NCBI RefSeq assembly: GCF_053078305.1
Contig: NZ_CP166879.1
DNA length: 64,000 nucleotides
Direction: 5' to 3' (one strand)
A program made the position numbers and the translations under genes. The notes beneath the pieces were generated by a model. That model had not been told where the DNA came from, searched no databases, and saw only the letters and a list, made by a program, of their open reading frames with translations. Of this stretch, positions 1 through 64,000 are shown one piece after another (positions within the stretch are counted from its first letter, which is position 1; the number at the start of each line of letters is the position of its first letter).

Positions 1-834
1 GAACCGGTGGTGGTGCCTCTTTCAGTCCGTGGCAGCAGTACGGTACAACCCGGGGCACCGGTATCCGGGATCCGGTCTGAAGTACCGGAGTGTCAACCGG
101 ATACGGATACAGAGGCGATGCCGGAAAGCACAGTCTCCATATTCCCCGGTACTGAGCGCGAGCAACATGGTATTACCCGGCCACTGAAAGCCGTGTCTGA
201 TACTGACACAGAGCGCACTGAAAAATGCAGTCGACCTTCTCAGGAAGAGAGCGCAGGCAGGGGGGACAGTGGGGCGTCTTCTGCTGAAAATGCCCTGCGT
301 CCTGAGATACAGCCGGATATGTACGGTGGTAAGCCAGTCTTCAGTGGTGATGTTATGGAAGATGGTGCTGCCGGAGCAGTACTGGCATCAGTTATGACAG
401 GAGATACTGCTCCGGGAACCACTGATGCTCTTCCCGCGTCGGTGACGCACTTTGCTGTGGGGCGGGATGATATCGAACATCTGCAGAATGAAGCGTTCCG
501 TCTGGCCTGGGAACTGGCTGAATCAGCCGGTTGTGCTGAAGAGATTGCCATGGACAGGGAAAGCGACCTGTCTGCCGGTTTCGGGGCAACAGTGGAGAAA
601 TGTTCTCCTGTAGTGGCGTTTCTGGCGGGTCTGGCCGGTGATGCACCGCGGACAGTCCTCCCCGTGAGTCTGAAAGACCTGCTTACAGGGGGCAGTGCAC
701 CGGAAGCGTGGCCACTGCTGGATGACGACCATGCCGTGAAGCTGCTGCGTCTTCTGAGTGTGCTGCGCCGCCTGAGAGCCCTGCAGCGCAGTGTATTACC
801 CGACGACGATGAGGGGGATGAGAATGATGAGTGA
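1..834 (+). CDS. C-terminal part of a larger protein entering from upstream of the window; function unknown, acidic DDDEGDENDE tail
   Basis: Frame 1 is open from nt 1 to the stop at 832-834 (track ORF 7..834). No motif recognised. Confidence 0.4.
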   Translation, partial: EPVVVPLSVRGSSTVQPGAPVSGIRSEVPECQPDTDTEAMPESTVSIFPGTEREQHGITRPLKAVSDTDTERTEKCSRPSQEESAGRGDSGASSAENALRPEIQPDMYGGKPVFSGDVMEDGAAGAVLASVMTGDTAPGTTDALPASVTHFAVGRDDIEHLQNEAFRLAWELAESAGCAEEIAMDRESDLSAGFGATVEKCSPVVAFLAGLAGDAPRTVLPVSLKDLLTGGSAPEAWPLLDDDHAVKLLRLLSVLRRLRALQRSVLPDDDEGDENDE

Positions 835-1552
835 TATGTCGCATCAGGAACGTCTGATCAGGCGGGTCAGGAAACTGCTGGAGCTGAGCCGTAATAACAG
901 CAATGCCCATGAGGCCGGGCTGGCGCTTGCAAGGGCGCAACAGCTGATGGCGAAACACGGTATCACGGAGCAGGATGCCGGACTTTCTTCGGTGCAGACC
1001 TCTTCATCACAGGGGGCACCTTCTGATGCTGAAAAAGTTCCGGCGTGGATGTTTCGTCTGGTCATGGTGGTGACACAGACATTTGGCTGCCGGGCGTATT
1101 ACGACTGGCGGGCGGTGCCCGGAGGCCGGTATCGCCGGTGTGTGACGTTTTACGGTTTCAGTGAACGTCCTCAGGTGGCGGCTTATGCGTTTGATGTTCT
1201 GTGCCGTCAGCTAAGGGAAGCAACGGATGCGTATCTTCGTACACAGAGCCGGAGACTGAAACTGAGCACCCGTCGTGCCCGGGCGGCTCAGTTTCGTGAT
1301 GGCTGGGTTCAGGGGATTCGTCAGGTGGTGATGCCATTCAGTGTGACAGAAGAGGAAAGTCGGCTGATGCGTCTCTGGATGGAGCAGCAGGATATGGTGA
1401 CGGTGGACTCCCGTGAGATGAAAGCCTGTCGCGGCGGTGACCTGGCCCGCTGGCAGGGGTATGAGGCCGGGAAAAATGCCTCACTGCATCATGGTGTGGG
1501 GGAGAGTGCCCGACAGGTGGTGCCGGGTCTGATGATACGGGAGGCGTCATGA
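824..1552 (+). CDS. DUF2786-like domain protein
   Basis: N-terminal ERLIRRVRKLLELSRNNSNAHEAGLALARAQQLMAKHGI resembles the DUF2786 helical motif (from memory). In-frame ATGs at 809, 818, 824, 827 and 836; 824 chosen because of GAGGGGG at 811-817. Confidence 0.5.
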   Translation: MMSDMSHQERLIRRVRKLLELSRNNSNAHEAGLALARAQQLMAKHGITEQDAGLSSVQTSSSQGAPSDAEKVPAWMFRLVMVVTQTFGCRAYYDWRAVPGGRYRRCVTFYGFSERPQVAAYAFDVLCRQLREATDAYLRTQSRRLKLSTRRARAAQFRDGWVQGIRQVVMPFSVTEEESRLMRLWMEQQDMVTVDSREMKACRGGDLARWQGYEAGKNASLHHGVGESARQVVPGLMIREAS

Positions 1553-2157
1553 ATAACAGCTTGTCTCAGGCAACCAACGGTCTGCTGATGCAACTGGTGA
1601 TGGACCTCAAGAGCGGCTACCTGCGTCGCTGCGAATCTCTGGGGCTGGCCCGGGAGGAAATGCAGATGCTGCAGGGACTGACCATTGAGGAAATTCATTA
1701 CCTGTCAAACTCTGAAGTGTCGGTTATCCGGCTGGACATTAATCATGAAAACCTGCTGCGTATGCTGCAGCAGGCCCGGACGGAGCAGAAACGTCTGCAG
1801 CGCATTGACCGGGCACTGGCGCTGGGAGGCTCCATTGAACTGATGGCGTTTTACTTTGGACTTTCCAGTGTGGATGTGGCAGCGCGCCGTCGCATTGCCG
1901 GTATTGATGTTCGCCCGGGACGTGGCATCACACTGAGTGATGAGGAAAGTGCAGAGCTGTGGCGTTTATGGCAGAAGAGCGGCATCACAGATGTGGAAAG
2001 TGCGGACGGACTGGATGTCATGATGCTGGCAGCTGAGCAAATGAATATCCCGCTGACGGCGGTATGGCATGCAGTGAGGGGATGGCATCAGGGAACTGCG
2101 GGGTTTAATGATGTATCGGCCAGTCGCCGGAAACTGAACCGGGAAAAAGCAGAATGA
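1549..2157 (+). CDS. ICE/pathogenicity-island replication-associated protein (DUF2857 / STY4526-YPO1902-like)
   Basis: ATGA overlap with the upstream gene. Motifs RIDRALALGGSIELMAFYFGLSSVDVAARRR and EESAELWRLWQ match my recollection of this family; unverified. Confidence 0.5.
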   Translation: MNNSLSQATNGLLMQLVMDLKSGYLRRCESLGLAREEMQMLQGLTIEEIHYLSNSEVSVIRLDINHENLLRMLQQARTEQKRLQRIDRALALGGSIELMAFYFGLSSVDVAARRRIAGIDVRPGRGITLSDEESAELWRLWQKSGITDVESADGLDVMMLAAEQMNIPLTAVWHAVRGWHQGTAGFNDVSASRRKLNREKAE

Positions 2158-2321
2158 CAAGGACAAATGACATGGCCGAAATTAACTTTCAGGTACTGCG
2201 GGAGGCTGAACAGGTGAAGCGAGAGAACCAGCCGGTTGAGGCTGGAGCGTGGAAAGATGCCGTTGAGTGGGTGCTCCAGGAGGATTGCCAGGCTGTAAAC
2301 ATTCGCATCAAAGGAGAGTGA
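2154..2321 (+). CDS. 55-aa small ORF, truncated paralogue of the C-terminus of the 2615..3013 product
   Basis: Not in the ORF track (under 60 aa). ATGA overlap with the previous stop. Its last 37 aa (EQVKRENQPVEAGAWKDAVEWVLQEDCQAVNIRIKGE) repeat the C-terminus of ORF 2615..3013. Confidence 0.35.
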   Translation: MTRTNDMAEINFQVLREAEQVKRENQPVEAGAWKDAVEWVLQEDCQAVNIRIKGE

Positions 2322-2323
2322 AC

Positions 2324-2611
2324 ATGGCTACTTTGCAGGAATTAATCGACCTGACGCCAGAACAGGAAAAAGCGTGGAAGCGCCTTGTGAAGGCTGTAAA
2401 GGATTTCAGGGCAGCCGGAGGAAAGTTTTATAGCGTCCTGGACACGCTGAGTGCATACAACGGCGAGCACGTTGCCAGCATTGATAACGATAAGGGCTAC
2501 CACACTGCAAGAGTCTATATGCCTGGCATTGATGCGCCAGGGCTAACCAGTTGGGCTGATGACTGGCACGGCATCACGCTGAAAGATGGCGTTGAAGTGG
2601 ATGATGACTAA
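2324..2611 (+). CDS. hypothetical protein (95 aa)
   Basis: ATG 2324 lies 5 nt after the AAAGGAGAG RBS embedded in the upstream gene end. The track ORF 2267..2611 extends upstream in the same frame. Confidence 0.5.
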   Translation: MATLQELIDLTPEQEKAWKRLVKAVKDFRAAGGKFYSVLDTLSAYNGEHVASIDNDKGYHTARVYMPGIDAPGLTSWADDWHGITLKDGVEVDDD

Positions 2612-2614
2612 CAC

Positions 2615-3013
2615 ATGACCACGATTACCAAAGAGCGACTGCAATGGCTGGCTAACATTTCTGGCCGCGATGACATTGACGATATAGACGGCGGTGAGAT
2701 TCGTGAGCTGGCGCTTATCGCGCTGGCATCGCTGGAAGCAGAGCCTGTGGCGTCATGCATTATTGAAGATGGGGGCATGTGTGTTGACGGGGTCGGTGAG
2801 TATGTAGGTCACTCGCTGCCTGGTGGAACGTACCAGCTATACACCGCTTCACCTGTGCCGGTAGTGCCTGAAGGACTGGTTAAAGCAGTGCGCTTTTATG
2901 AACAGGTAAAGCGTGAGAATCCACCAGTTGAAACTGGGGCATGGAAAGATGCCGTTGAGTGGGTGCTCAAAGAGGCTTGCCAGGCTGTAAATATTCGCAT
3001 CAAAGGAGAGTGA
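2615..3013 (+). CDS. hypothetical protein (132 aa)
   Basis: Track ORF, tightly packed with its neighbours. No motif recognised. Confidence 0.5.
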   Translation: MTTITKERLQWLANISGRDDIDDIDGGEIRELALIALASLEAEPVASCIIEDGGMCVDGVGEYVGHSLPGGTYQLYTASPVPVVPEGLVKAVRFYEQVKRENPPVETGAWKDAVEWVLKEACQAVNIRIKGE

Positions 3014-3015
3014 GC

Positions 3016-3507
3016 GTGCAGATTTCACCAGTCACTCTTCGTGTTGCGAAGGCGTTTATATCCAGACATCACCGACACAATAAACCTCCGGTGGTGCATA
3101 AATTCAGTATTGGTCTGAGAAATGATGCGGGTGAATTGACAGGTGTGGCGACAGCCGGCAGACCTGTTGCACGCCACTTTGACGATGGGCTGACACTGGA
3201 GGTCAATCGTACCTGTACTACTGGTGAACGTAACGCTAACAGCGCACTTTATGGCGCTGTCTGGAGGGCGGCAAAAGATATGGGCTATCGCCGTTGCATT
3301 ACATACACCAGGGCTGATGAATCCGGGGCCTCTCTTCGGGCAGATGGTTTTGTTCGTGTGAAAGAACTTCCTTCAGGAAAAAGCTGGGCAGAATCAAGTG
3401 TCGCCCTGAAGAGTACACGCGATCCGGTTGGAAGCGGTGGTGTTCCTCGTGTGCTCCGGGAAATCAGGAGAATGAGCACTACTGTCATTCACATCAAAGG
3501 GGAATGA
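3016..3507 (+). CDS. XF1762-like / putative GNAT-fold protein
   Basis: GTG start 3 nt after the upstream stop, preceded by AAAGGAGAG. RHHRHNKPPVVHKFSIGL and the overall pattern resemble phage/ICE XF1762-family proteins (from memory, unverified). Confidence 0.4.
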   Translation: MQISPVTLRVAKAFISRHHRHNKPPVVHKFSIGLRNDAGELTGVATAGRPVARHFDDGLTLEVNRTCTTGERNANSALYGAVWRAAKDMGYRRCITYTRADESGASLRADGFVRVKELPSGKSWAESSVALKSTRDPVGSGGVPRVLREIRRMSTTVIHIKGE

Positions 3508-3510
3508 GAT

Positions 3511-3978
3511 ATGGCTATTGCAGAGAGAATGGGTATCTCCTCGCGCGGCGATACTTACGAAATCTGGTTGGGAGCAAACTGTTATCACTACCGCTCTGAT
3601 GGTTATGCAGTGCTTCTGAAAGAAGGCAGGAATCGTGCTTATCCATGTCGGGTGACGAGTGAAACGATTAAATCTGCGCTGGCAGCAATTGTTGAATTGC
3701 AACAGAAATTAACTGCGGCAGAGAAGAAAAAGGAGTGTGAGAACCACGGGGTTCTTTTGCCAGCTGAGATGTTAATTCGCTGTCTGGAAGATCAAACAGG
3801 GGGACGGTGGATCCGTGCACATGAACCAGTAATGCTGATGAAACGATTAATCAGTAACCTGAAAAAAGCCAGACCAGAATGTACCGTTCCTGATGAAGCG
3901 CTGGCATATCTCCGGCGTAACTGTCTGGTGAATATGGGCGATATACCCGTTACCAGCAGACGGATGTCTGACGTATAA
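3511..3978 (+). CDS. hypothetical protein (155 aa)
   Basis: Track ORF. ATG follows AAAGGGGAA in the end of the upstream gene. Confidence 0.5.
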   Translation: MAIAERMGISSRGDTYEIWLGANCYHYRSDGYAVLLKEGRNRAYPCRVTSETIKSALAAIVELQQKLTAAEKKKECENHGVLLPAEMLIRCLEDQTGGRWIRAHEPVMLMKRLISNLKKARPECTVPDEALAYLRRNCLVNMGDIPVTSRRMSDV

Positions 3979-3995
3979 CAAAAAGGAAAAGTGTA

Positions 3996-4571
3996 ATGAC
4001 ATTACCCGTAGACAGCCTGATTGCGTACACGCTGGAAAAAATGCAAGAGCGGATAGTGCAGAAAGGCCGACAACAGGACGGAAAAATACAAAGCGGACTG
4101 CTGTTTACCGGAAATGTGCATGATGCCATTCCGCGTCGACTGCTTCTGGATACTCGACTTTCTCCGCTGGATAAGATGGCGTGGATGATGATTCGGCTGT
4201 ATGCACAGAATAATGAAGGTGCAGTTTTCCCCACATATGACGAACTGCAACTGCAGCTTGCTTCCCCGGGGAAAGGAAAAGCCTCCAGGGAGACTGTCAG
4301 CCGGGTGCTGCTGATGCTGCGGATCACGGGCTGGCTGAGTCTGTGCAAACGGGTGCGTGATGAGAAAGGGCGGGTACGGGGCAATATTTATGCCCAGCAC
4401 GATGAACCGGTGACGTGCCGGGATGCTGAAATACTGGATCCACGTTATCTGGATATGGTGGCAGATGCCTGTATGAGCCGGAACCGGACCATAAGTCAGA
4501 CGGCCCGGGATATTCTGTGCGAAATAAAAAATGATCCGGGGATGCGTCATTATCACAGCCATATCAGTTAA
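3996..4571 (+). CDS. winged-helix replication-initiator-like protein (STY4528-type island replication protein)
   Basis: RBS AAAGGAAAAG. The central segment LSPLDKMAWMMIRLYA...FPTYDELQLQL...SRETVSRVLLMLRITGWL looks like a wHTH DnaD/Rep-type fold. Family name from memory. Confidence 0.5.
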   Translation: MTLPVDSLIAYTLEKMQERIVQKGRQQDGKIQSGLLFTGNVHDAIPRRLLLDTRLSPLDKMAWMMIRLYAQNNEGAVFPTYDELQLQLASPGKGKASRETVSRVLLMLRITGWLSLCKRVRDEKGRVRGNIYAQHDEPVTCRDAEILDPRYLDMVADACMSRNRTISQTARDILCEIKNDPGMRHYHSHIS

Positions 4572-4610
4572 CTGGAAGCCCGGATAGGGAGTGCCCAGAC
4601 ACCGGGACAG

Positions 4611-5240
4611 ATGGCGGCCCGTCAGCGGGTGACTGAGGACCGAATGCAGCCGGGTTCGGAAACCGAACCGGGGGTAGAAACACAGAGTTCGGTATTGAAA
4701 ATGCTGAGTTCGGATTCCGAACTCAGTGAAAAACAGGGGCAAAAAATACTGAGTTCGGATTCCGAACCATCAGAAAAATCAGAAGGTTATCACAGAGTTC
4801 GGAAACCGAACCATTACGTACGTAATATCACACACAGTGTGATTAAAAACACGTACGTATTGCCTGAAGCGCTGACAGGGCAAATCAGGGAGGAGGAGGC
4901 CATTATGCTGACCAGTCAGTTGCAGGCGCTGCCGGAAGAACTGGCGCAGGGGGTTCTGGAAAGTCTGTCAGGGATGCTGGGCAGCCACTCGCTGCAGAAT
5001 CCTGTGGGCTGGTTGCTTGCAGTGCTGAAGCGAGCCCGGGAGGGAAATTTTTATCCGCCGAAGCAGAAACAACGTGTTGTTGTGCCAGCCTCCGTACTGG
5101 CAGGAGAAAGGGGGCGAGCTACTGCGCAATCAGTTTCATCGGGGAAACGTACGGAACCGATTTCAGCAGAACGTCTGAGTGGCATTGTGGCTGGATTACG
5201 GGCCTCGCTGCGCAGATGTTCTGCGATGAGACCTGAGTGA
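4611..5240 (+). CDS. hypothetical protein; the 5' third contains palindromic iterons, C-terminus NPVGWLLAVLKRAREGNF
   Basis: Track ORF. The low-complexity repeat KMLSSDSELSEK/KILSSDSEPSEK is caused by the DNA palindromes. The coding status of the 5' part is uncertain. Confidence 0.4.
   Translation: MAARQRVTEDRMQPGSETEPGVETQSSVLKMLSSDSELSEKQGQKILSSDSEPSEKSEGYHRVRKPNHYVRNITHSVIKNTYVLPEALTGQIREEEAIMLTSQLQALPEELAQGVLESLSGMLGSHSLQNPVGWLLAVLKRAREGNFYPPKQKQRVVVPASVLAGERGRATAQSVSSGKRTEPISAERLSGIVAGLRASLRRCSAMRPE
4654..4811. repeat. four dyad-symmetric iterons GTTCGGAWWCCGAAC plus one half-site
   Basis: Cores at 4654-4668, 4708-4722 (23-bp perfect palindrome 4704-4726), 4753-4767 and 4797-4811. Half-site at 4687-4692. 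Further palindromes TTACGTACGTAA and ATCACAC-ACA-GTGTGAT follow at 4814-4845. Confidence 0.8.
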
Positions 5241-5351
5241 TTGCGATACGGGCTATGTTCGCGGGAATAAAAATCAACCAGTGCCGCCAGCGACTGGTTA
5301 AAAAGAAAACAGAATCGGGAACTGGTCAGGTGAAACAAGGTGGTAAATAGC

Positions 5352-5582
5352 ATGCAGAAATACAAACAGGAAAGTCTGAGTGCAGCCATGAAAGAAAGTG
5401 GCCTGTTGATCGCTAAAATTTGTGCCTGCGTGATTGCCGGAGTGGTGGTTATCTGGGGACTGGTGACAGGCACAGAGACCCTGCTCACTGCGCTGAAAAC
5501 AATGCACGAACAGTACGATAACAGTATGTGTTATATCGTATGTGCCACAGGGTGGTTTTTCCTGGTGTTAAGTAACTGGCTG
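5352..5582 (+). pseudogene. 5' part of a membrane-protein gene interrupted by the IS66-family element
   Basis: ATG 5352 after AAGGTGG. The reading frame continues exactly at 8104 once 5583..8103 (IS plus one TSD copy) is removed. Confidence 0.65.
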
Positions 5583-5612
5583 GTAAGCGTCAACGGAGCA
5601 CCGTATTGACGC

Positions 5613-7205
5613 TTATTTATTGGTGAGTACTACGTTCCATGGCAAGAGTTCATCAACTCGGTTGGAAGGCCATTCCGGCAGTACGCTCAGGATATGGCGC
5701 AGATACGCTTCCGGATCGATACCGTTCAGACGGCAGGTGCCGATCAGCCCGTACAACAGTGCTCCACGCTCGCCGCCGTGATCGCTGCCAAAGAACATAA
5801 AGTTTTTCTTTCCGAGACAGACTGCACGAAGCGCTCTTTCCGCAGCATTATTATCCGCCTCCGCCAGACCGTCATCACTGTAATAACAGAGGGCATCCCA
5901 CTGATTCAGTACATAGCTGAACGCTTCGCCCAGTCTGGATTTTTTCGACAGCGTACCATTCTTCTCCACCATCCATTCATGCAGCGACGTCAGTAACACT
6001 TTGCTTCGCTGCTGCCTGACGGAAAGACGCTCTGACTCCGGTAATCCCCGTATTTCATCCTCGATGGCGTACAGTTCACTGATTCGCTTCAGGGCTTCTT
6101 CTGCCTTCGCACTTTTGCTGCTGATGTATACATCGTGGATTTTTCGCCGGGCATGGGCCCAGCACGCAACTTCTGTCAGTGCACCACCTTCACGTTCTGC
6201 ACTGAACAACCTGTCGTAACCTGTGAACGCATCCGCCTGCAGGATACCCCGGAAGGGGCGGAGGTGTTGCTCCGGGTGTTTCCCCTGCCGGTTCGGCGAG
6301 TACGCGAACCAGACCGCTGGAGGAGATGACGAACCCACATTGCGATCATCCCGGACATACGTCCAGATACGCCCTGTTTTCGCCTTTTTCTGACCCGGTG
6401 CCAGTACCTTTACCGGTGTGTCATCAGTGTGAACCTTGCGGGTGTTCATTACATAACGGTACAGGGCATCATTCACCGGTGTCATTAACTGGCAGCACGC
6501 GTCAACCCAGTTGGAGAGTAAGGCCCGGCTCAGTTCGACACCCTTGCGGGCAAAGATTTCACTCTGACGATACAGTGGCAGATGTTCGCAGTATTTTCCC
6601 GTTAACACGCGGGCAAGTAATCCGGGGCCCGCGATACCACGCTCTATCGGGCGGGACGGCGCCGGTGCTTCAACGATGCAGTCACATTTTGTACAGGCTT
6701 TTTTTACCCGTTCTGTGCGGATCACTTTCAGGGCGCTGCTCACCAGTTCCAGTTGTTCTGCACTGACTTCCCCCAGATAATCCAGCTCACCGCCACACTC
6801 CGGGCAACAGCTTTCTTCAGACTCCAGACGGTGTATTTCACGGGGAAGGTGTGCCGGTAACGGACGACGATGGCGCGACTGTCGCAACTGGCGGGGAACC
6901 TGTGGATCGTCTTCCCGCCCACTGTAACGATCGCTGTCCTGTTCGCGTTGTTTCAGCAGGGCCTCAGCCTGTTCAACTTCACGACGCAGTTTTTCAGAAC
7001 GGGTACCGAACAGCATCCGGCGCAGTTTTTCTATCTGAGCCCGCAGATGTTCTATTTCCCGTTCATCTTCTTCGATCTTTTCTTCGGCACGTGCCAGTGC
7101 AGAGCGCAGGAAGGCCTCCGTCTCTTCAACCAGACTCAGTTGCTGGTCTTTCTGACGGAGCTGGCTTTCCAGTTCTGCAATGCGAATGAGGTATTTCTGA
7201 CTCAT
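5613..7205 (-). CDS. tnpC: IS66-family transposase TnpC
   Basis: 530 aa with an N-terminal coiled coil, zinc-finger CPECGGEL...CTKCDC, and the conserved core typical of IS66 Orf3. Confidence 0.9.
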   Translation of the reverse strand: MSQKYLIRIAELESQLRQKDQQLSLVEETEAFLRSALARAEEKIEEDEREIEHLRAQIEKLRRMLFGTRSEKLRREVEQAEALLKQREQDSDRYSGREDDPQVPRQLRQSRHRRPLPAHLPREIHRLESEESCCPECGGELDYLGEVSAEQLELVSSALKVIRTERVKKACTKCDCIVEAPAPSRPIERGIAGPGLLARVLTGKYCEHLPLYRQSEIFARKGVELSRALLSNWVDACCQLMTPVNDALYRYVMNTRKVHTDDTPVKVLAPGQKKAKTGRIWTYVRDDRNVGSSSPPAVWFAYSPNRQGKHPEQHLRPFRGILQADAFTGYDRLFSAEREGGALTEVACWAHARRKIHDVYISSKSAKAEEALKRISELYAIEDEIRGLPESERLSVRQQRSKVLLTSLHEWMVEKNGTLSKKSRLGEAFSYVLNQWDALCYYSDDGLAEADNNAAERALRAVCLGKKNFMFFGSDHGGERGALLYGLIGTCRLNGIDPEAYLRHILSVLPEWPSNRVDELLPWNVVLTNK

Positions 7206-7235
7206 GACCGTTTTTATAATGCGGTCAGGATTTTT

Positions 7236-7586
7236 TTACAACATTGTCAGTGAGTTACGGCGGGATGTTTTTGGCTGACGCCAGTCCAGCTTATCGAGGA
7301 GCATTGCCAGTTGCGAGCGGGTAATGGATACCTTGCCGTCACGTACCGCAGGCCAGATAAACTGGCCTTCCTCCAGGCGTTTAGTGAACAGGCACAGACC
7401 ATCAGCATCAGCCCAAAGAATTTTAACGGTGTCACCCCGTCGGCCACGGAAGATAAACAGGTGACCGGAGAAGGGATTATCATTCAGCACATGTTGTACC
7501 TGTTCTCCCAGTCCGTTGAAGGATTTACGCATATCGGTAACGCCGGCAACGAGCCAGATACGGGTACCTGATGGGAGTGAGATCAT
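7236..7586 (-). CDS. tnpB: IS66 accessory protein TnpB (Orf2)
   Basis: 116 aa. RIWLVAGVTDMRKSFNGL...IFRGRRGDTVKILWADADGLCLF is the hallmark IS66 Orf2 sequence. Confidence 0.9.
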   Translation of the reverse strand: MISLPSGTRIWLVAGVTDMRKSFNGLGEQVQHVLNDNPFSGHLFIFRGRRGDTVKILWADADGLCLFTKRLEEGQFIWPAVRDGKVSITRSQLAMLLDKLDWRQPKTSRRNSLTML

Positions 7587-8008
7587 CTTCCCCTCCCGGT
7601 CAGTTCACGGATCAACACCGTGAGCAGCTCTGGCGATGGATTTTCCAGCGTCATGTTACCGTGACGGAATTCCACCTTGCAGGAGCTGGCACTGACTCTG
7701 GTCTGAGAGGTAGTGGATAAAGATGGCGCAATGGCCACCACAGGTTCTTTCTGCTCATCCGGCGTTATTTCTACAGGTAATAATTCAACGCCAGTGTCAG
7801 AAGAGGTCGTTACCGGAAGACGCCGCGAAACACGCCCTTCGTTCTGCCAGAGCCTGAGCCATTTGAACAGGAGGTTATCATTGATATCGTGTTCCCGGGC
7901 GATACGGGCAACAGAGGCTCCTGGTTGCAAAGCCAGTTTAACCATTTGAAGTTTAAAATTATTTGAAAATGATCTGCGGGGTTCTGCGGATAATGTTTTT
8001 TGCTCCAT
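7583..8008 (-). CDS. tnpA: IS66 accessory protein TnpA (Orf1, HTH)
   Basis: 141 aa. RRSFSNNFKLQMVKLALQPGASVARIAREHDINDNLLFKW is an HTH. 4-nt overlap with tnpB. Confidence 0.85.
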   Translation of the reverse strand: MEQKTLSAEPRRSFSNNFKLQMVKLALQPGASVARIAREHDINDNLLFKWLRLWQNEGRVSRRLPVTTSSDTGVELLPVEITPDEQKEPVVAIAPSLSTTSQTRVSASSCKVEFRHGNMTLENPSPELLTVLIRELTGRGR

Positions 8009-8103
8009 AACAGGCGTCCACTAGTTTGAAAAGGTGGGCACCTACGTTACCAATACTGGCTTAATGGCTACATACGGCAGTCGGTTTACGCTTACACTGG
8101 CTG

Positions 8104-8352
8104 TGGATCACATACAGTCTTTATAAAGCGCGTACAGGCAGTACAGTCGGAGGGGGCCTGCAATTTATGCTCCTCCTGAGTCTGCTGGCAGAATGCTTTT
8201 CATTTTTTGTGATTTTCTGGTCATTGTCTCATCTGGATATAACCGACATTCAGTTGCTCGTGATGGGGATAACAACATTAATGCTGTTTTTGTCTCTGAA
8301 CGTTAAGGTAGTAGTCATCATTAACCATGTTGCCAGTGGCAACAGTGATTAA
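8104..8352 (+). pseudogene. 3' part of the IS-interrupted membrane-protein gene
   Basis: In frame with 5352..5582 after IS removal (21 codons, then track ORF 8167..8352). The stop lies in the first unit of the 36-bp array. Confidence 0.65.
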
Positions 8353-9120
8353 AAAGCGAGCGGTGTTGCCAGTGGCAACAGAGTACAGAAAATAGTCAAT
8401 GGTGCCAGTGGCACCAGAGTACAAAAAATACTCAATGGTGCCAGTGGCACCATAGTATAAAAAATAGCCAATGGTGCCAGTGGTACCAGAGTACAAAAAA
8501 TAGCCAATGGTGCCAGTGGCACCAGAGTACAAAAAATAGCCAATGGTGCCAGTGGCACCATAGTATAAAAAATAGCCAATGGTGCCAGTGGCACCAGAGT
8601 ACAAAAAATAGCCAATGGTGCCAGTGGCACCAGAGTACAAAAAATAGCCAATGGTGCCAGTGGCACCATAGTATAAAAAATAGCCAATGGTGCCAGTGGC
8701 ACCAGAGTACAAAAAATAGCCAATGGTGCCAGTGGCACCATAGTATAAAAAATAGCCAATGGTGCCAGTGGCACCAGAGTACAAAAAATAGCCAATGGTG
8801 CCAGTGGCACCATAGTATAAAAAATAGCCAATGGTGCCAGTGGCAACAGAGTACAGAAAATAGTCAATGGTGCCAGTGGCACCAGAGTACAAAAAATAGT
8901 CAATGGTGCCAGTGGCACCATAGTATAAAAAATAGCCAATGGTGCCAGTGGCAGCAGAGGTTAAAAAGCGAACAGTGCAGCCAGTGGCAGCAGAGGTTAA
9001 AAAGTGAACAGTGCTGCCAGTGGCAGCAGAGATTAAAAAATGAGCAGTGCTGCCAGTGGCAACAGAGGTTAAAAAGTGAGCGGTGTTGCCAGTGGCAACA
9101 GCGATTAAAAAATAAGCGGC
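8325..9120. repeat. tandem array of 22 x 36-bp units, each with a 15-bp palindrome NNTGCCAGTGGCANN and an A-tract
   Basis: The CCAGTGG core recurs at exactly 8333+36k for k=0..21. Central units alternate two subtypes (..CAGAGTACAAAAAATAG.. and ..CATAGTATAAAAAATAG..); outer units are more diverged. Confidence 0.95.
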
Positions 9121-9192
9121 GTTAAATGTATATTCTGCCTGATTTGTTTTTTTGTTGTCGGTAATACGCAACCTGCGGACTATCTTCTGGTC

Positions 9193-9921
9193 ATGAAATC
9201 ATTCGGAGTAAACACAATGCCCCAGGAGAAAACCGGAGAAGTCAGAAAATCAGAACAAGTTGGTGCTCTGCAGTCATCGCTGACTATTGCCCTTCATACC
9301 CGATATGCGATCCGTCTCTGGGAGGGACGCAGGAATAATCAGAAGGAAGAAAAACAGGAAAAGCGGCCTGACATCATCAGTATGCCCAGGGCTATTGCGT
9401 TTGCGGGTCAGGCAACCAGAGATTCAGCCAGGGATAATCCTTATGCAGATATGATGTTAGTCAGGCTGGAAAATGCCCTGACGAAGGCAACTGAAACAAT
9501 TGAAAAGCATCTTGCGTGGCTTGACGGGATCCTTAAAAACCTGCCGGGACAGATCTCCCTTTCTGATATTAAATCCTCTTCGCCGGTAAATATTGGCGTG
9601 TACAGTAGTTCTCCGGTCGGTTATCGATGTGTATGGCTTCTGATCGGATATGATCGACTGGTCATGAAGGTATTTCAGGTATTTCATTACGGACTTATTT
9701 CCCGCACAAAACGGGATGAGTTGCTGAATCAGGGAGGGTATGCGGTACGCAGGATTTACGGGATTATTCAAAATTATAAATCAGTCAGTGTTACACGTGC
9801 TGATATTTTGTCCGGCACAGCCCGTGGAAAGGAGGCGGTTAACCGCATGGGGGAGCCGGATCCTGACGTGATGAGCGGTAAGAAACGTTCTGTTTATTCA
9901 CCACCGGTTAAAGCGGGGTGA
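9193..9921 (+). CDS. ICE conserved protein (PFL_4669/DUF3158-like)
   Basis: Position immediately upstream of topB with a 4-nt overlap. LHTRYAIRLWEGR matches my recollection of this ICE family; unverified. Alternative start at 9217. Confidence 0.45.
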   Translation: MKSFGVNTMPQEKTGEVRKSEQVGALQSSLTIALHTRYAIRLWEGRRNNQKEEKQEKRPDIISMPRAIAFAGQATRDSARDNPYADMMLVRLENALTKATETIEKHLAWLDGILKNLPGQISLSDIKSSSPVNIGVYSSSPVGYRCVWLLIGYDRLVMKVFQVFHYGLISRTKRDELLNQGGYAVRRIYGIIQNYKSVSVTRADILSGTARGKEAVNRMGEPDPDVMSGKKRSVYSPPVKAG

Positions 9922-11966
9922 GTATGCAACTCTTTCTGTGTGAAAAACCTTCTCAGGCGAAAGATATCGCCCGTGAACTGGCGCTCAGTAAGCGGGGCGA
10001 CGGATACATCGGAGATGACAATATTGCTGTCACCTGGGCGATAGGACACCTGCTGGAACTGGCTGAGCCGGAAGCTTACGGTGAACAGTTCGGTTCCCCA
10101 TGGCGTTCTGATGTGTTGCCGCTGATACCGGAACAATGGCAGATGGTGGTGAAGCCGAAGGTGAAAAAACAACTTATTGTGATCCGGGGGCTGTTAAAAC
10201 GCGCTTCTGAAGTGGTTATTGCCACAGATGCCGATCGTGAAGGAGAAGTGATAGCCAGAGAGTTGCTGGAGTACTGTCAGTACAGAGGGCGTGTCAGGCG
10301 TCTGTGGTTATCTGCACTGGATGAGGCCAGTATCAGGAAGGCGCTGAATAATATTCTCCCGGGCGAACAGACTGCGCTTCTCAGTGAAGCCGGTAAGGGG
10401 CGTGCCCGGGCTGACTGGCTGACAGGGATGAATCTGACCCGGTTGTATACCCTGAAGGCACGGGAACGTGGAATTTCTGGGGTTTTGTCAGTGGGCCGGG
10501 TGCAGACACCCACGCTGGCAATGGTGGTCAGACGGGATCAGGAGATCGCCACATTTGTGCCGGTTTCCTGGTGGCAGGTGATTGTCTGGCTGGAAAAGGA
10601 GGGGCTCCGTTTCCGCAGTAACTGGGTGGCAGCTGAGCAGTACTGCGATGATGAGGGACGTTGTGTGAATGTGCAGGCGGCCGGTGCTGTTCTCGGTCTG
10701 TGCCGTCAGCAGTCCTCTGCTGTTGTACAGGATGTTGTACAGAAGAGGGAGAAAACACCGCCACCTTTGTGTTTTTCGCTGGGAACGTTGCAGGACGCCT
10801 GTTCCCGGAAGTTTGGCATGGGGGCTCAGACCGTTCTGGATATCGCACAGTCCCTTTATGAGACTCACAAAGCAACAACTTATCCCAGGACAGACTGTGG
10901 TTATCTGCCTGCCTCGATGCATGAGGAGAGTTCTGAAGTGCTTGAGGCTGTCGGGCGTTCAGATCCGTCCGTGCTTCCACAACTGGCTGAACTGGAATCA
11001 GGACGGGTATCCCGTATCTGGAATGATAAAAAAATTACGGCTCACCATGCCATTATTCCGACCCGGCAGTTTTTTGACCTCAGCTTACTGAACGGTGATG
11101 AACTGAAGGTATATCAACTGATTCGTCAGCACTATCTGGCACAGTTTCTGCCGGAGCAGGAAGCCGATGTTACTGAGGCAACATTTGTGATTGGGGGGCA
11201 GTTATTCCGTTCCCGCGGAAGAGTGAATGTGATTATCGGGTGGAAACAGTTATTTCCACCGGAAAATCATGCAGATGAAGAAAAGCCTGACAGTGATGAA
11301 AGTGGAAACATATTGCCCCCTTTGATAAAGGGAGAACTCTGTGCTCTGGATGGTGCTGAACAGAAGGAGCTGAAAACCGTACCTCCCCGTCCTTTTACTG
11401 AAGGCAGTCTTATTACTGCGATGAAGAATGCTTCGTCTGGTGTAACGGATCCGGTGCTGAAAAAGATCCTGAGGGATAATGCGGGACTGGGAACGGAAGC
11501 CACACGCGCGGGGATCCTGGAAACGTTATTTGCGCGCAACTATATTGAGAGAGCGGGAAAACATATCCGTTCCACGCAACTGGGAAGAGAACTGGTGGCG
11601 GCATTGCCGGACTCTCTGACAAATCCGGGTATGACGGCTTTATGGGAACAGGCGCTGGATGATGTTGCCCGGGGGAAAATCTCACTGGAGGCGTTTATGG
11701 AGAAACAGCATCAGTGGATCAGGCACCTGGTGTTATCCGGACGTAACCAGACGGTTAATCTGTCAGTGGAATCAGGTCCTTCATGTCCACTCTGTAACGG
11801 TCCGACGGTGAAACGGAAGGGAAAAAGCGGTTTTTTCTGGGGATGCTCCCGTTATCCCGACTGCAGGGGAATTGCTGGTGAGCAGGGAAACAGCAGGGGC
11901 AGGAAAAGAAAAATTAATTTTTCTCATAAACAAAAATCTGGTGATGTCGGAGACAAACTGAATTAA
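9918..11966 (+). CDS. topB: DNA topoisomerase III
   Basis: TOPRIM N-terminus MQLFLCEKPSQAKDIA, DADREGE motif, active-site TTYPRTDC, C-terminal zinc ribbon CPLCNG...CSRYPDC. Confidence 0.9.
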   Translation: MSMQLFLCEKPSQAKDIARELALSKRGDGYIGDDNIAVTWAIGHLLELAEPEAYGEQFGSPWRSDVLPLIPEQWQMVVKPKVKKQLIVIRGLLKRASEVVIATDADREGEVIARELLEYCQYRGRVRRLWLSALDEASIRKALNNILPGEQTALLSEAGKGRARADWLTGMNLTRLYTLKARERGISGVLSVGRVQTPTLAMVVRRDQEIATFVPVSWWQVIVWLEKEGLRFRSNWVAAEQYCDDEGRCVNVQAAGAVLGLCRQQSSAVVQDVVQKREKTPPPLCFSLGTLQDACSRKFGMGAQTVLDIAQSLYETHKATTYPRTDCGYLPASMHEESSEVLEAVGRSDPSVLPQLAELESGRVSRIWNDKKITAHHAIIPTRQFFDLSLLNGDELKVYQLIRQHYLAQFLPEQEADVTEATFVIGGQLFRSRGRVNVIIGWKQLFPPENHADEEKPDSDESGNILPPLIKGELCALDGAEQKELKTVPPRPFTEGSLITAMKNASSGVTDPVLKKILRDNAGLGTEATRAGILETLFARNYIERAGKHIRSTQLGRELVAALPDSLTNPGMTALWEQALDDVARGKISLEAFMEKQHQWIRHLVLSGRNQTVNLSVESGPSCPLCNGPTVKRKGKSGFFWGCSRYPDCRGIAGEQGNSRGRKRKINFSHKQKSGDVGDKLN

Positions 11967-12148
11967 AATTGCGGGCGAGTTCTGGTATCACCCTGTTGAC
12001 CACAGTGGGGCTGACAGCCCTGAGAGGTCCGGTAACCCGTTATGCACACGGCGGGGTTACAAGGCACATGCACTCCGTGAAAACCGTGCCGGGAGTCGCT
12101 CTCTCCGGAGAAGATGAGAATCAACACCGGGATTTGGTATCCCCCTGA

Positions 12149-12179
12149 AGCACCGGCTTGCCGGTGCTTTTTTGTTTTT
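12149..12179 (+). terminator. intrinsic terminator after topB
   Basis: AGCACCGGC-TT-GCCGGTGCT stem followed by TTTTTTGTTTTT. Confidence 0.7.
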
Positions 12180-12232
12180 GGTTAGCTGTTGACTTTTTCC
12201 ATCAGTGATTTCAGTCTGTCCGGGCACATAAC

Positions 12233-12515
12233 GTCGCTCCGGCGACCACCAATGCTCCACAAGTGGCCTGAGAGGAGCGCCTTCGGGTGGCTACATGTCG
12301 CTTCGGCGACCACCAATGCTCCATAAGTGGTCTGAGAGGAGCGCCTTCGGGTGACCACATCCCGCTTCGGTGGGCACCAATGTTCCGTTGATCTGAGAGG
12401 AACGCCTTCGGGTGATCAACACCCCCGTAACCTGAAAGGGGATGTGCAGCCAGGATGTTTCTGGTGGTGGTAAATCTGCCCACCTTTGAGAGCAGATATC
12501 GTCAGTCATGACGAT
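12233..12515 (+). ncRNA. STAXI-type repeated-pseudoknot element, copy 1 (three 64-nt modules plus a conserved ~90-nt tail)
   Basis: Modules start at 12233, 12297 and 12361. Each has a tetraloop hairpin (GTCGC-TTCG-GCGAC), CCAAT, and a pseudoknot with covarying stems. G-U pairs are only possible in the + sense. Confidence 0.7.
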
Positions 12516-12644
12516 GAAGGTTTTCTTTAACTGTTACTGAGTCAGCCGGAATAGTTCTGTTCCGGCTCCCTGACGGGAATATCACAACCCGTCAGGGATG
12601 ATGATGTTCTCTGTCTTTCCGATACTGAGAATGGAGATATCATT

Positions 12645-13112
12645 ATGACTGCAAATACTTCTTCTGCAAACGCTAAAACTGAGTACTTCAATCTGACACT
12701 GAAAGGCCTGGGGTATCTCAGCAACATTCGTCAGGTTAATCATCAGAACGGGACATTTCTCAGTTGTGTTGTGAATGCACTGAGTGGTCCGACGGACAGC
12801 CCGTCCTATGTGCGTTTTGATGTGACGGTTGCCGGTAAAGAGGCAACTTCCCTGATTGCCCGCTGCCAGAAAGCGGTGGATGAAGATCGCAAGGTGCTGA
12901 TTGGTTTTACCATGAGCAACCCCTCTACTGACATTTTTACCCTTAACCGGGGTGAACATGCCGGTGAGCAACGCGTCAGTCTGAAAGCCCGCCTGATCAA
13001 GGTGGAGTGGATCAAAATAGGCCAGGACATGGTTTATAAGACTGAAAAATCGGAATCCATACCGCCACAGAATGGCAATACCCCGCGGGAATACGCAGAA
13101 AATTCTTTCTGA
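12645..13112 (+). CDS. DUF3577 / STY4534-like ICE replication-associated protein
   Basis: YFNLTLKGLGYLSNIRQV... matches my recollection of this family. Located upstream of ssb, as in related islands. Confidence 0.5.
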   Translation: MTANTSSANAKTEYFNLTLKGLGYLSNIRQVNHQNGTFLSCVVNALSGPTDSPSYVRFDVTVAGKEATSLIARCQKAVDEDRKVLIGFTMSNPSTDIFTLNRGEHAGEQRVSLKARLIKVEWIKIGQDMVYKTEKSESIPPQNGNTPREYAENSF

Positions 13113-13130
13113 TCGTATTTTTCAACTCAA

Positions 13131-13176
13131 CCTCCCTGATGAAAACAGACCAACCATCAGGGAGGTCTGTTTTCTT
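13131..13176 (+). terminator. intrinsic terminator
   Basis: 11-bp stem CCTCCCTGATG / CATCAGGGAGG followed by TCTGTTTTCTT. Confidence 0.6.
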
Positions 13177-13202
13177 ATCGTTTAACTTTAAGGAAACATG
13201 TT

Positions 13203-13406
13203 ATGAAACCGACAAGCGGAATTCTGGCCGCCAAAGCGGGCTATACCTTACCTCTGCAGATCCTCAGCAGTGCTCGTGGTTATTATATTGGTACTCAGTG
13301 CGACGAAGGGCCTGTGTCCCGGGAATCCGAAGAGTATTTCAGAAATTATGAGCAGGCAGTCCGGGCTCTGGAAAACGGCATCTGGACTCAGCGTGAATGT
13401 GTGTGA
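13203..13406 (+). CDS. hypothetical protein (67 aa)
   Basis: Track ORF with RBS TAAGGAAA. No motif recognised. Confidence 0.45.
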   Translation: MKPTSGILAAKAGYTLPLQILSSARGYYIGTQCDEGPVSRESEEYFRNYEQAVRALENGIWTQRECV

Positions 13407-13421
13407 GGATAAGGAGTTGTT

Positions 13422-13982
13422 ATGGCATCGCGTGGAGTGAATAAAGTCATACTGATTGGTCATCTGGGACAGGATCCGGAAATCCGTTATTTCCCCAACG
13501 GCGGAGGTGCAGTGGCAAATCTGACGCTGGCCACCACTGATACCTGGCGTGATAAACAGAGCGGTGAAATGAAGGAACACACTGAATGGCACCGTGTTGT
13601 GATTTACGGAAAACTGGCTGAGATTGCCGGTGAATACCTTCGTAAAGGTTCACAGGTGTATATTGAAGGTCAGTTAAGAACCCGGAAGTGGTTCGATCAG
13701 CAGAATGGTGTTGATCGTTATTCCACGGAAGTTGTTGTGAGTGTCAATGGTACCCTGCAGATGCTGGGGTCTCCGCGTCAGCAGCAGGGGGGTGGAAATG
13801 TTTCATCTGCTCCTGCTCAGGGAGGATGGGGACAACCACCACAAAATGCACAACAATCAACGGGAAAAAACGGTCAGGCTTCCTCAGGAAGCGGGGGAAT
13901 GCCGCCGATGGACTTTGACGATGATATCCCCTTTATGGGGCGTGGGTATGGCGTTGAACGACGGATTATCCATGTCATCTGA
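13422..13982 (+). CDS. ssb: single-stranded DNA-binding protein with a 15-aa extension after the DDDIPF tip
   Basis: OB-fold N-terminus [28 protein letters not shown]...TEWHRVV, Gly/Gln-rich linker, MDFDDDIPF followed by [15 protein letters not shown]. Confidence 0.9.
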
Positions 13983-14030
13983 TGTTAACCACGGGGCTTA
14001 CCGCCCCACTTTTAATTCAAGGAGGCGGTT

Positions 14031-14951
14031 GTGAATGAAAACACACCCACTACCCCCACGCCACATGATGCGGCGTTCAGAGCGATGATGGAATGTCCCT
14101 CTGTTGCGAGGGATTTCCTGAAAGGCGCGTTGCCCCCGGAACAACTGAACCGGTGCGATATGAACACCCTGCAACTGGAGCCGACCACGTTTGTGGATCC
14201 GGATCTTCGCCAGTTTGCCTGTGATGTTCTGTGGAGTATGAAAACCACAGATGGCAGGGATGGATACATTTATACGCTGACAGAGCACCAGAGCAAGGCG
14301 GATAAGTATATGGCCCTGCGAATGATGCGCTATGTTCTGGCGGTGATACATCGCCACCTGAAAGCACATGCGTGTGCTCCCGTTGTGATACCGGTGCTTT
14401 TTTACCATGGTGTACCCAGTCCTTATCCATACAGCATGAACTGGCCTGACTGTCTGGATGATCCGGCGTTTGGTCGGGAGCTTTATGGAGAAGGCAGGCC
14501 ACCCAGGGTGATTGATGTCGGTCTTCTTGATGATGAGGGTATCCGTCGCTATAAGCAGATGGCTGCGCTGATGCTTATGATGAAGCTCCGGCAGAAGAAA
14601 GTGGATCTGATGGTTCATCTTGACTTTTTGTCACAGTTGATTCAGATACAGGAAACACACACTCAGGTGGTGACATTGTTTAACTATATGGTGAAAGAAT
14701 GTGATTCAGCTTCACCTGAATTTATACGGGCGATGGCAGAACGTCTGCCAAGACATGAGGATGATCTAATGACTATTGCTGAACGACTGGAACTGGCTGG
14801 TATCGAAAAGGGCCGCCAGGAGGAGAGAGAAAAGGCTCTTCAGGAGAATTACGCATCGGCCCGTCGCATGCAGCAGATGGGTATATCGTCAGAGAAAATC
14901 AAAGAAATACTGCAGTTCTCGGATGATGATTTGCGTAATGCTCTCCGGTAA
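14031..14951 (+). CDS. Rpn (YhgA-like) PD-(D/E)XK recombination-promoting nuclease
   Basis: N-terminus PHDAAFRAMM...ARDFL, nuclease core CDVLWSMK...IYTLTEHQSK. GTG start after AAGGAGG. Confidence 0.8.
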   Translation: MNENTPTTPTPHDAAFRAMMECPSVARDFLKGALPPEQLNRCDMNTLQLEPTTFVDPDLRQFACDVLWSMKTTDGRDGYIYTLTEHQSKADKYMALRMMRYVLAVIHRHLKAHACAPVVIPVLFYHGVPSPYPYSMNWPDCLDDPAFGRELYGEGRPPRVIDVGLLDDEGIRRYKQMAALMLMMKLRQKKVDLMVHLDFLSQLIQIQETHTQVVTLFNYMVKECDSASPEFIRAMAERLPRHEDDLMTIAERLELAGIEKGRQEEREKALQENYASARRMQQMGISSEKIKEILQFSDDDLRNALR

Positions 14952-15019
14952 TCGGTAATTTATGTTAACCGCAGGATTGTGACATATTTGTTATGTTGCT
15001 TTCCTTCCTGTCAACAAAG

Positions 15020-15047
15020 CGCCTGCATGTCTGCAGGCGTTTTTTTT
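15020..15047 (+). terminator. intrinsic terminator after rpn
   Basis: CGCCTGCA-TGTC-TGCAGGCG followed by T8. Confidence 0.8.
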
Positions 15048-15136
15048 CGCCAGCGGGTAATGAGTTGTTCATTGAGCCAGCCCCGTCTTCTTCTGCACAT
15101 TGACCTCTGATTTATCACTGCAGAGGTAAATACCCG

Positions 15137-15736
15137 ATGAAAAAACGCTTTATCCTGTCCGGACTGACAGTCTGCCTCCTGATGGCGGGATGTCAGGGCA
15201 CTCAGAAACTACAGCAACGGGATGCGGCCATGCCGGTACCGTCGGTCACAGTAAACCGTAATGTACAGCCTGCCAGCCCGGATGTGTATTCACAGGCACC
15301 GGAGGTGGTGCGCTATGACCGTTACCTGCTGGTCAGCACAGAGCCGCAGGCTGTACAGCGTGATCCACTTTCTCAGGTGATCGACATTCGCATTCCCTCC
15401 TCCCTGAAACCCACGGTGGCCGATGCCATGCGTTATGCCCTGAAACAGTCCGGTTACACGCTCTGCGCCACCGGACCGGCCAACGGCGTGCTGTACCGTC
15501 AGCCTCTGCCGGCGGTGCAGTATCAGCCAGGACCACTGAGACTGCGTACTGCCCTGCAGTTAATGGCGGGGCCGGCATGGCAACTGGAAGTGGATGATGT
15601 GCAGAGGGTGGTCTGCCACAGTCTGCGTGACGGTTACCAGTTACCGGTCAGCCAGCTGGCTCCTGTTCCGGTCACCGTTCCTTTTGTGGGTCGTGAACCG
15701 GGTGTGAAGGCAACAGGAGGGTTTCTGAAAAAATGA
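15137..15736 (+). CDS. pilL: PilL-like lipoprotein of the ICE transfer region
   Basis: Lipobox LLMAGC. First gene of the transfer cluster, as in PAPI-1/SPI-7-type elements. Family call from memory. Confidence 0.55.
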   Translation: MKKRFILSGLTVCLLMAGCQGTQKLQQRDAAMPVPSVTVNRNVQPASPDVYSQAPEVVRYDRYLLVSTEPQAVQRDPLSQVIDIRIPSSLKPTVADAMRYALKQSGYTLCATGPANGVLYRQPLPAVQYQPGPLRLRTALQLMAGPAWQLEVDDVQRVVCHSLRDGYQLPVSQLAPVPVTVPFVGREPGVKATGGFLKK

Positions 15737-16482
15737 GTGAGAAACAGCCGCAGATACCGGAGGGTGCGTCTGGTATGTCGCCGGAGCGAAGAAAAAGTCG
15801 TTTCCCCGGCGTGTTGATACTGTCTGTCACTGTGGGGCTGGTCATGGGGGCAGTGGTATATGGCGTACTGATGCTTATGACCGGTCTTGACAGCCGGATC
15901 ACGACCCTGGAAGGCCAGAGAAGAGAAATGCTTTCTGCGTCAGAACTCGCGCCCCTGAGAATGAAACTGACAGAGACGGAGAAGCAACTGAAGGATATGG
16001 AAAAGCGCCTGGCAGTCCTGGAGCAGCAGCCCGTGCTGACAGCATCCTGGAAGGAACAACTGGAGAATCTGCCGGAGATGCTGGAGCAGATTGAGTCTGC
16101 CCGGGAAAAGCTTTCCCTGAGACTGGATACACTCAGCGGTCTGGTGGAGAAAATGCAGAAAGTACCGGAGTCACCGTCACAGCCGGACAGCAGGAAAGCG
16201 GGGATGAAAAAAACGGAGGAGAAAAAGCCCGCTCCGGTGACGTCCTCCCGTAAATCCCGCGCAGTTCATACAGTTCGGCAGGCTCCTTTTGTGCTGACCG
16301 GGACAGAGCTGCGCGGTGGCAGTACCCGTGCAGCCGTGGCTCCCCGGGGGTATACCAGCCTCTCTCAGGTGGCTCTGCTGGGTGAAGGAGAGAGTGTGGC
16401 CGGGTGGACGCTTGTGTATGCCGGCCATGGTGAAGCAACGTTCCGGGTGAATGGTCGTCAGACGGTGCTCAGGGTGGAGTAG
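15733..16482 (+). CDS. ICE transfer-region membrane/coiled-coil protein
   Basis: One TM segment (VLILSVTVGLVMGAVVYGVLMLM) followed by a coiled coil. 4-nt overlap with pilL. Confidence 0.5.
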   Translation: MSEKQPQIPEGASGMSPERRKSRFPGVLILSVTVGLVMGAVVYGVLMLMTGLDSRITTLEGQRREMLSASELAPLRMKLTETEKQLKDMEKRLAVLEQQPVLTASWKEQLENLPEMLEQIESAREKLSLRLDTLSGLVEKMQKVPESPSQPDSRKAGMKKTEEKKPAPVTSSRKSRAVHTVRQAPFVLTGTELRGGSTRAAVAPRGYTSLSQVALLGEGESVAGWTLVYAGHGEATFRVNGRQTVLRVE

Positions 16483-17205
16483 ATGATGAAGCGAAAAATA
16501 CTGTATCTGCTGGCACTGTGCCCCGTTCTGGCTCAGTCTGCCGGGCAGACGAATATGTCGTCAGAGGCGCAACGGACGACCGGTACGGTGGTGACGCAGA
16601 GTACCACATCCGGACTTCAGCAGCAGGCCGGGCAGTGGGGGGTGAGTGAGGAGGATTACCGGCGTTATCAGTCACTGATGTCCGGCCCCCGGGGGATACA
16701 GTCTCCCGGACTTGATCCGCTGACGGTACTCGGTATAGAGGCCAGAACGCCGGCAGAGCGACGTGTCTGGGCCGAAAAGTGGGTCAGGGCTGAATATGAA
16801 CGAACAGAGAAGGAGCTGGCGTTTCAGCAGGAGGTGAATGCGGCCTGGAAGCGCCTGTATCCCGGTATGTTGCCTGTCAGTATGGGAAAAACAGGAGCAC
16901 TTACCGGAGATACGGGGGGACGGCTGGCGCTGTTTGTGAAGGCGAAGGAATGTGGCACCTGTGATGCCCGTCTTGCCTCCGTACTGGCCACGGGACGGCA
17001 GGTTGATATCTACCTTGTCGACAGTCAGGGAAAGGATGAGATTCTGCGTCAGTGGGCGCATGCGCACAGCATACCTGTGGAGAAAGTTCGCAGCCGTCAT
17101 ATCACCCTGAATCATGATGCCGGACGCTGGCTGCGTTTTGGTGAAGGAAAAATGCCGGTGGTACTGCAGCAGGGGGCTGACGGATGGCGCGTGGCGGCAT
17201 TCTGA
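16483..17205 (+). CDS. periplasmic ICE protein with a CXXC (thioredoxin-like) motif
   Basis: Signal peptide MMKRKILYLLALCPVLAQSA; KECGTCD motif. Confidence 0.5.
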   Translation: MMKRKILYLLALCPVLAQSAGQTNMSSEAQRTTGTVVTQSTTSGLQQQAGQWGVSEEDYRRYQSLMSGPRGIQSPGLDPLTVLGIEARTPAERRVWAEKWVRAEYERTEKELAFQQEVNAAWKRLYPGMLPVSMGKTGALTGDTGGRLALFVKAKECGTCDARLASVLATGRQVDIYLVDSQGKDEILRQWAHAHSIPVEKVRSRHITLNHDAGRWLRFGEGKMPVVLQQGADGWRVAAF

Positions 17206-17864
17206 CGGTTCTGCTGATGGTGGCCTGCAGTGGTGTCTGTCGTGCTGCCGTTCAGAACGTACCGGACGGGTACGTGCGGGTGGCCCGTGCCCATGGTATT
17301 CCCGCAGAGCTTTTGTATGCCGTTTCCCTGACGGAAACGTCCATGTCTCCGGAAGCGATGTCCGGAGTACTGAAACAACGGCGTCGTGATTTTCGTCAGC
17401 CGGACGTGGCCCGCCCCTGGCCCTGGACAATAAATGTGGCAGGAAAAGGGTACCGTTATGCCACACGTCTGGAGGCCTGGCAGGCATTGCAGGTGTTTCT
17501 GAAACATTATCCGGCAAAACGTATTGATGTCGGGATAGCACAGGTCAATCTGGGCTGGAATGGACATCGTTTCCCGTCCACATGGGCGGCATTTGATCCT
17601 TACACCAGTCTGAATACGGCAGCGGTCATTCTGCAGGAATGCCGGCGTCGCCATCCGGTCAGCTGGCTGCAGGTGGCCGGGTGTTATCACCACCCGGCAG
17701 GTGGTGCGCCGGCCGCACGTTATACCGCCGTGGTCAGACGGCATCTTGCCCGGCTCCACCGGGATAATTTCCTGAATCCGTCTGATGTGCATGTGGCAGC
17801 GACCGCCATGCTGACACCATCCCCCCGTTATATCTGGACTGAACCACAGGAGGAGCTGAAATGA
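17184..17864 (+). CDS. lytic transglycosylase (SLT domain)
   Basis: AELLYAVSLTETS (catalytic Glu context) and VGIAQVN motifs. Confidence 0.7.
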   Translation: MARGGILTVLLMVACSGVCRAAVQNVPDGYVRVARAHGIPAELLYAVSLTETSMSPEAMSGVLKQRRRDFRQPDVARPWPWTINVAGKGYRYATRLEAWQALQVFLKHYPAKRIDVGIAQVNLGWNGHRFPSTWAAFDPYTSLNTAAVILQECRRRHPVSWLQVAGCYHHPAGGAPAARYTAVVRRHLARLHRDNFLNPSDVHVAATAMLTPSPRYIWTEPQEELK

Positions 17865-18379
17865 AACGAGAAAGACTGTTTTATGTACTGAGTCTGCTGC
17901 TGTTCTGTACAACAGCTGGCGCAGAACTGAAAGTGATTGCAGACCTGGGCGGCAGGGATGCCAGCCCCTTTTTTGAGGCGATAAACCGGCAGCCACCGGT
18001 TCCCGCTTCAGTTGTGCCATCACCCTCTTTTCCGCAGGGAGAGGCGGCAATGTTACCGGTCAGTACGCCTGAAATGTCACCCGGAGAGGTTGTGGCGCGC
18101 CGGCTTCAGTTACCGGGCATCGGTGCACTTTTTCTTGTGGGCGATGATGCCCATTCCCGCACATGGCTGCAGATGAATGCAGCAGTACTCAGGGAGCGGA
18201 AGGCGGCGGGAATGGTAGTGAATGTGGCGGATGAGAGCAGTCTGCGCGTACTGCGTGAGCTGGCACCGGGGGTGGTGATGGTTCCGGCATCCGGTTCTGT
18301 ACTGGCCCGCAGGTTACAGATAAGTCATTACCCGGTGCTGATAACGGACAACGGCCTGTCACAGGTACCAGCACCATGA
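17861..18379 (+). CDS. ICE transfer-region periplasmic protein
   Basis: Signal peptide; translationally coupled within the operon. Confidence 0.45.
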   Translation: MKRERLFYVLSLLLFCTTAGAELKVIADLGGRDASPFFEAINRQPPVPASVVPSPSFPQGEAAMLPVSTPEMSPGEVVARRLQLPGIGALFLVGDDAHSRTWLQMNAAVLRERKAAGMVVNVADESSLRVLRELAPGVVMVPASGSVLARRLQISHYPVLITDNGLSQVPAP

Positions 18380-18969
18380 TGCCGCTGTCTGCCACTTCTG
18401 CTGCGCTCTCTGCTTCTCCGGTACTGACAGCCTGCCTGGTTCTCAGCCTGCTGGCTGTTGTCCTGGGGCCGGCACTGTGGCGCAGCCGGCGAAAAAAAGC
18501 GTGTGTGAGAACACGCCGGCATCAGCGTTATCGTGCCACGGCCTCACGGGTAATGAAGCGGCTGAACGAATTGCAGGGCGATGCCCGGCGGCTGAAATAT
18601 CTGCGCAAAATCAGTCCGTATGTGTTTGAGGAACTGTTGCTGCTGGCTTTTGAGCAACAGGGGATGCCGGTTATCCGTAACCCCTCATACAGCGGCGATG
18701 GTGGTCTTGATGGTCAGGTGGTGATTAACGGTGAACGCTGGCTGATACAGGCTAAACGTTACGGAAGAACCATTCGTCCGGCACATATTGATGCTTTTGG
18801 CGAACTGCTGCGCCGGAAGGGATGCAGGGGCTTTTTTATCCATACGGGGCGTACGGGGAACATCAGCCGGGCACGGCTGACACTGTGGCCGGATATTGAG
18901 CTGATCAGTGGACAACGTCTGTTGCAACTGCTGAATGGCACCTTACTGAGTAATAAAGGAAGATCATGA
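18376..18969 (+). CDS. membrane-anchored Mrr-type restriction-endonuclease-domain protein
   Basis: N-terminal TM, then FEELLLLAFEQQG...GDGGLDGQVVINGERWLIQAKRY (PD-(D/E)XK D...QxK pattern of Mrr_cat). Confidence 0.6.
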   Translation: MMPLSATSAALSASPVLTACLVLSLLAVVLGPALWRSRRKKACVRTRRHQRYRATASRVMKRLNELQGDARRLKYLRKISPYVFEELLLLAFEQQGMPVIRNPSYSGDGGLDGQVVINGERWLIQAKRYGRTIRPAHIDAFGELLRRKGCRGFFIHTGRTGNISRARLTLWPDIELISGQRLLQLLNGTLLSNKGRS

Positions 18970-19448
18970 TTATGACACTGTACCGGTTTGTTATGCTGCT
19001 GCTCCGGCTTCTGATTGTCTGGCCGTCAATGCTGGCAGGATGTCTGGTAATGCTGTATGTCTGGAACAATCTGAGTGGTGGTGAGGCAGGCATGACACAG
19101 CGTTATGCGACGGAGTCATCCCGCTGGCGTGATGCGCCTGAAGGGCATGTGATGGTACAAAAATGTTCCTCCGTCATATCCGTCTCAGGTATGTATGTCG
19201 ATGAGCAGGAATGTCCGCGAACAGCGATTTCTTTCGGGGAGGCTGTTGCTGAAGATATTCGTGAACTGAAAATGCAGGCAGTGGTTCTGTTGCTGGGCGC
19301 TTTGTTTATGGAAGGTGTCTCGTCAGTCATTCTGTTTCGTGGTTGTGGTTCTGCAGCCGTATCCGGGGAAGGCAGGGGGGGCCCGGCTGTTATGCCGTGG
19401 CCTGACGGTATCGGTATCTCAAAAGTGCAGGAGAGAAGAGCTGAATGA
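18966..19448 (+). CDS. membrane protein
   Basis: Two hydrophobic segments; overlaps both neighbours by 4 nt. Confidence 0.4.
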   Translation: MIMTLYRFVMLLLRLLIVWPSMLAGCLVMLYVWNNLSGGEAGMTQRYATESSRWRDAPEGHVMVQKCSSVISVSGMYVDEQECPRTAISFGEAVAEDIRELKMQAVVLLLGALFMEGVSSVILFRGCGSAAVSGEGRGGPAVMPWPDGIGISKVQERRAE

Positions 19449-20233
19449 AGGGGGCATTTACAGAGCGGATACAGGCGAATGCTCCGGCCTGGGCACATGA
19501 ACAACTGGTTGCATGGGATACCGCAGAGTTTGCGGCAATGTCGGATTTTATTACGGAACACTACTGGACGGGACAGGGCAGTATCAATGTGTACCGCATT
19601 GTGGGGACTGACCATCCACAGTATGCCGGAATGAGCTGGCTGGAGCTGCTGGAGCGTGGTGAACGCATGGACATCAATATCCCGTTACTTGAAAAGAATC
19701 CGGGATATTACACGCAGGCAGAGCAACAGCATGCCGGGATGGGTTTTGTCAGCACGGATGGCATTCACTGGTATGTCAGTGCTGACGGTAATCACCGCAG
19801 CTGTCTGGCCCGCTTTCTGTTCCACCTGCAGGGGGAGGGGCGCACACAGCTTCACAATGTGGCCCAGAGTATTTATCACACAGACCAGGCGTTCCGGTCT
19901 GCCTGTCGGGAAATTCACAACCTGGCAGAACCGTTGTCCCGGCATGATGTGTATCTTCGTCTGCAGATCCGGCGGCAGTGTGTTTCCCGCGAAGACCTGG
20001 CCTGCTGGAAAGTGGATCGTTTCAGAACAGAGGCGCAGTTGACAGTGGATGATGTGCATGCCGGCGGACATGACGGGCCACTGGTGTATAAGGCATTACT
20101 GCTGAATGCGGCAGACGCATGGCGGGAGGTGATGGTGTTACAGCGCAGGCTGGAGGCACTGTCAGCGTCACCGGAGAAAGCGTTGCCGCGCTCATGGTGG
20201 CGGCGTCTTTTACAGAGAGGTACCCGGTCATGA
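19445..20233 (+). CDS. hypothetical protein with a ParB/Srx-like DGNHR motif
   Basis: WYVSADGNHRSCLARFLF resembles the DGxHR signature of ParB-N/sulfiredoxin-fold proteins. Weak, single-motif call. Confidence 0.35.
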   Translation: MKGAFTERIQANAPAWAHEQLVAWDTAEFAAMSDFITEHYWTGQGSINVYRIVGTDHPQYAGMSWLELLERGERMDINIPLLEKNPGYYTQAEQQHAGMGFVSTDGIHWYVSADGNHRSCLARFLFHLQGEGRTQLHNVAQSIYHTDQAFRSACREIHNLAEPLSRHDVYLRLQIRRQCVSREDLACWKVDRFRTEAQLTVDDVHAGGHDGPLVYKALLLNAADAWREVMVLQRRLEALSASPEKALPRSWWRRLLQRGTRS

Positions 20234-22326
20234 GTAACCGTTATGTGATTGAGGCTCTGCTGCGTCCGGCTGTGGAACTGAATACCGCCGTGGTGGCAGC
20301 AACGGCGGCCGGTGTCTGTGTGACAGCGCCCTGGGCGGTGGCGCTCGCGCCTTCGGTCAGCTATGTCACAGCCGCCGGCTTTGGCGTTCTGGCAGTGGTC
20401 CGTTTCCGACAGGGGATGAAGATCATCCGTTACCGTCGCAATCTGCGCCGGCTGCCCCGTTATGTGATGAGTTCCCGGCAAATTCCGGTCAGCCGTCAGC
20501 GGCTGTTTCTGGGACGCGGCTTCCGCTGGACACAGAAGCACACCCAGCGCCTTCAGGACACGCTGCGACCGGAGGTTGCGCACTATCTTCAGCCGGGCAG
20601 TCTGTACCGGACAGCGCGCTGGCTTGAAATGAAAACGGAGCGCAGTCTTCCCTGGATTGGGCAGCTTCTTCGTCGTGACTCGCCGCTGAATCCCGTCCGT
20701 CCCCTGCCGCCGGTGGGAGGAAATCCTGCCCTGCATGGTATTGAGCCGGATGAGCAGGATGTGACGCTGGCACTGGGTGAACGTGTGGGGCACACCATTG
20801 TCTATGGCACCACCCGTGTCGGGAAAACCCGGCTGGCGGAGTTGCTGGTCACACAGGATATTCGTCGGGGAGATGTCACCATTGTCTTTGATCCCAAAGG
20901 GGATGCGGATCTGTTGCTGCGTGTCTGGGCTGAAGCACACCGTGCAGGCAGGGGCGATGAGCTTTATATCTTTCATCTGGGCTGGCCGGAAATCTCTGCG
21001 CGTTATAACGCCGTGGGGCGTTTTGGTCGTGTGTCGGAGGTGGCTTCCCGTGTGGCCGGTCAGTTATCCGGTGAAGGTAACAGTGCGGCCTTCCGTGAGT
21101 TTGCATGGCGGTTTGTCAACATTGTTGCCCGTGCACTGGTGGCACTGGGGGAGCGCCCAGATTACACGCTGATTATGCGTTATGTGAATAATATTGCCGA
21201 CCTTTATATCCGTTATGCTGGTAAGGTGATCAGCGAACAGATGCCGGAACTGGAAAACGCCATTCTGAATAACATGAATGTACTGGGGGAAGCGGATGTT
21301 CCCCGGACCATGCAGAACCAGCCGGATGCTGTGCGTATCTGGGCCATTGAGGTGGCTCTCAGCAGTGAAGCCGGAAAGAAACTCTATGATCCGATACTGG
21401 ATGGTCTGCGAAGCGCGGTACGTTATGATCGTACCTATTTTGACAAAATTGTGGCATCCCTGTTGCCGTTGCTGGAAAAACTGACCACAGGAAAGACGGC
21501 AGAACTGCTGGCACCTGACTACCTGGATATGAGCGATACCCGTCCCGTGTTTGACTGGGAGCAGGTGATACGTAAAAAGGCGGTGGTGTACATTGGTCTT
21601 GATGCGCTGAGTGACAGTGAGGTGGCCAGTGCCGTGGGTAACTCCATGTTTGCGGATCTGGTGAGTGTCGCCGGGCATATCTACAAACACGGAATGAATG
21701 CCGGTCTTCCGGGAGGGAATGGTACCAAAAATCCGGTTAACCTGCATTGTGATGAGTTTAATGAACTGATGGGTGATGAGTTCATTCCGTTAATCAACAA
21801 GGGAGGCGGTGCCGGTATGCAGGTGACGGCTTACACGCAGACCTCTTCTGATATTGAGGCCCGTACCGGTAGTGCTGCCAAAACGGCCCAGGTGCAGGGT
21901 AACTTTAATAACATGATTATGCTGCGGGTCAGGGAGAACCGGACGGCCGAGTTACTGACGACCCAGTTGTCCCAGGTGGAAATTTATACCAAAACGCTGG
22001 TTTCCGGCCATCAGGACACCGCAGATGTCACGACCGGCCAGGACTTCACATCCAGTACCCAGGATCGTGTTGGTACTGTGAAGGTGCCTTTGCTGGAGCC
22101 GGCAGATATCGTGACCCTGCCGAAAGGACAGGCCTTTGCTCTGCTGGAAGGGGGACAGTTGTGGAAAATCCGTATGCCCCTGCCTGCAACTGATGCAGAT
22201 GACGCGCTGATGCCGGAGAGTATTGCAAAAATTGCAGAGGCCATGCGGCGTAATTACCACACCGGAGAGGGATGGTGGAATGAGACTCCCTCCGTGAACA
22301 TGCCGGAAGGAGAGCAGAATGGCTGA
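20230..22326 (+). CDS. traD: type IV coupling protein TraD (ICE class)
   Basis: ATGA overlap start (MSNRYVIEALL). N-terminal TMs, Walker A YGTTRVGKT, Walker B LHCDEFNEL. Confidence 0.85.
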   Translation: MSNRYVIEALLRPAVELNTAVVAATAAGVCVTAPWAVALAPSVSYVTAAGFGVLAVVRFRQGMKIIRYRRNLRRLPRYVMSSRQIPVSRQRLFLGRGFRWTQKHTQRLQDTLRPEVAHYLQPGSLYRTARWLEMKTERSLPWIGQLLRRDSPLNPVRPLPPVGGNPALHGIEPDEQDVTLALGERVGHTIVYGTTRVGKTRLAELLVTQDIRRGDVTIVFDPKGDADLLLRVWAEAHRAGRGDELYIFHLGWPEISARYNAVGRFGRVSEVASRVAGQLSGEGNSAAFREFAWRFVNIVARALVALGERPDYTLIMRYVNNIADLYIRYAGKVISEQMPELENAILNNMNVLGEADVPRTMQNQPDAVRIWAIEVALSSEAGKKLYDPILDGLRSAVRYDRTYFDKIVASLLPLLEKLTTGKTAELLAPDYLDMSDTRPVFDWEQVIRKKAVVYIGLDALSDSEVASAVGNSMFADLVSVAGHIYKHGMNAGLPGGNGTKNPVNLHCDEFNELMGDEFIPLINKGGGAGMQVTAYTQTSSDIEARTGSAAKTAQVQGNFNNMIMLRVRENRTAELLTTQLSQVEIYTKTLVSGHQDTADVTTGQDFTSSTQDRVGTVKVPLLEPADIVTLPKGQAFALLEGGQLWKIRMPLPATDADDALMPESIAKIAEAMRRNYHTGEGWWNETPSVNMPEGEQNG

Positions 22327-23080
22327 ACCCCGTCGTGAGGTGAACAGAGCAGCACAACCCTCTCCGCCACGTCAGCACGGACTGCTCTGGAATCTGTTGT
22401 GGGGCTGGCCGTGGATGCTGGTCGGGATCCTGTTTTCCTCCCTGCTGCTGAGCCTGCTGGTTGAGTATATCGGGATTGCTTTTTTCTGGCCGGAGCAGGG
22501 GGCAGCACACAGTGAGGCAGTGATGAAGACAGAACTGGGGTGGCTGTCTTCGGAATTCACCCGCAGTCTGCTGCTGTCGGCACCATCGGTAACGGTGACA
22601 GAATGGATAGCAACGGCGTATCAGTGGCTGTTTGTGGAAACAGGTTTTCTGTCGTGGCTGAAGCAGCAAAATGCCGGTGCCGTGGTGGGTAACAGTGTGT
22701 CACAGTACAGTGAGGATGTGGGGCGCTGGCTGAGCCATTATCTGTATGAGTACCTGATGGCCACAGTATATGTCACGGTGGTCACACTGATACGGGTGAC
22801 GATCCTGGTGTTGTCTGTTCCGCTGTTTGTGATGGTGATACTGATCGCGGTTGTGGAGGGACTGGGGCGTCGTGATCTGCGCCGGTATGGTGCTGCGTAT
22901 GAGTCCAGCTTTGTTTATCACCATGCAAAAAAGTCTATTAAACCGGCGATATATATTCCCTGCATTCTTTACCTGTCCTGGCCGACGTCGGTGTATCCGA
23001 ACCTGCTGATATGGCCGGCAGCCATGCTGCTGGGGGTGGCCATCACCGTGACCATGGCATCCTTCAAGAAATATTTATAA
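22319..23080 (+). CDS. ICE integral membrane protein
   Basis: Multiple TM segments; overlaps the traD end. Confidence 0.5.
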   Translation: MAEPRREVNRAAQPSPPRQHGLLWNLLWGWPWMLVGILFSSLLLSLLVEYIGIAFFWPEQGAAHSEAVMKTELGWLSSEFTRSLLLSAPSVTVTEWIATAYQWLFVETGFLSWLKQQNAGAVVGNSVSQYSEDVGRWLSHYLYEYLMATVYVTVVTLIRVTILVLSVPLFVMVILIAVVEGLGRRDLRRYGAAYESSFVYHHAKKSIKPAIYIPCILYLSWPTSVYPNLLIWPAAMLLGVAITVTMASFKKYL

Positions 23081-23171
23081 TCCACAGAGGCCGGACACCC
23101 TGATGCAAAACTTGTTTTGTGGCAGGGTGTCGGCAGACAAGCCACGCCCTTACGGTCAGTGCGCGTCAGTG

Positions 23172-23357
23172 TCAGAGTAACGACAGCGCCGGAATGACAA
23201 CAATGTTGACGAAAATAATGAACAGAGTGATGGCCCTGATGACGTCATAGATCCACGGGGGGCAACGAGGTTCTTCATAAATGAAAAAATACACAACACA
23301 AACCCAGGTCAGAAGGAACAGGGCCCAGAACGGAAGGGCAGTACGGAGAAATTCCAT
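23172..23357 (-). CDS. small membrane protein (61 aa)
   Basis: Two TM helices. Opposite strand to the transfer operon, in AT-rich DNA. Confidence 0.4.
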   Translation of the reverse strand: MEFLRTALPFWALFLLTWVCVVYFFIYEEPRCPPWIYDVIRAITLFIIFVNIVVIPALSLL

Positions 23358-23463
23358 GCTGATGTGTTTCCTCTTTAAATTGTTAATGCGGTGCCATTAA
23401 CGGGAAACAGTAGTGATGCCGTGTTTTAATAAACAGGAATAAATCATTCAGGCTGGAATAAAT

Positions 23464-24030
23464 TTATTTGAACAGAATCTGGAACAGCGAGATGCAGAAA
23501 CTGGCTATGCTGACAGCCCCCAGAACATAGTTTATTCTTCTGGCCAGCTTCTCTTTTTTCTGACAGGAATTATAAATGTCATGAAGTGACATGGCTAATA
23601 ACTGCACTTCTGACTCACTGACATCGGGTAAACTGATTATATTTTGTAACTGTTGTTTTATATCCTCAGGGAGTTCTGTGAATGGGGCATATTTCTCGTA
23701 CCATGTGATCAGTTCTCTGACCCGGGGGACGTGATGTGAAAAGTTGTTATCAGTCAGAAAATCATTGAAAACAGACAGCAGTGCGCTTTTGATATGTTCA
23801 TGACTGGCAGACCAGCGTTCGGCCAGTAAACAGATATCATTATTTTGTAAACTGCCATTTATTATCGCTTCTTTCAGTTTTTTCTCGTACTTTCTCTTTT
23901 TTGATGATCTGTCTATATCATTGATAGTCAGGATAATGAATATCAGGCCGATGAGATAGACTGTCAGGAGAATGATTATACTGATGATGTCGTTCATGCC
24001 AGGAGTTCCGGGTTGTTTGCCTTCATCCAC
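23464..24030 (-). CDS. hypothetical membrane-anchored protein (188 aa)
   Basis: N- and C-terminal TM helices, AT-rich codon usage. Confidence 0.45.
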   Translation of the reverse strand: MDEGKQPGTPGMNDIISIIILLTVYLIGLIFIILTINDIDRSSKKRKYEKKLKEAIINGSLQNNDICLLAERWSASHEHIKSALLSVFNDFLTDNNFSHHVPRVRELITWYEKYAPFTELPEDIKQQLQNIISLPDVSESEVQLLAMSLHDIYNSCQKKEKLARRINYVLGAVSIASFCISLFQILFK

Positions 24031-24136
24031 ACCAGTGTATTCTCCCGTAAAAATTTTCTGTTTTGCAAATAGAGTTTATCGCTGATCCAGTCCCCTGCCT
24101 TACGCATCCTGTACGCACTGTTTAACTCTGACGGAG

Positions 24137-24484
24137 GTGCGTATGTTTTCTTTTCCGGCATCATCCTGCCGTGCCGGCCGTCTGGCCGGTGCCGTGGGGA
24201 TGCTGTTTCTTTTGTCCTTTGCATTACCTGCGCAGGCTGCCGAAAAGGATGAACTGGCCACTGTAATGCGCCAGCTTGACCACGTGCAGGCAGCGCTGGA
24301 GCGGGCCAGAACGGCCTCTCTGCAGGCTTCTTCACAGGGGGAACGCTACTTTTTTGATTATCTGCGTGCCCGTGCAGATTTGCAGACCATTCGTGACGGT
24401 ATTGACCATTATCTGGCCCCTTCCCGGGCGCAACCCCGGTCTTCCGCAGCCGTGATCGGTGACTACCGGCGGGAGCGTCCCTGA
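24137..24484 (+). CDS. RAQPRD-family ICE protein
   Basis: Signal peptide and the name-giving motif region SRAQPRSS near the C-terminus. Confidence 0.6.
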   Translation: MRMFSFPASSCRAGRLAGAVGMLFLLSFALPAQAAEKDELATVMRQLDHVQAALERARTASLQASSQGERYFFDYLRARADLQTIRDGIDHYLAPSRAQPRSSAAVIGDYRRERP

Positions 24485-24726
24485 TGGCGATGACGGCCCT
24501 GCAGAATACGGCCTTCCGGGCTGCTTCAGGTGAAGTGGATCTCAGTGTGCTGCATCTCATCACGCTGGGATTTCTGCTGGCAGTCGTGTTCCTCTGGGCA
24601 GCGTGGAGTCTGACGGATGCCTGGGCAGGCTGGCGTAGCGGTGATGTCCGGGATGGTGTGTTCGGCTGGTTTATGTTCCGACTCGTCCTGCTGCTGATCT
24701 GCAGTATCTGGATGTTTGCGGGTTGA
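24484..24726 (+). CDS. small ICE membrane protein
   Basis: 80 aa, two TMs, coupled to its neighbours. Confidence 0.5.
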   Translation: MAMTALQNTAFRAASGEVDLSVLHLITLGFLLAVVFLWAAWSLTDAWAGWRSGDVRDGVFGWFMFRLVLLLICSIWMFAG

Positions 24727-24760
24727 TTTCAGTGTCTTGTTTAAGTTTCAGGAGGAAATA

Positions 24761-25117
24761 ATGCATAAAAAAATGCGCATCTGTCGCCAGGCCTGGTATG
24801 CCATGGCGGTGTTTCTGTGTACCGGGATCACACCTGCTCTGGCTGATTTGCCTCAGATAGAGCCGCCAACATCCGGTGGAGGTGGTGGACTTTTCGGACA
24901 GATCAAAGGCTATCTCCAGGATGGTGTTGTGCTGTTTGGTCTTGTACTCAGTGCAGTTGCTTTTGTGAAGGTGGCGGAAGCGGCGCTTTCCACCTTCTCA
25001 GAGGTTCGTGACGGGAAGGCCGGATGGGGGCAGTTTGGTGCCATCGTGGTGGTTGGTGTTGTTCTGCTGGTCGCCATTATCTGGCTGCTGGGCAAGTCGG
25101 CCTCCATCATTCTGTAA
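24761..25117 (+). CDS. pilin-like ICE membrane protein
   Basis: RBS GGAGG; signal peptide ending ALA; GGGG stretch and two TM segments. Confidence 0.5.
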   Translation: MHKKMRICRQAWYAMAVFLCTGITPALADLPQIEPPTSGGGGGLFGQIKGYLQDGVVLFGLVLSAVAFVKVAEAALSTFSEVRDGKAGWGQFGAIVVVGVVLLVAIIWLLGKSASIIL

Positions 25118-25129
25118 GGAGACATCCCC

Positions 25130-25492
25130 ATGCAGACCATTCGTTTTTTGCCCGATCGTCTGAACGTGGAGCCTGCGGTTTTTCGTGGTTTTACCACACC
25201 GGAACTGGGGCTGGCGGCCCTGACAGGCGCTGTGGCAGGGGGGATCTGGCCGTTACCGCTGATTCCGCTACTTGGCTGGGTGATTATCCCGACCGGGATG
25301 TTGCTGACTCCCCTGCTGCTGGTCTGGTTCGGTGGCGTCTGGATCAGCCGGCTGAAGCGGGGAAAACCTGACAACTGGCTCTGGCAGCATCTGGCGAAGA
25401 AAAGCAGTGCATGGGGTGGTGGCCGGAAAACATTTATCCGGGAGGCGCATGGCTGGTCCCTGCGCCGTACCCGTAGCAGGGGGAAAAAATGA
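25130..25492 (+). CDS. ICE membrane protein
   Basis: 120 aa, two TMs. Confidence 0.5.
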   Translation: MQTIRFLPDRLNVEPAVFRGFTTPELGLAALTGAVAGGIWPLPLIPLLGWVIIPTGMLLTPLLLVWFGGVWISRLKRGKPDNWLWQHLAKKSSAWGGGRKTFIREAHGWSLRRTRSRGKK

Positions 25493-26151
25493 GTCGTTTT
25501 CGTCATGCTCTGCGGGATCGCGACCAGCATATCCTGACACTGCGTATTTTCAGCGGTGTGCTGGCCGGAATTCTGATGCTGGTCTGTATCGGGTGGATGA
25601 CGGCACCGGACAGACTGACAATTCACAATCCGCCGGATCTGCGTTCCGGCAGTACCCGTCCCTGGTGGGAAGTCCCGCCGTCAACGGTTTATTCCTTTGC
25701 CTTTTATATCTTTCAGCAACTGAATGCCTGGCCGAAGAACGGAGAGGTGGACTACCCGGCGAAAATTCATGCGCTCTCCGCCTACCTGACGCCATCCTGT
25801 CGGGAGATTCTGGAGAGTGATGCCCGCCGTCGCAGTGATGCGGGGGAGCTGCTGGAGCGTGTGCGCGTGGTGTATGAAATTCCGGAACATGGCTACGGGG
25901 GCAGGTACAACAAAAATCCGGTGACGGTGGAAGGGCGGGATAACTGGCAGGTACAGCTGGATCTGGTGGCAGATGAGTATTTTCATGCTGAGCCGGTAAA
26001 ACGGGCACTTGTCCGTTATCCGATAAAGGTGGTGCGCATGGAGGGGGATCCTGAACGTAATCCGTTCGGACTGGCGCTGGACTGCTACAGCAGTACACCA
26101 CAGCGGCTGGAAGCAGCCTCCCCGGCAGCCGGGAAGGGGGATAATCAGTGA
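25489..26151 (+). CDS. ICE transfer-region protein (single TM)
   Basis: Coupled ORF with an N-terminal TM. Confidence 0.5.
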   Translation: MSRFRHALRDRDQHILTLRIFSGVLAGILMLVCIGWMTAPDRLTIHNPPDLRSGSTRPWWEVPPSTVYSFAFYIFQQLNAWPKNGEVDYPAKIHALSAYLTPSCREILESDARRRSDAGELLERVRVVYEIPEHGYGGRYNKNPVTVEGRDNWQVQLDLVADEYFHAEPVKRALVRYPIKVVRMEGDPERNPFGLALDCYSSTPQRLEAASPAAGKGDNQ

Positions 26152-27059
26152 TGAACGGAGCTGAACGTTGTTTATACCGTAGTATTGTGATGGTCCTGTC
26201 ACTGCTGGTTTTACCACTGAGCGCACGGGCTGATGAGCTGATGAAATGGGAGCGCATTCCCTTACCCGTTACCCTGATGGCAGGACAGGAGCGGGTTATT
26301 TTTGCAGATAAAAATGTGCGGGTGGGCTTCCCGCCAGCACTGAACGGAAAGTTGAGGGTACAGAGTACCGGTGGGGCAGTCTATCTGAAAGCAGAGAGTG
26401 TTTTTCCGCAGACGCGTCTGCAACTGCAGGATGTGGAGAGCGGAGAAATTATTCTGCTGGATGTGACAGCAGCAGAAAAAGGGCCCACAGAGCCCGTACG
26501 GATTGTGTATGAGGGAAGCGTCAGTACGGTCAGTCAGGCTGGCACAGCGGCGTCTGCACGCTCTGCAGAACACAAAAAGGTGGTACCCGGCGGGGATGAC
26601 GGCTCGCAGGCCCTCCGTCAGCCGGTGAAGTATGCAGAGCCTTTACCCGTTCTGTTGACCCGCTATGCGGCACAGTCGCTGTACGCACCGTTACGGACGC
26701 TGGAAGCGGTACCGGGTATCCGGCCGGTTAATACACATCTGCCCGGGAAAATCACCACACTCTATCCGTCAGAGCCACTGACAGTCACGCCACTGGCAGC
26801 CTGGGCTGCGGGTGGGCGTGCAGTTGTTGCACTGAAACTGACGAGTACGGTAAGCCGCAAAATTATCCTTGATCCGCGGGCACTTCAGGGAAAATTCATT
26901 GCCGCGACTTTCCAGCACCGCTGGCTGGGTGCAGCAGGTACCCCTGAGGATACCACCACGCTCTATGTGGTGACGGCAGAACGGCCGGAACAGGCGTTTA
27001 TCGCGGAGCCTGCCTCCCGTCGCATTCCTTCACGGGGGGAGGTGAAGCATGCAGATTAA
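26148..27059 (+). CDS. periplasmic T4SS component
   Basis: Signal peptide ...LPLSARA. GTG 26148 or ATG 26151 start. Confidence 0.5.
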   Translation: MMNGAERCLYRSIVMVLSLLVLPLSARADELMKWERIPLPVTLMAGQERVIFADKNVRVGFPPALNGKLRVQSTGGAVYLKAESVFPQTRLQLQDVESGEIILLDVTAAEKGPTEPVRIVYEGSVSTVSQAGTAASARSAEHKKVVPGGDDGSQALRQPVKYAEPLPVLLTRYAAQSLYAPLRTLEAVPGIRPVNTHLPGKITTLYPSEPLTVTPLAAWAAGGRAVVALKLTSTVSRKIILDPRALQGKFIAATFQHRWLGAAGTPEDTTTLYVVTAERPEQAFIAEPASRRIPSRGEVKHAD

Positions 27060-28536
27060 ATCCAATACGATCGTGAAGTATGTGGTGCCCTGTGTGGTGG
27101 TGGCGGGGATCCTGACGGGATTAAAAAGCTGTGGAGGAGATACCGGGGAGCCCTCGTCTGCGGAAAGCTCAGGAACGCTGGCCGGACTGTCACCGGATGA
27201 ACTGAAGGCCCTGGGCGTGGAAGGAGACACACCTGAAGATACCCTGCGCACACTGATTGGGCGTATGAATCAGGTGAGGGAGCGGCAACTGGTACTGGAC
27301 AAACAGAATGAAAAGTTGCTGAAAGAAAATGAAATGCTGCGCAAGCGGGGCACGGATGTTTCCGGTCAGGTCAGTGAGGCAGTGGCAGGATTGCAGAAAA
27401 ATTATGAGCAGTCGCAGCGCCAGTTCCGGAATGAACAGAACGCGTTAATGACACAGGTTCAGTCACTGACAGAGCAACTGAAGCGTCAGCAGGAGAGTGC
27501 TGATGCCGGCGCCGGAGGACAGGAGAGCGATATTCCAGCAGGTCTGGGCCTTGACGGACTGGGGAGCGTGACAGGATCGGCAGCCTCACCGGGAACGGAT
27601 GGTCTGATGTGGGTGACACCGGCCGATCAGGTGCAGGATGAAGCGTCGTCGGTGGGGGATAAGAGCGGACCGCGTTTTCCAGTCTCTTTTCTGGATGACA
27701 ATCCACTGACCCGTCAGAAAGCGGCTTATGAACAGCAGGTGAAGGGATACAGCAATGAACAGCAGAAGGCGAGCACCCGGGCAGTGTATACCCTGCCGGA
27801 GAACTCGACGCTGGCAGGCAGCCGGGCGATGACAGCGCTTCTGGGACGGGTTCCGGTGAACGGAACCGTGACGGATCCCTATCCGTTCAAGATCCTGGTG
27901 GGTAAGGATAACCTGACGGCAAACGGAATAGAGCTGCCGGATGTGGAAGGTGCAGTGGTGTCCGGTACTGCGAGTGGTGACTGGACGCTCTCCTGTGTCC
28001 GTGGGCAGGTGAACAGCATCACGTTTGTTTTTGCCGACGGGACAGTGCGTACGCTGCCGTCATCAGACGTGAACGGCAGCAGTAACGCACAGGCAAAAAA
28101 TAACAGCAGTACAGGAGGCATTGGCTGGATTTCGGATGATGACGGGATCCCGTGTATCAGCGGAACCCGTAAATCCAATGCCTCCACGTATCTGCCGACA
28201 ATATTTGCCCTGTCTGCAGCCGGCGCTGCGGGTGATGCACTGAGTGAGGGGCAGTACACCTCACAGAACAACGTCAATGGCATCACATCAACACTGACCG
28301 GCAGTGCCGGAGAGGCGGCACTTGGAAAAGCCCTGTCCGGCGGGATGAATGAAACCGCGGAATGGGTGAAACAGCGATACGGGCAGACGTTTGATGCCAT
28401 TTATGTTCCCCCGGGGCAGACGCTGGCGGTGCATATCACGCGTCAACTGGCCATTGATTATGAAGATCAGGGGCGCCGGGTACGTTACGACTTCACTCTG
28501 CCGGGGGAAGTCCACGGTACCGGTGGTCTGGACTGA
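27049..28536 (+). CDS. T4SS envelope-spanning protein (possible TraB/VirB10 analogue)
   Basis: N-terminal TM, coiled coil, large periplasmic C-terminal domain. The analogy is positional. Confidence 0.45.
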   Translation: MQIKSNTIVKYVVPCVVVAGILTGLKSCGGDTGEPSSAESSGTLAGLSPDELKALGVEGDTPEDTLRTLIGRMNQVRERQLVLDKQNEKLLKENEMLRKRGTDVSGQVSEAVAGLQKNYEQSQRQFRNEQNALMTQVQSLTEQLKRQQESADAGAGGQESDIPAGLGLDGLGSVTGSAASPGTDGLMWVTPADQVQDEASSVGDKSGPRFPVSFLDDNPLTRQKAAYEQQVKGYSNEQQKASTRAVYTLPENSTLAGSRAMTALLGRVPVNGTVTDPYPFKILVGKDNLTANGIELPDVEGAVVSGTASGDWTLSCVRGQVNSITFVFADGTVRTLPSSDVNGSSNAQAKNNSSTGGIGWISDDDGIPCISGTRKSNASTYLPTIFALSAAGAAGDALSEGQYTSQNNVNGITSTLTGSAGEAALGKALSGGMNETAEWVKQRYGQTFDAIYVPPGQTLAVHITRQLAIDYEDQGRRVRYDFTLPGEVHGTGGLD

Positions 28537-28550
28537 TGTAAGGAGATCCC

Positions 28551-28964
28551 GTGAAACGACAGTTATCTGTAATGACCGTCATGGTGGCGGTATTTATTCT
28601 GTCCGGCTGCTCGACATCGAAAGAGGAGCTTCTGCCTCCGGGTGAACAGAGTATGCTGGAGATCTGGCAGGGGAAAGGAAGCGGAGGACATTCGCGGCAC
28701 ATGACAGCGGCCAGGGACACCCTGCGGCGTCCGCTGACAATGCCGGAGCAGCAGGCAGATGCGCACGGAGCCATAAGCTACAGCCGGACACAGGAAAGTG
28801 AGATCAGTCAGCAGTTTCCGCGGCTGCCCAATCCTGACATGGTGATGTATGTTTTTCCGCATCTGGCTTCCGGTACGTCACCGGTTCCGGGGTACAGCAC
28901 AGTATTTCCTTTTTACAGCCGGACGCAGTATGCCATGCCGGGTGAACGAACGGAGGCGTTGTGA
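28551..28964 (+). CDS. T4SS lipoprotein
   Basis: Lipobox ILSGC. Confidence 0.6.
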   Translation: MKRQLSVMTVMVAVFILSGCSTSKEELLPPGEQSMLEIWQGKGSGGHSRHMTAARDTLRRPLTMPEQQADAHGAISYSRTQESEISQQFPRLPNPDMVMYVFPHLASGTSPVPGYSTVFPFYSRTQYAMPGERTEAL

Positions 28965-31798
28965 TGCGATTTTCCCTGTTTACAGACACAAAAAAACGGG
29001 TTTCTTCCCCGGTGTCGCAGCATGACGGAGAAGCGGTATCTCCGGATATGAAAGAAAGAGTGGACCCTCAGGTACGAAAGCCACTGTCAAGGCCGGGGAA
29101 GATGACCCGACAGGATGAGACGAAGGTTTACCATGCCTGTCCGTCGGTGATTGATTTTCTGCCATGGGTGGAATATCTGGACGAAGAGCAGTGCCTGCTG
29201 CTGGATGATGGGGTGTCGGTTGGTGCCGTGTATGAGGTGAGTCCGGCTGCTACGGAAGGGCGGACCGCAGAGCGTCTGGAGCAAATCCGGGATACGGTGG
29301 AGGATGCGCTGCAGGACAGTTTTGATGAATATGACTCACATCCCTGGGTGGTGCAGTTCTTCTGTCAGGATGAAAACGACGTGGACACGTATGTTGACCA
29401 GCTCAGGGGGTACGTGAAACCTCATGCAGAAGGCTCCTCATTTACGGAGGCCTGGCTGAGGGAGATGGAGCGCCATCTGAAGGGGATTGCCCGACCGGAA
29501 GGTCTGTTCAGGGATACGCTGGTCACAGGTCAGCCATGGCGTGGTCAGCAGCGGCGCACGAGGATGGTGATTTACCGGTGGATCGGGAAAAACAACCACG
29601 ATCCGATGCCGCCGGTGGCAATGCTGAACCAGGTCTGTTCGCGGGTCGTGGGGGCGCTGGGTGGCGCAGGCGTCCGCTGTACACGGATGAACGGGCAGCA
29701 GGTGCATGGCTGGCTGCTGAGGCTGTTCAATCCCCGGCCGGAATGGGTGGACAGGGATATTCTGTACCGTATGGCATCCCGTGCAGAACCGCAGGAGACA
29801 CCGGAGGGAATGATGCCGGTGATGACCGATTTTGCAGAAAGCCTCTGGTTCACCCCACCGGTATCTGATCCGGAAAACGGCGTGTGGTGGCTGGACGGGC
29901 TTCCGCATGCCGCTGTTGTGGTGGAGAAACTGCGCACACCACCGGAGCCGGGAACCATCACAGGGGAACAGGCCCGGGGCGAAAAGACAGTGAATGCCCT
30001 GATGGACACCTTTCCGGAGGGAACGGTGCTGTGTATGACAATTGTGGTCCAGCCACAGGACACACTGGAAGAGCGCTTCACGAGGTTGTCGAAAAATGCG
30101 GTCGGGGAGAACAGTGAATCCCTGCGTGCCCGGGAGGATGTGGCGACCGTGAAGAAATATCTGGGAAACCGGCACAAGCTCTACCGTGCCGGGATCACGT
30201 TTCTGCTGCGGGCAGAGGATATGGAGAGTCTGAAGCGCAGACGGGTTGAACTGACGACGGTGCTGCTGGGCGCGGGCTTACAGCCAGTGCGCCCGGAGTT
30301 TGATGTCGGACCGCTGAACAGCTGGCTGCGCGCGCTGCCCATGTGTTTTGATCCTGATACGGATAAAAAACAGTGGTACACGCGTCTGATGTGGGTACAG
30401 CATCTGGCAGGGCTCCTGCCGGTGACGGGAAGGGAAACCGGTACGGGGCATCCCGGATTCAGTTTCTTTAACCGTGGCGGGGATGTGCTGACCTTTGATC
30501 CGCTGAACAAGCTGGACCGGACCCAGAATGCACATCTGCTGCTTTTCGGGCCTACCGGAGCCGGTAAATCGGCCACGCTGTGTGGTTCGTTGTCGCAGAT
30601 AATGGCAGTTCATCGTCCCCGTCTGTTTATCGCTGAGGCCGGGAACTCGTTTGGTCTGCTGGCGGATTATTTTGAGAGTCTCGGGCTTTCGGTTAACAAA
30701 ATCAGTGTCAAACCGGGAACGGGGGTGTGTCTTCCTCCATTTGCGGATGCTCATCAACTGGTGGAGCAGGGAGAGACGCTGCAGAGTGTGGATGAGCATT
30801 CACTGCCCGATCTTGATGAAGATGAGGGGGATGAAGAGGCAGAGAAACGCGACATTCTGGGGGAGATGGAAATCTCTGCCCGCATGATGATCACCGGAGG
30901 GGATCCGAAAGAAGAAGCAGCGCTCAAACGTGCGGACAGGGCGATGATCCGTGAGGCACTGCTGATGGCCACGCACACCACGTACCGGGAGGGGCGTCAG
31001 ATGCTGCCGGTGGATCTGCAGAGTGCGTTGTGGGAAATTTCGCGGGACACTCAGCGTAATGATGTTCGCCGGGCTAAAGCCGCAGAGATGGCAGAGTCGC
31101 TGGGGATGTTCACCCAGCCGGGCAGTTTTGAAGCGGAGCTGTTTAACCGGGAAGGAAAACTGTGGCCGGAAGCGGATGTGACCCTGATTGATCTGGGGCA
31201 TCTTGCCCGTGAAGGTTATGAAGCCCAGATGGCACTGACCATGGTGTCAATGACCAATATGATTAACAACATTGCCGAGCGCGATCAGTATCTGGGACGG
31301 GATATTCTGTTTGTGGTGGATGAGGCGCATATCGTGACGGTAAACCCGCTTTTGTCCCCGTATATGACCAAAGTGGTGAAAATGTGGCGCAAGCTGGGGG
31401 CCTGGCTGTGGCTGGCCACGCAGAACCTGAAGGATTATCCGGATGTTTCAGAGAAGATGCTGAATATGGCAGAGTGGTGGGTGTGCCTGACCATGCCGCC
31501 GGAGGAAGTGAACAATATTGCCCGTTTTAAATCCCTGACGGAGGAGCAGAAGGCGGTACTGCTGTCAGCCAGTAAACTGTCCGGCTGCTATACGGAGGGG
31601 GTGGTACTGGCGAAGCGCACAGAAGCGTTGTTCCGGGTTGTGCCACCGAGTCTGTATCTGGCTCTGGGGATGACGGAGAAAGAAGAGAAGGCTGAACGCC
31701 GCGCCCTGATGAAGGTGCACCAGTGCAGCGAACTGGAAGCAGCGTTTCATGTGGCACGAAAGCTGGACGGGCTACGTGGTCTGGCTGGCAGGGAGTGA
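28961..31798 (+). CDS. conjugative transfer ATPase (VirB4/TraC-like, ICE class)
   Basis: 945 aa. Walker A GPTGAGKSAT, Walker B ILFVVDEAH. Confidence 0.85.
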   Translation: MMRFSLFTDTKKRVSSPVSQHDGEAVSPDMKERVDPQVRKPLSRPGKMTRQDETKVYHACPSVIDFLPWVEYLDEEQCLLLDDGVSVGAVYEVSPAATEGRTAERLEQIRDTVEDALQDSFDEYDSHPWVVQFFCQDENDVDTYVDQLRGYVKPHAEGSSFTEAWLREMERHLKGIARPEGLFRDTLVTGQPWRGQQRRTRMVIYRWIGKNNHDPMPPVAMLNQVCSRVVGALGGAGVRCTRMNGQQVHGWLLRLFNPRPEWVDRDILYRMASRAEPQETPEGMMPVMTDFAESLWFTPPVSDPENGVWWLDGLPHAAVVVEKLRTPPEPGTITGEQARGEKTVNALMDTFPEGTVLCMTIVVQPQDTLEERFTRLSKNAVGENSESLRAREDVATVKKYLGNRHKLYRAGITFLLRAEDMESLKRRRVELTTVLLGAGLQPVRPEFDVGPLNSWLRALPMCFDPDTDKKQWYTRLMWVQHLAGLLPVTGRETGTGHPGFSFFNRGGDVLTFDPLNKLDRTQNAHLLLFGPTGAGKSATLCGSLSQIMAVHRPRLFIAEAGNSFGLLADYFESLGLSVNKISVKPGTGVCLPPFADAHQLVEQGETLQSVDEHSLPDLDEDEGDEEAEKRDILGEMEISARMMITGGDPKEEAALKRADRAMIREALLMATHTTYREGRQMLPVDLQSALWEISRDTQRNDVRRAKAAEMAESLGMFTQPGSFEAELFNREGKLWPEADVTLIDLGHLAREGYEAQMALTMVSMTNMINNIAERDQYLGRDILFVVDEAHIVTVNPLLSPYMTKVVKMWRKLGAWLWLATQNLKDYPDVSEKMLNMAEWWVCLTMPPEEVNNIARFKSLTEEQKAVLLSASKLSGCYTEGVVLAKRTEALFRVVPPSLYLALGMTEKEEKAERRALMKVHQCSELEAAFHVARKLDGLRGLAGRE

Positions 31799-31802
31799 GA
31801 CT

Positions 31803-32180
31803 ATGCTGTGTCTGAAGTATCCGGAACCGGAAGTGGTGTCTGCTGTTCACCCCGCCGGAAGTGTGTTTGTTCTGCCGCCACAGGGTGCGCCGGGGATAAG
31901 TTGCACCACACGGGATAATCTTGAACGTCTTCGCGGGCATCTGGCGGCGCAACTGGGGCGGGTGGAGTGTATCCGTTGCCAGCCACAGAGGGTGGGTCTG
32001 AACAGCAGTGTGGCGGTGATGCTGGAAGGTCAGCGGGGTCAGTATGTGCATATTCTGCTTACTGTGAGTGGGCATGAGAGCTGGCCGTCGGAGGAGGAGT
32101 ATATTCATCCCCGCTGGTATATATCAGTGACTGATGCGGCGGATTTGTTCTATCTGCTGTTGTGGCTGGGAGAGGGGTGA
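31803..32180 (+). CDS. hypothetical protein (125 aa)
   Basis: ATG after GGGAG; the track ORF extends upstream in frame. Confidence 0.45.
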   Translation: MLCLKYPEPEVVSAVHPAGSVFVLPPQGAPGISCTTRDNLERLRGHLAAQLGRVECIRCQPQRVGLNSSVAVMLEGQRGQYVHILLTVSGHESWPSEEEYIHPRWYISVTDAADLFYLLLWLGEG

Positions 32181-32181
32181 T

Positions 32182-32397
32182 ATGAGGAGCGATATCGATT
32201 TTCCGGGACCACTGTATCCATCGCTGTCAGATCAAATTGCCAGTGAACCTGTGCTGTTTCTGGCGGGAGCTGTGGGTGTGGCTGTGTTTTCATGGGTGCT
32301 TGCGAATTTTTCATGGATGCTTACGAATGTACTGGCCCGGATGCTGTCAGGGTTGTACTCCCGTGTCAGGAGGAGGGTAAAGAACTCTGAAAAATAG
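32182..32397 (+). CDS. small membrane protein (71 aa)
   Basis: One or two TMs (PVLFLAGAVGVAVFSWVLANFSWML). Confidence 0.4.
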   Translation: MRSDIDFPGPLYPSLSDQIASEPVLFLAGAVGVAVFSWVLANFSWMLTNVLARMLSGLYSRVRRRVKNSEK

Positions 32398-32521
32398 CGG
32401 GAGAGAGGTGCTGCCCTGATGCCTTCGTTGTATTCTGCGACGCTGTTGGTGCCCGTATTTTGTGCGGGTACCGTACAGAATCACCGCATGAGCCATTGCT
32501 GAGACGCTCACTTTTTTTCGC

Positions 32522-32767
32522 ATGCATTACCGGAGTGATGGCTCAGCCGGTGATTTTGGTGTTGAGATGAGAGCCAGTATGGGAAAGCGATATAAAATAA
32601 CTGCGACAATAATCAAACCAGGCAATATGCCGGTTCAGTGGCTGCGTTACCAGGATGAAAAAATGACTCAGGATGAATGTGAAAAACTGTTTGCGCCCGC
32701 AAAAGAGCCGGGACGGTATATTGGCGTCAGGGTGGAGGACTTCCGGTGTGAAGTGGTGAAGGCCTGA
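32522..32767 (+). CDS. hypothetical protein; start uncertain (32522, 32567 or 32579)
   Basis: Track ORF only. Confidence 0.3.
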   Translation: MHYRSDGSAGDFGVEMRASMGKRYKITATIIKPGNMPVQWLRYQDEKMTQDECEKLFAPAKEPGRYIGVRVEDFRCEVVKA

Positions 32768-33151
32768 GTATGAAAATAAAAACCTCCGGCGGAGTCGGAG
32801 GGGGCAAAAACAGATAGTCCCGGAGTGTATCTGTGTAAATGGTGTTATTGGTATAATAATGGTGGTAAAGACCACGGGAGAATTTATTCATTTTATTCGT
32901 CATGAAATCAACGGTAATAGTGTGTTTCTGTGACGGGAATAAAAAAATACAGCACCGCCGATGACCCGGTGCTGAAAACAGGTTAAATGTAGTGGGCACA
33001 TTTCCGGTAATATCAGGAACAGCATGTTATGGTTATAAAAGCATATACCGGGAGTGTGCCCTGGCACTGTGATGTTCTGGTTGTCTTTTGACCATTTTCC
33101 GGGGACGAAATATAAGCTGTTCTGCGTTAACACTTAATAATGAGAGATTGT

Positions 33152-33601
33152 ATGCTGAAAAAAACAATTCTGGCGTTATGTATTTCCGCACCATTTCTGG
33201 TTGCGGGCTGTGATGATGCGACAAAGGAGAATGTAAGTAAGAAGGCGGCAGATATAAAGGAAGCTGCGCAGACTCAACTCAGTGATGTGAAGGATGCCGC
33301 GGAGGAAGTGAAAATGCAGGCTGTCGGAAAGGTGGCAGAGGTTTCTGAAGCGGCTCAGTCCGGGCTCAGCGAGGTGAAGGATGCCGTGGAGGAAGTGAAA
33401 ACACAGGCAGCCGGAAAGGTGGCAGAGGTCTCTGAAGCGGCTCAGTCCGGGCTCAGCGAGGTGAAGGATGCCGTGGAGGAAGTAAAAACACAGGCAGCCA
33501 GAAAGGTGGCAGAGGTCTCTGAAGCGACTCAGTCCGGTCTCAGTGATGTGAAGGATACCGCTCCTGAAAAGGGGGCTGAAATATCCGTAACGGAGGAGTA
33601 A
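33152..33601 (+). CDS. lipoprotein with three 28-aa LEA/apolipoprotein-like amphipathic repeats
   Basis: Lipobox LVAGC. An 84-bp DNA repeat encodes VAEVSEAAQSGLSEVKDAVEEVKTQAAGK three times. Confidence 0.6.
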   Translation: MLKKTILALCISAPFLVAGCDDATKENVSKKAADIKEAAQTQLSDVKDAAEEVKMQAVGKVAEVSEAAQSGLSEVKDAVEEVKTQAAGKVAEVSEAAQSGLSEVKDAVEEVKTQAARKVAEVSEATQSGLSDVKDTAPEKGAEISVTEE

Positions 33602-33705
33602 AAGAGCGCCGTCGGTGCAGTTTTTTTCAGCACCCGGTGACACGGAATTTTATATACGGGGCATGTCTGTCTCTTTAATAAATCAGCATATTTACCGGAT
33701 ATCCG

Positions 33706-34425
33706 ATGCCCTGTACCTGCGCTGTCATTATGGCTCTCAAACAGACAATGCTTTGTCTGGAGCACAGGAACTCTGTCATACCTGCCGGCACAATGCTTCT
33801 GATTGCCGGGCATCTGCGCCCTGCTTTTCAGGCTCATACCGGACGTTTCCTTATCGCTGACCTCAGTGAGGAGGTGGTGAGGCGGTATCTGCGGTTCTGC
33901 ACGCCATTATCCGGTATGGCAGTCAGCCCGTCGTCTTTGCTTTTACAGATCCGGCCACAGATGTCCGTGCTGGCGGAATGTCTGATCAGACAACTTATTA
34001 CAGATGAACCATCGCCGGTGTACTTCAGGGATGCGGTGGCTTTTTCCAGTCTGGCGCTGTTTGAGGAACATCCGGATTTCCATGCCCTGCTCACGGGGTG
34101 TATCCGGAGCTGCACTGTCCGGGTGAAGAATATTATCAGTGCTGATTTGTCCCGTCCATGGATGCTGGGTGAAGTGGCCAGTCTGTTATATATAAGTGAG
34201 AGTTTACTGAAGAAAAAGCTTCAGGAAGAGCTGACGACCTTCAGTGAGCTTCTTCTGAAAGAGAGAATGCAGTATGCCGTTCAGCTTTTGTCTGCGGGAG
34301 AAAACCGTATTTCCCGGGTGGCAGAGTTGTGTGGCTATGCCAGTGCTTCTTATTTTATTTCTGTGTTCAGGCGTTATTATAGTATTACCCCGAATCAGTG
34401 GCTTCCTGTGATGCAACCGGATTAA
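33706..34425 (+). CDS. AraC-family transcriptional regulator
   Basis: C-terminal double HTH: LGEVASLLYISESLLKKKL... and ISRVAELCGYASASYFISVFRRYYSITPNQW. Confidence 0.7.
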   Translation: MPCTCAVIMALKQTMLCLEHRNSVIPAGTMLLIAGHLRPAFQAHTGRFLIADLSEEVVRRYLRFCTPLSGMAVSPSSLLLQIRPQMSVLAECLIRQLITDEPSPVYFRDAVAFSSLALFEEHPDFHALLTGCIRSCTVRVKNIISADLSRPWMLGEVASLLYISESLLKKKLQEELTTFSELLLKERMQYAVQLLSAGENRISRVAELCGYASASYFISVFRRYYSITPNQWLPVMQPD

Positions 34426-34560
34426 TTTGATTCAGATGCAGAGTGTGCGTTATTCAGAGGAAGAGGCTTAATTTTTATCATCCGGTTTTGAATTTATTGC
34501 TGATTGTCCCTTTGCCTTTGCGCACGCTGTCAGATACCAGTTGTCTGACGGAGTCGCATC

Positions 34561-34956
34561 ATGTACCGACTGTTACTGTATTCCTTCCTGATACTACCGG
34601 TGGCAGCATCTGCCGGTACAACAATTTATACCGATTCGCACCAGCGCCCCATGAACCCGCCAGCAGGTGTTCGTGTTGTCCTGCTTGATGCTCCTGAGCA
34701 GACGCAGGATACATTTTTCGGGGTACTTCCCGCAGAGCCTGCAGAAGCATCTGCCCGTGTCATGGAACGGATGCAGTCGCCTGAATGGCAGTCGTTTCAG
34801 GCAGGGCTTGCTGAACACTACCGTGCATTAGCACATGCCTGGTCCCTTGGACTGAAAAAATATCCGGCTGTGGTTTTTGATGACAGTGAAGTGGTCTACG
34901 GAACCACAGACGTGGTGCTGGCAGAACAACTGCGTACAGGGGGAGGGCAGCCATGA
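34561..34956 (+). CDS. ICE periplasmic protein (DUF1525-like)
   Basis: Signal peptide; position upstream of the TraU-like gene. Confidence 0.45.
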   Translation: MYRLLLYSFLILPVAASAGTTIYTDSHQRPMNPPAGVRVVLLDAPEQTQDTFFGVLPAEPAEASARVMERMQSPEWQSFQAGLAEHYRALAHAWSLGLKKYPAVVFDDSEVVYGTTDVVLAEQLRTGGGQP

Positions 34957-35927
34957 TTTCCTGCACATCACGTCATCGCGCCGGTGTTCTGCTGTTAAGT
35001 ATGGCGGTATTGCCGGTGGCAGAGGCATCGCTGAACACCGCGCAGATAGTGGCCAGTGCAGCCTCACAGAGCTGTATCAGCTGGCGGGTCAGCGGGATTT
35101 GCTACTGGCTGTTCTGCACCAAATTCAGTTGCAAGGTCAGAACATCAGTGAAAGTTTCCCATTATATCCCGGAAGTGGTTGTTTCCACCTATACCGCACC
35201 TGGCGGAAATCCCTGGCGTGAAATGTCGGCGGTCAGCAGTACAGCCGGTGGTCCGGAGAATGCCATAAGCAAAGGTATTGCCGGTCTGTCAGCAGGAGGA
35301 GGGAACCCCGCAGACATGAAGGTACAGGGGGAACGTCGTTCGTCAATCCGTTTTAAATATGCCGATGCAACAGGGCACCCGGCCACCACGCTTATCGGAG
35401 GGATGGTGCCGGGATATTCCTGTGAGTCACCGGTGACACCTTTTGTTCCTTATTTTCTCAGTACGCTTGACAGTATTGCCTGGCGTACAGGACTGCCGGA
35501 GTCACTGTACCCGGAGGCCCTGATCCCCGGTAAACGCGAAATAGGCAGCCAGGAAGAAGAGAATATGTGGGGCAATGTGTATCCCCGCTCCGGGTTCGTG
35601 ACCCAGACAGATGATGATAAAGCTGCTGCGGTGGTGGCCCAGCGGGTGGCTGACATTATCACCCGCACCGGTGAGCCACATGTCTATCAGCCGGTGAAAG
35701 CAGGGAAGAAGGACGGTTACTGGCCACCGGATCCGGTGGAGGAAAATACGGGCACCCGGAACCATAAATGGCAGAGACTGACGCCTTCAGTCTCCACGTC
35801 CTGCGCAGTCTTCCCTGACGGAGAGCATGAAGCGGCTGAAACAGGTAATGCTGCCTTTGCCCTGTGGCAGCCCTACAGTTGCTGCAAGAAACGGGGACAG
35901 ACATTCCTGGGCAGTACGAATTTTTAA
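34953..35927 (+). CDS. TraU-like mating-pair assembly protein
   Basis: Signal peptide; Cys/Trp-rich SCISWRVSGICYWLFC motif typical of the TraU family (from memory). Confidence 0.55.
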   Translation: MISCTSRHRAGVLLLSMAVLPVAEASLNTAQIVASAASQSCISWRVSGICYWLFCTKFSCKVRTSVKVSHYIPEVVVSTYTAPGGNPWREMSAVSSTAGGPENAISKGIAGLSAGGGNPADMKVQGERRSSIRFKYADATGHPATTLIGGMVPGYSCESPVTPFVPYFLSTLDSIAWRTGLPESLYPEALIPGKREIGSQEEENMWGNVYPRSGFVTQTDDDKAAAVVAQRVADIITRTGEPHVYQPVKAGKKDGYWPPDPVEENTGTRNHKWQRLTPSVSTSCAVFPDGEHEAAETGNAAFALWQPYSCCKKRGQTFLGSTNF

Positions 35928-35937
35928 GTAAGGGGAA

Positions 35938-37362
35938 GTGATGAAACAGAAAATGACGATACCTGTTCTGGCTGTGGTGCTTTGTGCGGGTACGGTACAG
36001 GCTGACGGAAACTTTTTGTCCCTGCCGAAAGTGAATGACAGTGCGTTTGGCTACGGTAAATCCGTGGACGGCGCAGTATCAGACAAACTGTTTTATACCC
36101 TGGGAGGGGGCTCGGTGATATCGCAGCCGGCAACGCGCAGCAATATGCAGAAACTTGGGGTGGATCTCGGGTGGAGCAGTGATCTGATGTGTGGCAATTT
36201 TGACCTGAAAACAACAGTGGGTAACCAGCTGAACGGGATCACTGATGGTTTCAAAAACCTGATGGGGGATGTGATTCAGGGGGCGAGCGGAGCCGTGGCG
36301 AGTCTGCCGGCAATGGTGATACAGCGGGCTAATCCGGGGCTGTATGACATGCTGACCAACGGTGTACTGCAGGCGAATGTGGCATTCGACAAAGCGCAGC
36401 TCAATTGTCAGAACATGGCGAAACGCATGATGGAGTTCACGGACAGCAATAAGTGGACGCAGGCGGCCATGCTCGAGGAGTACAAAAAAATTGTGAATAC
36501 GGGGGACGGTGATGCGATCAAAGGGGATGAAGCAGGTCGTCAGGTTACCGGGGAGGAGGGGCAACGCTGGATCGGAGGGCAGCAGCGTGGTGGAGCGGGA
36601 CAGTCTGCTATCCGGCCGACACATGATCTGACAGCTGCCGGTTTCAATATGATGAACAGTCTGCCTTCGACCAGTACATCCAGTGTCAGTCCCGGGAACT
36701 GTAACGGGAGTGCCTGCATGAAATACCGTAATGCAGAGGAAGCTGCCCGGGCGGTGGTGAAGGTTCTGGGGGATAAATCCATGCGGACCTGTGGTGATGC
36801 AAAGGCATGTACCAGCGGGGATGCTGATCAGCAGCCGGGGACCAGTATTGCCGGCACGGGGTTTGCGCCGATGCTTGAAGAAGCGACGCGGGTTAACACG
36901 GAACTGCTGGCAGGTATGGTCAATGGTCGTGACAAGCCGACAGCCGGGAATCTGGCAAAACTGAAAGCCGGGAGTCTGTCTGTGACAGCGGGAGTGATCC
37001 GTGCCCTGCAGCGTGATCCGGACAATGGTGCCCTGACGTCGCGTCTGGCGGGAGAACTGGCCATGGCGGATACCGTTGAAACGGCGCTGCTGATGCGCAG
37101 GATGCTGCTCACGGGGATGGCCGAGCCGTATGCTGCAGCTCAGCCTGCTGCACTGGAAGAGGGGGAACGCCGTATTGAGGCGCTGGATCGGGAAATTATG
37201 GCGCTGAAAAACGAGATGGAGCTGAAGCGGGATCTGGCGCGTAACAGTGTTCTGACCATCATTGAACGGGATAACGAGCGTGTGGGGAATAACCCGATGA
37301 TCCAGCAGGCTGACAATGCTGACAGCCGTATCCATTCTCTCGATGCCCCGGATAAGGAGTGA
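35938..37362 (+). CDS. ICE periplasmic protein (PFL_4711-like)
   Basis: Signal peptide; 474 aa; conserved position between the TraU-like and TraG-like genes. Confidence 0.45.
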   Translation: MMKQKMTIPVLAVVLCAGTVQADGNFLSLPKVNDSAFGYGKSVDGAVSDKLFYTLGGGSVISQPATRSNMQKLGVDLGWSSDLMCGNFDLKTTVGNQLNGITDGFKNLMGDVIQGASGAVASLPAMVIQRANPGLYDMLTNGVLQANVAFDKAQLNCQNMAKRMMEFTDSNKWTQAAMLEEYKKIVNTGDGDAIKGDEAGRQVTGEEGQRWIGGQQRGGAGQSAIRPTHDLTAAGFNMMNSLPSTSTSSVSPGNCNGSACMKYRNAEEAARAVVKVLGDKSMRTCGDAKACTSGDADQQPGTSIAGTGFAPMLEEATRVNTELLAGMVNGRDKPTAGNLAKLKAGSLSVTAGVIRALQRDPDNGALTSRLAGELAMADTVETALLMRRMLLTGMAEPYAAAQPAALEEGERRIEALDREIMALKNEMELKRDLARNSVLTIIERDNERVGNNPMIQQADNADSRIHSLDAPDKE

Positions 37363-37366
37363 GAGG

Positions 37367-37708
37367 ATGAGCAGAATTTATGGCCGGGTGAAAAAGAGGA
37401 TGAAGGTATTCGCCCTGTATACGCTGTTGCTGACAGGGATTACCGTGTTTTCCCTCTGGCTGGCCGATACCGGTATACGTCACGCAGAAGGATTTGCGGC
37501 CCTGCGGGAGTGGATGTATGAGACACGTTATGGCTGGCTGGGATGGCGTCTGTGTCTTTACAGTGCGATCGGATGGCTGGGGTGGAGGATCTGGCATGCG
37601 CCGGGGTTCAGGGCAGAATACCGGGCTTCTTTTCTGCGTATGGCCACAGTCAGTGTTCTGTTTATCCTGCTGTGTGAATACGCCATTTTTGCTGAGCCGG
37701 GGCGTTGA
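37367..37708 (+). CDS. membrane protein (113 aa)
   Basis: ATG after GAGAGG; three TMs. Confidence 0.45.
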   Translation: MSRIYGRVKKRMKVFALYTLLLTGITVFSLWLADTGIRHAEGFAALREWMYETRYGWLGWRLCLYSAIGWLGWRIWHAPGFRAEYRASFLRMATVSVLFILLCEYAIFAEPGR

Positions 37709-37714
37709 GCAATC

Positions 37715-39233
37715 ATGACCACAAATAACTATCTGGAATATTTTCTGACTCTGCTGGGCTGGGTGGTGAATAACGGTCTGTGGAATGTGTTGATCAGCAC
37801 AGGACTGTTTGCCCTGCCACTGGCATTCAGGATCATCGGGATCTGGCTGAAAGTCAGGGAAGAAGGTGCGGATGAGGGAAACAAAGGGATGCTTTCCCTG
37901 CCGCGTATTGAGCATGTTCTCTATGGTGCTTTTTTTGTGATGATATCCTGCTGTGTTCCTCTGGTACAGGTGACGCTGGATACGCTGTCATTCGATAAAT
38001 CCAGGGCACAGACCTGTGGGGTATGGACACCTGAAGAGCCCGGAGAGACGGGGTACAGTGGGGTGATCAGCAGTATAGGGGATCAGACTGCTGCAGCCCC
38101 GGTATGGTGGGTGGTGGTTCATAAATTGTCGAAAGGTGTCACCCAGGCGGCAGTGGCTTCGATTCCGTGCCGGCCTGATTTGCGCCAGTTGCGTTTTGAG
38201 ATCCAGCGAACGTTTATAGAAAACAGGGCACTTGCTGATGAGCTGCAGGACTTTATGAACGACTGTTATTCACTGGCACTGTATGTGGAAACAGCGTGAT
38301 CAGGGGCAGAGTAAAGATAAAAAAGTGCTTGATGATATCTCCTGGATAGGGAGCGCCACATTCATGCAGGGGGATTACGGGACGCTGCAGTCAAAGATGC
38401 CGCGGGCTGCGTTCCCGTGGAATACAGCACGTGACAGCGGACGACCGGATACGGGGCGGGGAGGCTATCCGACATGCCGGGAGTGGTGGAGTGACAGTAG
38501 TGTGGGGCTGAAAAAACGGGTCATGGAGGAGGTCAGTGACCATTACTGGTTACGTCTGTCAGCTGCAATGAAGATGATTGGCAGTAGTCAGGTGGATTAT
38601 AAGGAGGAGGTGATCAAGCGTCTGGTGAGTCCGGCAAACCTGACGCTCTCTCAGGGGGGAGAGGTGTATCGTGGCTATGGTGGCAATGCAGATATGACGA
38701 CTATGAATGCGGTGGCCCGGATTGCGGGAACGGCGGGCAGTGCGGTAGCAGCACTGGGTGCGTTTCCGGCACTGGATGCAATGCGGCAGGCACTGCCGAT
38801 GGTACAGTCGATAATACTGATGGCGATTTACATCATGATACCGCTGATTCTGGCGTTTGCGGCATATGAACTGTCGACGTTAATCACACTGACGTTTGTG
38901 GTGTTTGCGGTACACTTTCTGACGTTCTGGTGGGAGCTTGCACGGTGGCTTGACAGCTGGATGCTGACGGCGCTGTACAGTTCGGATACACATACCCGGT
39001 TCAATATGATGGGATTCCAGAACACATCGGATGATCTGATAATGAATCTGGTGATGGGGACAATGTTTCTCGTCTTGCCGGCAGTGTGGCTGGGTGCGTT
39101 GTCCTGGGCTGGGGTGAATATGGGCTCTGTGGTTGGTGATACTTTTGGAAAAAGTACAAGTCATACCTTTCAAGCTGCATCAAAAAGTGGTGATCTTGCA
39201 TCTAGTGGAATTTCAAAAGGTATGAATAAATAA
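37715..39233 (+). pseudogene. traG: TraG-like (F-type TraG N-terminal domain) mating-pair protein, split into two frames
   Basis: 194-aa and 316-aa ORFs overlap at 38283-38299 in different frames. The downstream frame is open only from 38259 and ATG 38283 has no RBS. The two sum to about 510 aa, the size I recall for intact homologues. Confidence 0.5.
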
Positions 39234-39234
39234 G

Positions 39235-39267
39235 AAAAAGTCCAGTATAATTTATACTGGACTTTTT
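39235..39267 (+). terminator. bidirectional intrinsic terminator at the end of the transfer cluster
   Basis: AAAAA-GTCCAGTATA-ATT-TATACTGGAC-TTTTT. Confidence 0.75.
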
Positions 39268-39279
39268 GAATAAGTATCA

Positions 39280-39579
39280 TCATATGAAAGGCGTTTTTAT
39301 TTGTGTTGGTGAAATAAATGGAGATTCAATTTCTGATACAAATGGTGATTTATAAGATAGGTCTAAGGGCATGTCGTTATTATTTTTAATAACTGAAGCA
39401 GATTGTTTATTAGCCAAAAATGCACAAGTGACCTTTTTTACAAGGGAGTTGAAGGTCCATGGATTATCCATCGGCTTACAACGCCACATTGCTTTTTCAG
39501 ATTCGTTATTCATATCTATACCCTCGGCGCAGGATAAATAACACAGTGTTATCATACGTCTTGTATGATAAATGTGCAA
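39280..39579 (-). CDS. hypothetical protein (AT-rich)
   Basis: Track ORF only. Confidence 0.25.
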   Translation of the reverse strand: MHIYHTRRMITLCYLSCAEGIDMNNESEKAMWRCKPMDNPWTFNSLVKKVTCAFLANKQSASVIKNNNDMPLDLSYKSPFVSEIESPFISPTQIKTPFI

Positions 39580-39673
39580 TCACATGTCTTCCATTTGATG
39601 AGAGGCTGTGACGCCACATTACCTTGGGACACGGGGATTCTGTTGAAATGATCCATCTGAGAATGTATCTTGT

Positions 39674-39689
39674 TGTTATGTTATAACAT
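39674..39689 (+). promoter_or_regulatory. putative Zur box upstream of ykgM
   Basis: TGTTATGTTATAACAT, 13 nt upstream of the ATG, matches the TGTTAT..ATAACA core of the enterobacterial Zur operator (from memory). Confidence 0.55.
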
Positions 39690-39701
39690 GGGTGAAGACA
39701 G

Positions 39702-39965
39702 ATGAAACCAAATATCCATCCTGAATACCGCACAGTAGTGTTCCATGACACGAGTGTGGATGAGTACTTTAAAATAGGTTCTACCATCAAAACAGAGCGC
39801 GAGATTGAACTGGACGGTGTGACGTATCCGTATGTGACGATTGACGTTTCCTCCAAATCGCATCCGTTCTATACCGGTAAACTTAGAACGGTGGCATCAG
39901 AAGGCAATGTTGCCCGCTTTACTCAGCGTTTTGGTCGTTTCGTTGGGACTCAGAAGGGGGAATGA
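39702..39965 (+). CDS. ykgM: ribosomal protein L31 type B (zinc-independent paralogue)
   Basis: [31 protein letters not shown]...[20 protein letters not shown] is near-identical to E. coli YkgM as I remember it and lacks the CxxC zinc motif. Confidence 0.9.
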
Positions 39966-40105
39966 TGAAAGTGCTTAATTCTCTGCGAACGGCCAAAGAG
40001 CGACCTCCTGACTGTCAGATAGTGAAGCGCAAAGGGCGATTGTATGTAATTTGTAAATCCAATCCTCGTTTTAAGGCTGTTCAGGGACGCAAAAAAAAGC
40101 GTTGA
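39965..40105 (+). CDS. ykgO: ribosomal protein L36 paralogue
   Basis: Not in the track (46 aa). [46 protein letters not shown]. The start overlaps the ykgM stop by 1 nt. Confidence 0.85.
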
Positions 40106-40320
40106 TTCCGAAGCTTGTACATAGACTGTGAGCAGTGCTCAGACATGATTTATGTCGGTACATTAGCATTGATGTGTGTCGGCATTAATTAATTTTTGTG
40201 GATGCGTTCTATCATTCATATCTTCCTGTGCTTTGCTGCTTGATGGGAAATCCTCTTCCAATATCACGGCGATGTTCACTTTTTGCGTAAGTGGACATCG
40301 CTGCGTATTTTTTGTTAGTT

Positions 40321-40584
40321 GGGGTTTGAGGCTCAGTGGAACAATAACCGCCGTTAAGCGGTCATTTTAAATAGCCAAAAATCAACCCAAAAATCAACCA
40401 GCCAATTTACATCGTGAATCTGCGTTCTTGGCTATCTGTTTTGGGGGGGCCAAGTTGGCTTTAGTCATCCTGGCCGTTTGCGGAACAAAAGACGTTGTTG
40501 ATCTCAACAGATTGATTTACCTGTTATTGACCATTCAATTGAACCGCTTAACCGCCTTTTGAGTTCCACTACTCCCCAAACCCC
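40321..40584. mobile_element. Tn3-family-derived miniature inverted-repeat element (TIME), 264 bp
   Basis: Terminal IRs GGGGTTTGAGGCTCAGTGGAAC...GTTAAGCGG and (reverse) GGGGTTTGGGGAGTAGTGGAAC...GTTAAGCGG resemble the Tn3 38-bp IR. 5-bp direct repeat TAGTT at 40316-40320 and 40585-40589. No transposase. Confidence 0.8.
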
Positions 40585-40588
40585 TAGT

Positions 40589-41683
40589 TTAGTTTTTAGT
40601 TTCCAACGGTGGTAATTTTTCAAGTGTCAGTAGTTCCTGCCCCTTTACCCGACGGCATTGGGAAGCTGCATCCTGAAGTTTTTCGCGAACGTTATTATCA
40701 TAGTCGGGATCCAATAGTTGGTATTGAAGACTATCTTTGTATGATTGAATGATATTTAGTGGACAGATAAGGCGTATATCACCGAGTGAATAAAGTTTTA
40801 CTGCCTTAAGTAAATAGTATTTTTCATCTGAAGAGCGAGCACTCTGCCAGGCTGAGTTTCTGAAATATTCAGCAGGATATGAGGTGGTCGGTATTCCATA
40901 AACATGAGGAGTCAAGTCCATGATTCCTGATATTTTAAGGAAAATAGTTAGTATTAGAGCTGGAACCATATGCACAAACGTAAAAATGAAGGCTAATATT
41001 CCAGCCATGATTCCGCCAGTCACAATTACCTGATTTAGCAAGCTGGTGCGGGTTCTTAACCTGAGGAAAACAATACAGGGAATAAGTGAAAAAATAATCA
41101 GAAGAATTGATAATACTATAACACTCAACACCTGCCAGAACTCGTTTATTCCTTCCGGGAATTCCAACGTATGAAGAAATAACTCAAGAGGAATAATATA
41201 TATGCAGGCTGCGTGGGTGAATAGCGTTGACTGTACAATATGCATGGAAAGAAACTTTTTGATCTGCTTCCACTTACCCTCTGTGCTTATCTGTCTATAA
41301 GTAATAGAGCCATTGAGACACAGAGAAAGTATAAAACTGCAAATCCAGATAATGCTTAACTGAAGTAGCACATATTGTTCAATTTCTTTTCCTGCGTTGT
41401 ACATGAGGAAAAAATAACCAAAAAATATCAGTGTTGATAATAGCGAGGTCAGAAGAACGATTTTGATGTTGTTTTCCGTCAGTTCATTCCGGAAATCACT
41501 TTCCCCTGGATAATTGGAAATATAGAATCCTGCCACTAGTGAGGGCATAAATAACGCCATGCAAAATAGGAGTACGCTGATACAAGCAAAGACCATCAGA
41601 TAACTGAACAATGATGAAAAAGAAATACTGTCAAAAAAAAGTCCTGTTTGTCCAATACGCGCAAGATGTGACCATATAAACAA
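40589..41683 (-). CDS. polytopic membrane protein (364 aa), unknown function
   Basis: About 8 hydrophobic segments plus a roughly 90-aa soluble C-terminus; AT-rich. Confidence 0.5.
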   Translation of the reverse strand: MFIWSHLARIGQTGLFFDSISFSSLFSYLMVFACISVLLFCMALFMPSLVAGFYISNYPGESDFRNELTENNIKIVLLTSLLSTLIFFGYFFLMYNAGKEIEQYVLLQLSIIWICSFILSLCLNGSITYRQISTEGKWKQIKKFLSMHIVQSTLFTHAACIYIIPLELFLHTLEFPEGINEFWQVLSVIVLSILLIIFSLIPCIVFLRLRTRTSLLNQVIVTGGIMAGILAFIFTFVHMVPALILTIFLKISGIMDLTPHVYGIPTTSYPAEYFRNSAWQSARSSDEKYYLLKAVKLYSLGDIRLICPLNIIQSYKDSLQYQLLDPDYDNNVREKLQDAASQCRRVKGQELLTLEKLPPLETKN

Positions 41684-41881
41684 TGCTACAATAGAAGTTG
41701 ACGCGATCGGTGTAAGGATTGTTAAAAACCAAGCACATAGTTTTATAAAATGTTTGTTTACTCTGTAATTTTCTATATTTTAGTGTCCATTCAAAGTTTG
41801 ACATATGATCTAGCTAATGACTCCATTTTTGGGCATTGCTTACCAACATACCTCTTATGTGTATTACTGTGAAGGAGAACG

Positions 41882-41998
41882 ATGAATAGCGACTATTCAC
41901 GTGGATCTCCACAACAACCATCAATATTCCAGCCATTATCATTCCCGGTATCCTTACCGGCATTACCTGTAGAATCGGTTATTGTTGTTGCCCTATAA
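41882..41998 (+). CDS. possible 38-aa small protein
   Basis: Strong RBS GAAGGAGAACG before the ATG. Not in the track. MNSDYSRGSPQQPSIFQPLSFPVSLPALPVESVIVVAL. Confidence 0.2.
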   Translation: MNSDYSRGSPQQPSIFQPLSFPVSLPALPVESVIVVAL

Positions 41999-42026
41999 CA
42001 CACTTTTGTGGCTATAACGTTTATAG

Positions 42027-42521
42027 CTATCGACAAAAAACCATATTAATTCTTTTGGAAAAAAGAAAATAAGGTATCCATATAACAACACCAAATATTC
42101 CACTCACTAATAATCTGATATTATCTGAATCCAGCTGTACGTCAAAAAGAATAGCCGGTAATAAAGTAAGATAGAGAGCAATAATCAGTCCTGTTGCATA
42201 ATAAGCGATCATGGCTTTTCGAGTTCCTTTTTTGCGTCTGAAAAACAACCACGTTGCATAAAGGGAAACAATGAATCCACATATCAGCAACACAAATGCC
42301 CCCATAGCGTAATAAGATAAAAAGCCAGTTTCATTGAAATAATTGAATGCAGTTATGGTAAAACTGTAAAGTTCAATAGTACTACCAATAACACCCAAGA
42401 TAAGTCCCAGAGCAGGAAGATATAATAGTCCATTAATTTTACTTAACTCTTCTCTTTCACAGGCATCACACAATCCCGACTCTTTGTTTGCTTCTGACAT
42501 TTTACATTTTATACATTCCAT
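42027..42521 (-). CDS. DUF2569-like membrane protein with an N-terminal CxxC...CxxC zinc ribbon
   Basis: CIKC...CDAC followed by four TM helices. The layout resembles YdgK/DUF2569 (from memory). Confidence 0.5.
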   Translation of the reverse strand: MECIKCKMSEANKESGLCDACEREELSKINGLLYLPALGLILGVIGSTIELYSFTITAFNYFNETGFLSYYAMGAFVLLICGFIVSLYATWLFFRRKKGTRKAMIAYYATGLIIALYLTLLPAILFDVQLDSDNIRLLVSGIFGVVIWIPYFLFSKRINMVFCR

Positions 42522-42606
42522 TTTTTATTCCATTATTCATTGCGTTACGATAATGTTTAGTTTTTTAAACATCCCCCACCACATGTATGGGGATTGTTGC
42601 AAATCT

Positions 42607-42862
42607 CACTTAGGATCTGATGGTGTTTTCTTACGGGAGTTAAATTTATCTATTAAATTAAATACTATTGTAGCTAATGTTATTGCTGTTCCTGCTATAC
42701 AACCAAAAACGATAGCTCTTTTAAACTGATTCACTGGAAAATAAAACCCATCACCTTTAAAAAATAAAAGATTGAAACCGCCCCTCCCAGAAATAGTAAC
42801 ATGACTATAGATGATAAACAGCTATAAAGGAACAATATCACATAACTATATAGTTGTTTCAT
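42607..42862 (-). pseudogene. cdiI: orphan cdiI homologue, frameshifted
   Basis: DNA and protein homology to cdiI 43100..43348 in two different frames: N-terminal MKQLYSYVILFLYSCLSSIVMLLFLGGAVSIFYFLK, C-terminal GDGFYFPVNQFKRAIVFGCIAGTAITLATIVFNLIDKFNSRKKTPSDPK. The shift is near A6 at 42759-42764. Confidence 0.65.
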
Positions 42863-43061
42863 TTTTTCTTATCCTCTGACGAACCTTTCGGTTTATTGAG
42901 TTATTGGCTCCTTCAGGTAACTCACCTTTGGCAAGTTTATCCAGTCCTGCCTGCTTCTGTTCCGAGGTGAGATTATTGGCATCAGCATACTGATTCCATG
43001 AGGAAACCGCCTGACCATAACTCACCATTCCTGATGGAAGACTGAGCGAGTTATTCTCAAC
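42846..43061 (-). pseudogene. orphan cdiA-CT remnant (VENN plus about 45 aa of CT, toxin core deleted)
   Basis: VENNSLSL...SSWNQYADANNLTSEQKQAGLDKLAKGELPEG parallels the cdiA sequence VENNALSF...TSWNKYAVDNNLTPEQTQAGLDKIAKGDMPDS, then ends after 17 unrelated codons. Confidence 0.65.
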
Positions 43062-43099
43062 AACAATCCTAACCGCAAAGGTTGGGATTGTTGTTAATC

Positions 43100-43348
43100 T
43101 CACTCAGGATCTGATGGAGGTTTTTTACGAGAATTAAACTTATCGATCAGATTAAAAACTATCGCTGCTAGTGTTATCGATGTACCTGCTATGCACCCAA
43201 ACACAATAACTCTTATCATTTGGTGGGTCGGGAAAAAAAAGAATCCTTTTGTTAGGTAAATAAATAAAGCTCCTCCCCCCATCAAAAGAAATCCACTGAT
43301 GATACAAAAGAGGCATGCATATATGAACAATACAATGTAAGCAATCAT
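43100..43348 (-). CDS. cdiI: CdiI immunity protein (82 aa, integral membrane)
   Basis: 4-nt overlap with the cdiA stop. Hydrophobic helices IVLFIYACLFCIISGFLLMGGGALFIY and VIVFGCIAGTSITLAAIVF. Confidence 0.7.
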   Translation of the reverse strand: MIAYIVLFIYACLFCIISGFLLMGGGALFIYLTKGFFFFPTHQMIRVIVFGCIAGTSITLAAIVFNLIDKFNSRKKPPSDPE

Positions 43349-46300
43349 TTCCCCTCCTCCTTCTTCGCGCTAGAAGAGAACTGATTATTACTACTTGCTT
43401 CTTTTATATATCCACCAAGAAATTCACTACCAAAAGATCCTGTCGCATCAAATATAAATCCCGGAAACTCTTTCCCAGTAACTGAGTTTACTATTCCGGG
43501 AGCATATACTCCAAATGCTCCACCCAATCCGGCCCCGGCAGCAGCCCCTCCAATAGAGCCTGTATTTGGACCATCGGTAAAGAATGCACCACCCATCGCA
43601 ATTCCGACGTTTTGTCCGACAGTTCTCCCCGGCGCAAGCATACCCGCAATGCCTGAACTGGCACTGCTTTTCCAGTCCCAGTTTTTGTTTTCATTACCTG
43701 GCTGGCTTAAATCAAACCACTGGTAACTTCCATTGGCTATCTCCGCGACGACTCCACCACTGACCATTTTACCGACCGAAGCAGCAGGCCCCAGATACCA
43801 TGCCCCGGCAATCATTACACCATCCTGATATCCATCCACGATCACTTTCGTGATATTGGTGCTGTCCGGCATATCACCTTTCGCTATCTTATCCAGTCCA
43901 GCCTGTGTTTGTTCCGGTGTCAGATTATTGTCCACCGCGTACTTGTTCCATGATGTAGCCGCAGCAGCATTGCTTTCAAAACCATCACCGAAGCTGAGCG
44001 CATTATTCTCAACCGTCGTCTTACCTGACTGTGCTCCGGCTACCGCTGAAGCTCCCGAATCTCCCACCAGACCACCGGCCAGGCCGGCAGCAACCGTTGC
44101 CAGTGTCGAGACCGTCTGCTTCTCTGTCCCGCTCAGTTCACTCACCGGCTTACCGTACATCTGTGTGGCTATCATTCCCACCACCTCGCCGGTGGCTGCG
44201 CCTGCGGCACCAGCCAGAGCATTCTTACCCTGTGCCAGAGACAGGGCTGCATTCACTACTGCATGAGCTGCCACACGTCCCGCACCGTCCGGGGTGGTCT
44301 GTTTGATAATTTCAGCAATATACGGTGCTGCACCACCTGCCAGGGCTGCACTCAGATTACCGCCGGCCAGCCCCTGTACTGCTGCCGTTGCGGCCTGTAT
44401 CGCCTGCTGGTATTTGCCTCCCGTTCCAAAACCTGAGGCCGCCATACCGTTATTGTAGGCCCGCTGCGCCACATCCTGTTCCGTGAACGGTTTTCCTGCT
44501 GCCTCAAGCTCCTCACGGGCCTGATTCAGTGCTGCCGGGTCCCGCTTCGCTTTCTCACCAGCTATCTGGCCTTCCGTTCTGGCAATATCTGCCACCTGGT
44601 TACCAATCTCACCAATGAGCTGCGCCTGCTGCAGTCGCTGCTGCTCTTTTTCCCTGTCAAAGATGGGGGACAGCGTCTGGTTTGCATGTGCTGCGTCACG
44701 GTTCAGGTCTGCCACATCCTGTTTCTGGCTCTGCGTATCCCGGATGGTGATATTCCCGGCAGACACAGCCGACTGAGTGGTGCTTTCTGCATGGCCTTCA
44801 TGATTTGCACCAACCAGCAGATTGTTGGCCATATTTCCCGCGAACTGGCCACCGATGCTGCCGCCAGTGCTGATACCCACGCTCTGGTGTTCAACTTTGT
44901 AATCAGCACGATTTTCGATATCACGGAAGCCCAGTGTACCGGTATCCAGCCGGTTTTTATCTGCCGTTGCCGTGGACGCAATCACCGCACCGTTCAGTTG
45001 CGTATGCTGTCCGGTGGTGACATCAAACCCGCCCCTGCCGGCAAAAATCCCCGTCTGCTCCTGCACACTGTCATAGTTACTGTGCATTTTATCCCGGCTG
45101 AGGCTCACACTCGCCGAACCGCTCATGGACCCGAAAGTGAAGCTGCCTCCGGCACTGGCATTCTGCTGCTTACTGTCATAACGGTCACTGTCCTGCTCAC
45201 TGGTCAGTGTCAGATGACGACCGGCATCCACTTTCACCGTTTCACCGCCGGCCTGCACGCCGGTAAGCGTGGTGTCCCGCCCGCTGATAATGGTCAGGCG
45301 GTTTCCCGCATCCACCGTGGTTTCTGTATGGGTGGTACCGTTGCCTTTTTCACTGCCCTTACCCTGGTTTGCGCTGGCTGAAACACTGATACCCCAGCCT
45401 CCGGCCCCCACACCGATACCGACACCCACACTGCCGCCACTGGATGAGTTCTTTCCTTCCAGCTTTGACGTGTTTTCTGCTGATACCAGATTCACGTCAC
45501 GGTTTGCCTGCAGCAGAACGTTGTTCCCTGCCTTTATCTGACTGCCCTGTATCGTCAGGTCACCATCCACGTCCTTCACGCCGGAGCCGGTGGCCTGAAT
45601 ACTGAGGTTATTACCTGCGGTCAGGGCGCTGTTCTTCGCCACCGTCTGCTCTGACTGCTGTTCTGATTTCGAAGACTGGCTGCCGTAAGAGAGGCTGATA
45701 CCCACGGCATTGTTATTCTCTTTCTGGTTGCCCTGTGCTTCTGCCAGTCGTCCGGCCTGCACGGCCTGAGCCCCCGAGAGCGCGGCCTTCACCCCCTGCA
45801 GGGCTTCAAGCCGGCTGTTTCCGGCAGATTTCGCCGCCTGCACGGTCTCCACCGTCGTGTTCAGGGCGCTGCCCACTGTGCCGGACAGGGCAAGCGTCAG
45901 ACCGGAGGTTTTCTGCTCCACCGAATGCGTCTGCACATGCCGGTCTGTGACGGCGCTAATGCTGACCTCCTTACCACTGAGTGCCATGTCCCTGCCGGCA
46001 ATCAGGTCAGCACTGTTGGCGCTCAGCCGGTTACCTGCCTGAAGGGAAACATCACCGTGAACACTCCCCACCGTGCTGCCTTTCTGTGTGCTGTCTGTTG
46101 CGGTGTCCGTGACTTTCAGACTCTGGCTGCCCACACTGAATCCCACACCTCCGGAGCTCATCAGCCCGGATTTTTTCTCCTGTTTCAGGTGTGTTTCACG
46201 GTTGCTTTCTGTCAGCGTGCCGATACTCAGGTCATTTCCGGCAGCCAGGGAGACACGGTTATCCCCGGCCACACTGCTGCCCGTGACGTTCAGATTATGT

Positions 46301-49300
46301 CCGGCACTGATACTGACCGTATCCCCGTTCAGTTCACTGCCCGTCATGGTCCGGCGGTCAGTGACATCATGCGTGGTTGTGGTGGTTTTCGATAACATCC
46401 CGCTGCTGCCGGTCACTTTATGGTATTCATCCAGCGAGCGGGTATTCTGTGCACCGGTCAGCGTCACGTCATGACCTGCCATCAGGGCCAGGCCTTTCTG
46501 AGCTGACAGCGATGCCGCCTGTGACGTCATATCCCGTCCGGCGGTCAGCGTGACATCACCGTTACCGGCAAGCGTGCTGCCCGTACTCTGTGTGACGCCC
46601 TGCGACAGACGATTATTTTTATCCCAGATAATATTGTCCTGCGCGGAAGTGGTCACTGTGGAAAGCGTCATATCCCTGCCCGCACTGAGTTGCGTCAGGC
46701 TGTCCTTACCCTGATTCACCACCGTTGCAGCCGTCAGATTCATATCCCGTCCGGCCTGCAGCACCAGTCTTCCCTGGTCGTTCTGCACATACACGCCGGC
46801 CACACTGTCGATACTGGTACGTTCAAAATGGTTCTGTCCGGCGTCGCGCTGTGCCGTACGGGTGGTGGTGGTCAGACTGATATCCCGTCCGGCCATCGCC
46901 AGCAGGCTGTCCGTGGCCTGCAGCAGCCCGCCGGTACTGTTAATATCCGTCCGGGCCGTCAGGCTGACATTTGCTCCCTGAATGGAGCCGGCCTGGTTGT
47001 GAATGTTTTCTGCACTGAGCTGCACGGTCTGCTTCCCGGCCAGTTTACCGCTGTTAAACAGGTCACCATCCAGCTTCATCACCATGTCCCTGCCGGCAAT
47101 CAGCGCACCGGCACTGTTCACATCACCGGGTTTTACACGGGCATACACCTGAGGTACCTGAACTGTCTGCGTGCTGCCGTCCGGCAGTGTCACCGTGGTG
47201 TTAACCAGCCAGACAATATCCCCGGTCAGTAACGCCATCTGCTCAGCCGTCAGCGCCACACCCGGTTTCAGGTTGTATTGCTTACCAAATGCAATACCCG
47301 CATCCATTAATGCCTTAAACTGCTCTTCATCACTGCCGTATCTGTCCAGGTACCGTTGCCCGGTCAGAGCGACAACCTGCTCTCGAATCAGACGCTGCTC
47401 GTAAAAACCGTCTCCCAGACGTTTGAGCATGTTATCCCCGTTCTGAGAAAACGCCTTCTGCATGTAATCACTGCCCAGCCACATCTTCTGGTTCGTAAAA
47501 CGCGGGTCCGTTTCAACCAGATATGGCACATTCACTGCCGGATTTGTTTTAAACAGACTGCTGTCCGGCAGACGGGTATCCGGCCCGGCAACATGGATAC
47601 TGCCCTGAGGTGTGCTGACTTCAAACTGCTGCCCCGGCAACAGAATGACCGGTTCACCGGCAGACACCACCGGGCGAAGCGGTATCCGGTCAGTAGCGGC
47701 TACTGCCGCATCCACATTTCCGGCCTGTCCTGTCTGTACATCCGTTCCCTGTGGCTTCAGAGGAGAAAGCGTGACCTGGCTGCCCTGAATCTGTCCGTGG
47801 CTGGTGAGCTCTCCCGGCTTCAGCGTAATGCTCTGAATTACAGTGGGCGGAGTGTACTGAGAGGTTTTCTCCCCCTGCTTATCCTTTCCTTTTTTCCTGA
47901 TACGGTAATAATACGTGGATGTTCCTGAGTCCGTAACATGCCGCTCGCCACTGACACTGACATTTTCCACGCTTCCTGACGGAATGGTCAGCAGGCCGCC
48001 TGCAACAACCTGACTCTTATCATTAAGCAGTTTGTCTGCCACAATCGTCATGCCGGCACCGGACAGAATTTTTCCCGGGTCGGAGTCTTTTACCCGGGTT
48101 TCTTCCACGGTACGGGTGTAATCATACTGCGTGAATTTATCTCTGGCGCCTTCCGGTGTATGCAGTTTTTTCAGTGAGTTACTGGAATCGTTATCCACAT
48201 AAACGCCCGGTTCACCGGCGCTCCAGCGTTTATCTGAGCCGCTGAGCTGATACTCAGTCACCTTTTCCGTGGAAACCACCACGCGCTCCGTGGTGAAATG
48301 GTCATTGACGTTATTGATTTGTCCGGCACTCAGTACCAGATATCCGGCGGCTTCAATAGTGGCACTGTGATTATTCAGTACACCGGCTTTCCCCGTGGCG
48401 GCACCATTCGCATCCAGCATGCCACCAGTATGCATATCACCTGCACTGTAAATCAGGCTGTGCGTCCGGTTATTCAGGGTCTGTACCCCTAAGTCCACAC
48501 GCTCACGCCCGGCCAGCGTCGCCGCCACGCCATTTTCTTCCAGATTATTAAATGTGGCAGCGCTGACACCAACAGCATCGCCGTAGATTCGCCCGGTACC
48601 GGAATTCGTCAGGGTGTTCGCCTGAAGATGCGTATATTTCCCGTCAATCAGCCCACGGTTCAGCAGTGTGTCCGTCACGTTAAGCCAGGTCTGCCCGGCA
48701 CTGATTTCACCTTTCTCTGTGTTTTCAAGGCGGATGCTGTTCAGGTCAAGCCGGCTGCCTGCCAGCAGGCTGCCGGTATTAGAGACATCGCCATTAACGG
48801 AAAGCGTAAGGTTTCCGTTCGCAATAGTCTGACCACTGTTGCTGAACGTTGTGTTACTTTTCAGCGTCATATCGCCCAGCGAAAGCAGTTTCCCGTCACC
48901 ACCGAGCTGACCGGCATCCACAGATACTGACTGCCCGGCCTTAACCACGCCGTCACGGTTCGAAAACGCCAGCTGACGGCCACTGACAGACAATGTCGCG
49001 CCGGAAGAGAGGACGCCGTCATTATTACTGAGCGTCCTGTCTGCCATAACCGTAAGCGCCCTGTCTGCCAGAATACTGCCCTCCTGGTTATCAAGGTCCT
49101 GCGTCGTGATGTGTATTGTCTGCGCTTCCAGCCCCTGACCGGTATTCTGCGTGTGGCGATTGATAAACTGCAGGGCGTTCAGCGTAATGGCGGAACCACT
49201 GCGAATCAGACCAGAGACGTTGTCCACAACGCCCCGTACACTGTTGAGCAACATGTCGCCCACAGACTGTATTTGTCCGTGGCTGTTCTGCAGACCTCCC

Positions 49301-52290
49301 GTATGCAGACGGAGTTCACCTTCACTGACCAGCCGGCCCCCCTCACGGTTATCCAGCGAGGTGGTGCTCAGGTCAGCTGTCGTTTTCGCCCCCACGGTCC
49401 CGCCCCGGTTATCCATTGCTCCGGTACTGACAGTCAGTTCCTGCAGGCTGTTCAGCGTACCGCGTCTGTTATCCAGCGTCTGGCCTGCGGTATTAATGCT
49501 GATACCCCTCCCCTGAATAAGACCGGACTGATTGTTCAGCGCCTGGCTGTTCCAGCCGAGCAGACCGTTTGCCACCATCTGACCGGATGTATTGTTAACC
49601 ACGCCTGCAGTCAGGGACAGAGCATCTCCCGACAAAAGCACACCGGCAGTGCTGTCCAGTGTGCCGGCATTCAGCGTCATCGGACCCTGACTGATAACCC
49701 CGCCCCGGTCACCACTATTACGGTTACTCAGTGTGTCAGCACGGAGATTCAGCGATGCACCGCTCTGTATCAGGCCGCCGGCATCGTTGATGATATCCGT
49801 CGAGGAAAGTGTCAGTGACTGCTGTGCCACCAGTCTGCCGCCCTGATTATCAAACCGTGTGACATCCAGCCTGCTGTTACCGTTGCTGACCACCGTCCCC
49901 TGCTGATTTTCCAGCACACTCAGGTGCGTATTCAGGTCCCCGCCGGCGGCAAGCGCCCCTTCCTGATTACTGACATCACCACCACTCAGCAACATATCCG
50001 TCCCGGCCTTCAGTGCGCCTTTCTGGTTCATCAGCGTACCTGACGATATCTGTAATGACGTCTGACTCCCCAGCACGCCCTGACGGTTATCGAGCGTTCC
50101 GGCGTTCAGGGTCATATCCTTCTGACCCGCCATAAATCCCTGCTGGTTATTCAGCATACCGGCCCGCACTGTCAGGGTACCGGCGCTGCTGATACCACCC
50201 CGTGTTTTCGTGTTCCGGTTACTGAGTACCCCGTCCTGTACATCCAGCGTCATGTCACTGCCGGACTGAATCAGACCATCATCAGAGACCAGTTCGCTGC
50301 CTGACACAGACAGCGTTTTCTGTGAAAGCAGTCTGCCGGACGTATTATCCAGCGCACCATCCAGCGTCACAGACAGCCCGTCAGCCACCACCGTACCCTG
50401 GTGGTTATTCAGATTCCCTGCCGAAATATCCAGCCTGCCGGCGGACTCCATTCGTCCCTCAGTATTGCTGACAGCCTGCTGTGTTTTTATCCTGCCCGTT
50501 CCGGCAGCAGCTGAAATCAGTCCGTTGTCGTTATTCAGCGCCTGTGTATTAATCAGGATGTCACGGCTGGCAAGCAGACGTCCCTGCTGGTTATCCACGG
50601 CGCCGGTTGTCCTCACCTGCAGACTGCCTGACTGCGCCGCCTGCACTTTCCCCCTGCGATTATCAAGGCTCAGTGCATCCAGACGCACCGCGCCATTTGC
50701 CGCAAACAGCCCTTCCCGGTTATCCACGCTTCCCGGCAGACTCAGCGAAAAATCCCCTGTTCCCGTCTGAGTCAGACTGCCTTTACGATTTGACAGGCTT
50801 TGTGCCGATATCTGCAGTGTGTCGGCATTTATCGTGCCACCATTATTGCTGAAGTGCCCGACAGTCCGGGCGGAAAGCGTACCGGCACTCAGTTGCGCAT
50901 TCTGTGTGGACAGATTTCCACTGGTTGCATCCAGCTCAGTATGTTGTCCCTGTATCCGGCTGTTGCTTAAATCCAGCCCCTGCCCCTTCAGTTGCATGTC
51001 CCCACCGGACAGAACCTGTCCGTGTGCCGCCAGTTCGCCGGTGGTACTGACAGTCAGGTTGCCCGCTGCCGCCAGACGTCCGTCATCTTTCACCCCGGCG
51101 GCCAGCAGACTCCGCTCACCGCCGGTCAGACGCGCTGTCTGAATCCGGGTGTTGCGACGTGATGCCACAGAGCCTGTATGGGTGAAGACACCATCACTCT
51201 GTATCTGCGTATCCTGCCCCGCATAAACAGAACCACTGTTATGCAGCTCCCGGGTTGTCGCCAGATGCACATCCGTTTTCGCACTGATACTGCCACTGTT
51301 TTCAATACGTCCGTCAGCCGTCAGGGTAACCGCCCCTGCCTGTGCACCAATATGACCGGCGTTACGAACACCCACCCCCGTTTCCGTACCGACAAGGCGA
51401 ATTTTTCCGGCATACATTCCGCCAAGACTGGCCACATCCAGTGCCATCTGAGGCTGTGAAGAGACATCACCGGTCTTTTTCTCAATCTGCCCGTGCGCGA
51501 TATCCACATTGTTACGTCCTGTGGTCACTTTCAGATCCTGCGCCCAGATACCCGCATTAATCTTCACAGACCGGGCAATGATATCGGTATAATCCGTGCG
51601 CGAGGCATCCATCCCTTTGCCCGTAACCTGAATCTCACCACGTTCAACACTGAATCCGGTCAGACTGCCGTTTTTCATCTGCGGCTGCCCCGTGGTCAGC
51701 GTGGCCCGGTTCGCATTAATAAAACCGCACCCGTCGCAACTGATGCCGGCCGGGTTCGCAATCACCACCTGCGCCTTTTTACCGGCAACCTCAACAAAAC
51801 CGTTCAACTGGCTGGGATTGCGACTGTTCACTTCATTAAGAATGATTCTGGCCTCTCCCTTAGCCAGCCACGGGTTCCCGGCCACCATGCCACCCAGTTG
51901 AGTCTGCACATTGTTATGGGCATTATTCAGAATGACGCCCTGGTTACCGACGTCGAACTGGCTGTATGCGTTATGTGAAACCCCGCCGGCAGAAGGCGTC
52001 TGAATATTCACCTGCGGAATGCCGCTGGCCGTCTGCGTAATCGTGGGCTGCTGATACCCTGGTGCGCCATGGTCTGCGACAATGCCTGCAGCACTGACAG
52101 AATGCACCATCCCCGAAGCCAGCCACAAAGAGAATGCAAGCGGCGTGACACGGCAGATACGTTGCCTGTGTGGATATCCTGTGCGGGAGGACAGTGATGT
52201 ACCGGCGCGACCGGAACGGGCAATATCTGCCACCACCATCAGCATTCCCCGGGCTTTGTTAAAAATAATGCGGTAACAATTTCTGTTCAT
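43345..52290 (-). CDS. cdiA: CdiA contact-dependent inhibition exoprotein (2981 aa)
   Basis: ESPR signal MNRNCYRIIFNKARGMLMVVADIA; TPS domain (NAYSQFDVGNQGVILNN, IANPAGISCDGCGFINA); long FHA-type repeats; VENN at 44002-44013 followed by a 218-aa CT. Confidence 0.95.
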   Translation of the reverse strand: MNRNCYRIIFNKARGMLMVVADIARSGRAGTSLSSRTGYPHRQRICRVTPLAFSLWLASGMVHSVSAAGIVADHGAPGYQQPTITQTASGIPQVNIQTPSAGGVSHNAYSQFDVGNQGVILNNAHNNVQTQLGGMVAGNPWLAKGEARIILNEVNSRNPSQLNGFVEVAGKKAQVVIANPAGISCDGCGFINANRATLTTGQPQMKNGSLTGFSVERGEIQVTGKGMDASRTDYTDIIARSVKINAGIWAQDLKVTTGRNNVDIAHGQIEKKTGDVSSQPQMALDVASLGGMYAGKIRLVGTETGVGVRNAGHIGAQAGAVTLTADGRIENSGSISAKTDVHLATTRELHNSGSVYAGQDTQIQSDGVFTHTGSVASRRNTRIQTARLTGGERSLLAAGVKDDGRLAAAGNLTVSTTGELAAHGQVLSGGDMQLKGQGLDLSNSRIQGQHTELDATSGNLSTQNAQLSAGTLSARTVGHFSNNGGTINADTLQISAQSLSNRKGSLTQTGTGDFSLSLPGSVDNREGLFAANGAVRLDALSLDNRRGKVQAAQSGSLQVRTTGAVDNQQGRLLASRDILINTQALNNDNGLISAAAGTGRIKTQQAVSNTEGRMESAGRLDISAGNLNNHQGTVVADGLSVTLDGALDNTSGRLLSQKTLSVSGSELVSDDGLIQSGSDMTLDVQDGVLSNRNTKTRGGISSAGTLTVRAGMLNNQQGFMAGQKDMTLNAGTLDNRQGVLGSQTSLQISSGTLMNQKGALKAGTDMLLSGGDVSNQEGALAAGGDLNTHLSVLENQQGTVVSNGNSRLDVTRFDNQGGRLVAQQSLTLSSTDIINDAGGLIQSGASLNLRADTLSNRNSGDRGGVISQGPMTLNAGTLDSTAGVLLSGDALSLTAGVVNNTSGQMVANGLLGWNSQALNNQSGLIQGRGISINTAGQTLDNRRGTLNSLQELTVSTGAMDNRGGTVGAKTTADLSTTSLDNREGGRLVSEGELRLHTGGLQNSHGQIQSVGDMLLNSVRGVVDNVSGLIRSGSAITLNALQFINRHTQNTGQGLEAQTIHITTQDLDNQEGSILADRALTVMADRTLSNNDGVLSSGATLSVSGRQLAFSNRDGVVKAGQSVSVDAGQLGGDGKLLSLGDMTLKSNTTFSNSGQTIANGNLTLSVNGDVSNTGSLLAGSRLDLNSIRLENTEKGEISAGQTWLNVTDTLLNRGLIDGKYTHLQANTLTNSGTGRIYGDAVGVSAATFNNLEENGVAATLAGRERVDLGVQTLNNRTHSLIYSAGDMHTGGMLDANGAATGKAGVLNNHSATIEAAGYLVLSAGQINNVNDHFTTERVVVSTEKVTEYQLSGSDKRWSAGEPGVYVDNDSSNSLKKLHTPEGARDKFTQYDYTRTVEETRVKDSDPGKILSGAGMTIVADKLLNDKSQVVAGGLLTIPSGSVENVSVSGERHVTDSGTSTYYYRIRKKGKDKQGEKTSQYTPPTVIQSITLKPGELTSHGQIQGSQVTLSPLKPQGTDVQTGQAGNVDAAVAATDRIPLRPVVSAGEPVILLPGQQFEVSTPQGSIHVAGPDTRLPDSSLFKTNPAVNVPYLVETDPRFTNQKMWLGSDYMQKAFSQNGDNMLKRLGDGFYEQRLIREQVVALTGQRYLDRYGSDEEQFKALMDAGIAFGKQYNLKPGVALTAEQMALLTGDIVWLVNTTVTLPDGSTQTVQVPQVYARVKPGDVNSAGALIAGRDMVMKLDGDLFNSGKLAGKQTVQLSAENIHNQAGSIQGANVSLTARTDINSTGGLLQATDSLLAMAGRDISLTTTTRTAQRDAGQNHFERTSIDSVAGVYVQNDQGRLVLQAGRDMNLTAATVVNQGKDSLTQLSAGRDMTLSTVTTSAQDNIIWDKNNRLSQGVTQSTGSTLAGNGDVTLTAGRDMTSQAASLSAQKGLALMAGHDVTLTGAQNTRSLDEYHKVTGSSGMLSKTTTTTHDVTDRRTMTGSELNGDTVSISAGHNLNVTGSSVAGDNRVSLAAGNDLSIGTLTESNRETHLKQEKKSGLMSSGGVGFSVGSQSLKVTDTATDSTQKGSTVGSVHGDVSLQAGNRLSANSADLIAGRDMALSGKEVSISAVTDRHVQTHSVEQKTSGLTLALSGTVGSALNTTVETVQAAKSAGNSRLEALQGVKAALSGAQAVQAGRLAEAQGNQKENNNAVGISLSYGSQSSKSEQQSEQTVAKNSALTAGNNLSIQATGSGVKDVDGDLTIQGSQIKAGNNVLLQANRDVNLVSAENTSKLEGKNSSSGGSVGVGIGVGAGGWGISVSASANQGKGSEKGNGTTHTETTVDAGNRLTIISGRDTTLTGVQAGGETVKVDAGRHLTLTSEQDSDRYDSKQQNASAGGSFTFGSMSGSASVSLSRDKMHSNYDSVQEQTGIFAGRGGFDVTTGQHTQLNGAVIASTATADKNRLDTGTLGFRDIENRADYKVEHQSVGISTGGSIGGQFAGNMANNLLVGANHEGHAESTTQSAVSAGNITIRDTQSQKQDVADLNRDAAHANQTLSPIFDREKEQQRLQQAQLIGEIGNQVADIARTEGQIAGEKAKRDPAALNQAREELEAAGKPFTEQDVAQRAYNNGMAASGFGTGGKYQQAIQAATAAVQGLAGGNLSAALAGGAAPYIAEIIKQTTPDGAGRVAAHAVVNAALSLAQGKNALAGAAGAATGEVVGMIATQMYGKPVSELSGTEKQTVSTLATVAAGLAGGLVGDSGASAVAGAQSGKTTVENNALSFGDGFESNAAAATSWNKYAVDNNLTPEQTQAGLDKIAKGDMPDSTNITKVIVDGYQDGVMIAGAWYLGPAASVGKMVSGGVVAEIANGSYQWFDLSQPGNENKNWDWKSSASSGIAGMLAPGRTVGQNVGIAMGGAFFTDGPNTGSIGGAAAGAGLGGAFGVYAPGIVNSVTGKEFPGFIFDATGSFGSEFLGGYIKEASSNNQFSSSAKKEEGK

Positions 52291-52305
52291 TCTGATAAAC
52301 CTGAC

Positions 52306-52833
52306 TTATCTCTCCGGCACATCCACAGCAAGCGGGTGCTGCACACGCCACTGGCGCGCCTCTTCACGACTGACCTGTGCACCCCGGAAATTCATCACCC
52401 GTAACCCGGTCTGCTGCCCACGGTGGTACAGCGAACGCCAGCACAGACGGGGAAAAATATCCTGCCGGACAAGACGACTCATATCCGGAGTGTGTCCAAA
52501 AGGGGCAACCCAGTCACAGACCCACATCCGGTCGCCGCTGTTCCAGTCCGACTGAGGCATGAGAATTGCCGGCTGCGTAAGATAACGCGCCTCTGCCTCC
52601 GGGCTGAGCCAGGCCTGGCTCATGAAGAAAACCGGTCGCCCCTGCTCTGTTGCCACCACATACTGTCGGTGCTTAATCACCGGCAGCTGCAGGTCCGGCA
52701 GGGTATGCAGTGGCGCATCACGATGCAGGGGGGAGTGCATCCACAACCAGACGGCCGCCCCCAGGACTTCCGCCTCATTGACCGGCTCACCGGAATACAG
52801 GGGACTCAGAACGTCATATTTCCCGTTACGCAT
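52306..52833 (-). CDS. cdiC: CdiC, HlyC/TAAT-family toxin-activating lysine acyltransferase
   Basis: LGAAVWLWMHSPLHR, WNSGDRMWVCDWVAPFG parallel the HlyC motifs LGHVSWLWASSPLHR, WTSGDRKWFIDWIAPFG. Located between cdiB and cdiA. Confidence 0.85.
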   Translation of the reverse strand: MRNGKYDVLSPLYSGEPVNEAEVLGAAVWLWMHSPLHRDAPLHTLPDLQLPVIKHRQYVVATEQGRPVFFMSQAWLSPEAEARYLTQPAILMPQSDWNSGDRMWVCDWVAPFGHTPDMSRLVRQDIFPRLCWRSLYHRGQQTGLRVMNFRGAQVSREEARQWRVQHPLAVDVPER

Positions 52834-52842
52834 GAAACTTTC

Positions 52843-54582
52843 TCAGAAATCCCGGAACAGATTAAAACCGGCTGTCACATCACTCGTCATAAAACCCGCC
52901 GGCTTTGAAAACGGACGACCGATGAAAACGTCATAATCCGTACTGAACAGTTGCCCCCTCAGCCCCACAACACCACCGGCCAGATGACGTCCCACCAGAT
53001 ATTCACTGCCGGCTCCCCCCACCTCGCCGTAATCCATTCCCAGATATAACGCCTGCTCCGGCAGTGGCGTACGCCAGGCCAGGTCGTTGCGGATATACCA
53101 GCCGTTACTGGCATTCAGCGTTCGCTCCCCGTCAAAACCACGAACCGTCCAGCGGTTACCGATGGCAAACTGTTCCTGTGGGGTCAGCGGGGTATTGCTC
53201 AGCTGGCGCTGATACCGGAAGGAATAACTGAAGGGCTGCTCTGCCAGTGTAAAGGGCAGATTAAAGGATGCATTCATCTGCAGGATCTTACTGAGCGCCG
53301 TTGCCTCACCGAAGATTTCCTCCGGTGCCGGCTGTGCACCAAACCAGCGGGTTCCCCGTTGCCAGCTGACACCAGCATCCAGTGTGGCCTGAGAAATATA
53401 ATGACGGTGCTGCAGCCCAAGTCGCCAGGCCGCTGTCTGCCGGCGCTGCACCTGGATTTCCGTATCATTAATGTAGTTACGCGACCTGCGGGCCTGAACA
53501 TCGTAAGTCAGCACCGTTTTCTGCGTCCCGTTACGATGCAGTACCCGGCTCAGCTGCATGCCCAGATTCTGACTCTCGCCACTGTACTGGTAATCCTCAA
53601 CCGCACCAGCTACCGTCTGATGGTAATCGTAATCACTGGCGGTGACGGAAAACTGCCAGTAACCGAAAGGCACAGAGTAATGGGCCGTGTAGTTTTTACT
53701 GCCCTTACCCCCGTAATGTGGAAAATTATGGGTGGCAGAAACATACAGCAGGTCACTCAGGGAAAAAGGATTATCCAGAGAAAATGTTATACCACCGAGA
53801 TAACGCCCTGTGCTGCGGGTACCTGAATCATCAAGCGAAAACCCCAGTCGCCAGTATTTATCCTGTTTACGGGTAATAAGAATATCACTTTCCCCTGGCT
53901 GCTCACCGGGCACAATTTCCATATCAGCCTGCACACCCGGCAGTCGTTGCATATTCTCCAGCCCCTGCTCAATGTCCCGTAAATCCAGCAGAGAACCTTC
54001 GTGTGCCGGGAATGAGGAATACAACTGAATATAGTCATCACTGTCCGGTGTCAGACGCACATGTCGCACAACACCGGGAATAACAACCAGCCGGAGGATA
54101 CCGCTTTTTAAATCCTGCGAAGGTGCCAGAACACGGGTGGTGACATAACCATGATCGACAAGACGGTTCTGCAATGTACTCATCAGCAGATTAATTCCTT
54201 TCGCCCCCAGGCAATGCCCGACCGCCCCGTTGGCGATTTTTTGTAAAGGCAGCCAGTGTGGTAACGCATCAGCCCCCTTCAGTTCCGTCTGTTTAATCTG
54301 AAAACAGGGCGTTTCAACAGGAAAATTAATCTTATGGGCAAAAGAGCCAGGTGCAGAAAGGCGAACATCAGGGGCTGAAGGCGTCAGTTGTTGCTCAAGG
54401 GCTTCCTGACGCTGCTGCTGAATGATAAATGTATCCTCTCCACTACGCCGGATATCCGCGGCCTGAAGAGATAAAGGCGATAATAAAACAGACATCAGTG
54501 TCAGTGATAAAATGAACGGACAGCGCCGGAATAAGCTTTGTTCCTCAGCCCTCTCGTTCCTGCAACATAATTTTCCAGCCAA
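52843..54582 (-). CDS. cdiB: CdiB TpsB-family (ShlB/FhaC-type) outer-membrane transporter
   Basis: Signal peptide ...[15 protein letters not shown]-type N-terminus, beta-barrel ending in ...GFNLFRDF. Alternative start at M30 (54495). Confidence 0.9.
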
Positions 54583-55203
54583 ACGAAAAACCTTTTATGC
54601 ATGCTGTGTCAACAATCACCAGCCTCCTGACGATGTCTGCCGCCATTTTGGCAATAACACACTACCGCCCTTCCGGAATTCCCCGTATCAACCGGTACCA
54701 GAATGCTGAGTAACCAGTCAGCCAAATCAGGCTGGTTTAATTTTGCTCATTATAGAATAATGATCTGAAAAATATCAATATAACAGGTGTATCGATCGTA
54801 ATTGCAGATGCTTGCAGATCTTTATTCCAGTATATGTTGTCAAGCTGGAATATTTAGAAATATATATCCATGACTAATGTGGAAATACAGAAAATTATTC
54901 CAGTGAATGCTTTTTATACGGTCTCCTGGCACAGAAAATGGTGATTTTTGATTTGAATCATTGAAATCAGTTCTGCTAATAAGAAGACATGCTGAAAAGC
55001 CGATTTTCAGGGGGTGATTGAAGGGATTGTGAGTTTTTCCTTCGGCTTTTAACGTAACTTCCTGTTTTCCTGATATTCCACGGCAAGATTAATTTTTAGC
55101 GGAGCAGAATGAATAAAATCTTCATCTGGTGTTTTTGCTGCGCGTAAATGCAGGTGTAACTGTGGATGTTATCCACTGAAGAGCTGCTGATGAGGATGAA
55201 GAC

Positions 55204-55776
55204 ATGCTGACTAAAAAAATGTTACTCGTTTGTGCTTCGTGTGTTGCGCTGAGTGCCTGTTCTGCACAGGAAATTGCAGAGCTGAACAGGCAGATAAGTG
55301 ACGGTGCATTTGCTGTGACAAAAGTACTGAACGTAGGTGTAAACCAGGCAGATGATGATCTCAAATATCTGTCTCAGGCACCCCGGGCAAAAAGAGAGAA
55401 ACGTGATCATGTCATAGAAGTCCCTGTTGATGTGGATACAGCTGCGGGAAGACTGAAACGGTACTATAAGTTTTATTCAAATGAAGAAGTCGATGCGATT
55501 CGTAATAACGGACATGCGAACGGGAAGTGGGCCGCAGCAGCAATAAGTCAGAACGGACATATGTGGGATGCCATGCCCGGTAGTTATTATAAAATGGGCA
55601 GTGACTGGGATGGTGGCGAATTTGATGATCATCTGACGCTTGAACTTGAAAAAAATGGCAAAGGAAGTCGGATATATATAACGTATGCATCTCCGGCACC
55701 GGGGCATCTGAAAGATAAATTTATTGAGCCATTAGTTAAACGTGTGAAGGATGTGGCTGAAGGCCGGGTCAGGTAA
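55204..55776 (+). CDS. lipoprotein, unknown function
   Basis: Lipobox ALSAC. Confidence 0.55.
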   Translation: MLTKKMLLVCASCVALSACSAQEIAELNRQISDGAFAVTKVLNVGVNQADDDLKYLSQAPRAKREKRDHVIEVPVDVDTAAGRLKRYYKFYSNEEVDAIRNNGHANGKWAAAAISQNGHMWDAMPGSYYKMGSDWDGGEFDDHLTLELEKNGKGSRIYITYASPAPGHLKDKFIEPLVKRVKDVAEGRVR

Positions 55777-56165
55777 CGTGTACTATATAATATATCCCCT
55801 GGCATACTGCCAGGGGATGTTGTTTTTCTGTATGTCATTTTATGATGATACCTTTGATATTCTTATAGATGTTTAGGTGAACTGTTAATGATAAATATTG
55901 TCCGATATTATACTTTCTTGTAAGTATATTTTGGGGAGGTTATTTTTATTAAGGTTTTAAATGTTTTATTTTGTTCGCTTTTTCTTTCTCTGTTTGTTGT
56001 TTCTTGCTATTACAACTATCTTGTGATTGTTTATATGCTAAACATAATTCTGATGTTTTAGTACATGTAACATATTGACACATTCTTTATCTGTTTGTAT
56101 TTTACGTGTTAGCAGTGTTTTTATTTTGACATTGCTGTTAACAACCGATTGCTGGAGAGGTGAAA

Positions 56166-56444
56166 ATGAATAAAATGTTCAGTCAGTGGATTGATTTTGA
56201 TGAGATGATTACTCCGAAGATCATCAAGGTAATATACTGGTTTTTTCTTTTTATTACAGTGGCCGGTGGTGTTATAGGTATGATAGCCAATCCGTTTGTC
56301 GGACTGCTTGGTCTTATTATGGGTATTATTGGTCTGAGGATTGGGTGTGAAATGATAATTCTTCTTTTTAATATTTATAAGCAGGTTAAAAAGATTGCTG
56401 ATGCGGTACCGGATAAAATAAACGAACAGGCTGAGGATAGTTAA
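56166..56444 (+). CDS. DUF4282-like small membrane protein
   Basis: RBS GGAGAGG. FDEMITPKIIKVIYWFFLFITVAGGVIGMI... matches the DUF4282 pattern (from memory). Confidence 0.55.
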   Translation: MNKMFSQWIDFDEMITPKIIKVIYWFFLFITVAGGVIGMIANPFVGLLGLIMGIIGLRIGCEMIILLFNIYKQVKKIADAVPDKINEQAEDS

Positions 56445-56474
56445 TTATCTCAGAATAAACATTGATGAATGGTA

Positions 56475-56511
56475 ATAACAGGGACTGTTAATACTGTCCC
56501 TGTTATTTTTT
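56475..56511 (+). terminator. intrinsic terminator
   Basis: ATAACAGGGAC-(10 nt)-GTCCCTGTTAT followed by TTTTT. Confidence 0.8.
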
Positions 56512-56559
56512 CTGCAGACTGTTTTCTGTTCTTCCTGGTTATGTTCTGAGTGATGATGA

Positions 56560-56588
56560 TTGACGCCTTTTATACGCTCTGATATGCT
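56560..56588 (+). promoter_or_regulatory. sigma70-like promoter in front of STAXI copy 2
   Basis: TTGACG-17 nt-TATGCT. The -35 lies 44 nt upstream of the first STAXI hairpin, the same spacing as TTGACT in copy 1 and within 1 nt of TTGACA in copy 3. Confidence 0.45.
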
Positions 56589-56603
56589 CAGAATGCATTA
56601 TCT

Positions 56604-56822
56604 GTCGCTTCGGCGACCACCAATGCTCCATAAGTGGTCTGAGAGGAGCGCCTTCGGGTGGCCACATCCCGCTTCGGTGGGCACCAATGTTCCGTTGATC
56701 TGAGAGGAACGCCTTCGGGTGATCAACACCCCCGTAACCTGAAAGGGGATGTGCAGCCAGGATGTTTCTGGTGGTGGTAAATCTGCCCACCTTTGAGAGC
56801 AGATATCGTCAGTCATGATGAT
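56604..56822 (+). ncRNA. STAXI-type repeated-pseudoknot element, copy 2 (two modules plus tail)
   Basis: Near-identical to modules 2-3 and the tail of copy 1. The differences are G-U-compatible in the + sense (GTGGTC/GGCCAC; ATCGTCA/TGATGAT). Confidence 0.7.
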
Positions 56823-57467
56823 GAAGGTTTCTTTTAACCGCGCCCTTTATTACGGGCAATACACAGCAGTGGTTGTGTGATCCTTATCTATCCGGTGATG
56901 CCGGAATGTTTTTACTGCGTAATGGCGGTATTGACTTCTTTTATTCTTTTCATTTGTTTGCCAGCACTTCCTGCGACTGTGCGCGCTGTATAAGACCATT
57001 TGAAATTTGGTCGCTTACGCGTGTACCTGGCGTCTGAAGCTGCGCGGCGTCACTTTCGTCAGCGTGTCACGATGACAAAGTGACGCACGCGCGTCTGCTT
57101 AACGAACCCGCACGAACTGCCGTTTCACGTGATGTTTTTTAACATTTGAAGAAGTGACCCGGCGTGAGAGTGTTTTTTCAACCTCTTCTGCAAATTTACG
57201 GACGATTTTGTGAATAACGTCCATAAATGGTTTTTTGCAGAATTAATTGTTTTTTAAGGAGTTTTATGTAGTGAGATGCCGAATCGGCGATACCACTTAT
57301 TAGAGGTGGTGTCGGGGGCGACCTGGAGACAGGTACAGCAAATGCTGCAGTCGGTGTGCAACACCGATTTGTTACCCCTCAATACCTAAACAATCTGCGC
57401 TACCCTGGCGCACAGGCAGTCACTACCCGAAGGATCGCAACGTTTAACCGTGTCGTCAGGGAGAAAT

Positions 57468-57518
57468 GCAGATGAGTTTTTCTGTTGTGTTCACGGCACA
57501 ACAGAAAAACTCATCTGC
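57468..57518. repeat. perfect 22-bp inverted repeat with a 7-nt spacer (lox/FRT-like architecture)
   Basis: GCAGATGAGTTTTTCTGTTGTG-TTCACGG-CACAACAGAAAAACTCATCTGC, 49 nt upstream of the recombinase ATG. Confidence 0.9.
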
Positions 57519-57567
57519 CGAACGTACAGCTGTTTAAGGTAAAAATTATTATGTGCAGGAGAAGTTG

Positions 57568-58470
57568 ATGTCCAGACGTGAAAAATTACTGAAACAGGAT
57601 CTGGTTGCTCACATTCGAAAAGACAAAGGCAGCTTCAAGAAGCTGAGTGATTACACCAGGATCATGCACCGCTTTGCTGAAAGTCTGGCAAAAATGAATG
57701 TACAGATCAGTTCTGCCGCGCAGGTAAAAGTCCGGCATATTGAGCTATATATGAGAAGCCGGAGTAATGTTTCTGGGCGAACAAGGGAAAATGAAATGTC
57801 TGCAATACGGGTTATGTTACGTCAGGCAGGTAAATATAAGATGGCTGATCCCGAACATCCTCGTCTCAGCAATAAAGCGTTAGGCATTTCCGGCTCCAGT
57901 CGTAAGGGAACAAAAAAATTAATCACGGATGAGCGTTTTCGGGAGATTCTTCAGCGTGTGGAAGCAAAAGATAAAGGGGTGGCTGCTGTTGTTAAACTGT
58001 CACGTTACCTCGGTCTGAGAAATGAAGAAGCTATCCAGTCGGCCAAATCATTACGAACCTGGAAAAAAGCGTTACAACGGGGAGATGAAAAAATAAGAGT
58101 GATTTTTGGTACGAAAGGGGGACGGGAAAGAATGACAACGGTTGTTGACCGGGATAACGTTCTTGATGCTGTTAATTATGCACTCAAATATGCCAGTGAA
58201 CATAATGGACGTCTTATAGACAGAGATAATCTTAAGTCGGCAATGGATTATTATCTTAATACATTACGTCGTTATGGAGAACTGAAAGGCGGAGATGAGA
58301 CTGCACACAGTTTTCGGTACAGTTACGCTGCAAGTGCCATGAAATATCATATTATGAACGGTTACAGTTATAAGGAGGCACTTGCACTGACATCAATTGA
58401 TCTTGGTCATGGTGATGGCAGAGGACGATATATTGAACAGGTTTATTGTCAGTTGTTAGGCTATGAGTAA
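57568..58470 (+). CDS. tyrosine recombinase / integrase-family protein
   Basis: RBS AGGAG. Catalytic-type residues in LGLRNEE (R), GTKGGRER (K), AHSFRYSYA (HxxR), LGHGDG (H), RYIEQVY (Y). Confidence 0.75.
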   Translation: MSRREKLLKQDLVAHIRKDKGSFKKLSDYTRIMHRFAESLAKMNVQISSAAQVKVRHIELYMRSRSNVSGRTRENEMSAIRVMLRQAGKYKMADPEHPRLSNKALGISGSSRKGTKKLITDERFREILQRVEAKDKGVAAVVKLSRYLGLRNEEAIQSAKSLRTWKKALQRGDEKIRVIFGTKGGRERMTTVVDRDNVLDAVNYALKYASEHNGRLIDRDNLKSAMDYYLNTLRRYGELKGGDETAHSFRYSYAASAMKYHIMNGYSYKEALALTSIDLGHGDGRGRYIEQVYCQLLGYE

Positions 58471-58502
58471 TAACTCATGGCGATTTCGTACGGGTAAATA
58501 TT

Positions 58503-58826
58503 ATGGATTGTACTATTTTGCTGAAAATAATCTCTGTAAAAGAGATTACAAAAAATTCGCCTTTGTGGTCACACTATCTGGCGCGATATGTTGATTCCGG
58601 ATATCAGGCCGAGTTTGAATGTGAAGGAACAGCAGATAAATGGGATATCTATGATGAATGGGACATCTATGAATCCATTGCGGATTATTTTGATGTGGTA
58701 GGAGATTTTAACTGTGATGTCAGATGGTCGGGAAGAAAAATACTGATTAAAGGGACCTGTGTTTTTCCTCTGGGAGAACCCGTTAAGGGAATACATAATA
58801 TTCCTCTTTGGATTGATGTTGAATAA
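58503..58826 (+). CDS. hypothetical protein (107 aa)
   Basis: Track ORF, AT-rich. Confidence 0.4.
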   Translation: MDCTILLKIISVKEITKNSPLWSHYLARYVDSGYQAEFECEGTADKWDIYDEWDIYESIADYFDVVGDFNCDVRWSGRKILIKGTCVFPLGEPVKGIHNIPLWIDVE

Positions 58827-58827
58827 C

Positions 58828-58856
58828 TTGACATTCATCTTTTGTGATTTAAAAAT
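58828..58856 (+). promoter_or_regulatory. sigma70-like promoter in front of STAXI copy 3
   Basis: TTGACA-17 nt-AAAAAT; -35 is 43 nt upstream of the first hairpin. Confidence 0.4.
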
Positions 58857-58870
58857 ATACAGGCTTATAT

Positions 58871-59089
58871 GTCGCTTCGGCGACCACCAATGCTCCATAA
58901 GTGGTCTGAGAGGAGCGCCTTCGGGTGACCACATCCCGCTTCGGTGGGCACCAATGTTCCGTTGATCTGAGAGGAACGCCTTCGGGTGATCAACACCCCC
59001 GTAACCTGAAAGGGGATGTGCAGCCAGGATGTTTCTGGTGGTGGTAAATCTGCCCACCTTTGAGAGCAGATATCGTCAGTCATGACGAT
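58871..59089 (+). ncRNA. STAXI-type repeated-pseudoknot element, copy 3 (two modules plus tail)
   Basis: Near-identical to copy 2 and to modules 2-3 of copy 1. Confidence 0.7.
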
Positions 59090-59227
59090 GAAGGTTTCTT
59101 TATAACTGCGCCCTTTATTAACGGGCTTTTTCTGACAGCAACACCATGCTGTACTGGTGGTGTTTTAACCCTGACGGGAGTTTTTGTCCGTCGGGGCGAA
59201 GGCTCCCGTTTTTTTACAGGAGTCTTT

Positions 59228-59620
59228 ATGTCAACGTTTATTTTGTGCCCTGAACCGGGCATCTCTTCTTTTTTCCGGCGAATGACGGCTCAGTTGCGGG
59301 TGTTTTTTTCCCGCAATAACCTGTCATATTACAGTCGCTGGTACACTAATCCGGCCGGCAATCTGAGCGTGCGGGTCTGTATGTTCCGTCGTGGCGGTGT
59401 CTGGACACCCTGCCTGTATTACCGGCAGGGAATGTATCGCAACGAGTACACAGGATGGTATCAGCCGTTACCGCGTGAGGTCATTTATCTGAACCGGTTT
59501 ACCGGACGGATATCCCGTCGCAGGACATGGCATGCTGCCTGCCGTATGGCGGAGCAACTGACCACCCTGCGTTACCGGTTTGGTCTGCAGGGTGATGGAA
59601 TCGTCGCACAGCCCTGCTGA
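59228..59620 (+). CDS. hypothetical protein (130 aa)
   Basis: ATG after CAGGAG. The track ORF 59060.. runs in from the STAXI element and is trimmed here. Confidence 0.45.
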   Translation: MSTFILCPEPGISSFFRRMTAQLRVFFSRNNLSYYSRWYTNPAGNLSVRVCMFRRGGVWTPCLYYRQGMYRNEYTGWYQPLPREVIYLNRFTGRISRRRTWHAACRMAEQLTTLRYRFGLQGDGIVAQPC

Positions 59621-59640
59621 TTTATCATTTATTACCCTGT

Positions 59641-59685
59641 CGGGAACACGCTTCCCGCAGGGCAGGTGTGTTCCCGTTATTTTTT
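59641..59685 (+). terminator. intrinsic terminator
   Basis: CGGGAACAC...GTGTTCCCG followed by TTATTTTTT. An alternative hairpin CCCTG...CAGGG overlaps it. Confidence 0.6.
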
Positions 59686-59702
59686 GTATCTGAGGTGAAC
59701 AC

Positions 59703-60182
59703 ATGCATAGTCTGTTAATACTCCTTTACGTTGTTGTATGGCGTGCCTGCACCATTCTTCGGGTAATCGCACCAGTGTCGGCTGTCCGTGCGTGGTGTGA
59801 GTATCAACTGGAAGGTATGACGATACTTCGTGATGCGTACAGCTCGCTGGCTAAGGCGGCTGGAATGCAGAATGATGCATTTGAATATACTGAAAGTATT
59901 GCACGTCATCTGGGCTACAAAAGCGGTGGTGACCAACTGAAATCAGGACTTTTCCGGCCGTTTCTGTGGCATATACGTGTGAAAGGCCACAGGCTGGGGG
60001 CTGTCATGGAGATGGAGGCATGGAAGACATGGAAGAATGGCTGTAACGATGTCTGCAATCCATGGGAGGATGTCTGTAATCCATGGGAGCGTGGATGGAA
60101 CGATGGCTGGACGGAATGTCTGAATCAACGTATAGCCGGGCTCCTGAAGCAGGCCTGTATTGAATTTTCCGACGCAGACTGA
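59703..60182 (+). CDS. hypothetical protein with a duplicated DVCNPWE motif; start uncertain
   Basis: Track ORF only. Confidence 0.4.
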   Translation: MHSLLILLYVVVWRACTILRVIAPVSAVRAWCEYQLEGMTILRDAYSSLAKAAGMQNDAFEYTESIARHLGYKSGGDQLKSGLFRPFLWHIRVKGHRLGAVMEMEAWKTWKNGCNDVCNPWEDVCNPWERGWNDGWTECLNQRIAGLLKQACIEFSDAD

Positions 60183-60377
60183 CGGGCAGGATGCCAGTCA
60201 GTCACAGGAAGGATGTCAAATCGTGAGCGATGCAACTGCCATTTTGCAATGATGGCTGTTTTGCTCCCGTAACGGTTTTTCTTTTACTTACTGCACCGTG
60301 TTTTTGCGCCGGTGTTTTCCCTGACGGGAGTTTTGTTCCGTCAGGGACAGGACTTCCTTTAAGAGACGGAGGTCATC

Positions 60378-60755
60378 ATGTATTCACCTTTAATTGCTCA
60401 TTATTCAGCGCTTCAGACGCAGTCTGCTCTGCTGGCTCATATCAGTCAGATGGAAGGCGAGCTGATGCGGTTACGTGCCTGGCAACGGCTGGGTATTACC
60501 CCGGAGCCGGATGATGAGACGGAGCCTTCACTGGTATACGTGTATCTGTGGGATACCGGCGAGGCGCTGGGCTGGCTGTTGTATGACCTGGAGCAGGAGG
60601 AGATTTCCGCACCGGGAATTCAGGCCCGTCAGGCACTCGACAGTCTGATGGCTCTGGGGCGTGAAATTAATCATGAAATCTGGGCTGACAGTATCAGTAC
60701 CGGAAAGATGGTGGCCGGAGCGGATGAATATTTTGCCCGGCACGACATGATGTAA
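60378..60755 (+). CDS. hypothetical acidic protein (125 aa)
   Basis: RBS GACGGAGG. Confidence 0.5.
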   Translation: MYSPLIAHYSALQTQSALLAHISQMEGELMRLRAWQRLGITPEPDDETEPSLVYVYLWDTGEALGWLLYDLEQEEISAPGIQARQALDSLMALGREINHEIWADSISTGKMVAGADEYFARHDMM

Positions 60756-60836
60756 TTCATGACCTGACTCTGACGGGGGAGTTCTCCGTCCGGGAGACAT
60801 TCCCCGTTGTTTAGTTTTAACCATGAGGAATGTTCC

Positions 60837-61466
60837 ATGTCTGAGTTATCTTCACGTCCGGTCCGTGAGCCGGTGGTATATACCCTTGAGCAGGTTTCCA
60901 CAATACCGGAAAAGCAGTGGCATGCTTTTGTTCTGGCTGTCACTGAAACCTTCTGGCAGTTGCCGGAGGCGTTACGGCCGCAGAATGCGTATTTCGGCTC
61001 CCTGACCCGGGCGTCAGAGTTGTTTCCGGTAACGGACACGCTGGCGTTTTACTGCCGGTCTGCCGACGGGCTGTGGTCGGTGAATGTCACTATTGAGCGG
61101 GAGCACAGCCGGAATATCCTGGCTCTTAATGAGCTGAATTTCGGACGTCAGCCGGGAGATTTCTTTGCCCGTACAGTCTTTGTGCTGTTGCACAATCTGT
61201 GTCCGGACTGTTTTCGTATTCATTCCACTGTCGGTGGTGCCAGCTGGTCGCTGCCGCTGAAATGGATAAAACGGTACCTGGGGCATGAGAATTTTTCTGC
61301 TCCGGAGTCTGTATTAACCACCCCGGTAAGGGGAGATGCGTTTGACAGCTTACTGCTGCAGTTTTTGTCCGGTCAGGGGCGACAGTTATCCCCGGATGAC
61401 TGGGCAGCACTGGAAGAGGCCGAATATCAGCTTTACTGGCTGCGGGCTCTTGCCGGTGGGCGGTAA
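60837..61466 (+). CDS. hypothetical protein (209 aa)
   Basis: ATG after GAGGAA; the track ORF is trimmed. Confidence 0.5.
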   Translation: MSELSSRPVREPVVYTLEQVSTIPEKQWHAFVLAVTETFWQLPEALRPQNAYFGSLTRASELFPVTDTLAFYCRSADGLWSVNVTIEREHSRNILALNELNFGRQPGDFFARTVFVLLHNLCPDCFRIHSTVGGASWSLPLKWIKRYLGHENFSAPESVLTTPVRGDAFDSLLLQFLSGQGRQLSPDDWAALEEAEYQLYWLRALAGGR

Positions 61467-61581
61467 CAGAACGCCGTAGTTTCTTTATCCGGAATAACGT
61501 CATCACGTATTCCGTCATTATATCACCCGGCAGGGACATATCCCTGTGGGGAGAGTCCCGGCTTTATTCAGGAGAATTGTT

Positions 61582-61965
61582 ATGGGACTCGATATTTACT
61601 TTCTGGCTCGTGATAACCATCACAGTGGTGCCGTTGTGGGAACACAGGAACATCAGGAGGTGGGGGCTTTCCGTAAGGTGAAACCGCTTCTGACATGGTT
61701 TCGTGAACATACCGGTGCTTCAGATGAGCAGCATGCTTTCCCTGTAACCCGCAGTTCACTGGCTGCATTATTGCGCGACCTCAGTATGCTGACACCGGGG
61801 AACTGCCACAGGCTGTTTCCTTATGTCACAGGCTCGTGTTTACGGGGGGAAGATTATGCCGGTGATTACTGGTATGACGTGGATGACGTAAAAGCGTGGG
61901 TCAGCAATACGCTGAAGACGTTTGATTTTGAGCGTCGTTCACTGGTGATGCTGGCGTTGTGGTAA
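61582..61965 (+). CDS. hypothetical protein (127 aa)
   Basis: ATG after CAGGAGAA. Confidence 0.5.
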   Translation: MGLDIYFLARDNHHSGAVVGTQEHQEVGAFRKVKPLLTWFREHTGASDEQHAFPVTRSSLAALLRDLSMLTPGNCHRLFPYVTGSCLRGEDYAGDYWYDVDDVKAWVSNTLKTFDFERRSLVMLALW

Positions 61966-62057
61966 TTCTGGCCAGTCTGATTTTCGTTATTAATTTAACT
62001 GTACGGTGCACTCTCACCGTACAGGGAGCGTGCATCTTTTTCAGGGGGCATGCTCTT

Positions 62058-63035
62058 ATGAAAACGAAAAAACATACTTCACGTACCGCGATTAAAACTC
62101 CGGAACGTGACCTGTATCAGCTTGTGACCGACAGGGTTGTTACGGCCATTGAAAATGGTGTGCCACCCTGGAAACGTCCCTGGCGCTCTGCGCGTAATGG
62201 CGTGGGGCTTCCGGAGATGATGCCGGCAAATGCCCTGACCGGGAAGCCTTATACAGGGGTGAACGTCCTGTTGCTGTGGCTGGCCGCGGATGAAGCCGGG
62301 TATGTCAGCAATGACTGGCTGACGTACCGTCAGGCGCAACAACTGGGTGGCCACGTCCGTAAAGGGGAGGTGGCCACGCTGGCGGTGATTTACAAAGACT
62401 GGAAAAAACAGGCTGTGGATGAACACGGTAACCGGCTGACGGACAGTGAGGGGGAGCCTCTCATGGAAATCGTACCGGTACTGAAATCGAATCCTCTGTT
62501 TAATGTGGGGCAGTGTGACGGTTTACCTGAACATCTGATGGTGAAGGCGGAAGGCAGCGCGGATGCACTGCCGGCAGATACCTTCAGTGAGCGGGTGCTG
62601 CAGGTACTGAATGGCAGCGGCGTCAGCGTCTCGTCACTTCCACAGGACAGGGCATTCTACCGGCCTGATCTTGACCGTATCGTGATGCCACTGTCGTCGC
62701 AGTTTGACCAGGTGGCTGATTACTGGACCACCCTGCTGCATGAGCTGGTACACAGTACCGGTCATGAAAAGCGCCTGCGGCGGGTGGGGATAAGTACCTT
62801 TACCGGTCGCAAAAGCCCGGAATATGCGTTTGAAGAGCTGATTGCCGAGATGGGCAGTGCTTTTCTGTGTGCACATCTCGGGATTGCCGGTGACGTACAG
62901 CACGAAAGTTATATTGACGGATGGCTTAAGGTTCTGAAGTCTGACAAAAAAGCGCTGTTTCGCGCCTGCCGGCAGGCACGTGAAGCATCAGAGTATTTAC
63001 TGACGCGGCGAACTTCGCAGGAGTGCGCAGCATAA
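62058..63035 (+). CDS. ardC: ArdC-like antirestriction protein (ssDNA-binding N-domain plus zincin metalloprotease)
   Basis: DLYQLVTDRVVTAIENGVPPWKRPW and NDWLTYRQAQQLGGHVRKGE (ArdC-N); HELVHSTGH HExxH motif. Confidence 0.8.
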   Translation: MKTKKHTSRTAIKTPERDLYQLVTDRVVTAIENGVPPWKRPWRSARNGVGLPEMMPANALTGKPYTGVNVLLLWLAADEAGYVSNDWLTYRQAQQLGGHVRKGEVATLAVIYKDWKKQAVDEHGNRLTDSEGEPLMEIVPVLKSNPLFNVGQCDGLPEHLMVKAEGSADALPADTFSERVLQVLNGSGVSVSSLPQDRAFYRPDLDRIVMPLSSQFDQVADYWTTLLHELVHSTGHEKRLRRVGISTFTGRKSPEYAFEELIAEMGSAFLCAHLGIAGDVQHESYIDGWLKVLKSDKKALFRACRQAREASEYLLTRRTSQECAA

Positions 63036-63081
63036 TTTTTACTACCGGTGGCGGTTATAACCTGACCGCCATTTATCCCGT

Positions 63082-63118
63082 GAGGGCATTGTACCTCACG
63101 GGACAATGCCCTCTTTTT
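63082..63118 (+). terminator. intrinsic terminator after ardC, with a competing upstream hairpin
   Basis: GAGGGCATTGT...ACAATGCCCTC followed by TTTTT. The mutually exclusive hairpin is CCCGTGAGG/CCTCACGGG (63077-63102). Confidence 0.7.
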
Positions 63119-63148
63119 ACATCTGTATAAAAAAGAGGAGCGTAAACA

Positions 63149-64000
63149 ATGTCTGAATGGTGCAAAAACCGTTTTGAAATTACCGGTAAATCAGTCTGTC
63201 TTGATGTACTTACACAGTGGATTGAAGGGCGTGAGACCCCGCGCTACCGTCATGCCATACAGCAGAGTATACAGCTGTTTCTGGCCGGTTGTGCAGGGCT
63301 GGTAAAACCCACACGGACGACGCAGTATCCGCCATATCCGGCGCTGGTTCGTCAAGGAACGGGGTTGTCATCTCCGGCTAACCAGGCGTTTGAGCAGTGG
63401 CTGGGGTTGCTGGTAAAAAATGCCGTTCTGGATGGTGAAACGATAAAGACCATTGAGCGTCTTTATCACCAGTCATGTATCGGCGCTGTTCGCTGGGGTA
63501 ATCTGCCGGATAATGCCAGGGAGATCATCACCACGCTGATGAGCCGTCAGTATTCTGACTGGTTTGGTCTGGCCGGGCTGAGTGAACACATTGATGCAGA
63601 AGCCTGCTGGAGCTGGTTGTCGGATTACCCGGAACAGGCGCAGCCCTGTGACATGCTGATGGTCATACCCTCCCGTCTGGCTACAGAGCTGAATGGTTCA
63701 GGTGGACTGCTGCAGGGTATTTCCACAACGACCAGCCTTTACAGCCGGATATACGGTGTGGAGTGGCCGTCAGGAAATAATGTTCGCCATGCGCGTGATG
63801 AGATGAGCAGTCTGGTGCTGCTGATCGACACGCCCTGGTATCCGCCTTCAGGCGAACTGGTTGGTGAGATCTCGAAGGTGTTTGACTGCGAGGTCCGACA
63901 CTGGTACAGCGAGCCGGTACACGGTATACAGGGTTACAACTGTTACGATGGCGGAGAGCATACGGACAGTGATCTGCAGGCCGAATGGCCGGGCAGGGAA
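63149..64000 (+). CDS. hypothetical protein, 3'-truncated by the window end
   Basis: RBS AAGAGGAG, ATG 63149. I translated 284 codons to nt 64000 without a stop. Not in the ORF track, presumably because no stop is reached. Confidence 0.55.
   Translation, partial: MSEWCKNRFEITGKSVCLDVLTQWIEGRETPRYRHAIQQSIQLFLAGCAGLVKPTRTTQYPPYPALVRQGTGLSSPANQAFEQWLGLLVKNAVLDGETIKTIERLYHQSCIGAVRWGNLPDNAREIITTLMSRQYSDWFGLAGLSEHIDAEACWSWLSDYPEQAQPCDMLMVIPSRLATELNGSGGLLQGISTTTSLYSRIYGVEWPSGNNVRHARDEMSSLVLLIDTPWYPPSGELVGEISKVFDCEVRHWYSEPVHGIQGYNCYDGGEHTDSDLQAEWPGRE

Follow-up and report, generated by a model that had tools for sequence, protein, structure and literature searches.

What does the toxin at the end of this CdiA protein do to the cells that receive it? 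The stretch of DNA that we analyzed (64,000 nucleotides of contig NZ_CP166879.1, assembly GCF_053078305.1; from here on, the window) includes an E. coli locus for contact-dependent inhibition (CDI) on its minus strand. The initial annotation, made from the sequence and its open reading frames, proposed an ionophore-type toxin that acts at the inner membrane and is blocked there by a membrane immunity protein, and it could not place the toxin in any named family by eye. The genes of the locus, and the parts of CdiA that lead to the toxin, are these:

52843..54582, minus strand: cdiB, the outer-membrane two-partner-secretion transporter of CdiA (Pfam ShlB 1.8e-109, with POTRA_2 and POTRA_3)
52306..52833, minus strand: cdiC, an HlyC-family lysine acyltransferase (Pfam HlyC 6.2e-31)
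43345..52290, minus strand: cdiA, 2981 aa, with ESPR signal, TPS domain, FHA/haemagglutinin repeats, KKGK site, PT-VENN and CT toxin; the same protein as GenBank KFD79096.1 by exact-sequence look-up
44002..44145, minus strand: PT-VENN pre-toxin domain (Pfam PT-VENN 3.7e-18, residues 2716-2766)
44013..44002, minus strand: VENN, CdiA residues 2760-2763, the border and presumed auto-processing site before the toxin
43100..43348, minus strand: cdiI, the immunity gene, for an 82-aa protein with two predicted TM helices

The toxin region (CT) corresponds to CdiA residues 2764-2981, and the count of 218 residues between VENN and the C-terminus given in the initial annotation is exact. The ATG of cdiI and the stop of cdiA overlap as ATGA. 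The interval named in the initial annotation, 43100-44013, thus covers everything between the end of cdiI and the first base of VENN. The GC content is about 0.6 ahead of VENN, 0.5 in the CT, and less than 0.4 in cdiI and beyond, a drop that is expected of a swapped toxin-immunity cassette. Within the CT we distinguish two predicted domains and one motif:

43792..44001, minus strand: entry domain, CT residues ~1-70, helical
43348..43791, minus strand: ionophore domain, CT residues ~71-218, a predicted five-helix bundle
43510..43572, minus strand: glycine zipper G144-G148-G152-G156-G160-G164, mostly inside predicted helix a4

The distal half of the CT had been described as Gly/Ala-rich and hydrophobic. 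The first part of that description stands, as the distal half has 22% Gly and 13% Ala, and residues 131-170 reach 32.5% Gly and 20% Ala (the peptide quoted in support has 39 aa and covers CT residues 133-171). The second part has to be qualified: the maximum 19-residue Kyte-Doolittle value of the CT is 1.32, and every window lies below the usual TM threshold. The glycines of this sequence are in register, in two runs, G125-129-133-137 and G144-148-152-156-160-164. We count six overlapping GxxxGxxxG motifs, versus 0.9 +/- 1.0 in 2000 shuffles that preserve composition (the fraction of shuffles reaching six is 0.0005), so the glycine register of the CT exceeds what its composition would produce.

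Can the CT be assigned to a known family? Scans of the CT and of CdiI with Pfam and NCBIfam gave nothing above noise, and a PDB sequence search with a profile of the CT family gave 0 hits. Considering that nucleases are the majority of E. coli CDI toxins, and that the CT has no family-model match, one could propose that it is an enzyme that goes unrecognized (a nuclease, a deaminase, or one directed at lipid II or peptidoglycan), and that the hydrophobicity of CdiI is incidental. The evidence from homology goes in a different direction. We built an alignment of 58 close homologs of the CT (alignment A1), and compared it with the toxins of EC93, for which both CTs of plasmid pCP127 (NZ_CP061330) were translated. 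Profile comparison of A1 with the EC93 ionophore CT using hhalign gives a probability of 96.2% (E 2e-9, 135 columns). When 1.84 billion representative proteins are searched with A1 (hmmsearch), just 194 clusters reach E <= 1e-3, and an EC93-type CT is among them with an E-value of 4e-10.

No enzyme homology was found for the CT in the Pfam, NCBIfam, or PDB searches, the latter by sequence and by fold, in agreement with the absence of a nuclease-like motif noted in the initial annotation. The Gly/Ala-rich composition, the all-helical prediction, and the depolarization phenotype published for the family all argue against an enzyme as well, and we consider that reading very improbable. Enzyme homology, or a CdiI located away from the membrane, had been named as the findings that would speak against a membrane toxin; we find neither such homology nor a CdiI that is anything but strongly hydrophobic.

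The family does have a name. Halvorsen et al. 2024 (PLoS Genet, PMC11630599) grouped alpha-helical CDI ionophores related to the CdiA-CT of EC93 into a large family, with an N-terminal entry domain followed by a C-terminal five-helix ionophore domain. The E. coli ionophore toxins are divided there into six groups by entry domain, of which groups 1 and 3 need AcrB (PMC11630599). We assign the CT of the window to group 3 of these alpha-helical ionophores (toxin type 10, founder EC93) with a probability of about 0.92, and very probably it is the CT known as SG17-G18.

Both the toxin family and KFD79096.1 itself are already published in that work, so the finding is correct but not new. KFD79096.1 is found in the EC93 PSI-BLAST sheet of the S1 Appendix, between the labels 'group 3' and 'group 4' (cover 0.95, E 1e-14, 19.63% identity; PMC11630599), and again in the group 3 '94-3024' sheet (E 2e-56, 64.43%, 2981 aa; PMC11630599). 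In the EC93 sheet, the named representative SG17-G18 (HBC0854646.1) and KFD79096.1 agree in coverage, identity, and length, with E-values of 2e-14 and 1e-14, respectively, and the two share all figures in the '94-3024' sheet. Moreover, the first 20 nt of the window cdiI (43348..43329) are an exact and unique match to the 20-nt gene-specific part of primer CH6251 (SG17-18-cdiI-Kpn-for). It is because of the matching BLAST figures, length, and 20-nt primer that we take the window toxin to be, very probably, the SG17-G18 CT that was tested experimentally. The two systems are alike in CdiA length (2981 aa), type of entry domain, and small CdiI, and we detected no differences in the BLAST figures, the length, or the primer.

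How is the CT organized? An AF2 prediction using the shallow alignment of 58 close homologs reached a pLDDT of only 47.9, too low to be of use. Using a more diverse alignment (A3), obtained from the matches in the representative library and leaving out the row for the EC93 CT, the mean pLDDT is 75.9 (78-92 over residues 70-180). This second model, of moderate confidence and for a monomer without CdiI, is all-helical. In it, the entry domain has helices at 7-24, 29-41, 50-60, and 62-69, and the ionophore domain has helices a1 (76-99), a2 (110-122), a3 (128-143), a4 (147-175), and a5 (181-207). Thus, the model divides the 218-residue CT into two domains, an AcrB-dependent entry domain of ~70 residues and a predicted five-helix ionophore domain of ~150 residues. 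This two-domain make-up is a refinement of the initial annotation.

Predicted helix a4 has zero charged residues in its 29 positions, and nine glycines. A glycine zipper in helix a4 is the sole motif common to the CDI ionophore family (PMC11630599). Residues G168/G172/G176 of the EC93 zipper coincide, in a joint alignment, with G156/G160/G164 of the window CT, which fall within the helix that AF2 predicts at 147-175, and these three columns are Gly in 45/49, 44/49, and 41/49 of the sequences.

The window CT and the group 1 CT of EC93 then resemble each other in having a two-domain helical organization, an aligned a4 zipper, and a small two-helix CdiI (79 aa in EC93 vs. 82 aa), and EC93 is AcrB-dependent and depolarizing, as we propose for the CT of the window. 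They differ in that the identity between the two CTs is only ~20%, and in that the EC93 entry domain differs in sequence and has a PEGQDPARGLL motif absent from the window CT. The CdiA of EC93 is a class I protein that binds BamA, while that of the window belongs to a class IV cdiBCAI locus. In an informal comparison of the two CdiI sequences, similarity is not evident.

The entry domain leads to a different set of toxins. Over the first ~47 residues of the CT, the identity with the entry domain of EC93 CdiA2-CT, an Ntox25 toxin, is 49% (BLASTP, 47 aa, E 5e-12). The homology between the group 3 and the Ntox25 entry domains is also stated by Halvorsen et al., who see in it the reason why group 3 depends on AcrB (PMC11630599). 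Toxins with Ntox25 (PF15530), such as EC93 CdiA2-CT and STEC_O31 CdiA4-CT, are AcrB-dependent, depolarize the membrane, and are often carried on class IV CdiA proteins. Could the CT of the window then be a beta-barrel pore former of the Ntox25 type (Tse4-like), as opposed to an alpha-helical ionophore? In addition to the shared type of entry domain, there is a 22-residue Gly-rich stretch that shares 55% identity with a segment of the Ntox25 domain of EC93 CdiA2. This short likeness does not amount to homology: a comparison of A3 with the toxin part (Ntox25) of EC93 CdiA2 by hhalign gives a probability of 3%, that is, the two toxin domains are unrelated. The Pfam model Ntox25 is absent from the CT even at E <= 1, AF2 gives helices only for the CT while a beta-barrel is predicted for Ntox25, and the 82-aa hairpin CdiI contrasts with Ntox25 immunity proteins of ~160 aa, about twice as long. 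A beta-barrel pore former therefore has next to no probability in our judgment, and we retain the helical ionophore.

What is known about the activity of this toxin? The plasmid table of the published study includes constructs for EC93-CT-SG17-G18 and for cdiI-SG17-G18 (PMC11630599). Against CT-SG17, protection is provided by the cognate cdiI only (Fig 4D, PMC11630599), and delta-acrB targets are resistant (Fig 4E, PMC11630599). All group 3 representatives that were tested, SG17 among them, need AcrB (PMC11630599). Flow cytometry with DiBAC4(3) showed depolarization for representatives of each of the groups (Fig 2C, PMC11630599), and by analogy with these group representatives we infer that the exact CT of the window would depolarize its targets.

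There is another way to account for a depolarization that depends on AcrB. AcrB is a proton-driven pump, and a toxin that does not conduct by itself could turn it into a proton leak, so that depolarization would belong to the complex of toxin and receptor. Two observations are in favor of such a leak: toxicity depends on the receptor even if the ionophore is produced in the cytosol, and delta-acrB cells withstand the induction of CT-EC93 and of the group 3 toxin CT-U124. On the other hand, homologous ionophore domains use, by way of other entry domains, the unrelated receptors SecY, YciB, PuuP/PlaP, and DtpA/B. Chimeras joining the entry domain of one toxin to the EC93 toxin domain were also built, and the predicted partner of the immunity proteins is the ionophore domain and not the receptor. 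Given that the ionophore domain is a module that combines with various receptors, the leak through AcrB is disfavored, and we regard it as unlikely in comparison with an ionophore domain that dissipates the potential by itself.

The proposal of a membrane toxin also relied on its immunity protein, which was described as an 82-aa protein with essentially two to three TM helices. The length is right, and so is the lower of the two helix counts. Two stretches of CdiI are hydrophobic (KD19 >= 1.6, with window centers at 10-24 and 53-60), its C-terminal tail is basic, and the hydropathy profile predicts two TM helices, not three. In the ionophore family, the immunity proteins are two-helix membrane hairpins of 72-100 aa (PMC11630599). 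The window CdiI fits this pattern, as it is 82 aa long, very hydrophobic, with two predicted helices, and encoded directly downstream of the CT. Its homologs form 66 clusters of unannotated proteins of ~82 aa, spread over Enterobacterales, and the exact CdiI sequence is present on 430 public contigs.

In summary of its proposal, the initial annotation was right to infer from the sequence alone a toxin that targets the membrane, as the inner-membrane ionophore and its membrane immunity protein are supported by family homology, the zipper, the helical model, and the published record. A Foldseek search of the CT model against PDB, one of the checks that it suggested, produced nothing significant (best E 1.3).

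The rest of the locus tells us about how the toxin may be delivered. The gene cdiC, of the HlyC family, sits between cdiB and cdiA, an arrangement that is the hallmark of class IV CDI (the cdiC product of an identical locus is named 'toxin-activating lysine-acyltransferase' in RefSeq). The role of CdiC in class IV CDI loci has been described (PMC8510554), and in the class IV protein CdiA-STEC4, which binds the LPS core, it is Lys1467 that is acylated (PMC8510554). The window CdiA has a basic, Tyr-rich segment, TYYYRIRK(1466)K(1467)GK(1469)DK, with a KKGK of the class IV type, in which Lys1467 even has the same residue number as in CdiA-STEC4; this comparison covers the motif and its numbering. 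Given cdiC and cdiB upstream, and a K1466-K1467-G-K1469 that matches CdiA-STEC4, we classify the locus as a class IV cdiBCAI system. By class IV homology, the outer-membrane receptor of this CdiA would be the LPS core.

Putting these elements in order, we can propose how the system would work. CdiB would export CdiA, and CdiC would acylate Lys1467, which, going by class IV homology, may aid binding to the LPS core on neighboring E. coli cells. As for CDI toxins in general, in which the C-terminal region is passed to the periplasm of the target and cleaved after VENN, the C-terminal region would enter the target periplasm and be cut after VENN. The ~70-residue entry domain would then exploit AcrB in the inner membrane to reach the cytoplasmic membrane, as reported for CT-SG17 (PMC11630599). 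The Gly-rich five-helix domain of ~150 residues, with its a4 zipper, would sit in the bilayer and dissipate the membrane potential, and growth would stop. In sibling cells, the 82-aa CdiI, translationally coupled to cdiA, would block the ionophore domain by binding to it in the membrane. The contacts of CdiI with helices a1, a4, and a5 are an AlphaFold multimer prediction by the authors of the family description (PMC11630599).

Loss of the inner-membrane potential is also the effect of other interbacterial toxins, the pore-forming colicins and microcins V, E492, and H47, and against these, too, it is small immunity proteins of the membrane that protect. These three microcins need an inner-membrane protein as receptor, just as the CDI ionophores do. 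Colicin pores have 10 helices, insert without a receptor, and act from the periplasmic side only, whereas the toxicity of CDI ionophores is exerted from the cytosol and depends on a receptor (PMC11630599). Neither the colicins nor the microcins have a sequence or fold match to the window CT, and we rejected a colicin pore domain as a candidate, since the CT does not show the 10-helix sequence or fold.

A resemblance of a different kind appears in the model, in which the five-helix bundle bears some hint of the Tim17/Tim22/OEP16 fold, a likeness unmentioned in PMC11630599. The PRAT proteins (Tim17/Tim22/Tim23/OEP16) have four TM helices and reside in eukaryotic organelles, unlike the CT of the window. 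We rejected membership in the Tim17/Tim22/Tim23/OEP16 family, as the Pfam model Tim17 is absent from the CT and the identity is ~10%.

How common is this toxin? The 3′ part of the CT together with cdiI is found at 100% identity in 5 of 5426 complete E. coli genomes, and the carriers are mostly isolates from cattle or food, or designated as STEC. CT residues ~68-177 are found with 83% DNA identity in 33 further complete E. coli genomes, which fits a variation that is concentrated where CdiI binds (PMC11630599). The window pair, a rare one, belongs to a set of roughly 30 predicted pairs of ionophore and immunity specificity that let E. coli strains distinguish self from non-self, and this toxin leaves the current understanding unchanged. 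The practical consequence concerns annotation. The ionophore family has no Pfam or NCBIfam model, and as a result the CT and CdiI receive only generic automated labels: CdiA is a 'hemagglutinin repeat-containing protein' and CdiI a 'hypothetical protein'.

Downstream of cdiI, the locus has the remains of a second toxin-immunity pair and an RNA hairpin:

43043..43107, minus strand: RNA hairpin, directly 3′ of cdiI and overlapping its stop
42846..43103, minus strand: orphan cdiA-CT remnant, with a VENN at 43061..43050 and ~45 entry-domain residues
42606..42862, minus strand: orphan cdiI of the group 3 '1473e' type, whose start is primer CH6248

A scan for intrinsic terminators found none after cdiI. 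The hairpin has a dG of -33.6 kcal/mol (z = -8.0 vs. shuffles) and no T-tract, and its 3′ arm overlaps the orphan VENN codons; a hairpin after the orphan cdiI is not significant (z = -1.75). A T6 run near 42760 apparently interrupts the frame of the orphan cdiI after 43 codons. The orphan CT remnant has 72% nucleotide identity to 44013..43874 and the same type of entry domain as the intact toxin, with the ionophore domain deleted.

The last ~40 residues of the CdiA-CT, together with the cdiI gene that follows (43100..43470), occur in just 5 of the 5426 complete E. coli genomes, whereas the preceding ~110 CT residues (43470..43800) are 83% identical in 33 other complete E. coli genomes. The rarity of the former set against the wider spread of the latter implies a recombination boundary within the ionophore domain of the toxin. 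As a separate observation outside the window, P0151, a homologue retrieved by profile search, is a natural case of entry-domain swapping: its entry domain is EC93-like (group 1), its ionophore domain group 3-like.

The features around the main cdiA/cdiI pair are as follows.

30000..39230 (+): IS66-family elements adjoining the cdi locus
30000..39230 (+): genes of the integrating-conjugative-element type (TIGR03756/03757 families; a TraG N-terminal domain), also beside the cdi locus, as annotated in NZ_CP067426, where this region is identical
40589..41683 (-): 364-aa ORF with a TTG start, a RefSeq "hypothetical protein"
42027..42521 (-): DUF2569 membrane protein gene (Pfam 9e-34), next after the orphan modules
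42606..42862 (-): second cdiI, of a group 3 specificity other than that of the main CdiI, by primer match
42846..43103 (-): orphan cdiA-CT remnant, immediately 3′ of the main cdiI
43043..43107 (-): RNA hairpin of very high stability (-33.6 kcal/mol, z = -8)
47887..47898 (-): RKKGKD, CdiA residues 1465-1470, in a Tyr-rich basic stretch

The orphan cdiA-CT has its own VENN (43061..43050), followed by ~45 residues of an entry domain of the main-CT type, and it shares 72% nucleotide identity with the VENN and entry-domain start of the main CT (44013..43874). The frame of this remnant then enters unrelated sequence and stops, which means that its ionophore domain has been deleted.

The '1473e' cdiI primer of Halvorsen et al. 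2024 (PMC11630599) matches the first 24 nt of the second cdiI. The frame of this gene is intact for 43 codons and breaks at a T6 run close to position 42760; past the break a different frame encodes a C-terminus ~90% identical to that of the main CdiI. Either this orphan immunity gene has become a pseudogene or the break is a homopolymer sequencing error.

The hairpin starts, at its 5′ end, inside the final codons of the main cdiI, and its 3′ arm is the orphan's coding sequence for IVVENNSLS. The hairpin has no T-tract, and therefore we reject a canonical terminator. It could be an mRNA 3′-end stabiliser, or mark a recombination junction.

The same DUF2569 gene is found in E. coli 2012C-4431, there after an orphan Ntox25 toxin. 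The gene may encode an orphan immunity protein, or may simply be the constant flank of the cdi island. The 364-aa ORF, which has no Pfam match, separates the cdi island from the ykgM/ykgO paralogues of ribosomal proteins. Within CdiA itself, K1466, K1467 and K1469 of the RKKGKD motif share residue numbers with the CdiC-acylated site of the class IV CdiA-STEC4 (PMC8510554).

Follow-up and report, generated by a model that had tools for sequence, protein, structure and literature searches.

STAXI and comparable elements

The STAXI RNA motif (Rfam RF01728) was described by Weinberg et al. in 2010 (PMC2864571) and has been an orphan motif ever since. Its discoverers did not settle whether the conserved structure works in the form of RNA or of folded single-stranded DNA (ssDNA). 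In the original description, the choice between RNA and DNA was argued from tetraloops only, the ssDNA possibility was raised from the ssb, topoisomerase, and integrase genes that are found as neighbors, and a promoter was not mentioned (PMC2864571). A search of the literature for STAXI together with promoter and conjugative found no earlier report of a STAXI promoter.

The Frpo/ssi elements (PMC11541004; PMC9849209), which are ssDNA promoters of conjugative elements, resemble STAXI in that they lie upstream of ssb and of anti-restriction-type genes and in that they have -35/-10-like boxes, and they hold comparable places in the leading regions of plasmids (PMC11541004). There is one clear difference. 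The Frpo boxes lie within a long hairpin of the transferred strand, whereas the hexamers of STAXI have no pairing partner and look like an ordinary, duplex-type promoter that precedes an RNA-type structure.

Other structured RNAs also invite comparison. The put RNA of phage HK022 and the EAR element of B. subtilis are promoter-proximal, processive antiterminator RNAs that act on downstream terminators. STAXI is like them in being a structured, promoter-proximal RNA candidate that stands ahead of intrinsic terminators in the same unit, an analogy of architecture only; going by the familiar descriptions of put and EAR, STAXI has no sequence or structural similarity to either, and its module number varies. 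CsrB and RsmZ are multi-module decoy RNAs that have their own promoters and repeated modules presenting one unpaired motif. As these RNAs are generally described, STAXI likewise appears to have its own promoter and repeated modules, which present CCAAUG and CUGAGAG, but it differs from them in having neither GGA motifs nor an integral terminator.

The three copies and their surroundings

The DNA analyzed here, called the window (the whole stretch of 64,000 nt), is part of an Escherichia coli-type chromosome with a conjugative island of the MPF_G/SPI-7-like kind. At a near-identical RefSeq locus in E. coli, the proteins are annotated with the words "integrating conjugative element." A search of the whole window with Rfam returned three STAXI RNAs (12360-12525, 56603-56768, and 58870-59035), all in plus-strand orientation; the RF01728 scores of copies 1, 2, and 3 are 76.2, 90.9, and 93.6 bits, respectively, with a gathering threshold of 40.5. 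Over their bodies, the three copies are 92-98% identical. The neighborhood is typical as well: STAXI belongs to Enterobacterales loci with ssb, topoisomerase, anti-restriction, or integrase genes close by, and the window has this makeup. EFASI (Rfam RF02957) follows copy 2 at a distance of 430 nt on the same strand, as its family description states, and the two motifs are found paired again in many loci as well as on small plasmids. In strain CFIAFB20190167, the order is topB-STAXI-integrase and the intervening ~44 kb are missing, which shows that STAXI copies recombine.

Copy 2 shares with the described family the tandem pseudoknot modules, the UUCG loops, and the setting in an enterobacterial conjugative island. 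It belongs to the known STAXI family; what is new is the promoter found family-wide and not a new kind of system. As the earlier note had claimed, copy 2 is made up of two modules, which are followed by a 3' domain (Table 1). Module 1 has an unpaired CCAAUG at 56620 and forms its pseudoknot with CUGAGAG at 56639. The Rfam model spans the first hairpin to just before the last two 3' elements; relative to this model, the unit considered here extends ~44 nt upstream, taking in the -35 and -10, and ~60 nt downstream. The strong terminator that was said to stand right before copy 2 is also there. A separate scan of the same segment described it as a 12-bp stem and a T tract, and it is predicted to shield copy 2 from upstream transcription. 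On the other side, the first protein gene 3' of copy 2 is the integrase-domain gene.

Table 1. Features of the STAXI copies, their promoter-like sites, and neighboring genes in the window
Feature	Position	Strand	Remarks
TopB	9918-11966		Conjugative-island gene
topB terminator	12147-12170		Strong terminator ahead of STAXI copy 1
STAXI copy 1 with promoter-like site	12189-12525	+	-35 TTGACT, 12189-12194; weak -10 CAGTCT, 12212-12217
STAXI copy 1 array	from 12233; 3' domain to 12525	+	Three modules
DUF3577 gene	from 12645		3' of STAXI copy 1
SSB (ssb)	from 13422		3' of STAXI copy 1
DUF4282 gene	56160-56444		Upstream of copy 2; Pfam assignment
Intrinsic terminator of DUF4282 gene	56474-56511	+	15-nt arms, 93% complementary; 4-nt loop, then T run
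Copy 2 -35 TTGACG	56560-56565	+	
Copy 2 TG-extended -10 (TGaTATGCT)	56580-56588	+	TG, 56580-56581; hexamer TATGCT, 56583-56588
Predicted transcription start, copy 2	56594-56596	+	8-10 nt ahead of first hairpin; from -10 spacing
Copy 2 module 1	56603-56666	+	RF01728, module HMM, covariation of P2, P3, and pseudoknot stem
Copy 2 module 1, P1 hairpin GTCGCTTCGGCGAC	56604-56617	+	UUCG loop
Copy 2 module 2	56667-56728	+	Module HMM
Copy 2 3' domain	56729 to ~56831	+	Shared by the three copies of the window; other genera have a variant form
Copy 2 3' domain, first hairpin	56729-56748	+	
Copy 2 3' domain, pseudoknot-like GGTAAATCTGCCCACCTTTGAGAGCAGAT	56776-56804	+	
Copy 2 3' domain, terminal hairpin	56805-56822	+	Followed by GAAGGTTTC; no U tract directly 3'
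Weak terminator-like hairpin and T run	56891-56913	+	~60 nt past copy 2; possible 3' end, RNA of ~320 nt
EFASI RNA motif	57268-57425	+	Rfam RF02957, 53.2 bits
Integrase-domain gene	57553-58470	+	Pfam Integrase_1 and Phage_int_SAM_2; RefSeq annotation of near-identical locus
STAXI copy 3 with promoter-like site	58828-59098	+	-35 TTGACA, 58828-58833; -10 AAAAAT, 58851-58856
STAXI copy 3 array	58871-59098	+	
Strong terminator-like hairpin and T tract	59173-59216	+	-28 kcal/mol; 75 nt 3' of copy 3
ArdC	61959-63035		Island gene

A promoter-like site ahead of copy 2

The starting point was the observation that TTGACG and TATGCT, separated by a 17-nt spacer, precede copy 2, with the -35 hexamer 44 nt before the first hairpin, and that TTGACT and TTGACA precede the first hairpins of copies 1 and 3 by 44 nt and 43 nt, respectively. 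Each of these statements about the sequence is correct, including the weakness of CAGTCT as the -10 of copy 1. The site of copy 2 has the marks of a sigma70-type promoter, namely, near-consensus hexamers, a spacing within 16-18 nt, and the A at position 2 and the T at position 6 of the -10. The usual gap from a -10 to the start site is 6-8 nt, and the start near 56595 that the earlier note had proposed fits this distance.

How much does such a site mean by itself? In a promoter scan, the copy 2 site matched 9 of 12 positions, and the scanned region held 16 promoter-like sites, compared to 8.9 expected. On a weight matrix it reaches 13.1 bits, the 4th highest score among 63,960 plus-strand positions of the window, with copy 3 in 2nd place, while ~4% of shuffles of the sequence upstream of copy 2 score equally well. 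The copy 1 site, at 9.0 bits, equals the average for shuffles. Taken singly, the site of copy 2 is only marginally above chance.

It had also been claimed that the sequences around the three sites are otherwise unrelated. This holds for copy 2 compared with copies 1 and 3, for which the identity of the spacers is 0.24-0.35, but not for copies 1 and 3 compared with each other, with a spacer identity of 0.65. Farther out, in the 60 nt upstream of every -35 in the window, pairwise identity is 0.22-0.32.

Conservation across the family

A pattern scan with one genome per species yielded 53 loci, in which the arrays were placed with a module HMM. Once duplicates were removed, there were 31 distinct upstream contexts, which represent about 15 genera of enterobacteria, among them Escherichia, Citrobacter, Kluyvera, Enterobacter, Superficieibacter, Pseudescherichia, Pluralibacter, Dryocola, Erwinia, Pantoea, Mixta, Chimaeribacter, Photorhabdus, and Xenorhabdus. 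All 20 loci that were checked against Rfam are STAXI, with scores of 52.8-139 bits (threshold, 40.5). The arrays were then anchored on their first CCAATG, and the 170 nt upstream were scored with the sigma70 weight matrix. In 29 of the 31 contexts, the best match lies at -59 to -63 from the anchor, for which the chance is ~3.5% per context; the contexts share ancestry and are not phylogenetically independent, so that counts of this kind overstate independence. TTGAC words are just as confined, with 26 of 28 falling into the same 5 nt (-59 to -63) out of the 5,394 positions of the 31 contexts. By this comparison, the positional conservation of the site across the family is far beyond chance.

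The pattern of conservation within the site is equally selective. An information profile of 25 promoter segments with less than 85% identity finds only TTGAC and the A2 and T6 of the -10 to be conserved; the spacer, the flanks, and the stretch from the -10 to the hairpin are not. Homology between contexts begins at the -35, which argues that the promoter belongs to the STAXI unit. The same border can be seen in E. coli JNEC-KY171: ahead of copy 2 this strain has unrelated cargo instead, and the similarity sets in 5 nt upstream of the -35. The promoter is thus integral to the STAXI unit as it is inherited, and selection keeps both hexamers and the spacing between them. This also qualifies the earlier description of the -35 as independently conserved: conservation at a fixed spacing was found, but the promoter did not originate separately on three occasions, since homology already starts at the -35.

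The arrangement has at least one variant. In the Salmonella SPI-7 form of STAXI, as given in the Weinberg alignment, TTGACG lies 65 nt before the hairpin, and ~21 extra nt, including a GC-rich hairpin, separate it from a TAGTCT in the place normally taken by the -10. The canonical promoter spacing is therefore not universal among STAXI elements.

Plasmid-borne copies carry the site too. It is clear in four of five plasmid STAXI copies, with TTGACG-17-TACTAT on a Klebsiella IncF plasmid and TTGATC-18-TAGTAT, TTGAAC-17-TATTCT, and TTGACC-18-TAGTAT on plasmids of 5-6 kb; the copy on a 3.1-kb plasmid (L057) has a weak site only. STAXI-EFASI is also present on a 3.1-kb Rep_1 rolling-circle plasmid and on several ColE1-like plasmids, which have neither an integrase gene nor any shared protein gene, and no co-oriented gene lies downstream of the pair on these small plasmids. 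In the Rep_1 plasmid, STAXI and rep lie on opposite strands. The phage collection gave no match to the element. The block at 56967-57055, 3' of STAXI, was considered as a transfer origin and found unsupported, as PLSDB types one of four STAXI-bearing small plasmids as mobilizable.

Taken across chromosomes and plasmids, the sequence comparison strongly supports the view that every STAXI array comes with a sigma70-type promoter of its own at a constant distance and would be transcribed instead of being a passive repeat.

RNA or single-stranded DNA?

Compensatory change is clear in both P2 and the pseudoknot stem over 71-72 distinct modules. P2 comprises 378 Watson-Crick, 25 G.U, and 8 A.C pairs, and the pseudoknot stem comprises 281 Watson-Crick, 22 G.U, and 3 A.C pairs, with the compensatory sets GTTCC/GGAAC, GCTCC/GGAGC, GATCC/GGATC, and GCTTC/GAAGC. 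The closing pair of the UUCG hairpin is G.U in 65 of 72 modules. In total, 119 G.U pairs (25 + 72 + 22) stand against 11 A.C pairs (8 + 0 + 3) on the promoter strand, and it is on this strand that the RNA-like structure lies. Because the promoter is found at a fixed distance and on the strand of the structure, it favors STAXI being made as RNA over its acting as folded DNA. A single-sequence fold of 56595-56840 gave z = -1.73, a value that is uninformative because pseudoknots are outside the model. No inverted repeat involving 56560-56588 was found in a search of 56400-57600, and a Frpo-like ssDNA promoter was rejected since the promoter has no inverted-repeat partner in that interval.

Is there RNA? 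Strand-specific RNA sequencing (RNA-seq) detected a STAXI RNA after topB in Pectobacterium atrosepticum, a context like that of copy 1, and the STAXI units in these Pectobacterium data are 228 nt long (PMC4710047). STAXI and EFASI were both detected by RT-qPCR in vesicles of a STEC strain (PMC12370729). RNA-seq of E. coli EDL933 in rich medium yielded 2-6 reads per STAXI copy (PMC5331693), and at least there, STAXI expression is conditional or repressed, or those copies differ.

Where does the transcript end?

The earlier note had envisioned a discrete unit of ~230 nt. The part of this claim that concerns a transcribed element with its own promoter is borne out by the family comparison. The 3' end is another matter: the conserved 3' hairpin of STAXI has no U tract, and copy 2 is followed only by the weak site at 56891-56913. 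In a search across the family loci, no terminator was found to belong to the conserved motif, and Xenorhabdus loci and small plasmids have different weak terminator-like sites that are similarly placed.

Farther downstream, no promoter candidate of at least 8.5 bits was found in 56600-57600 outside STAXI, which means none before EFASI or the integrase-domain gene. Unlike STAXI, EFASI has no conserved promoter of its own; one was looked for in 13 upstream regions and rejected, as the best scores (3-11 bits) fell at scattered positions. With no other promoter candidate before EFASI and the integrase-domain gene, longer transcripts are likely. Judged from these signals, transcripts of ~320 nt or much longer leader/operon RNAs would be at least as likely as an RNA of ~230 nt, and EFASI and the integrase-domain gene may be dependent on the STAXI promoter.

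The other copies differ in what follows them. At copy 1, there is no terminator between STAXI and DUF3577-ssb, and the operon there is without strong terminators. At copy 3, only 7 nt separate the strong hairpin from the Shine-Dalgarno sequence of the following gene (ATG at 59228). In 14 of ~30 contexts, a strong hairpin (-17 to -28 kcal/mol) and its T tract likewise stand 6-16 nt ahead of the following Shine-Dalgarno sequence, and the window has further instances of the hairpin/T tract/Shine-Dalgarno layout between later genes, at 59641 and 63082. Several copies in Xenorhabdus and Chimaeribacter are like copy 3 in having a strong terminator within ~40-110 nt. The next genes are co-oriented with STAXI in ~30 of 31 chromosomal contexts.

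Competing explanations

How are these findings best explained? TTGACG-17-TATGCT is very probably the sigma70 promoter of a STAXI transcription unit and a part of the STAXI element itself. RNA polymerase would initiate at about 56594-56596, 8-10 nt ahead of the first hairpin, and the nascent RNA would form the 5' UUCG hairpin, the two pseudoknot modules, and the 3' domain. Some copy 2 transcripts would probably end at the weak 56891-56913 site to give an RNA of ~320 nt, and the remainder would run through EFASI into the integrase-domain gene, for which the STAXI promoter is the only one that is recognizable.

The promoter evidence applies equally to an explanation in which each STAXI is a self-contained small-RNA gene, the product being a free, trans-acting RNA of ~230-320 nt and the downstream genes being expressed separately. 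This is possible but, in our estimation, rather doubtful. The rolling-circle and ColE1-like plasmids that carry STAXI, with or without EFASI, and have no co-oriented protein gene downstream would suit it, as would the 228-nt units of the Pectobacterium RNA-seq (PMC4710047) and the strong terminators that closely follow copy 3 and several Xenorhabdus and Chimaeribacter copies. It is less easily reconciled with a conserved motif that has no terminator and a terminal hairpin that has no U tract, with the merely weak site after copy 2 and the terminator-free passage from copy 1 into DUF3577-ssb, or with EFASI and integrase-domain genes for which there is no promoter candidate. The co-orientation of the next genes in nearly all chromosomal contexts also speaks against it. 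That same co-orientation would be expected if STAXI were a promoter-proximal, cis-acting leader, which we consider unlikely. By analogy with put and EAR, such a leader might be a processive antiterminator, or else it might serve as the sensor of an attenuator. In the antiterminator version, the nascent pseudoknot array, and not a free small RNA, would modify RNA polymerase, and only transcripts from the STAXI promoter would pass the hairpin/T-tract elements of establishment and anti-restriction operons. The predicted start, so close ahead of the structure, means that STAXI would be transcribed first, and hairpin/T-tract elements do stand before Shine-Dalgarno sequences in other contexts and repeatedly in the window (59173, 59641, and 63082). 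However, this support is architectural only. There are no strong terminators in the operon after copy 1, small plasmids carry STAXI without downstream genes, the number of modules varies from 1 to 4, which is unexpected for a put-like element, and the structure is unlike put or EAR, as far as the general descriptions of these elements allow a judgment.

The remaining explanations dispense with STAXI transcription as the purpose of the hexamers. It is improbable that STAXI acts as folded ssDNA in conjugative transfer or rolling-circle replication, for example, as a priming site or ssDNA promoter, with the hexamers serving only the downstream genes or being irrelevant. The neighboring genes and the position of Frpo/ssi elements, both mentioned above, are consistent with such a role, as is the presence of STAXI in MPF_G conjugative islands and on a rolling-circle plasmid (Rep_1), a type of replicon that requires a single-strand origin. 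Yet a duplex-type promoter at a fixed distance stands on the strand of the structure even on plasmids without a downstream gene, and its region lacks the complementary partner that a Frpo-like hairpin calls for. The excess of G.U over A.C pairs, the UUCG loops with their mostly G.U closing pairs, and the placement of STAXI opposite the rep strand on the Rep_1 plasmid also argue against ssDNA, and RNA has been detected (PMC4710047, PMC12370729). Very improbable, finally, is conservation of the hexamers for a non-transcriptional reason, be it as a protein-binding or recombination boundary or as a chance likeness kept by descent. Homology between contexts does stop right at the -35, and recombination of STAXI copies is seen in strain CFIAFB20190167. 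But the two hexamers match sigma70 at the critical positions (TTGAC; A2 and T6), and the spacing of 17-18 nt is kept while the spacer drifts to random-level identity, which is the signature of a promoter and not of a single binding site.

Implications for STAXI biology

What might such a transcript do? Our preferred guess is that STAXI functions as a multivalent structured RNA with a host or island factor as its target while mobile elements become established, because small plasmids carry STAXI-EFASI without a shared protein gene. Exact fragments are now defined for reporter fusions, 5'-RACE, and in vitro transcription. For a motif that is among the commonest non-coding features of MPF_G conjugative islands, the conserved promoter puts the likely 5' end ~8-10 nt before the first hairpin and the start of the inherited STAXI unit at the -35.

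Relationships among the STAXI copies

STAXI copy 1 has three modules, of which the first two are missed by the Rfam match (window 12360-12525), displaced as it is by two modules. How similar are the three copies in the window? Their RNA bodies (12233-12525, 56603-56831 and 58871-59098) share 92-98% identity among all three, while the promoter segment of copy 2 shows near random-level identity to those of copies 1 and 3. This pairing of near-identical bodies with near-random promoter segments suggests gene conversion confined to the STAXI RNA body.

The STAXI-bearing locus L055, from E. coli CFIAFB20190167, carries after topB a fusion between the promoter and first module of copy 1 on one side and copy 2 plus the integrase-domain gene on the other (1380-1560 of that locus). 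In window coordinates, 12189-12296 is joined to 56603 onward, and the ~44 kb that separates copies 1 and 2 in the window is missing, apparently lost by recombination between STAXI copies. The minus strand of the window at 43345-54582 holds two open reading frames (ORFs), one of 2,981 aa and, upstream of that, one of 579 aa. The corresponding region of a related strain is annotated "VENN motif pre-toxin domain," and these ORFs are probably contact-dependent inhibition cargo within the island.

A variant promoter arrangement is seen in SPI-7. In the Salmonella Typhi entry of the Weinberg STAXI alignment (NC_004631.1/4520398-4520921), TTGACG lies 65 nt ahead of the first hairpin, with ~21 additional nucleotides, including a GC-rich hairpin, between it and TAGTCT at the usual -10 position. 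Going by this entry, the SPI-7 promoter may be interrupted or under different regulation.

Sequences downstream of STAXI

Genes in the window recurrently follow an element consisting of a strong hairpin and a T tract, located 6-16 nt 5' of the Shine-Dalgarno sequence and start codon (see the table). The Shine-Dalgarno region is complementary to the 3' arm of the hairpin, e.g., AAGGCTCC / GGAGTCTT. No Rfam family reached the gathering threshold for this element. The same hairpin/T-tract/Shine-Dalgarno arrangement also occurs downstream of STAXI at 14 other loci.

Features in the window and STAXI-EFASI loci elsewhere
Feature	Location	Remark
Hairpin/T-tract pre-gene element	window 59173-59227	
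Hairpin/T-tract pre-gene element	window 59641-59702	
Hairpin/T-tract pre-gene element	window 63082-63140	
Element related to the above	window 12560-12644	
Inverted repeat GCGTCACTTT / AAAGTGACGC	window 57047-57086	after non-coding block 56967-57055
STAXI-EFASI on plasmids and small contigs	loci L057 (3.1-kb Rep_1 plasmid), L059, L060, L061, L025, L038	

Between EFASI and the integrase-domain gene lies an inverted repeat (57468-57518), perfect over 22 nt with a 7-nt loop. Neither strand shows a T tract there, and the repeat could serve as an operator or as a site of recombination or processing. At its 5' end (57256-57271), EFASI has a Shine-Dalgarno-like AAGGAG followed by ATG-TAG, a start and a stop; 12 other loci have a similar purine run ahead of EFASI, without the start codon.

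The non-coding block 56967-57055 has 84% identity to sequence of 3.1-5.3 kb E. coli plasmids. A wider query (56940-57530) matched 51 plasmids, and many E. coli chromosomes match a region that includes the block. The STAXI-EFASI pair is itself carried by small plasmids, both Rep_1 rolling-circle and ColE1-like (RNAI/Rop). Because these small plasmid carriers have no integrase and no protein gene in common, STAXI-EFASI behaves as a portable non-coding cassette.

Follow-up and report, generated by a model that had tools for sequence, protein, structure and literature searches.

A STAXI-led operon carrying ardC beside a probable oriT and MOB_M relaxase gene in an E. coli ICE

Results

We analyse a single stretch of 64,000 nucleotides (contig NZ_CP166879.1 of RefSeq assembly GCF_053078305.1; 'the window' below), the features of which are collected in Table 1. 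The host element is an SGI-4/SPI-7-type (MPF_G) ICE in the E. coli chromosome at tRNA-Phe, recognised by its TIGR037xx conjugation genes, a parA-dnaB-parB-topB-ssb module and a tyrosine integrase adjoining the tRNA gene; this typing draws on how RefSeq annotates copies that share 98-99.6% identity with the window, and on Pfam matches for topB, ssb and TraG. The cargo of the ICE is a two-partner secretion haemagglutinin, and a second relaxase, MOB_H TraI, is encoded with a UvrD-like helicase roughly 14 kb downstream.

The interval 58503-64000 holds eight genes, all on the + strand: six without a domain (107, 130, 159, 125, 209 and 127 aa, in order), then ArdC (325 aa) and a DUF1281/Api92-like gene. 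Near-identical ICE copies show the operon running on into an orphan N6-methylase gene, which follows the DUF1281/Api92 gene in related copies, and then into CBASS and the TacAT toxin-antitoxin pair. A sequence-only reading of this DNA had described a one-directional run of small genes ending in ArdC and one more, with SSB, topoisomerase and a further STAXI on the same strand. This description holds for the eight genes as well as for topB, ssb and all three STAXI copies, and the shared orientation is typical of nearly the whole ICE backbone rather than peculiar to this block. Two details change: STAXI does precede the block in the case of copy 2, but copy 3 lies inside it, between orf107 and orf130; and while ArdC is genuine, the last gene, taken as unknown, belongs to Api92/DUF1281, for which a structure is solved.

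Table 1. Features of the window discussed in the text
Feature	Position	Strand	Remarks
topB	9918-11966	+	Pfam-confirmed
STAXI copy 1	12360-12525 (Rfam)	+	five pseudoknot units across 12232..12530
CTGACGGG hairpin	12570-12593		downstream of STAXI copy 1
ssb	13422-13982	+	Pfam-confirmed
sigma70-like promoter, STAXI copy 2	56560..56588	+	TTGACG-17-TATGCT, TG-extended; ends ~13 nt before copy 2
STAXI copy 2	56603-56768 (Rfam); 56598..56834	+	RF01728, 90.9 bits
GC-rich long inverted repeat, candidate oriT core	57037..57098	.	ssDNA fold z = -5.4 (+), -3.4 (-)
EFASI motif	57268..57425	+	Rfam RF02957; 53.2 bits, a marginal pass of the gathering threshold (51.2); between candidate oriT and relaxase gene
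perfect hairpin	57468..57518	.	22-nt inverted-repeat arms, 23 pairs in fold; fold z = -9.4; just upstream of relaxase gene
tyrosine-recombinase-like protein, probable MOB_M relaxase	57568..58470	+	Pfam Integrase_1 3e-55 and Phage_int_SAM_2
orf107, acidic orphan (pI 4.5)	58503..58826	+	starts 32 nt after relaxase gene; dN/dS 0.22
sigma70-like promoter, STAXI copy 3 and operon	58828..58856	+	TTGACA-17-AAAAAT
STAXI copy 3	58870-59035 (Rfam); 58865..59101	+	RF01728, 93.6 bits; 5' leader for the operon from orf130 to ArdC
CTGACGGG hairpin, overlapped by a 17-pair terminator with T7 after it	59171..59210	+	attenuator-like; ends 18 nt before orf130
orf130, basic orphan (pI 10.5)	59228..59620	+	dN/dS 0.22
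hairpin and T-run after orf130	59641..59686	+	z = -3.5
orf159, Trp/Cys-rich orphan	59703..60182	+	tandem CNPWE repeat; dN/dS 0.67
second CCCTGACGGG...CCGTCAGGG hairpin copy	60318..60347	+	upstream of orf125
orf125, acidic orphan (pI 4.4)	60378..60755	+	weak PHROG match; dN/dS 0.28
third CTGACGGG hairpin and terminator-like element	60768..60806	+	upstream of orf209
orf209, conserved orphan	60837..61466	+	motif QPxDFFAR..LLHNLCP..IHS
orf127	61582..61965	+	small family of ~120-aa proteins (MGLD...FDFE...AWW)
ArdC anti-restriction protein	62058..63035	+	ssDNA-binding N-domain and HExxH zincin domain
strong hairpin and T-run after ardC	63078..63116	+	spacer z = -7.8
DUF1281/Api92-like gene	63149..64000	+	cut by window end; solved structure 2ijr

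ArdC matches both family domains (ArdcN PF08401, 1.7e-36; zincin peptidase PF18818, 5.4e-38), carries the HELVH motif and is homologous over its full length to the solved R388 protein (6i89; E = 7e-60); judged by these matches, it is a genuine member of the family. It shares ArdcN, the zincin domain and HELVH with the IncW R388/pSa proteins (PDB 6i89, 6sna), but the copy here is chromosomal, ICE-borne and placed within a STAXI-led operon.

Upstream of the block, the product of the gene labelled 'integrase domain-containing protein' by PGAP is 52% identical over 98% of its length to WP_033567157.1 of pSGI4, a protein listed as a MOB_M seed in a 2026 preprint (where the family HMM has a cut-off of 84 bits). 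It contains GLRNEE, HSFRYSYA and LGH...RYIEQVY, which we take as the conserved tyrosine-recombinase active-site motifs. By homology to a recognised member, this gene probably encodes a MOB_M relaxase.

Ahead of the relaxase gene lies a GC-rich inverted repeat that is kept in SGI-4 with compensatory changes. The repeat falls within a 497-bp segment common to relaxase-less O157:H7 ter/ure islands: 601 E. coli records contain a homologue of 56964-57459 with about 77% identity, in the context of a ure/ter island with STAXI present and the relaxase absent. Such oriT mimics without a relaxase are the pattern reported in the 2026 preprint, according to which the mimic in O157:H7 TAI islands shares 60% identity with the oriT mapped in SGI-4. 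The segment 56964-57459, with its inverted repeat and EFASI, is probably the oriT region, a position taken from the preprint's statement and from sequence conservation. EFASI sits downstream of STAXI and upstream of the 'integrase' gene, and scores 85-91 bits at orthologous positions in SGI-4, Erwinia psidii and an Erwinia plasmid. The perfect hairpin that follows shows compensatory changes in cM8a. Because the relaxase is homologous to that of SGI-4 and 56964-57459 recurs in relaxase-less islands, we place the block 1-7 kb from the probable oriT.

All three STAXI copies pass the Rfam gathering threshold of 40.5 bits with room to spare (93.6, 90.9 and 76.2 bits). Copies 2 and 3 are the arms of a 237-nt direct repeat (D1) and are 99% identical, and copy 1, which separates topB from the STY4534-ssb genes, is served by a TTGACT promoter of its own. 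The sequence-only reading had likened the block to the leading region of conjugative plasmids, whose genes often lie behind structured single-stranded DNA promoters. In a classical leading region, the block would enter first and STAXI, as an Frpo/ssi-like promoter on the transferred strand, would drive zygotic anti-defence expression before complementary-strand synthesis. ArdC, the orphan methylase and a toxin-antitoxin pair do lie together near the probable oriT, each STAXI stands ahead of ssb, the relaxase gene or ardC, and the original description of STAXI allowed a role in ssDNA. However, a promoter of the Frpo type must form on the template strand, whereas each STAXI unit keeps a conserved G.U pair and the structure is therefore specific to the sense strand. 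A conserved sigma70-type -35/-10 pair lies about 13 nt upstream in 9 of 9 copies from four elements, STAXI RNA has been detected in resident cells, the UUCG loops favour RNA, and the genes are on the relaxase side and directed away from the probable oriT. We consider a classical leading region very unlikely. STAXI has the look of a sigma70 transcript's 5' end and not of an ssDNA promoter, and copy 2 is probably the 5' part of a primary transcript that crosses oriT and EFASI.

The hairpins and terminators noted earlier between the genes withstand comparison with shuffled sequence: each of the seven intergenic spacers has a better fold than its dinucleotide shuffles (z from -2.5 to -7.8), and terminator-like sites number 21 where 8.5 +/- 2.4 are expected. 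The element ahead of orf209 also lies in front of that gene's homologue in SGI-4 and Erwinia psidii. Cis-acting leader RNAs such as phage HK022 put, EAR and pLS20 conAn let polymerase read through terminators. STAXI resembles them as a structured RNA right after several promoters, each before an operon with internal terminator-like hairpins, and we find no other recognisable promoters in the STAXI-led operons. It has no sequence or structural relationship to these leaders, and a role as stabiliser, decoy or sRNA precursor is just as conceivable as one as a read-through leader.

As the earlier reading had said for most genes of the block, none of the six small proteins matches Pfam or NCBIfam, and PHROGs returns only two of the six, in function-unknown families (orf125, 1e-6; orf127, 2e-12). 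Together with the poor AlphaFold model of orf127, this raises the question of whether the ORFs are merely non-coding or decaying filler between structured RNAs. Against this, all six keep their frames and have identical lengths in an ICE copy that is 9% diverged (dN/dS 0.13-0.67, below 1 in every case), homologues are found in other genera, the predicted model of orf209 is confident, and the homologues of orf209 and orf127 are fused in SGI-4 into one 334-aa protein. Filler is barely credible; the orphan ORFs are real genes under purifying selection.

SGI-4 and Erwinia psidii have homologues of orf130 with 33-35% identity, relatives of orf127 are present in SSU5-like phage-plasmids, and orf130, orf209 and orf127 belong to a backbone that is conserved across genera, not to an island with fast turnover. 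A comparison of the orf209 model with solved structures found no relative. The idea that the ORFs are candidates for anti-restriction, anti-CRISPR or anti-SOS functions gains nothing from our domain, PHROG and structure comparisons, in which none of the orphans resembles an anti-defence family or fold already known. A STAXI copy separates orf107 from orf130, and so we group orf107 with the upstream 'integrase' gene rather than with the ArdC operon. Its relatives are confined to E. coli and Salmonella, and it has no similarity to the SGI-4 gene in the equivalent position. Because orf107 takes the position of mpsB in SGI1, by analogy it is more likely a relaxosome accessory than an anti-defence protein.

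The order of genes and motifs is kept across five elements in three genera, with STAXI, EFASI, relaxase gene, STAXI and small ORFs following one another also in E. coli cM8a, Erwinia psidii, pSGI4 and an Erwinia plasmid. SGI-4 shares TraG, a hyp190 homologue, STAXI, EFASI, the MOB_M gene and STAXI, followed by the homologues of orf130 and orf209, ArdC, DUF1281 and the N6-methylase; at its far end, as here, are a UvrD-like helicase, TraI and the integrase. The proteins share only 32-67% identity, SGI-4 lacks counterparts of orf107, orf159 and orf125, and its cargo is sil/pco.

In SGI1, a promoter gives a long RNA across oriT and an essential sRNA, followed by mpsA-mpsB. The ICE is laid out like this module (oriT, sgm-sRNA, mpsA, mpsB): a tyrosine-recombinase-like relaxase gene follows a GC-rich inverted-repeat oriT, with a structured RNA domain in the space between the two, a hairpin directly ahead of the gene and a small second gene after it, and a strong sigma70 promoter is expected to yield a long RNA that meets a terminator-like hairpin early on. 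EFASI occupies the place of the sgm-sRNA, an equation by position only. SGI1 differs in being a helper-dependent IME with no downstream ArdC operon, and the likeness described here is one of layout.

Discussion

How does the block compare with the leading islands of plasmids (Samuel et al., 2024)? Both have co-directional small unknown genes by oriT with anti-restriction, an orphan methylase and toxin-antitoxin; the known anti-defence gene here is ArdC, with the orphan N6-methylase and TacAT in the near-identical copies. Here, however, the carrier is an ICE whose relaxase is of the MOB_M type, conserved backbone makes up about half of the small genes, and the structured elements ahead of the genes (STAXI) are sense-strand RNA motifs with ordinary promoters, where plasmid islands have Frpo/ssi hairpins. 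Plasmid islands lie beside oriT and opposite the relaxase gene, and the operational definition for plasmids puts the leading region there; our block lies downstream of the probable MOB_M gene, with the probable oriT upstream of that gene, and hence on the relaxase side. If the transferred strand served as template in 5'-first transfer, transcription would run toward oriT, whereas all genes point away from it (an outcome that would reverse if MOB_M transfer were 3'-first). From its relaxase-side position and its direction of transcription, the block is therefore on the lagging side by the usual plasmid definition. Of the leading-region proposal there remains the proximity of ArdC, and of methylase, CBASS and TacAT beyond it, to the probable oriT; the side and the direction of transcription do not fit.

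It is natural to ask whether the block simply enters last. The relaxase gene would be last by the classical rule, the small conserved ORFs would serve the MOB_M module as accessories of the relaxosome, of replication or of regulation, and ArdC would act only after circularisation or be delivered as protein. The operational definition, co-transcription in the relaxase direction, the cross-genus backbone genes orf130, orf209 and orf127 and the position of orf107 all point this way. Yet anti-restriction and methylase genes would then be worst placed for guarding incoming DNA, the reverse of the plasmid pattern, while the opposite side of oriT holds variable cargo and T4SS genes; moreover, the classical rule presumes a 5'-linked relaxase and may not hold for tyrosine-recombinase-like enzymes. 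We regard a trailing position as a real but minority possibility. A bolder conjecture, which we hold tentatively and think unlikely, is that MOB_M is linked to the 3' end and the DNA enters 3'-first, so that the relaxase side leads, the ardC operon is a true leading region and STAXI and EFASI are RNAs of the machinery. The transferred strand would then be the operon template, with transcription and complementary-strand synthesis following the direction of entry; EFASI would correspond to the essential sgm-sRNA of SGI1, and STAXI would be a leader carrying polymerase past internal attenuators.

The account that we favour, with moderate confidence, is that the interval represents a module for establishment and anti-restriction, close to oriT, in an SGI-4/SPI-7-type ICE. 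In ICEs and IMEs, according to a preprint, genes for anti-defence and defence are found clustered close to oriT. The module comprises, in order, a sigma70 promoter, STAXI leader, GC-rich inverted repeat (probable oriT), EFASI, MOB_M relaxase gene and orf107, and then a second promoter and STAXI leader, an attenuator-like hairpin/terminator, orf130, orf159, orf125, orf209, orf127, ardC and api92. The operon would be transcribed from the STAXI promoter as RNA, with several hairpin/terminator elements to be read through on the way; incoming DNA would be shielded from restriction by ArdC and by the methylase that lies beyond it; orf209 and orf127 may work together, and the small proteins may be establishment or host-interaction factors. 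Several points count against this account: the read-through or antitermination role of STAXI is deduced only from its position, no orphan is detectably linked to a known anti-defence protein and the conserved ones might just as well be accessories of DNA processing or regulation, the oriT is a candidate placed by preprint and conservation, and MOB_H TraI could act at another origin.

For plasmids whose relaxases are classical, it is established that the DNA transferred first carries anti-defence islands, and chromosomal elements with tyrosine-recombinase-like relaxases are very common. In this ICE and in at least three related elements, ArdC and an orphan methylase are found directly behind the relaxase gene. 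This arrangement therefore predicts either a reversed polarity of transfer or anti-restriction from the trailing end. The locus also ties the Rfam motifs STAXI and EFASI to a defined mobilisation module, in which their function is open to deletion tests, and it offers conserved, selected orphans (orf130 and the orf209-orf127 pair) that are worth screening against defence systems.

The block within an integrative conjugative element

The region is chromosomal in 750 of the 754 places where it was matched, and it shares 99.6% identity with the E. coli O22:H8 strain 154 chromosome. Judged by near-identical copies annotated in RefSeq, the element is an MPF_G integrative conjugative element (ICE) at tRNA-Phe. 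It starts with parA, dnaB-PI, parB, topB, STAXI, STY4534 and ssb, followed by TIGR037xx transfer genes, traG and cargo; the middle runs through STAXI, EFASI, an ‘integrase domain’ gene, orf107, STAXI, the orphan ORFs (named here by length in residues), ArdC, DUF1281 and an orphan N6-methylase; and it ends with a type II CBASS (some copies), TacAT, a UvrD-like helicase, MOB_H TraI and the integrase. A contig scan with ArdC gave only 2 loci, and comparisons were instead drawn from annotated collections.

The block at 58503-64000 comprises eight co-directional ORFs, listed below with the other mapped features. A sequence-only reading had described it as a unidirectional run of small genes with structured spacers, and this held up: 7/7 intergenic spacers fold better than shuffles (z -2.5 to -7.8) and terminator-like sites are enriched (21 against 8.5 +/- 2.4 expected). 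The shared direction is real, but nearly the entire element has it. The STAXI elements said to precede the block are indeed on the plus strand, although one copy sits inside the interval and splits orf107 from the other ORFs. ArdC is confirmed by its ArdcN and zincin peptidase domains (Pfam) and by a match to the solved R388 ArdC at E = 7e-60, and the topoisomerase and SSB noticed elsewhere in the window are topB and ssb. The last gene, previously another unknown, can be named as Api92/DUF1281, although its function is obscure (PDB 2ijr, a structure without assigned function).

Coordinates and strand of features mapped in the window
Feature	Coordinates	Strand	Source
orf107	58503-58826	+	
orf130	59228-59620	+	
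orf159	59703-60182	+	
orf125	60378-60755	+	
orf209	60837-61466	+	
orf127	61582-61965	+	
ArdC	62058-63035	+	
DUF1281 gene	63149 onward, truncated by window end	+	
STAXI	12360-12525, 56603-56768, 58870-59035	+	Rfam
EFASI	57268-57425	+	Rfam
CCCTGACGGG-arm hairpins	12570-12593, 59171-59192, 60321-60342, 60770-60790		
2981-aa haemagglutinin-repeat protein	43345-52290	-	
HlyC-type acyltransferase	52306-52833	-	
ShlB/FhaC-type transporter	52843-54582	-	

Cargo differs between copies. In the window it is a two-partner secretion system on the minus strand, within a stretch of reversed GC skew. Strain 154 (NZ_CP067426.1) carries two ICE copies, at about 1.31-1.39 Mb and 4.92-5.01 Mb, at different tRNA-Phe genes, one with Hcp/DUF2778 and the other with a two-partner secretion haemagglutinin. 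The TraG_N gene, a single 1509-nt gene in strain 154, is here two overlapping ORFs (37715-38299 and 38283-39233); the split reflects either a frameshift, with possible loss of transfer for the copy in the window, or an error in sequencing. Another feature of the ICE is a strong match (137 bits) to the STnc100 sRNA, placed ahead of a DUF465 gene in the stretch that separates the methylase region from traI (32731-32933 of comparison locus L001).

A candidate oriT beside a probable MOB_M relaxase gene

The gene at 57568-58470, an ‘integrase domain-containing protein’ to PGAP, encodes 300 aa with Pfam Integrase_1 at 3e-55. Its product aligns across 98% of its length with WP_033567157.1 from pSGI4, the SGI-4 record, at 52% identity. 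That protein is among the seeds of the MOB_M relaxases, a tyrosine-recombinase-like class whose members are often labelled integrases and of which 44% go with MPF_G ICEs (10.64898/2026.01.13.699239).

The non-coding segment 56964-57459 has a 497-bp homologue in 601 E. coli records, mostly EHEC, at about 77% identity. The O157:H7 homologue (L009 7001-7497) belongs to the ure/ter island, where a STAXI copy precedes the segment (L009 6682-6833) but there is no relaxase gene. The O157:H7 TAI islands have been described as hitchers that lack a relaxase and carry an oriT with 60% identity to that of SGI-4, which has been localised by experiment (10.64898/2026.01.13.699239); our own searches with the 497-bp segment agree with this account, and the O157:H7 homologue would fit a relaxase-less oriT mimic. 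The segment also holds EFASI and a GC-rich long inverted repeat (57037-57098; ssDNA fold z = -5.4), kept in SGI-4 with compensatory changes. We also considered an oriT beside the MOB_H traI/uvrD-like operon, but the spacer ahead of it shows little conservation across ICE variants and contains no notable inverted repeat. Because the MOB_M homology, the relaxase-less homologues and the conserved inverted repeat all belong to the first site, we infer a candidate oriT occupying roughly 56.96-57.46 kb, on the upstream side of the block and 1-7 kb away from it. The MOB_H TraI may act at a different site.

The order STAXI, EFASI, MOB_M gene, STAXI and small co-directional ORFs recurs in the window, E. 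coli cM8a, Erwinia psidii and pSGI4, and also in a 50-kb Erwinia plasmid, where five small uncharacterised genes follow. In the ICEs, the run of ORFs behind the second STAXI closes with ArdC, DUF1281 and the methylase. This arrangement resembles the mobilisation module of SGI1, in which an RNA of 650-700 nt, made from a strong sigma70 promoter and bearing an early terminator-like hairpin, crosses oriT. The 3' part of this RNA, between oriT and mpsA, is an sRNA that transfer requires; mpsA itself has a hairpin on its 5' side and mpsB behind it. Here, likewise, a promoter (56560-56588) is followed by the second STAXI copy, the inverted repeat, EFASI, a perfect hairpin (57468-57518; z = -9.4), the relaxase gene and orf107. 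Since the order of parts is parallel, EFASI may be the positional counterpart of the sgm-sRNA and orf107 that of mpsB.

Putative STAXI leaders and hairpin attenuators

Across four elements, each of the nine STAXI copies examined is preceded, at a distance of about 13 nt, by a promoter of the form TTGACx, 17-18 nt, TAxxxT, and the sequence between the hexamers varies among them. Over some 235 nt the three copies in this ICE hardly differ. A G.U pair (CGCC-UUCG-GGUG) is retained in every pseudoknot unit; on the opposite strand it would become an A.C mismatch. Transcripts of STAXI are on record from Pectobacterium (strand-specific RNA-seq) and from STEC vesicles (RT-PCR), and the original description leaned to RNA because of the UUCG loops. 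Given sigma70-type promoters in front, strand-specific G.U pairs and detection as RNA, an Frpo-like role for STAXI, in the manner of the structured ssDNA promoters of conjugative plasmids, is unlikely. For a G4-type priming signal, a CsrA sponge or a trans partner of the CTGACGGG hairpin we found weak sequence hints only.

Downstream of the third STAXI copy, a 17-pair hairpin with a T7 run (59173-59210) ends 18 nt before orf130, and no further promoter-like site was found on the plus strand from 59.1 to 64 kb. A hairpin with a CCCTGACGGG arm, overlapping a terminator-like hairpin, lies 40-70 nt upstream of several start codons, preceding STY4534, orf130, orf125 and orf209. The window holds 5 matches, where 0 were expected, and corresponding sites in cM8a, Erwinia psidii and SGI-4 (L007, L005 and L008) carry the hairpin too. 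The arm sequence is conserved across the E. coli, Erwinia and Salmonella elements, which points to either an attenuator switch or a specific factor that recognises the arm. On the simplest reading, one transcript from the STAXI promoter would have to pass several attenuators, with STAXI as a leader acting in stabilisation or read-through, or as an sRNA precursor.

The orphan proteins

In the cM8a copy, about 9% diverged, all ORF lengths are kept, and dN/dS is 0.13-0.67 for the orphans compared with 0.07-0.18 for the integrase-like gene, ArdC and DUF1281; for these reasons the orphans are genes. The least constrained ORF in the block is orf159 (0.67), which also carries a perfect tandem 21-nt repeat (60048-60089) encoding DVCNPWE twice in its Trp/Cys-rich C-terminal part.

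Homologues of orf130 and orf209 occupy the same positions in Erwinia psidii and SGI-4 at 33-35% identity; none at the same position was found there for orf107, orf159 or orf125, and orf107 has no similarity to the SGI-4 gene at the equivalent position. The SGI-4 homologue of orf130 is an unannotated 138-aa ORF (L008 13769-14185), at a site where RefSeq annotates an opposite-strand 49-aa ORF (record 62816-62965). A 334-aa protein of SGI-4 is homologous to orf209 in its N-terminal half (32% identity, E = 9e-30), and towards its C-terminus it aligns with the profile of the orf127 family as far as the terminal tryptophan (hhalign 88.7%, E = 2.6e-6). That both are fused in one protein argues that orf209 and orf127 may act together.

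An exhaustive search of 1.8 billion representatives gave 45 clusters of the orf127 family, standalone proteins of about 120 aa, with relatives in SSU5-like phage-plasmids amid runs of small uncharacterised genes. Its profile matched nothing in PDB or Pfam, and its structure prediction was poor (pLDDT 40). The orf209 model is good; it has no structural neighbour in PDB, and its neighbours are unnamed viral proteins only. As the sequence-only reading had stated, the orphans carry no recognisable domain (0/6 match Pfam or NCBIfam). Two of the six match PHROGs families, both of unassigned function, and word-indexed searches place orf209, orf127 and orf107 in narrow enterobacterial families, with orf107 restricted to E. 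coli and Salmonella. Across Pfam, NCBIfam, PHROGs and the word-indexed searches, remote homology returned nothing functional, and the proposal that these are anti-defence proteins met no known anti-defence family or fold.

A probable establishment module and its order of entry

How far does the block resemble a plasmid leading region, as had been proposed? It lies near the candidate oriT, with ArdC, the orphan methylase, toxin-antitoxin and CBASS grouped, and in ICEs and IMEs, defence and anti-defence genes are reported to cluster near oriT (10.64898/2026.01.13.699239). The opposite flank of oriT, moreover, holds variable cargo and then T4SS genes. In some ICE copies a four-gene type II CBASS (nucleotidyltransferase, ThiF/E1-like, JAB and SAVED effector; L002 11991-16302, L007 22492-26803) is inserted directly 3' of the methylase, so that a defence-gene hotspot adjoins the anti-restriction operon; it is missing from strain 154. 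Against the proposal, the block shares its side of the candidate oriT with the relaxase gene and is transcribed away from that site, whereas in plasmids the leading region is the side opposite the relaxase and the transferred strand templates the leading genes. This usual definition is, however, not warranted for MOB_M systems (10.64898/2026.01.13.699239), and, as a MobK study points out, the chemistry of tyrosine recombinases would keep the enzyme attached to the 3' end. Given these opposing points and the caveats on MOB_M polarity, we moderately favour an oriT-proximal establishment and anti-restriction module and give the block about equal chances of entering the recipient first or last.

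The ICE family, ArdC, Api92, STAXI, EFASI and the presence of anti-defence genes near oriT are already known. What appears to be new is the putative recurrent CTGACGGG attenuator, the fusion of orf209 with orf127, the assignment of STAXI and EFASI to a mobilisation module with the SGI1 sRNA as precedent, and the conserved placement of an ArdC operon directly behind the MOB_M relaxase gene.

Follow-up and report, generated by a model that had tools for sequence, protein, structure and literature searches.

A structured repeat lies between an integrase-like gene and an array of small genes in a 64,000-nucleotide stretch of Escherichia coli DNA (contig NZ_CP166879.1; hereafter the window), which raises the question of whether it is a mere recombination substrate, a DNA element or an RNA, and what it might do for the genes behind it. 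The preliminary description had called it the third copy of STAXI, a motif that has been in Rfam since 2010 without an assigned function. Rfam cmscan bears this out, as copy 3 matches STAXI (RF01728) at 58870-59035 on the + strand with 93.6 bits (E=1.4e-18; gathering score 40.5 bits), the match spanning the whole model (positions 1-153 of 153). Rfam E-values, covariation and cross-genus synteny all concur that the match is far beyond chance, and the coordinates and features of the preliminary description are present at or near the positions it gave. When compared to the published motif (Weinberg et al. 2010, PMC2864571), nothing essential differs: tandem pseudoknot units, UUCG loops and an enterobacterial host are common to both, as are the neighbours, namely ssb, topoisomerase III, the ArdC anti-restriction gene and an integrase-like gene. 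Copy 3 is a genuine, ordinary member of a known family, a classification that none of the added evidence alters.

The element is built of two canonical, one degenerate and one terminal pseudoknot unit (58871-59095; Table 1). Units A and B carry a UUCG loop in both P1 and P3, and their pseudoknots differ by a compensatory change (GCUCC/GGAGC to GUUCC/GGAAC). In copies 2 and 3, Rfam aligns the middle unit, whose pairs are weak, as the third repeat, and the terminal unit, GGUAAAyCyGUUUAACCUUUGArAACrGr...AAGGU, is kept in other genera. The span had been given as 58828-59089, but the structured element reaches 59095, the end of the 3' arm of the last pseudoknot. By our reading of the sequence, the AUG of CCAAUG opens reading frames of unequal length in units A and B. 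The ORFs that overlap STAXI (58569-59057 and 58865-59083 on the minus strand, and 59060-59620 with a TTG start) were rejected as genes, being unannotated in RefSeq relatives.

Table 1. Positions of the three STAXI copies and of the features around them in the window.
Feature	Position	Strand	Basis or score
STAXI copy 1, behind the topB terminator	12189-12527	+	
Copy 1 weak promoter-like site TTGACT-17-CAGTCT	12189-12217	+	7/12
Copy 1 Rfam match	12360-12525	+	76.2 bits
STY4534, downstream of copy 1	12645-13112	+	
ssb, downstream of copy 1	13422-13982	+	
STAXI copy 2 with its own promoter	56560-56834	+	
Copy 2 promoter TTGACG-17-TATGCT, TG extension	56560-56588	+	
Copy 2 Rfam match	56603-56768	+	90.9 bits
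Copy 2-copy 3 interval	57268-58826	+	
EFASI RNA	57268-57425	+	
Integrase-like gene	57553-58470	+	Phage_int_SAM_2 + Integrase_1
orf107 (TAA stop 58824-58826)	58503-58826	+	
Copy 3 predicted sigma70-type promoter	58828-58856	+	consensus scan, 10/12
Copy 3 -35 TTGACA; 17-nt spacer; -10 AAAAAT	58828-58833; 58851-58856	+	
STAXI unit A	58871-58932	+	Rfam alignment, sequence, covariation over 70 unique units
Unit A P1 hairpin GUCGC-UUCG-GCGAC	58871-58884	+	
Unit A linker CACCAAUG	58885-58892	+	
Unit A pseudoknot GCUCC : GGAGC	58892-58896 : 58912-58916	+	
Unit A P2 GUGGUC : GACCAC	58901-58906 : 58927-58932	+	
Unit A P3 GCC-UUCG-GGU	58917-58926	+	
STAXI unit B	58935-58993	+	sequence, Rfam alignment
Unit B P1 CCCGC-UUCG-GUGGG; linker CACCAAUG	within 58935-58993	+	
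Unit B pseudoknot GUUCC : GGAAC	58956-58960 : 58973-58977	+	
Unit B P2 UUGAUC : GAUCAA; P3 GCC-UUCG-GGU	within 58935-58993	+	
Degenerate middle unit, CCCC...GGGG pairing	58996-59045 (boundaries approximate)	+	sequence reading
Middle-unit hairpin CCAG-GAUGUUU-CUGG	59024-59038	+	sequence reading
Terminal STAXI unit	59046-59095	+	sequence
Terminal unit pseudoknot AUCUG : CAGAU	59048-59052 : 59067-59071	+	
Terminal unit P2 ACCUU : AAGGU	59056-59060 : 59091-59095	+	
Terminal unit P3 AUCGUCA-GUCA-UGACGAU	59072-59089	+	
Leader hairpin AACACCAU...GGUGGUGUU	59140-59164	+	MFE fold
GC-rich leader hairpin CCCUGACGGG/UCCGUCGGGG, one G.U pair	59169-59196	+	sequence, MFE fold
Predicted SD-sequestering hairpin GAAGGCUCC : GGAGUCUUU	59198-59206 : 59219-59227	+	MFE fold
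U7/T7 run (hairpin loop); SD GGAG; ATG	59209-59215; 59219-59222; 59228	+	
ORF 59228, first cistron behind copy 3, 130-aa protein	59228-59620	+	ORF list, RefSeq of 99%-identical island
Four further small genes	59703-60182, 60378-60755, 60837-61466, 61582-61965	+	RefSeq annotation
ArdC	62058-63035	+	Pfam ArdcN + MPTase-PolyVal
DUF1281 gene	from 63149	+	

The surroundings are those of a mobile element. A 99.3%-identical island in E. coli O22:H8 strain 154 is integrated at tRNA-Phe, and its RefSeq annotation includes ParA/ParB, a DnaB-type helicase, PFL_46xx/TIGR037xx conjugation proteins, TraD, TraG and a MOBH TraI, with a tyrosine integrase beside the tRNA gene; the element is an ICE of the SPI-7/PAPI-1/ICEclc-ICEHin1056 family at tRNA-Phe. 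A repeat finder placed the three copies in one family, at 12291-12527 (97%), 56598-56834 (reference) and 58865-59101 (99%), which agrees with the earlier claims that copy 3 is nearly identical to copy 2 and that the copies lie 44 kb and 2 kb apart (44307 and 2267 nt). Copy 1 has five units, including one extra 64-nt unit at 12233-12296. The neighbourhood is of the STAXI type throughout, as topB and ssb flank copy 1, and copy 3 has the integrase-like gene upstream and ArdC downstream.

The discoverers of STAXI left undecided whether it is an RNA or single-stranded DNA (PMC2864571), a question on which the pairing within the family bears. About 45 STAXI loci from other Enterobacterales were compared, and pairing was scored over about 70 unique units. 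True loci were gathered by nhmmer, and their counts represent a sample rather than a census; the pattern CCAATG..CTGAGAG..CTTCGG gives at least 120 matches, more than half of them chance matches in unrelated phyla. Each unit folds as an H-type pseudoknot whose stems covary strongly: pairing in register reaches 95% in P2 and likewise in the pseudoknot, sliding the 3' partner lowers it to 23-69% (P2) and 39-61% (pseudoknot), and at least 12 compensatory pair types occur in the pseudoknot. The P3 loop is UUCG in 65 of the 70 units. Furthermore, G.U pairs number 112 against 10 A.C, an invariant G.U in P3 included, an asymmetry that excludes the antisense strand only, and, by our reading, both core substitutions between copies 2 and 3 replace a Watson-Crick pair of the + strand with G.U. 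The preponderance of G.U over A.C, the pseudoknot covariation and the UUCG loops mark an RNA of the sense strand, and the comparison between genera as a whole points to a transcribed 5' leader rather than single-stranded DNA.

A second line of evidence comes from the promoter. The TTGACA-17-AAAAAT sequence that had been noted upstream of copy 3 is indeed there, and it begins, as had also been stated, 2 nt past the stop of the ORF at 58503-58826. Of 44 unrelated flanks upstream of STAXI in other genera, 36 have a sigma70-like -35/-10 pair in this register (binomial p=4e-23), their best match ending 29-35 nt ahead of the first CCAAU. A score of 8/12 or more at this distance is reached by 30 of the 44, when compared to 1.7 in shuffles. 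This recurrence supports the view that the hexamers upstream of copy 3 behave as a real promoter. Such a duplex-type promoter in fixed register is hard to reconcile with the alternative that STAXI acts as single-stranded DNA in conjugative transfer or rolling-circle replication, be it as a single-strand origin, a priming site or an ssDNA promoter for the incoming strand. Elements of the Frpo, ssi and sso type, known from conjugative plasmids and ICEs, are long imperfect DNA hairpins that rebuild the -35/-10 duplex. STAXI resembles them in being non-coding, structured and close to the ssb and anti-restriction genes of transferred DNA, but its promoter is an ordinary duplex promoter and its pairing rules are those of RNA. 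A Frpo-type promoter, which requires a long inverted repeat over -35/-10, was rejected, since only 10-16-nt inverted repeats, at chance level, occur around the three promoters. The ssDNA alternative draws on the neighbours (ssb, topB, anti-restriction and methylase genes are typical of leading regions), on the discoverers' own suggestion (PMC2864571) and on the single-strand origins that ICEs can carry (PMC5812530), and G.T pairs would be tolerated in DNA if the same-sense strand were transferred. However, the complement, which is the template and the strand usually transferred by plasmid leading regions, would carry mismatches, among them one in each P3, and the prevalent C(UUCG)G tetraloops stabilise RNA but not DNA (PMC2864571). 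STAXI also occurs on theta-replicating ColE1-type plasmids, and its RNA has been found by strand-specific RNA-seq in Pectobacterium (PMC4710047) and by RT-qPCR in E. coli vesicles (PMC12370729), which leaves a role as single-stranded DNA very unlikely.

In addition, the genomic placement of STAXI is conserved. Rfam scores range from 76 to 94 bits in the window and reach 125 bits in other genera, where three positions recur: topB>STAXI>STY4534-ssb, STAXI>EFASI>integrase-like gene, and STAXI>small genes>ArdC. At these positions STAXI and the genes downstream of it always share a strand, and the flanking proteins are 40-78% identical. The placement of copy 3 between the integrase-like gene and the small-gene/ArdC array, as originally proposed, is kept in about 10 loci of other genera, and the comparison of related elements that had been suggested as a check showed the copies in ordered, conserved positions across genera. 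The fixed promoter register and the three positions are not mentioned in the available part of the original STAXI description (PMC2864571). No STAXI was detected by blastn among 50,697 phage records. The architecture varies somewhat: E. coli STAXI has the P1 hairpin in every unit and a 64-nt period, and most other genera have P1 in the first unit only and a period of about 46 nt.

These comparisons also bear on the view of the three copies as selfish or neutral repeats, with no role beyond that of recombination substrates. All three are direct repeats on the same strand, so they could delete the cargo between them but not invert it, and of the deletions and inversions anticipated by the preliminary description only a 2.3-kb deletion was found. 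E. coli CFIAFB20190157 and Z1323MEC0001 each have a single chimeric STAXI, with the promoter flank of copy 2 and the downstream flank of copy 3, and lack the 2.3-kb EFASI/integrase-like/orf107 segment; a chimeric query for the 46-kb deletion, joining the upstream flank of copy 1 to the downstream flank of copy 3, matched none of 5,426 E. coli genomes contiguously. The direct repeats would account for structural variants of these islands such as the loss of the EFASI/integrase-like cassette. An apparent loss of the integrase-like gene in several further genomes (e.g. H19) was dismissed, as a divergent version of the gene is present instead. Besides these natural copy 2/copy 3 recombinants, the number of 64-nt units differs between near-identical islands, and copies are homogenised in E. 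coli and Citrobacter, all of which would suit functionless repeats. In most genera, however, identity between the copies of one element is only 79-83%, and they differ as much as copies of different genera do, yet the structure is kept; the 98-99% identity between E. coli copies is, judging from these comparisons, a lineage-specific homogenisation. Compensatory covariation of stems and pseudoknot already contradicts the absence of function, the conservation of position, orientation and promoter register beside flanking proteins of only 40-78% identity also speaks against it, and this view is highly improbable.

If STAXI heads a transcript, the sequence that follows it becomes important. A terminator-like site lies within 200 nt downstream in only 17 of 46 non-redundant flanks (37%, against 10% of random windows), which suggests that STAXI RNA normally runs on into the downstream sequence; a discrete terminated sRNA was rejected on the same count. 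The lack of an obligatory terminator adds a third argument for RNA to the fixed promoter register and the prevalence of G.U over A.C. Behind copy 3, the fold of 59140-59240 is unusually stable (z = -4.9), and the hairpin expected about 80 nt past the element is present, with CCCTGACGG at 59169 and CCGTCGGGG at 59188. Kindred GC hairpins occur at 12567-12598, 59636-59663 and 60318-60347, and one pair of the hairpin covaries in STY4534 leaders from other genera. Copy 1 was said to have the same layout, and its counterpart (CCCTGACGGG/CCCGTCAGGG at 12568/12589) does precede ORF 12645; the order STAXI, GC hairpin, ORF recurs in other genera as well. The first product of the operon, that of ORF 59228, has no Pfam or NCBIfam match, and an N6-methylase gene follows DUF1281 outside the window. 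In predicted folds, each gene of the operon is preceded by a GC hairpin and a helix that sequesters its SD or AUG, with z-scores of -2.5 to -6.2 for the leaders of the downstream cistrons. In 13 aligned STY4534 leaders, UUCUCC and GGAGA are kept in all 13, and RNAalifold supports two upstream hairpins; it gives no covariation support for the anti-SD helix, because both of its strands are invariant.

The GGGAG...CTCCC hairpin followed by T7 that had been described ahead of ORF 59228 is present in its parts, but not as the favoured fold, since the MFE structure pairs GAAGGCUCC with GGAGUCUUU. The T7 run is thus most likely, according to this fold, the loop of an SD-sequestering hairpin and not the tail of a terminator. 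A terminator scan offers the alternative of a 17-bp G.U-rich hairpin (59173-59210) with T7 to 59215, which would have to displace the earlier-transcribed hairpin 59169-59196. This matters for the idea of STAXI as a processive antiterminator RNA like HK022 put or lambda nut. On that view, the nascent STAXI RNA, by itself or together with a factor, would attach to the elongating polymerase and carry it past Rho-dependent and intrinsic stops in long leaders and hairpin-rich intergenic regions. The put and nut sites closely follow early promoters, and STAXI likewise is a structured RNA just downstream of several such promoters, in cis to long operons, with one copy right behind each of the three and with this promoter-proximal geometry kept across genera in the same 36 of 44 flanks. 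Moreover, very long leaders precede the genes (about 950 nt separate the copy-2 promoter from the start of the integrase-like gene), and 23 terminator-like motifs, mostly intergenic and on the + strand, lie in 55000-64000 against 7.4 +/- 2.9 in shuffles. Nevertheless, the T-runs are better read as loops, there is no T-run between copy 1 and STY4534, and other genera have no terminator consistently downstream. HK022 put consists of two stem-loops, not of repeated pseudoknots as in STAXI, and likeness to put, nut or EAR is not evident. Antitermination of this kind is therefore unlikely. It is equally doubtful that STAXI is the RNA part of a put/nut-like anti-termination or anti-Rho device, in which case the STAXI>EFASI pairs of ColE1-type plasmids would be borrowed copies working in the same circuit, and only transcripts from the three dedicated promoters would be licensed across long, hairpin-studded establishment operons.

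The same plasmids weigh on the possible action of STAXI in trans. On small, relaxase-less ColE1-type plasmids, STAXI is followed by EFASI only, with no gene on the same strand, which excludes an action solely through the translation of a downstream ORF. EFASI (RF02957) is a co-located partner that follows copy 2 at 430 nt and precedes the integrase-like gene, in line with its family description, and a separate structure that is not part of copy 3. A trans-acting sRNA or CsrB-like protein sponge, in which tandem pseudoknots freed by processing or partial termination would titrate an RNA-binding protein of the host or the island, the downstream genes being neighbours and not targets, would fit this solitary arrangement, the Rfam class of STAXI ('Gene; sRNA') and the enrichment of terminator-like sites. 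It would also suit an array in which the loops are invariant while the stems vary between units, as expected of a multivalent ligand platform, and STAXI and EFASI rank with the most abundant RNAs in the vesicles of a single STEC strain (PMC12370729). However, in 63% of the flanks the first 200 nt lack any terminator-like site, the genes directly behind STAXI always have its orientation and come from a small, conserved set, and the small plasmids carry no co-occurring candidate partner protein, which makes a sponge rather improbable. A CsrA sponge in particular was rejected, as the purine loop does not keep the CsrA motif GGA (variants include GAGAGAAAC and GAGAGAAUC). In EHEC EDL933, STAXI copies have only 2-6 RNA-seq reads (PMC5331693), which suggests that their promoters are not simply constitutive.

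Taken together, we tentatively propose, with somewhat less than even confidence, that copy 3 is the promoter-proximal, non-coding, cis-acting 5' leader RNA of an anti-restriction/establishment operon, where it would serve as a shield and platform. We infer that RNA polymerase would start a few nucleotides past the -10, that the first ~230 nt would fold co-transcriptionally into a 5' UUCG hairpin and then four H-type pseudoknots, and that this module would remain on the message and work in cis. The compact array with its invariant CCAAUG and CUGAGAG would most likely be a 5'-terminal shield and a multivalent protein-binding platform, and it would determine how long the leader, extended and otherwise untranslated, persists and how usable it is; in that leader, the SD or AUG of the first and each later cistron would be locked in a hairpin. 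Long untranslated leaders are otherwise open to Rho and RNase E, and structured obstacles near the 5' end, as Richards and Belasco reportedly found in 2019, hamper RNase E scanning. Copy 1 places the same module ahead of the STY4534-ssb operon and copy 2 places it ahead of the EFASI/integrase-like unit, so these two transcripts and that of the ArdC/methylase operon would form one co-controlled set of three, the ones that an incoming island most plausibly needs early. If so, STAXI would provide an experimental handle on the timing of establishment genes in the widespread enterobacterial islands of this family and in MOBH plasmids. Against the leader model, the copy-1 promoter is weak. Against a simple shield, the predicted start leaves about 5-9 unpaired nucleotides before P1, more than classical 5' stabiliser hairpins, and a single hairpin suffices to protect the 5' end, which makes the 150-300 nt of pseudoknots point to an additional role.

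Known RNAs offer partial parallels. ToxI, the antitoxin of type III toxin-antitoxin systems, likewise combines a promoter, tandem pseudoknot repeats, a hairpin with a T-run and a small ORF. Its repeats are near-identical and cut into monomers, whereas STAXI units differ in P2 and the pseudoknot, with compensation; no ToxN/AbiQ gene lies downstream, ORF 59228 matches no family, and the partner differs at the three positions. A ToxI-like antitoxin was accordingly rejected, the units being unequal and the downstream genes unrelated. STAXI shares its place at the extreme 5' end with 5' stabilisers and with structures that obstruct RNase E scanning, for example the 5' hairpin of ompA, and the leader pseudoknot of T4 gene 32 is coupled to the gene of an ssDNA-binding protein, as copy 1 is to ssb; STAXI is, however, far larger than these, repeated, and also heads non-ssb transcripts. 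STY4534, the first gene behind copy 1, matches the STY4534_fam equivalog with 193.6 bits, and its position upstream of ssb matches that of InrR in ICEclc, a likeness by position alone.

The third STAXI copy is assigned to its family by a match to Rfam RF01728, and all defining features of the family that were tested are present. A repeat finder returned a single family at 12291-12527, 56598-56834 and 58865-59101 (identity 97-99%, spacings 44307 and 2267 nt), in agreement with the near-identity of the three copies proposed in the preliminary description, and copy 1 carries one additional 64-nt unit. That description had bounded copy 3 at 58828-59089; the location stands, but the 3' limit does not, since the structured element reaches 59095. 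A 2010 publication (PMC2864571) had already described the family together with its taxonomic range and gene associations, so the finding was known, and a literature search retrieved no paper giving STAXI a function. STAXI is a genuine and conserved orphan RNA whose role can now be tested, and not a new kind of element; added here are evidence for RNA over single-stranded DNA, a three-position architecture, a conserved promoter, recombinants, and plasmid units in which STAXI precedes EFASI, a separate RNA motif (Rfam RF02957).

Features of the window and of the comparison loci (L-numbers, other genomes or plasmids)
Feature	Position	Strand	Basis or remark
ParB, several small genes, STY4528 family, PFL_4669	5' of topoisomerase III	+	RefSeq annotation of relative
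Topoisomerase III (topB)	9918-11966	+	RefSeq annotation of relative
STAXI copy 1	12360-12525	+	RF01728, 76.2 bits
STY4534/DUF3577	12645-13112	+	after STAXI copy 1
ssb	13422-13982	+	after STY4534
Type IV secretion genes	3' of ssb	+	RefSeq annotation of relative
Cargo: type-B (zinc-independent) L31/L36 paralogues	about 39700-40100		via L001 annotation
Cargo: two-partner secretion system, 2981-aa haemagglutinin-repeat protein	43345-54582	-	via L001 annotation
190-aa gene, then DUF4282	between cargo and STAXI copy 2		RefSeq annotation of relative
STAXI copy 2	56603-56768	+	RF01728, 90.9 bits
EFASI	57268-57425		RF02957, 53.2 bits, slightly over gathering score 51.2
Integrase-like gene	57553-58470	+	after STAXI copy 2 and EFASI; RefSeq annotation of relative
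orf107	58503-58826	+	between integrase-like gene and STAXI copy 3
STAXI copy 3	58870-59035	+	RF01728, 93.6 bits, E=1.4e-18
Five small genes, ArdC, DUF1281	after STAXI copy 3	+	RefSeq annotation of relative
N6-methylase, UvrD-type helicase, TraI, integrase, tRNA-Phe	past window end		RefSeq annotation of relative
Plasmid STAXI>EFASI units	L010 3484-4148; L125 2439-1690; L126	L125: -	with own promoter
Copy 3, unit-number comparison	L001 23867-24166; L003 6044-6343		against window 58865-59101
Chimeric STAXI	L124 3000-3480; L129 4950-5240		E. coli CFIAFB20190157; Z1323MEC0001

Read against the Rfam alignment, a canonical unit is built of five elements. It opens with P1, a hairpin capped by a UUCG loop, and the linker CACCAAUG. 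Next come a pseudoknot strand of 5 nt (unit A GCUCC, unit B GUUCC) and the P2 5' arm, which is followed by CUGAGAG and the complementary pseudoknot strand (GGAGC in A, GGAAC in B); a short P3 hairpin (GCC-UUCG-GGU) and the P2 3' arm complete the unit. The predicted fold is an H-type pseudoknot with a hairpin inside its third loop. Copy 3 consists of units A and B, one degenerate unit and one terminal unit, the last of which (pseudoknot AUCUG/CAGAU, P2 ACCUU/AAGGU, P3 AUCGUCA/UGACGAU) is well conserved across other genera. A 13-nt long-range pairing of 85% complementarity between 58930-58942 and 59008-59020 (CACAUCCCGCUUC / GAAAGGGGAUGUG) occurs in copy 3 and, at corresponding positions, in copies 1 and 2, and it replaces P1 of unit B as an alternative in the whole-leader MFE fold.

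One scan of a species-representative genome collection yielded, as a sample, at least 120 blocks, of which at least about 45 are real STAXI loci; genera among the matches listed are Pantoea, Erwinia, Mixta, Cedecea, Citrobacter, Phytobacter, Dryocola, Chimaeribacter, Kluyvera, Klebsiella, Xenorhabdus and others. In about 70 unique units, in-register pairing reaches 95% for P2 and 95% for the pseudoknot, and falls to 23-69% and 39-61%, respectively, when the partner is slid by 1-3 nt. The middle positions of the pseudoknot freely interchange C-G, U-A and A-U, with more than 12 compensatory pair combinations; the likelihood that the copies are neutral repeats is close to nil. In the same units, G.U pairs number 112 vs 10 for A.C, and the G.U pair closing P3 is essentially invariant, which places the structure on the coding strand of the downstream genes. 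UUCG forms the P3 loop in 65/70 units, and the C(UUCG)G loop was taken as an RNA hallmark by the discoverers of STAXI (PMC2864571). In our reading of the sequences, the two core substitutions that distinguish copy 2 from copy 3 each replace a Watson-Crick pair with G.U on the + strand, and the extra unit of copy 1 carries a double change from U-A to C-G. STAXI RNA has been detected by strand-specific RNA-seq in Pectobacterium (PMC4710047) and by RT-qPCR in E. coli vesicles (PMC12370729). Reads in EHEC EDL933 numbered only 2-6 (PMC5331693), and STAXI promoters are therefore not simply constitutive.

The TTGACA-17-AAAAAT hexamers pointed out before copy 3 are indeed present (58828-58856, 10/12), beginning two bases past the TAA of orf107. 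When the arrays are aligned on their first CCAAU, TTGnnn and TAnnnT boxes match by column in nearly every upstream flank, the flanks being otherwise unrelated. The -10 of the best sigma70-like match ends 29-35 nt 5' of the first CCAAU, that is, 12-16 nt before P1, in 36/44 flank clusters (binomial 4e-23), and in-register matches of at least 8/12 are found in 30/44 clusters vs 1.7 in shuffles. We conclude that STAXI is probably transcribed from its own promoter, with the array starting a few nucleotides from the predicted 5' end. Action as a single-stranded DNA element is very improbable. A single-strand promoter of the Frpo type would need a long inverted repeat over the promoter, and none was found at the three promoters of the window.

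An integrative conjugative element belonging to the SPI-7/PAPI-1/ICEclc-ICEHin1056 family makes up the window. Its gene order on the + strand was taken from the RefSeq annotation of a tRNA-Phe island of E. coli O22:H8 strain 154 (99.3% identity to the window over the 9 kb tested). EFASI follows STAXI copy 2 at a distance of 430 nt and precedes by about 130 nt the integrase-like gene, whose product has Phage_int_SAM_2 and Integrase_1 domains (Pfam). ArdC has ArdcN and a zincin-like domain, and Pfam and NCBIfam gave no match for orf107 or the five small genes. In tblastn searches with window proteins across the sampled loci, three neighbourhoods recur among the matches listed: TopB > STAXI > STY4534 > SSB (at least about 18 loci), STAXI > (EFASI) > integrase-like (at least 16), and integrase-like > STAXI > small genes > ArdC > DUF1281 (at least about 10). 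At all three positions STAXI always lies on the strand of the downstream gene, and the flanking proteins are 40-78% identical to those of the window. With three recurring, co-oriented positions across genera, the copies are neither absent nor unordered in related elements, and the placement proposed earlier holds. The STAXI-EFASI pairs are confirmed by Rfam (EFASI 66-91 bits in other genera), and the MOBH/MPF_G plasmid pEB102 has the same STAXI layout. An isolated STAXI-EFASI-integrase-like trio resides on the Klebsiella pneumoniae IncFIB/FII plasmid pINF078-VP (L128 5925-7706), among IS elements and metabolic cargo, with no SPI-7-type backbone nearby, and may thus represent a module that can move separately from the rest.

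STAXI>EFASI units with the same promoter geometry (TTGACC, TG-extended TAGTAT) also occur on 4.4-8.4-kb ColE1-type plasmids of Pantoea, Cronobacter, Kosakonia, Mixta and others, which have RNAI and Rop, are without a relaxase and are typed non-mobilizable. On the plasmids examined, no same-strand CDS lies 3' of the unit, so STAXI cannot work solely by affecting how a downstream ORF is translated. Either it behaves as a portable 5' module, attached to any RNA that follows, or it has a trans role; small plasmids and these islands may thus be linked at the RNA level. These plasmid units and the abundance in vesicles speak for a trans-acting sRNA or sponge, which we nevertheless consider unlikely. 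Just 17/46 non-redundant downstream flanks (vs 10% of random windows) contain a terminator-like site within 200 nt, indicating that STAXI is usually not a discrete terminated RNA.

Downstream of copy 3, the previously described CCCTGACGG/CCGTCGGGG hairpin is found at 59169-59196, and the same layout exists at copy 1, where an analogous CCCTGACGGG/CCCGTCAGGG hairpin lies 5' of ORF 12645. The T7 run reported before ORF 59228 is present (59209-59215), followed by GGAG (59219-59222) and the ATG (59228), but its expected place after a hairpin is not borne out by the MFE fold of 59140-59240 (z = -4.9). This fold predicts hairpins at 59140-59164, 59169-59196 and 59198-59227, in the last of which GAAGGCUCC pairs with GGAGUCUUU, burying the Shine-Dalgarno (SD) and leaving T7 as the loop. 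The terminator scan offers an alternative, a 17-pair G.U-rich hairpin (59173-59210) followed by T7. A put/nut-like antiterminator would accord with one STAXI copy per promoter and with the number of terminator-like motifs (23 vs 7.4 +/- 2.9 in shuffles), but the SD-hairpin reading of the T-runs counts against it and the 59173-59210 hairpin must displace one that is transcribed first; we regard this function as decidedly unlikely. The intergenic regions of the small-gene array (59621-59702, 60300-60377, 60756-60836, 61467-61581) and the STY4534 leader (12530-12644) share a plan, a CCCUGnCGGGA-type GC hairpin and then a helix covering the SD/AUG (z = -2.5 to -6.2), with a U-rich loop in several. 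Given both elements in each modelled leader, translation of these genes appears to be locked or coupled. The two upstream hairpins covary across 13 diverse STY4534 leaders; UUCUCC and GGAGA are conserved and invariant, and therefore provide zero covariation evidence for their pairing.

STAXI is, on these data, a sense-strand RNA pseudoknot array that lies close to its promoter, shares the orientation of its three conserved downstream partners and usually lacks a terminator behind it. RNase E scanning is hindered by structural obstacles, and untranslated RNA is Rho-sensitive. We tentatively favor, at somewhat less than even likelihood, a cis-acting 5' leader, in which the compact array and the invariant CCAAUG/CUGAGAG nucleotides would form a 5'-terminal shield and multivalent protein platform. 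Such a structure would determine how long-lived and how usable the long untranslated leaders with their translationally locked cistrons are.

Within-element copies are 79-83% identical in most genera, approximately the between-genus level (median 81%); identity rises to 96% for Citrobacter braakii and to 98-99% for E. coli, and the near-identity reflects lineage-specific homogenisation. The number of 64-nt units differs between near-identical islands, copy 3 of the closest E. coli relatives having one more (three CCAAU units) than the window (two). That the copies are recombination substrates is corroborated by two E. coli loci (L124, L129), each with a single chimeric STAXI that joins the copy-2 promoter flank to the copy-3 downstream flank and lacks the 2.3-kb EFASI/integrase-like/orf107 cassette; in L124 the crossover falls within STAXI. 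The suggested deletion of the cargo between copies 1 and 3 did not find support, as a copy-1 flank joined to the copy-3 downstream flank was seen in 0/5,426 complete E. coli genomes, and the suggested inversion is not expected because the copies are direct repeats. This STAXI sequence variant is present in just 20 of the 5,426 genomes, each of which has it at 1-8 places, and none of these places bears an annotation for it.

Two further repeats were observed in the window. At 8367-9114, flanked by the genes for the STY4528-family 'replication protein' and PFL_4669, 20.8 tandem copies of a 36-nt unit (TGCCAGTGGCACCAGAGTATAAAAAATAGCCAATGG) contain the palindrome TGCCAgTGGCA; a minus-strand hypothetical ORF is their sole cover, and all neighbouring genes are on the plus strand. 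Its appearance is that of iterons or of a centromere/ParB-type loading array and not that of a gene; the CCAATG that it has in common with the STAXI linker is probably a coincidence. At 33278-33560, an 87-nt unit repeated 3.3 times (92% matches) lies within a plus-strand ORF of the conjugation gene block.
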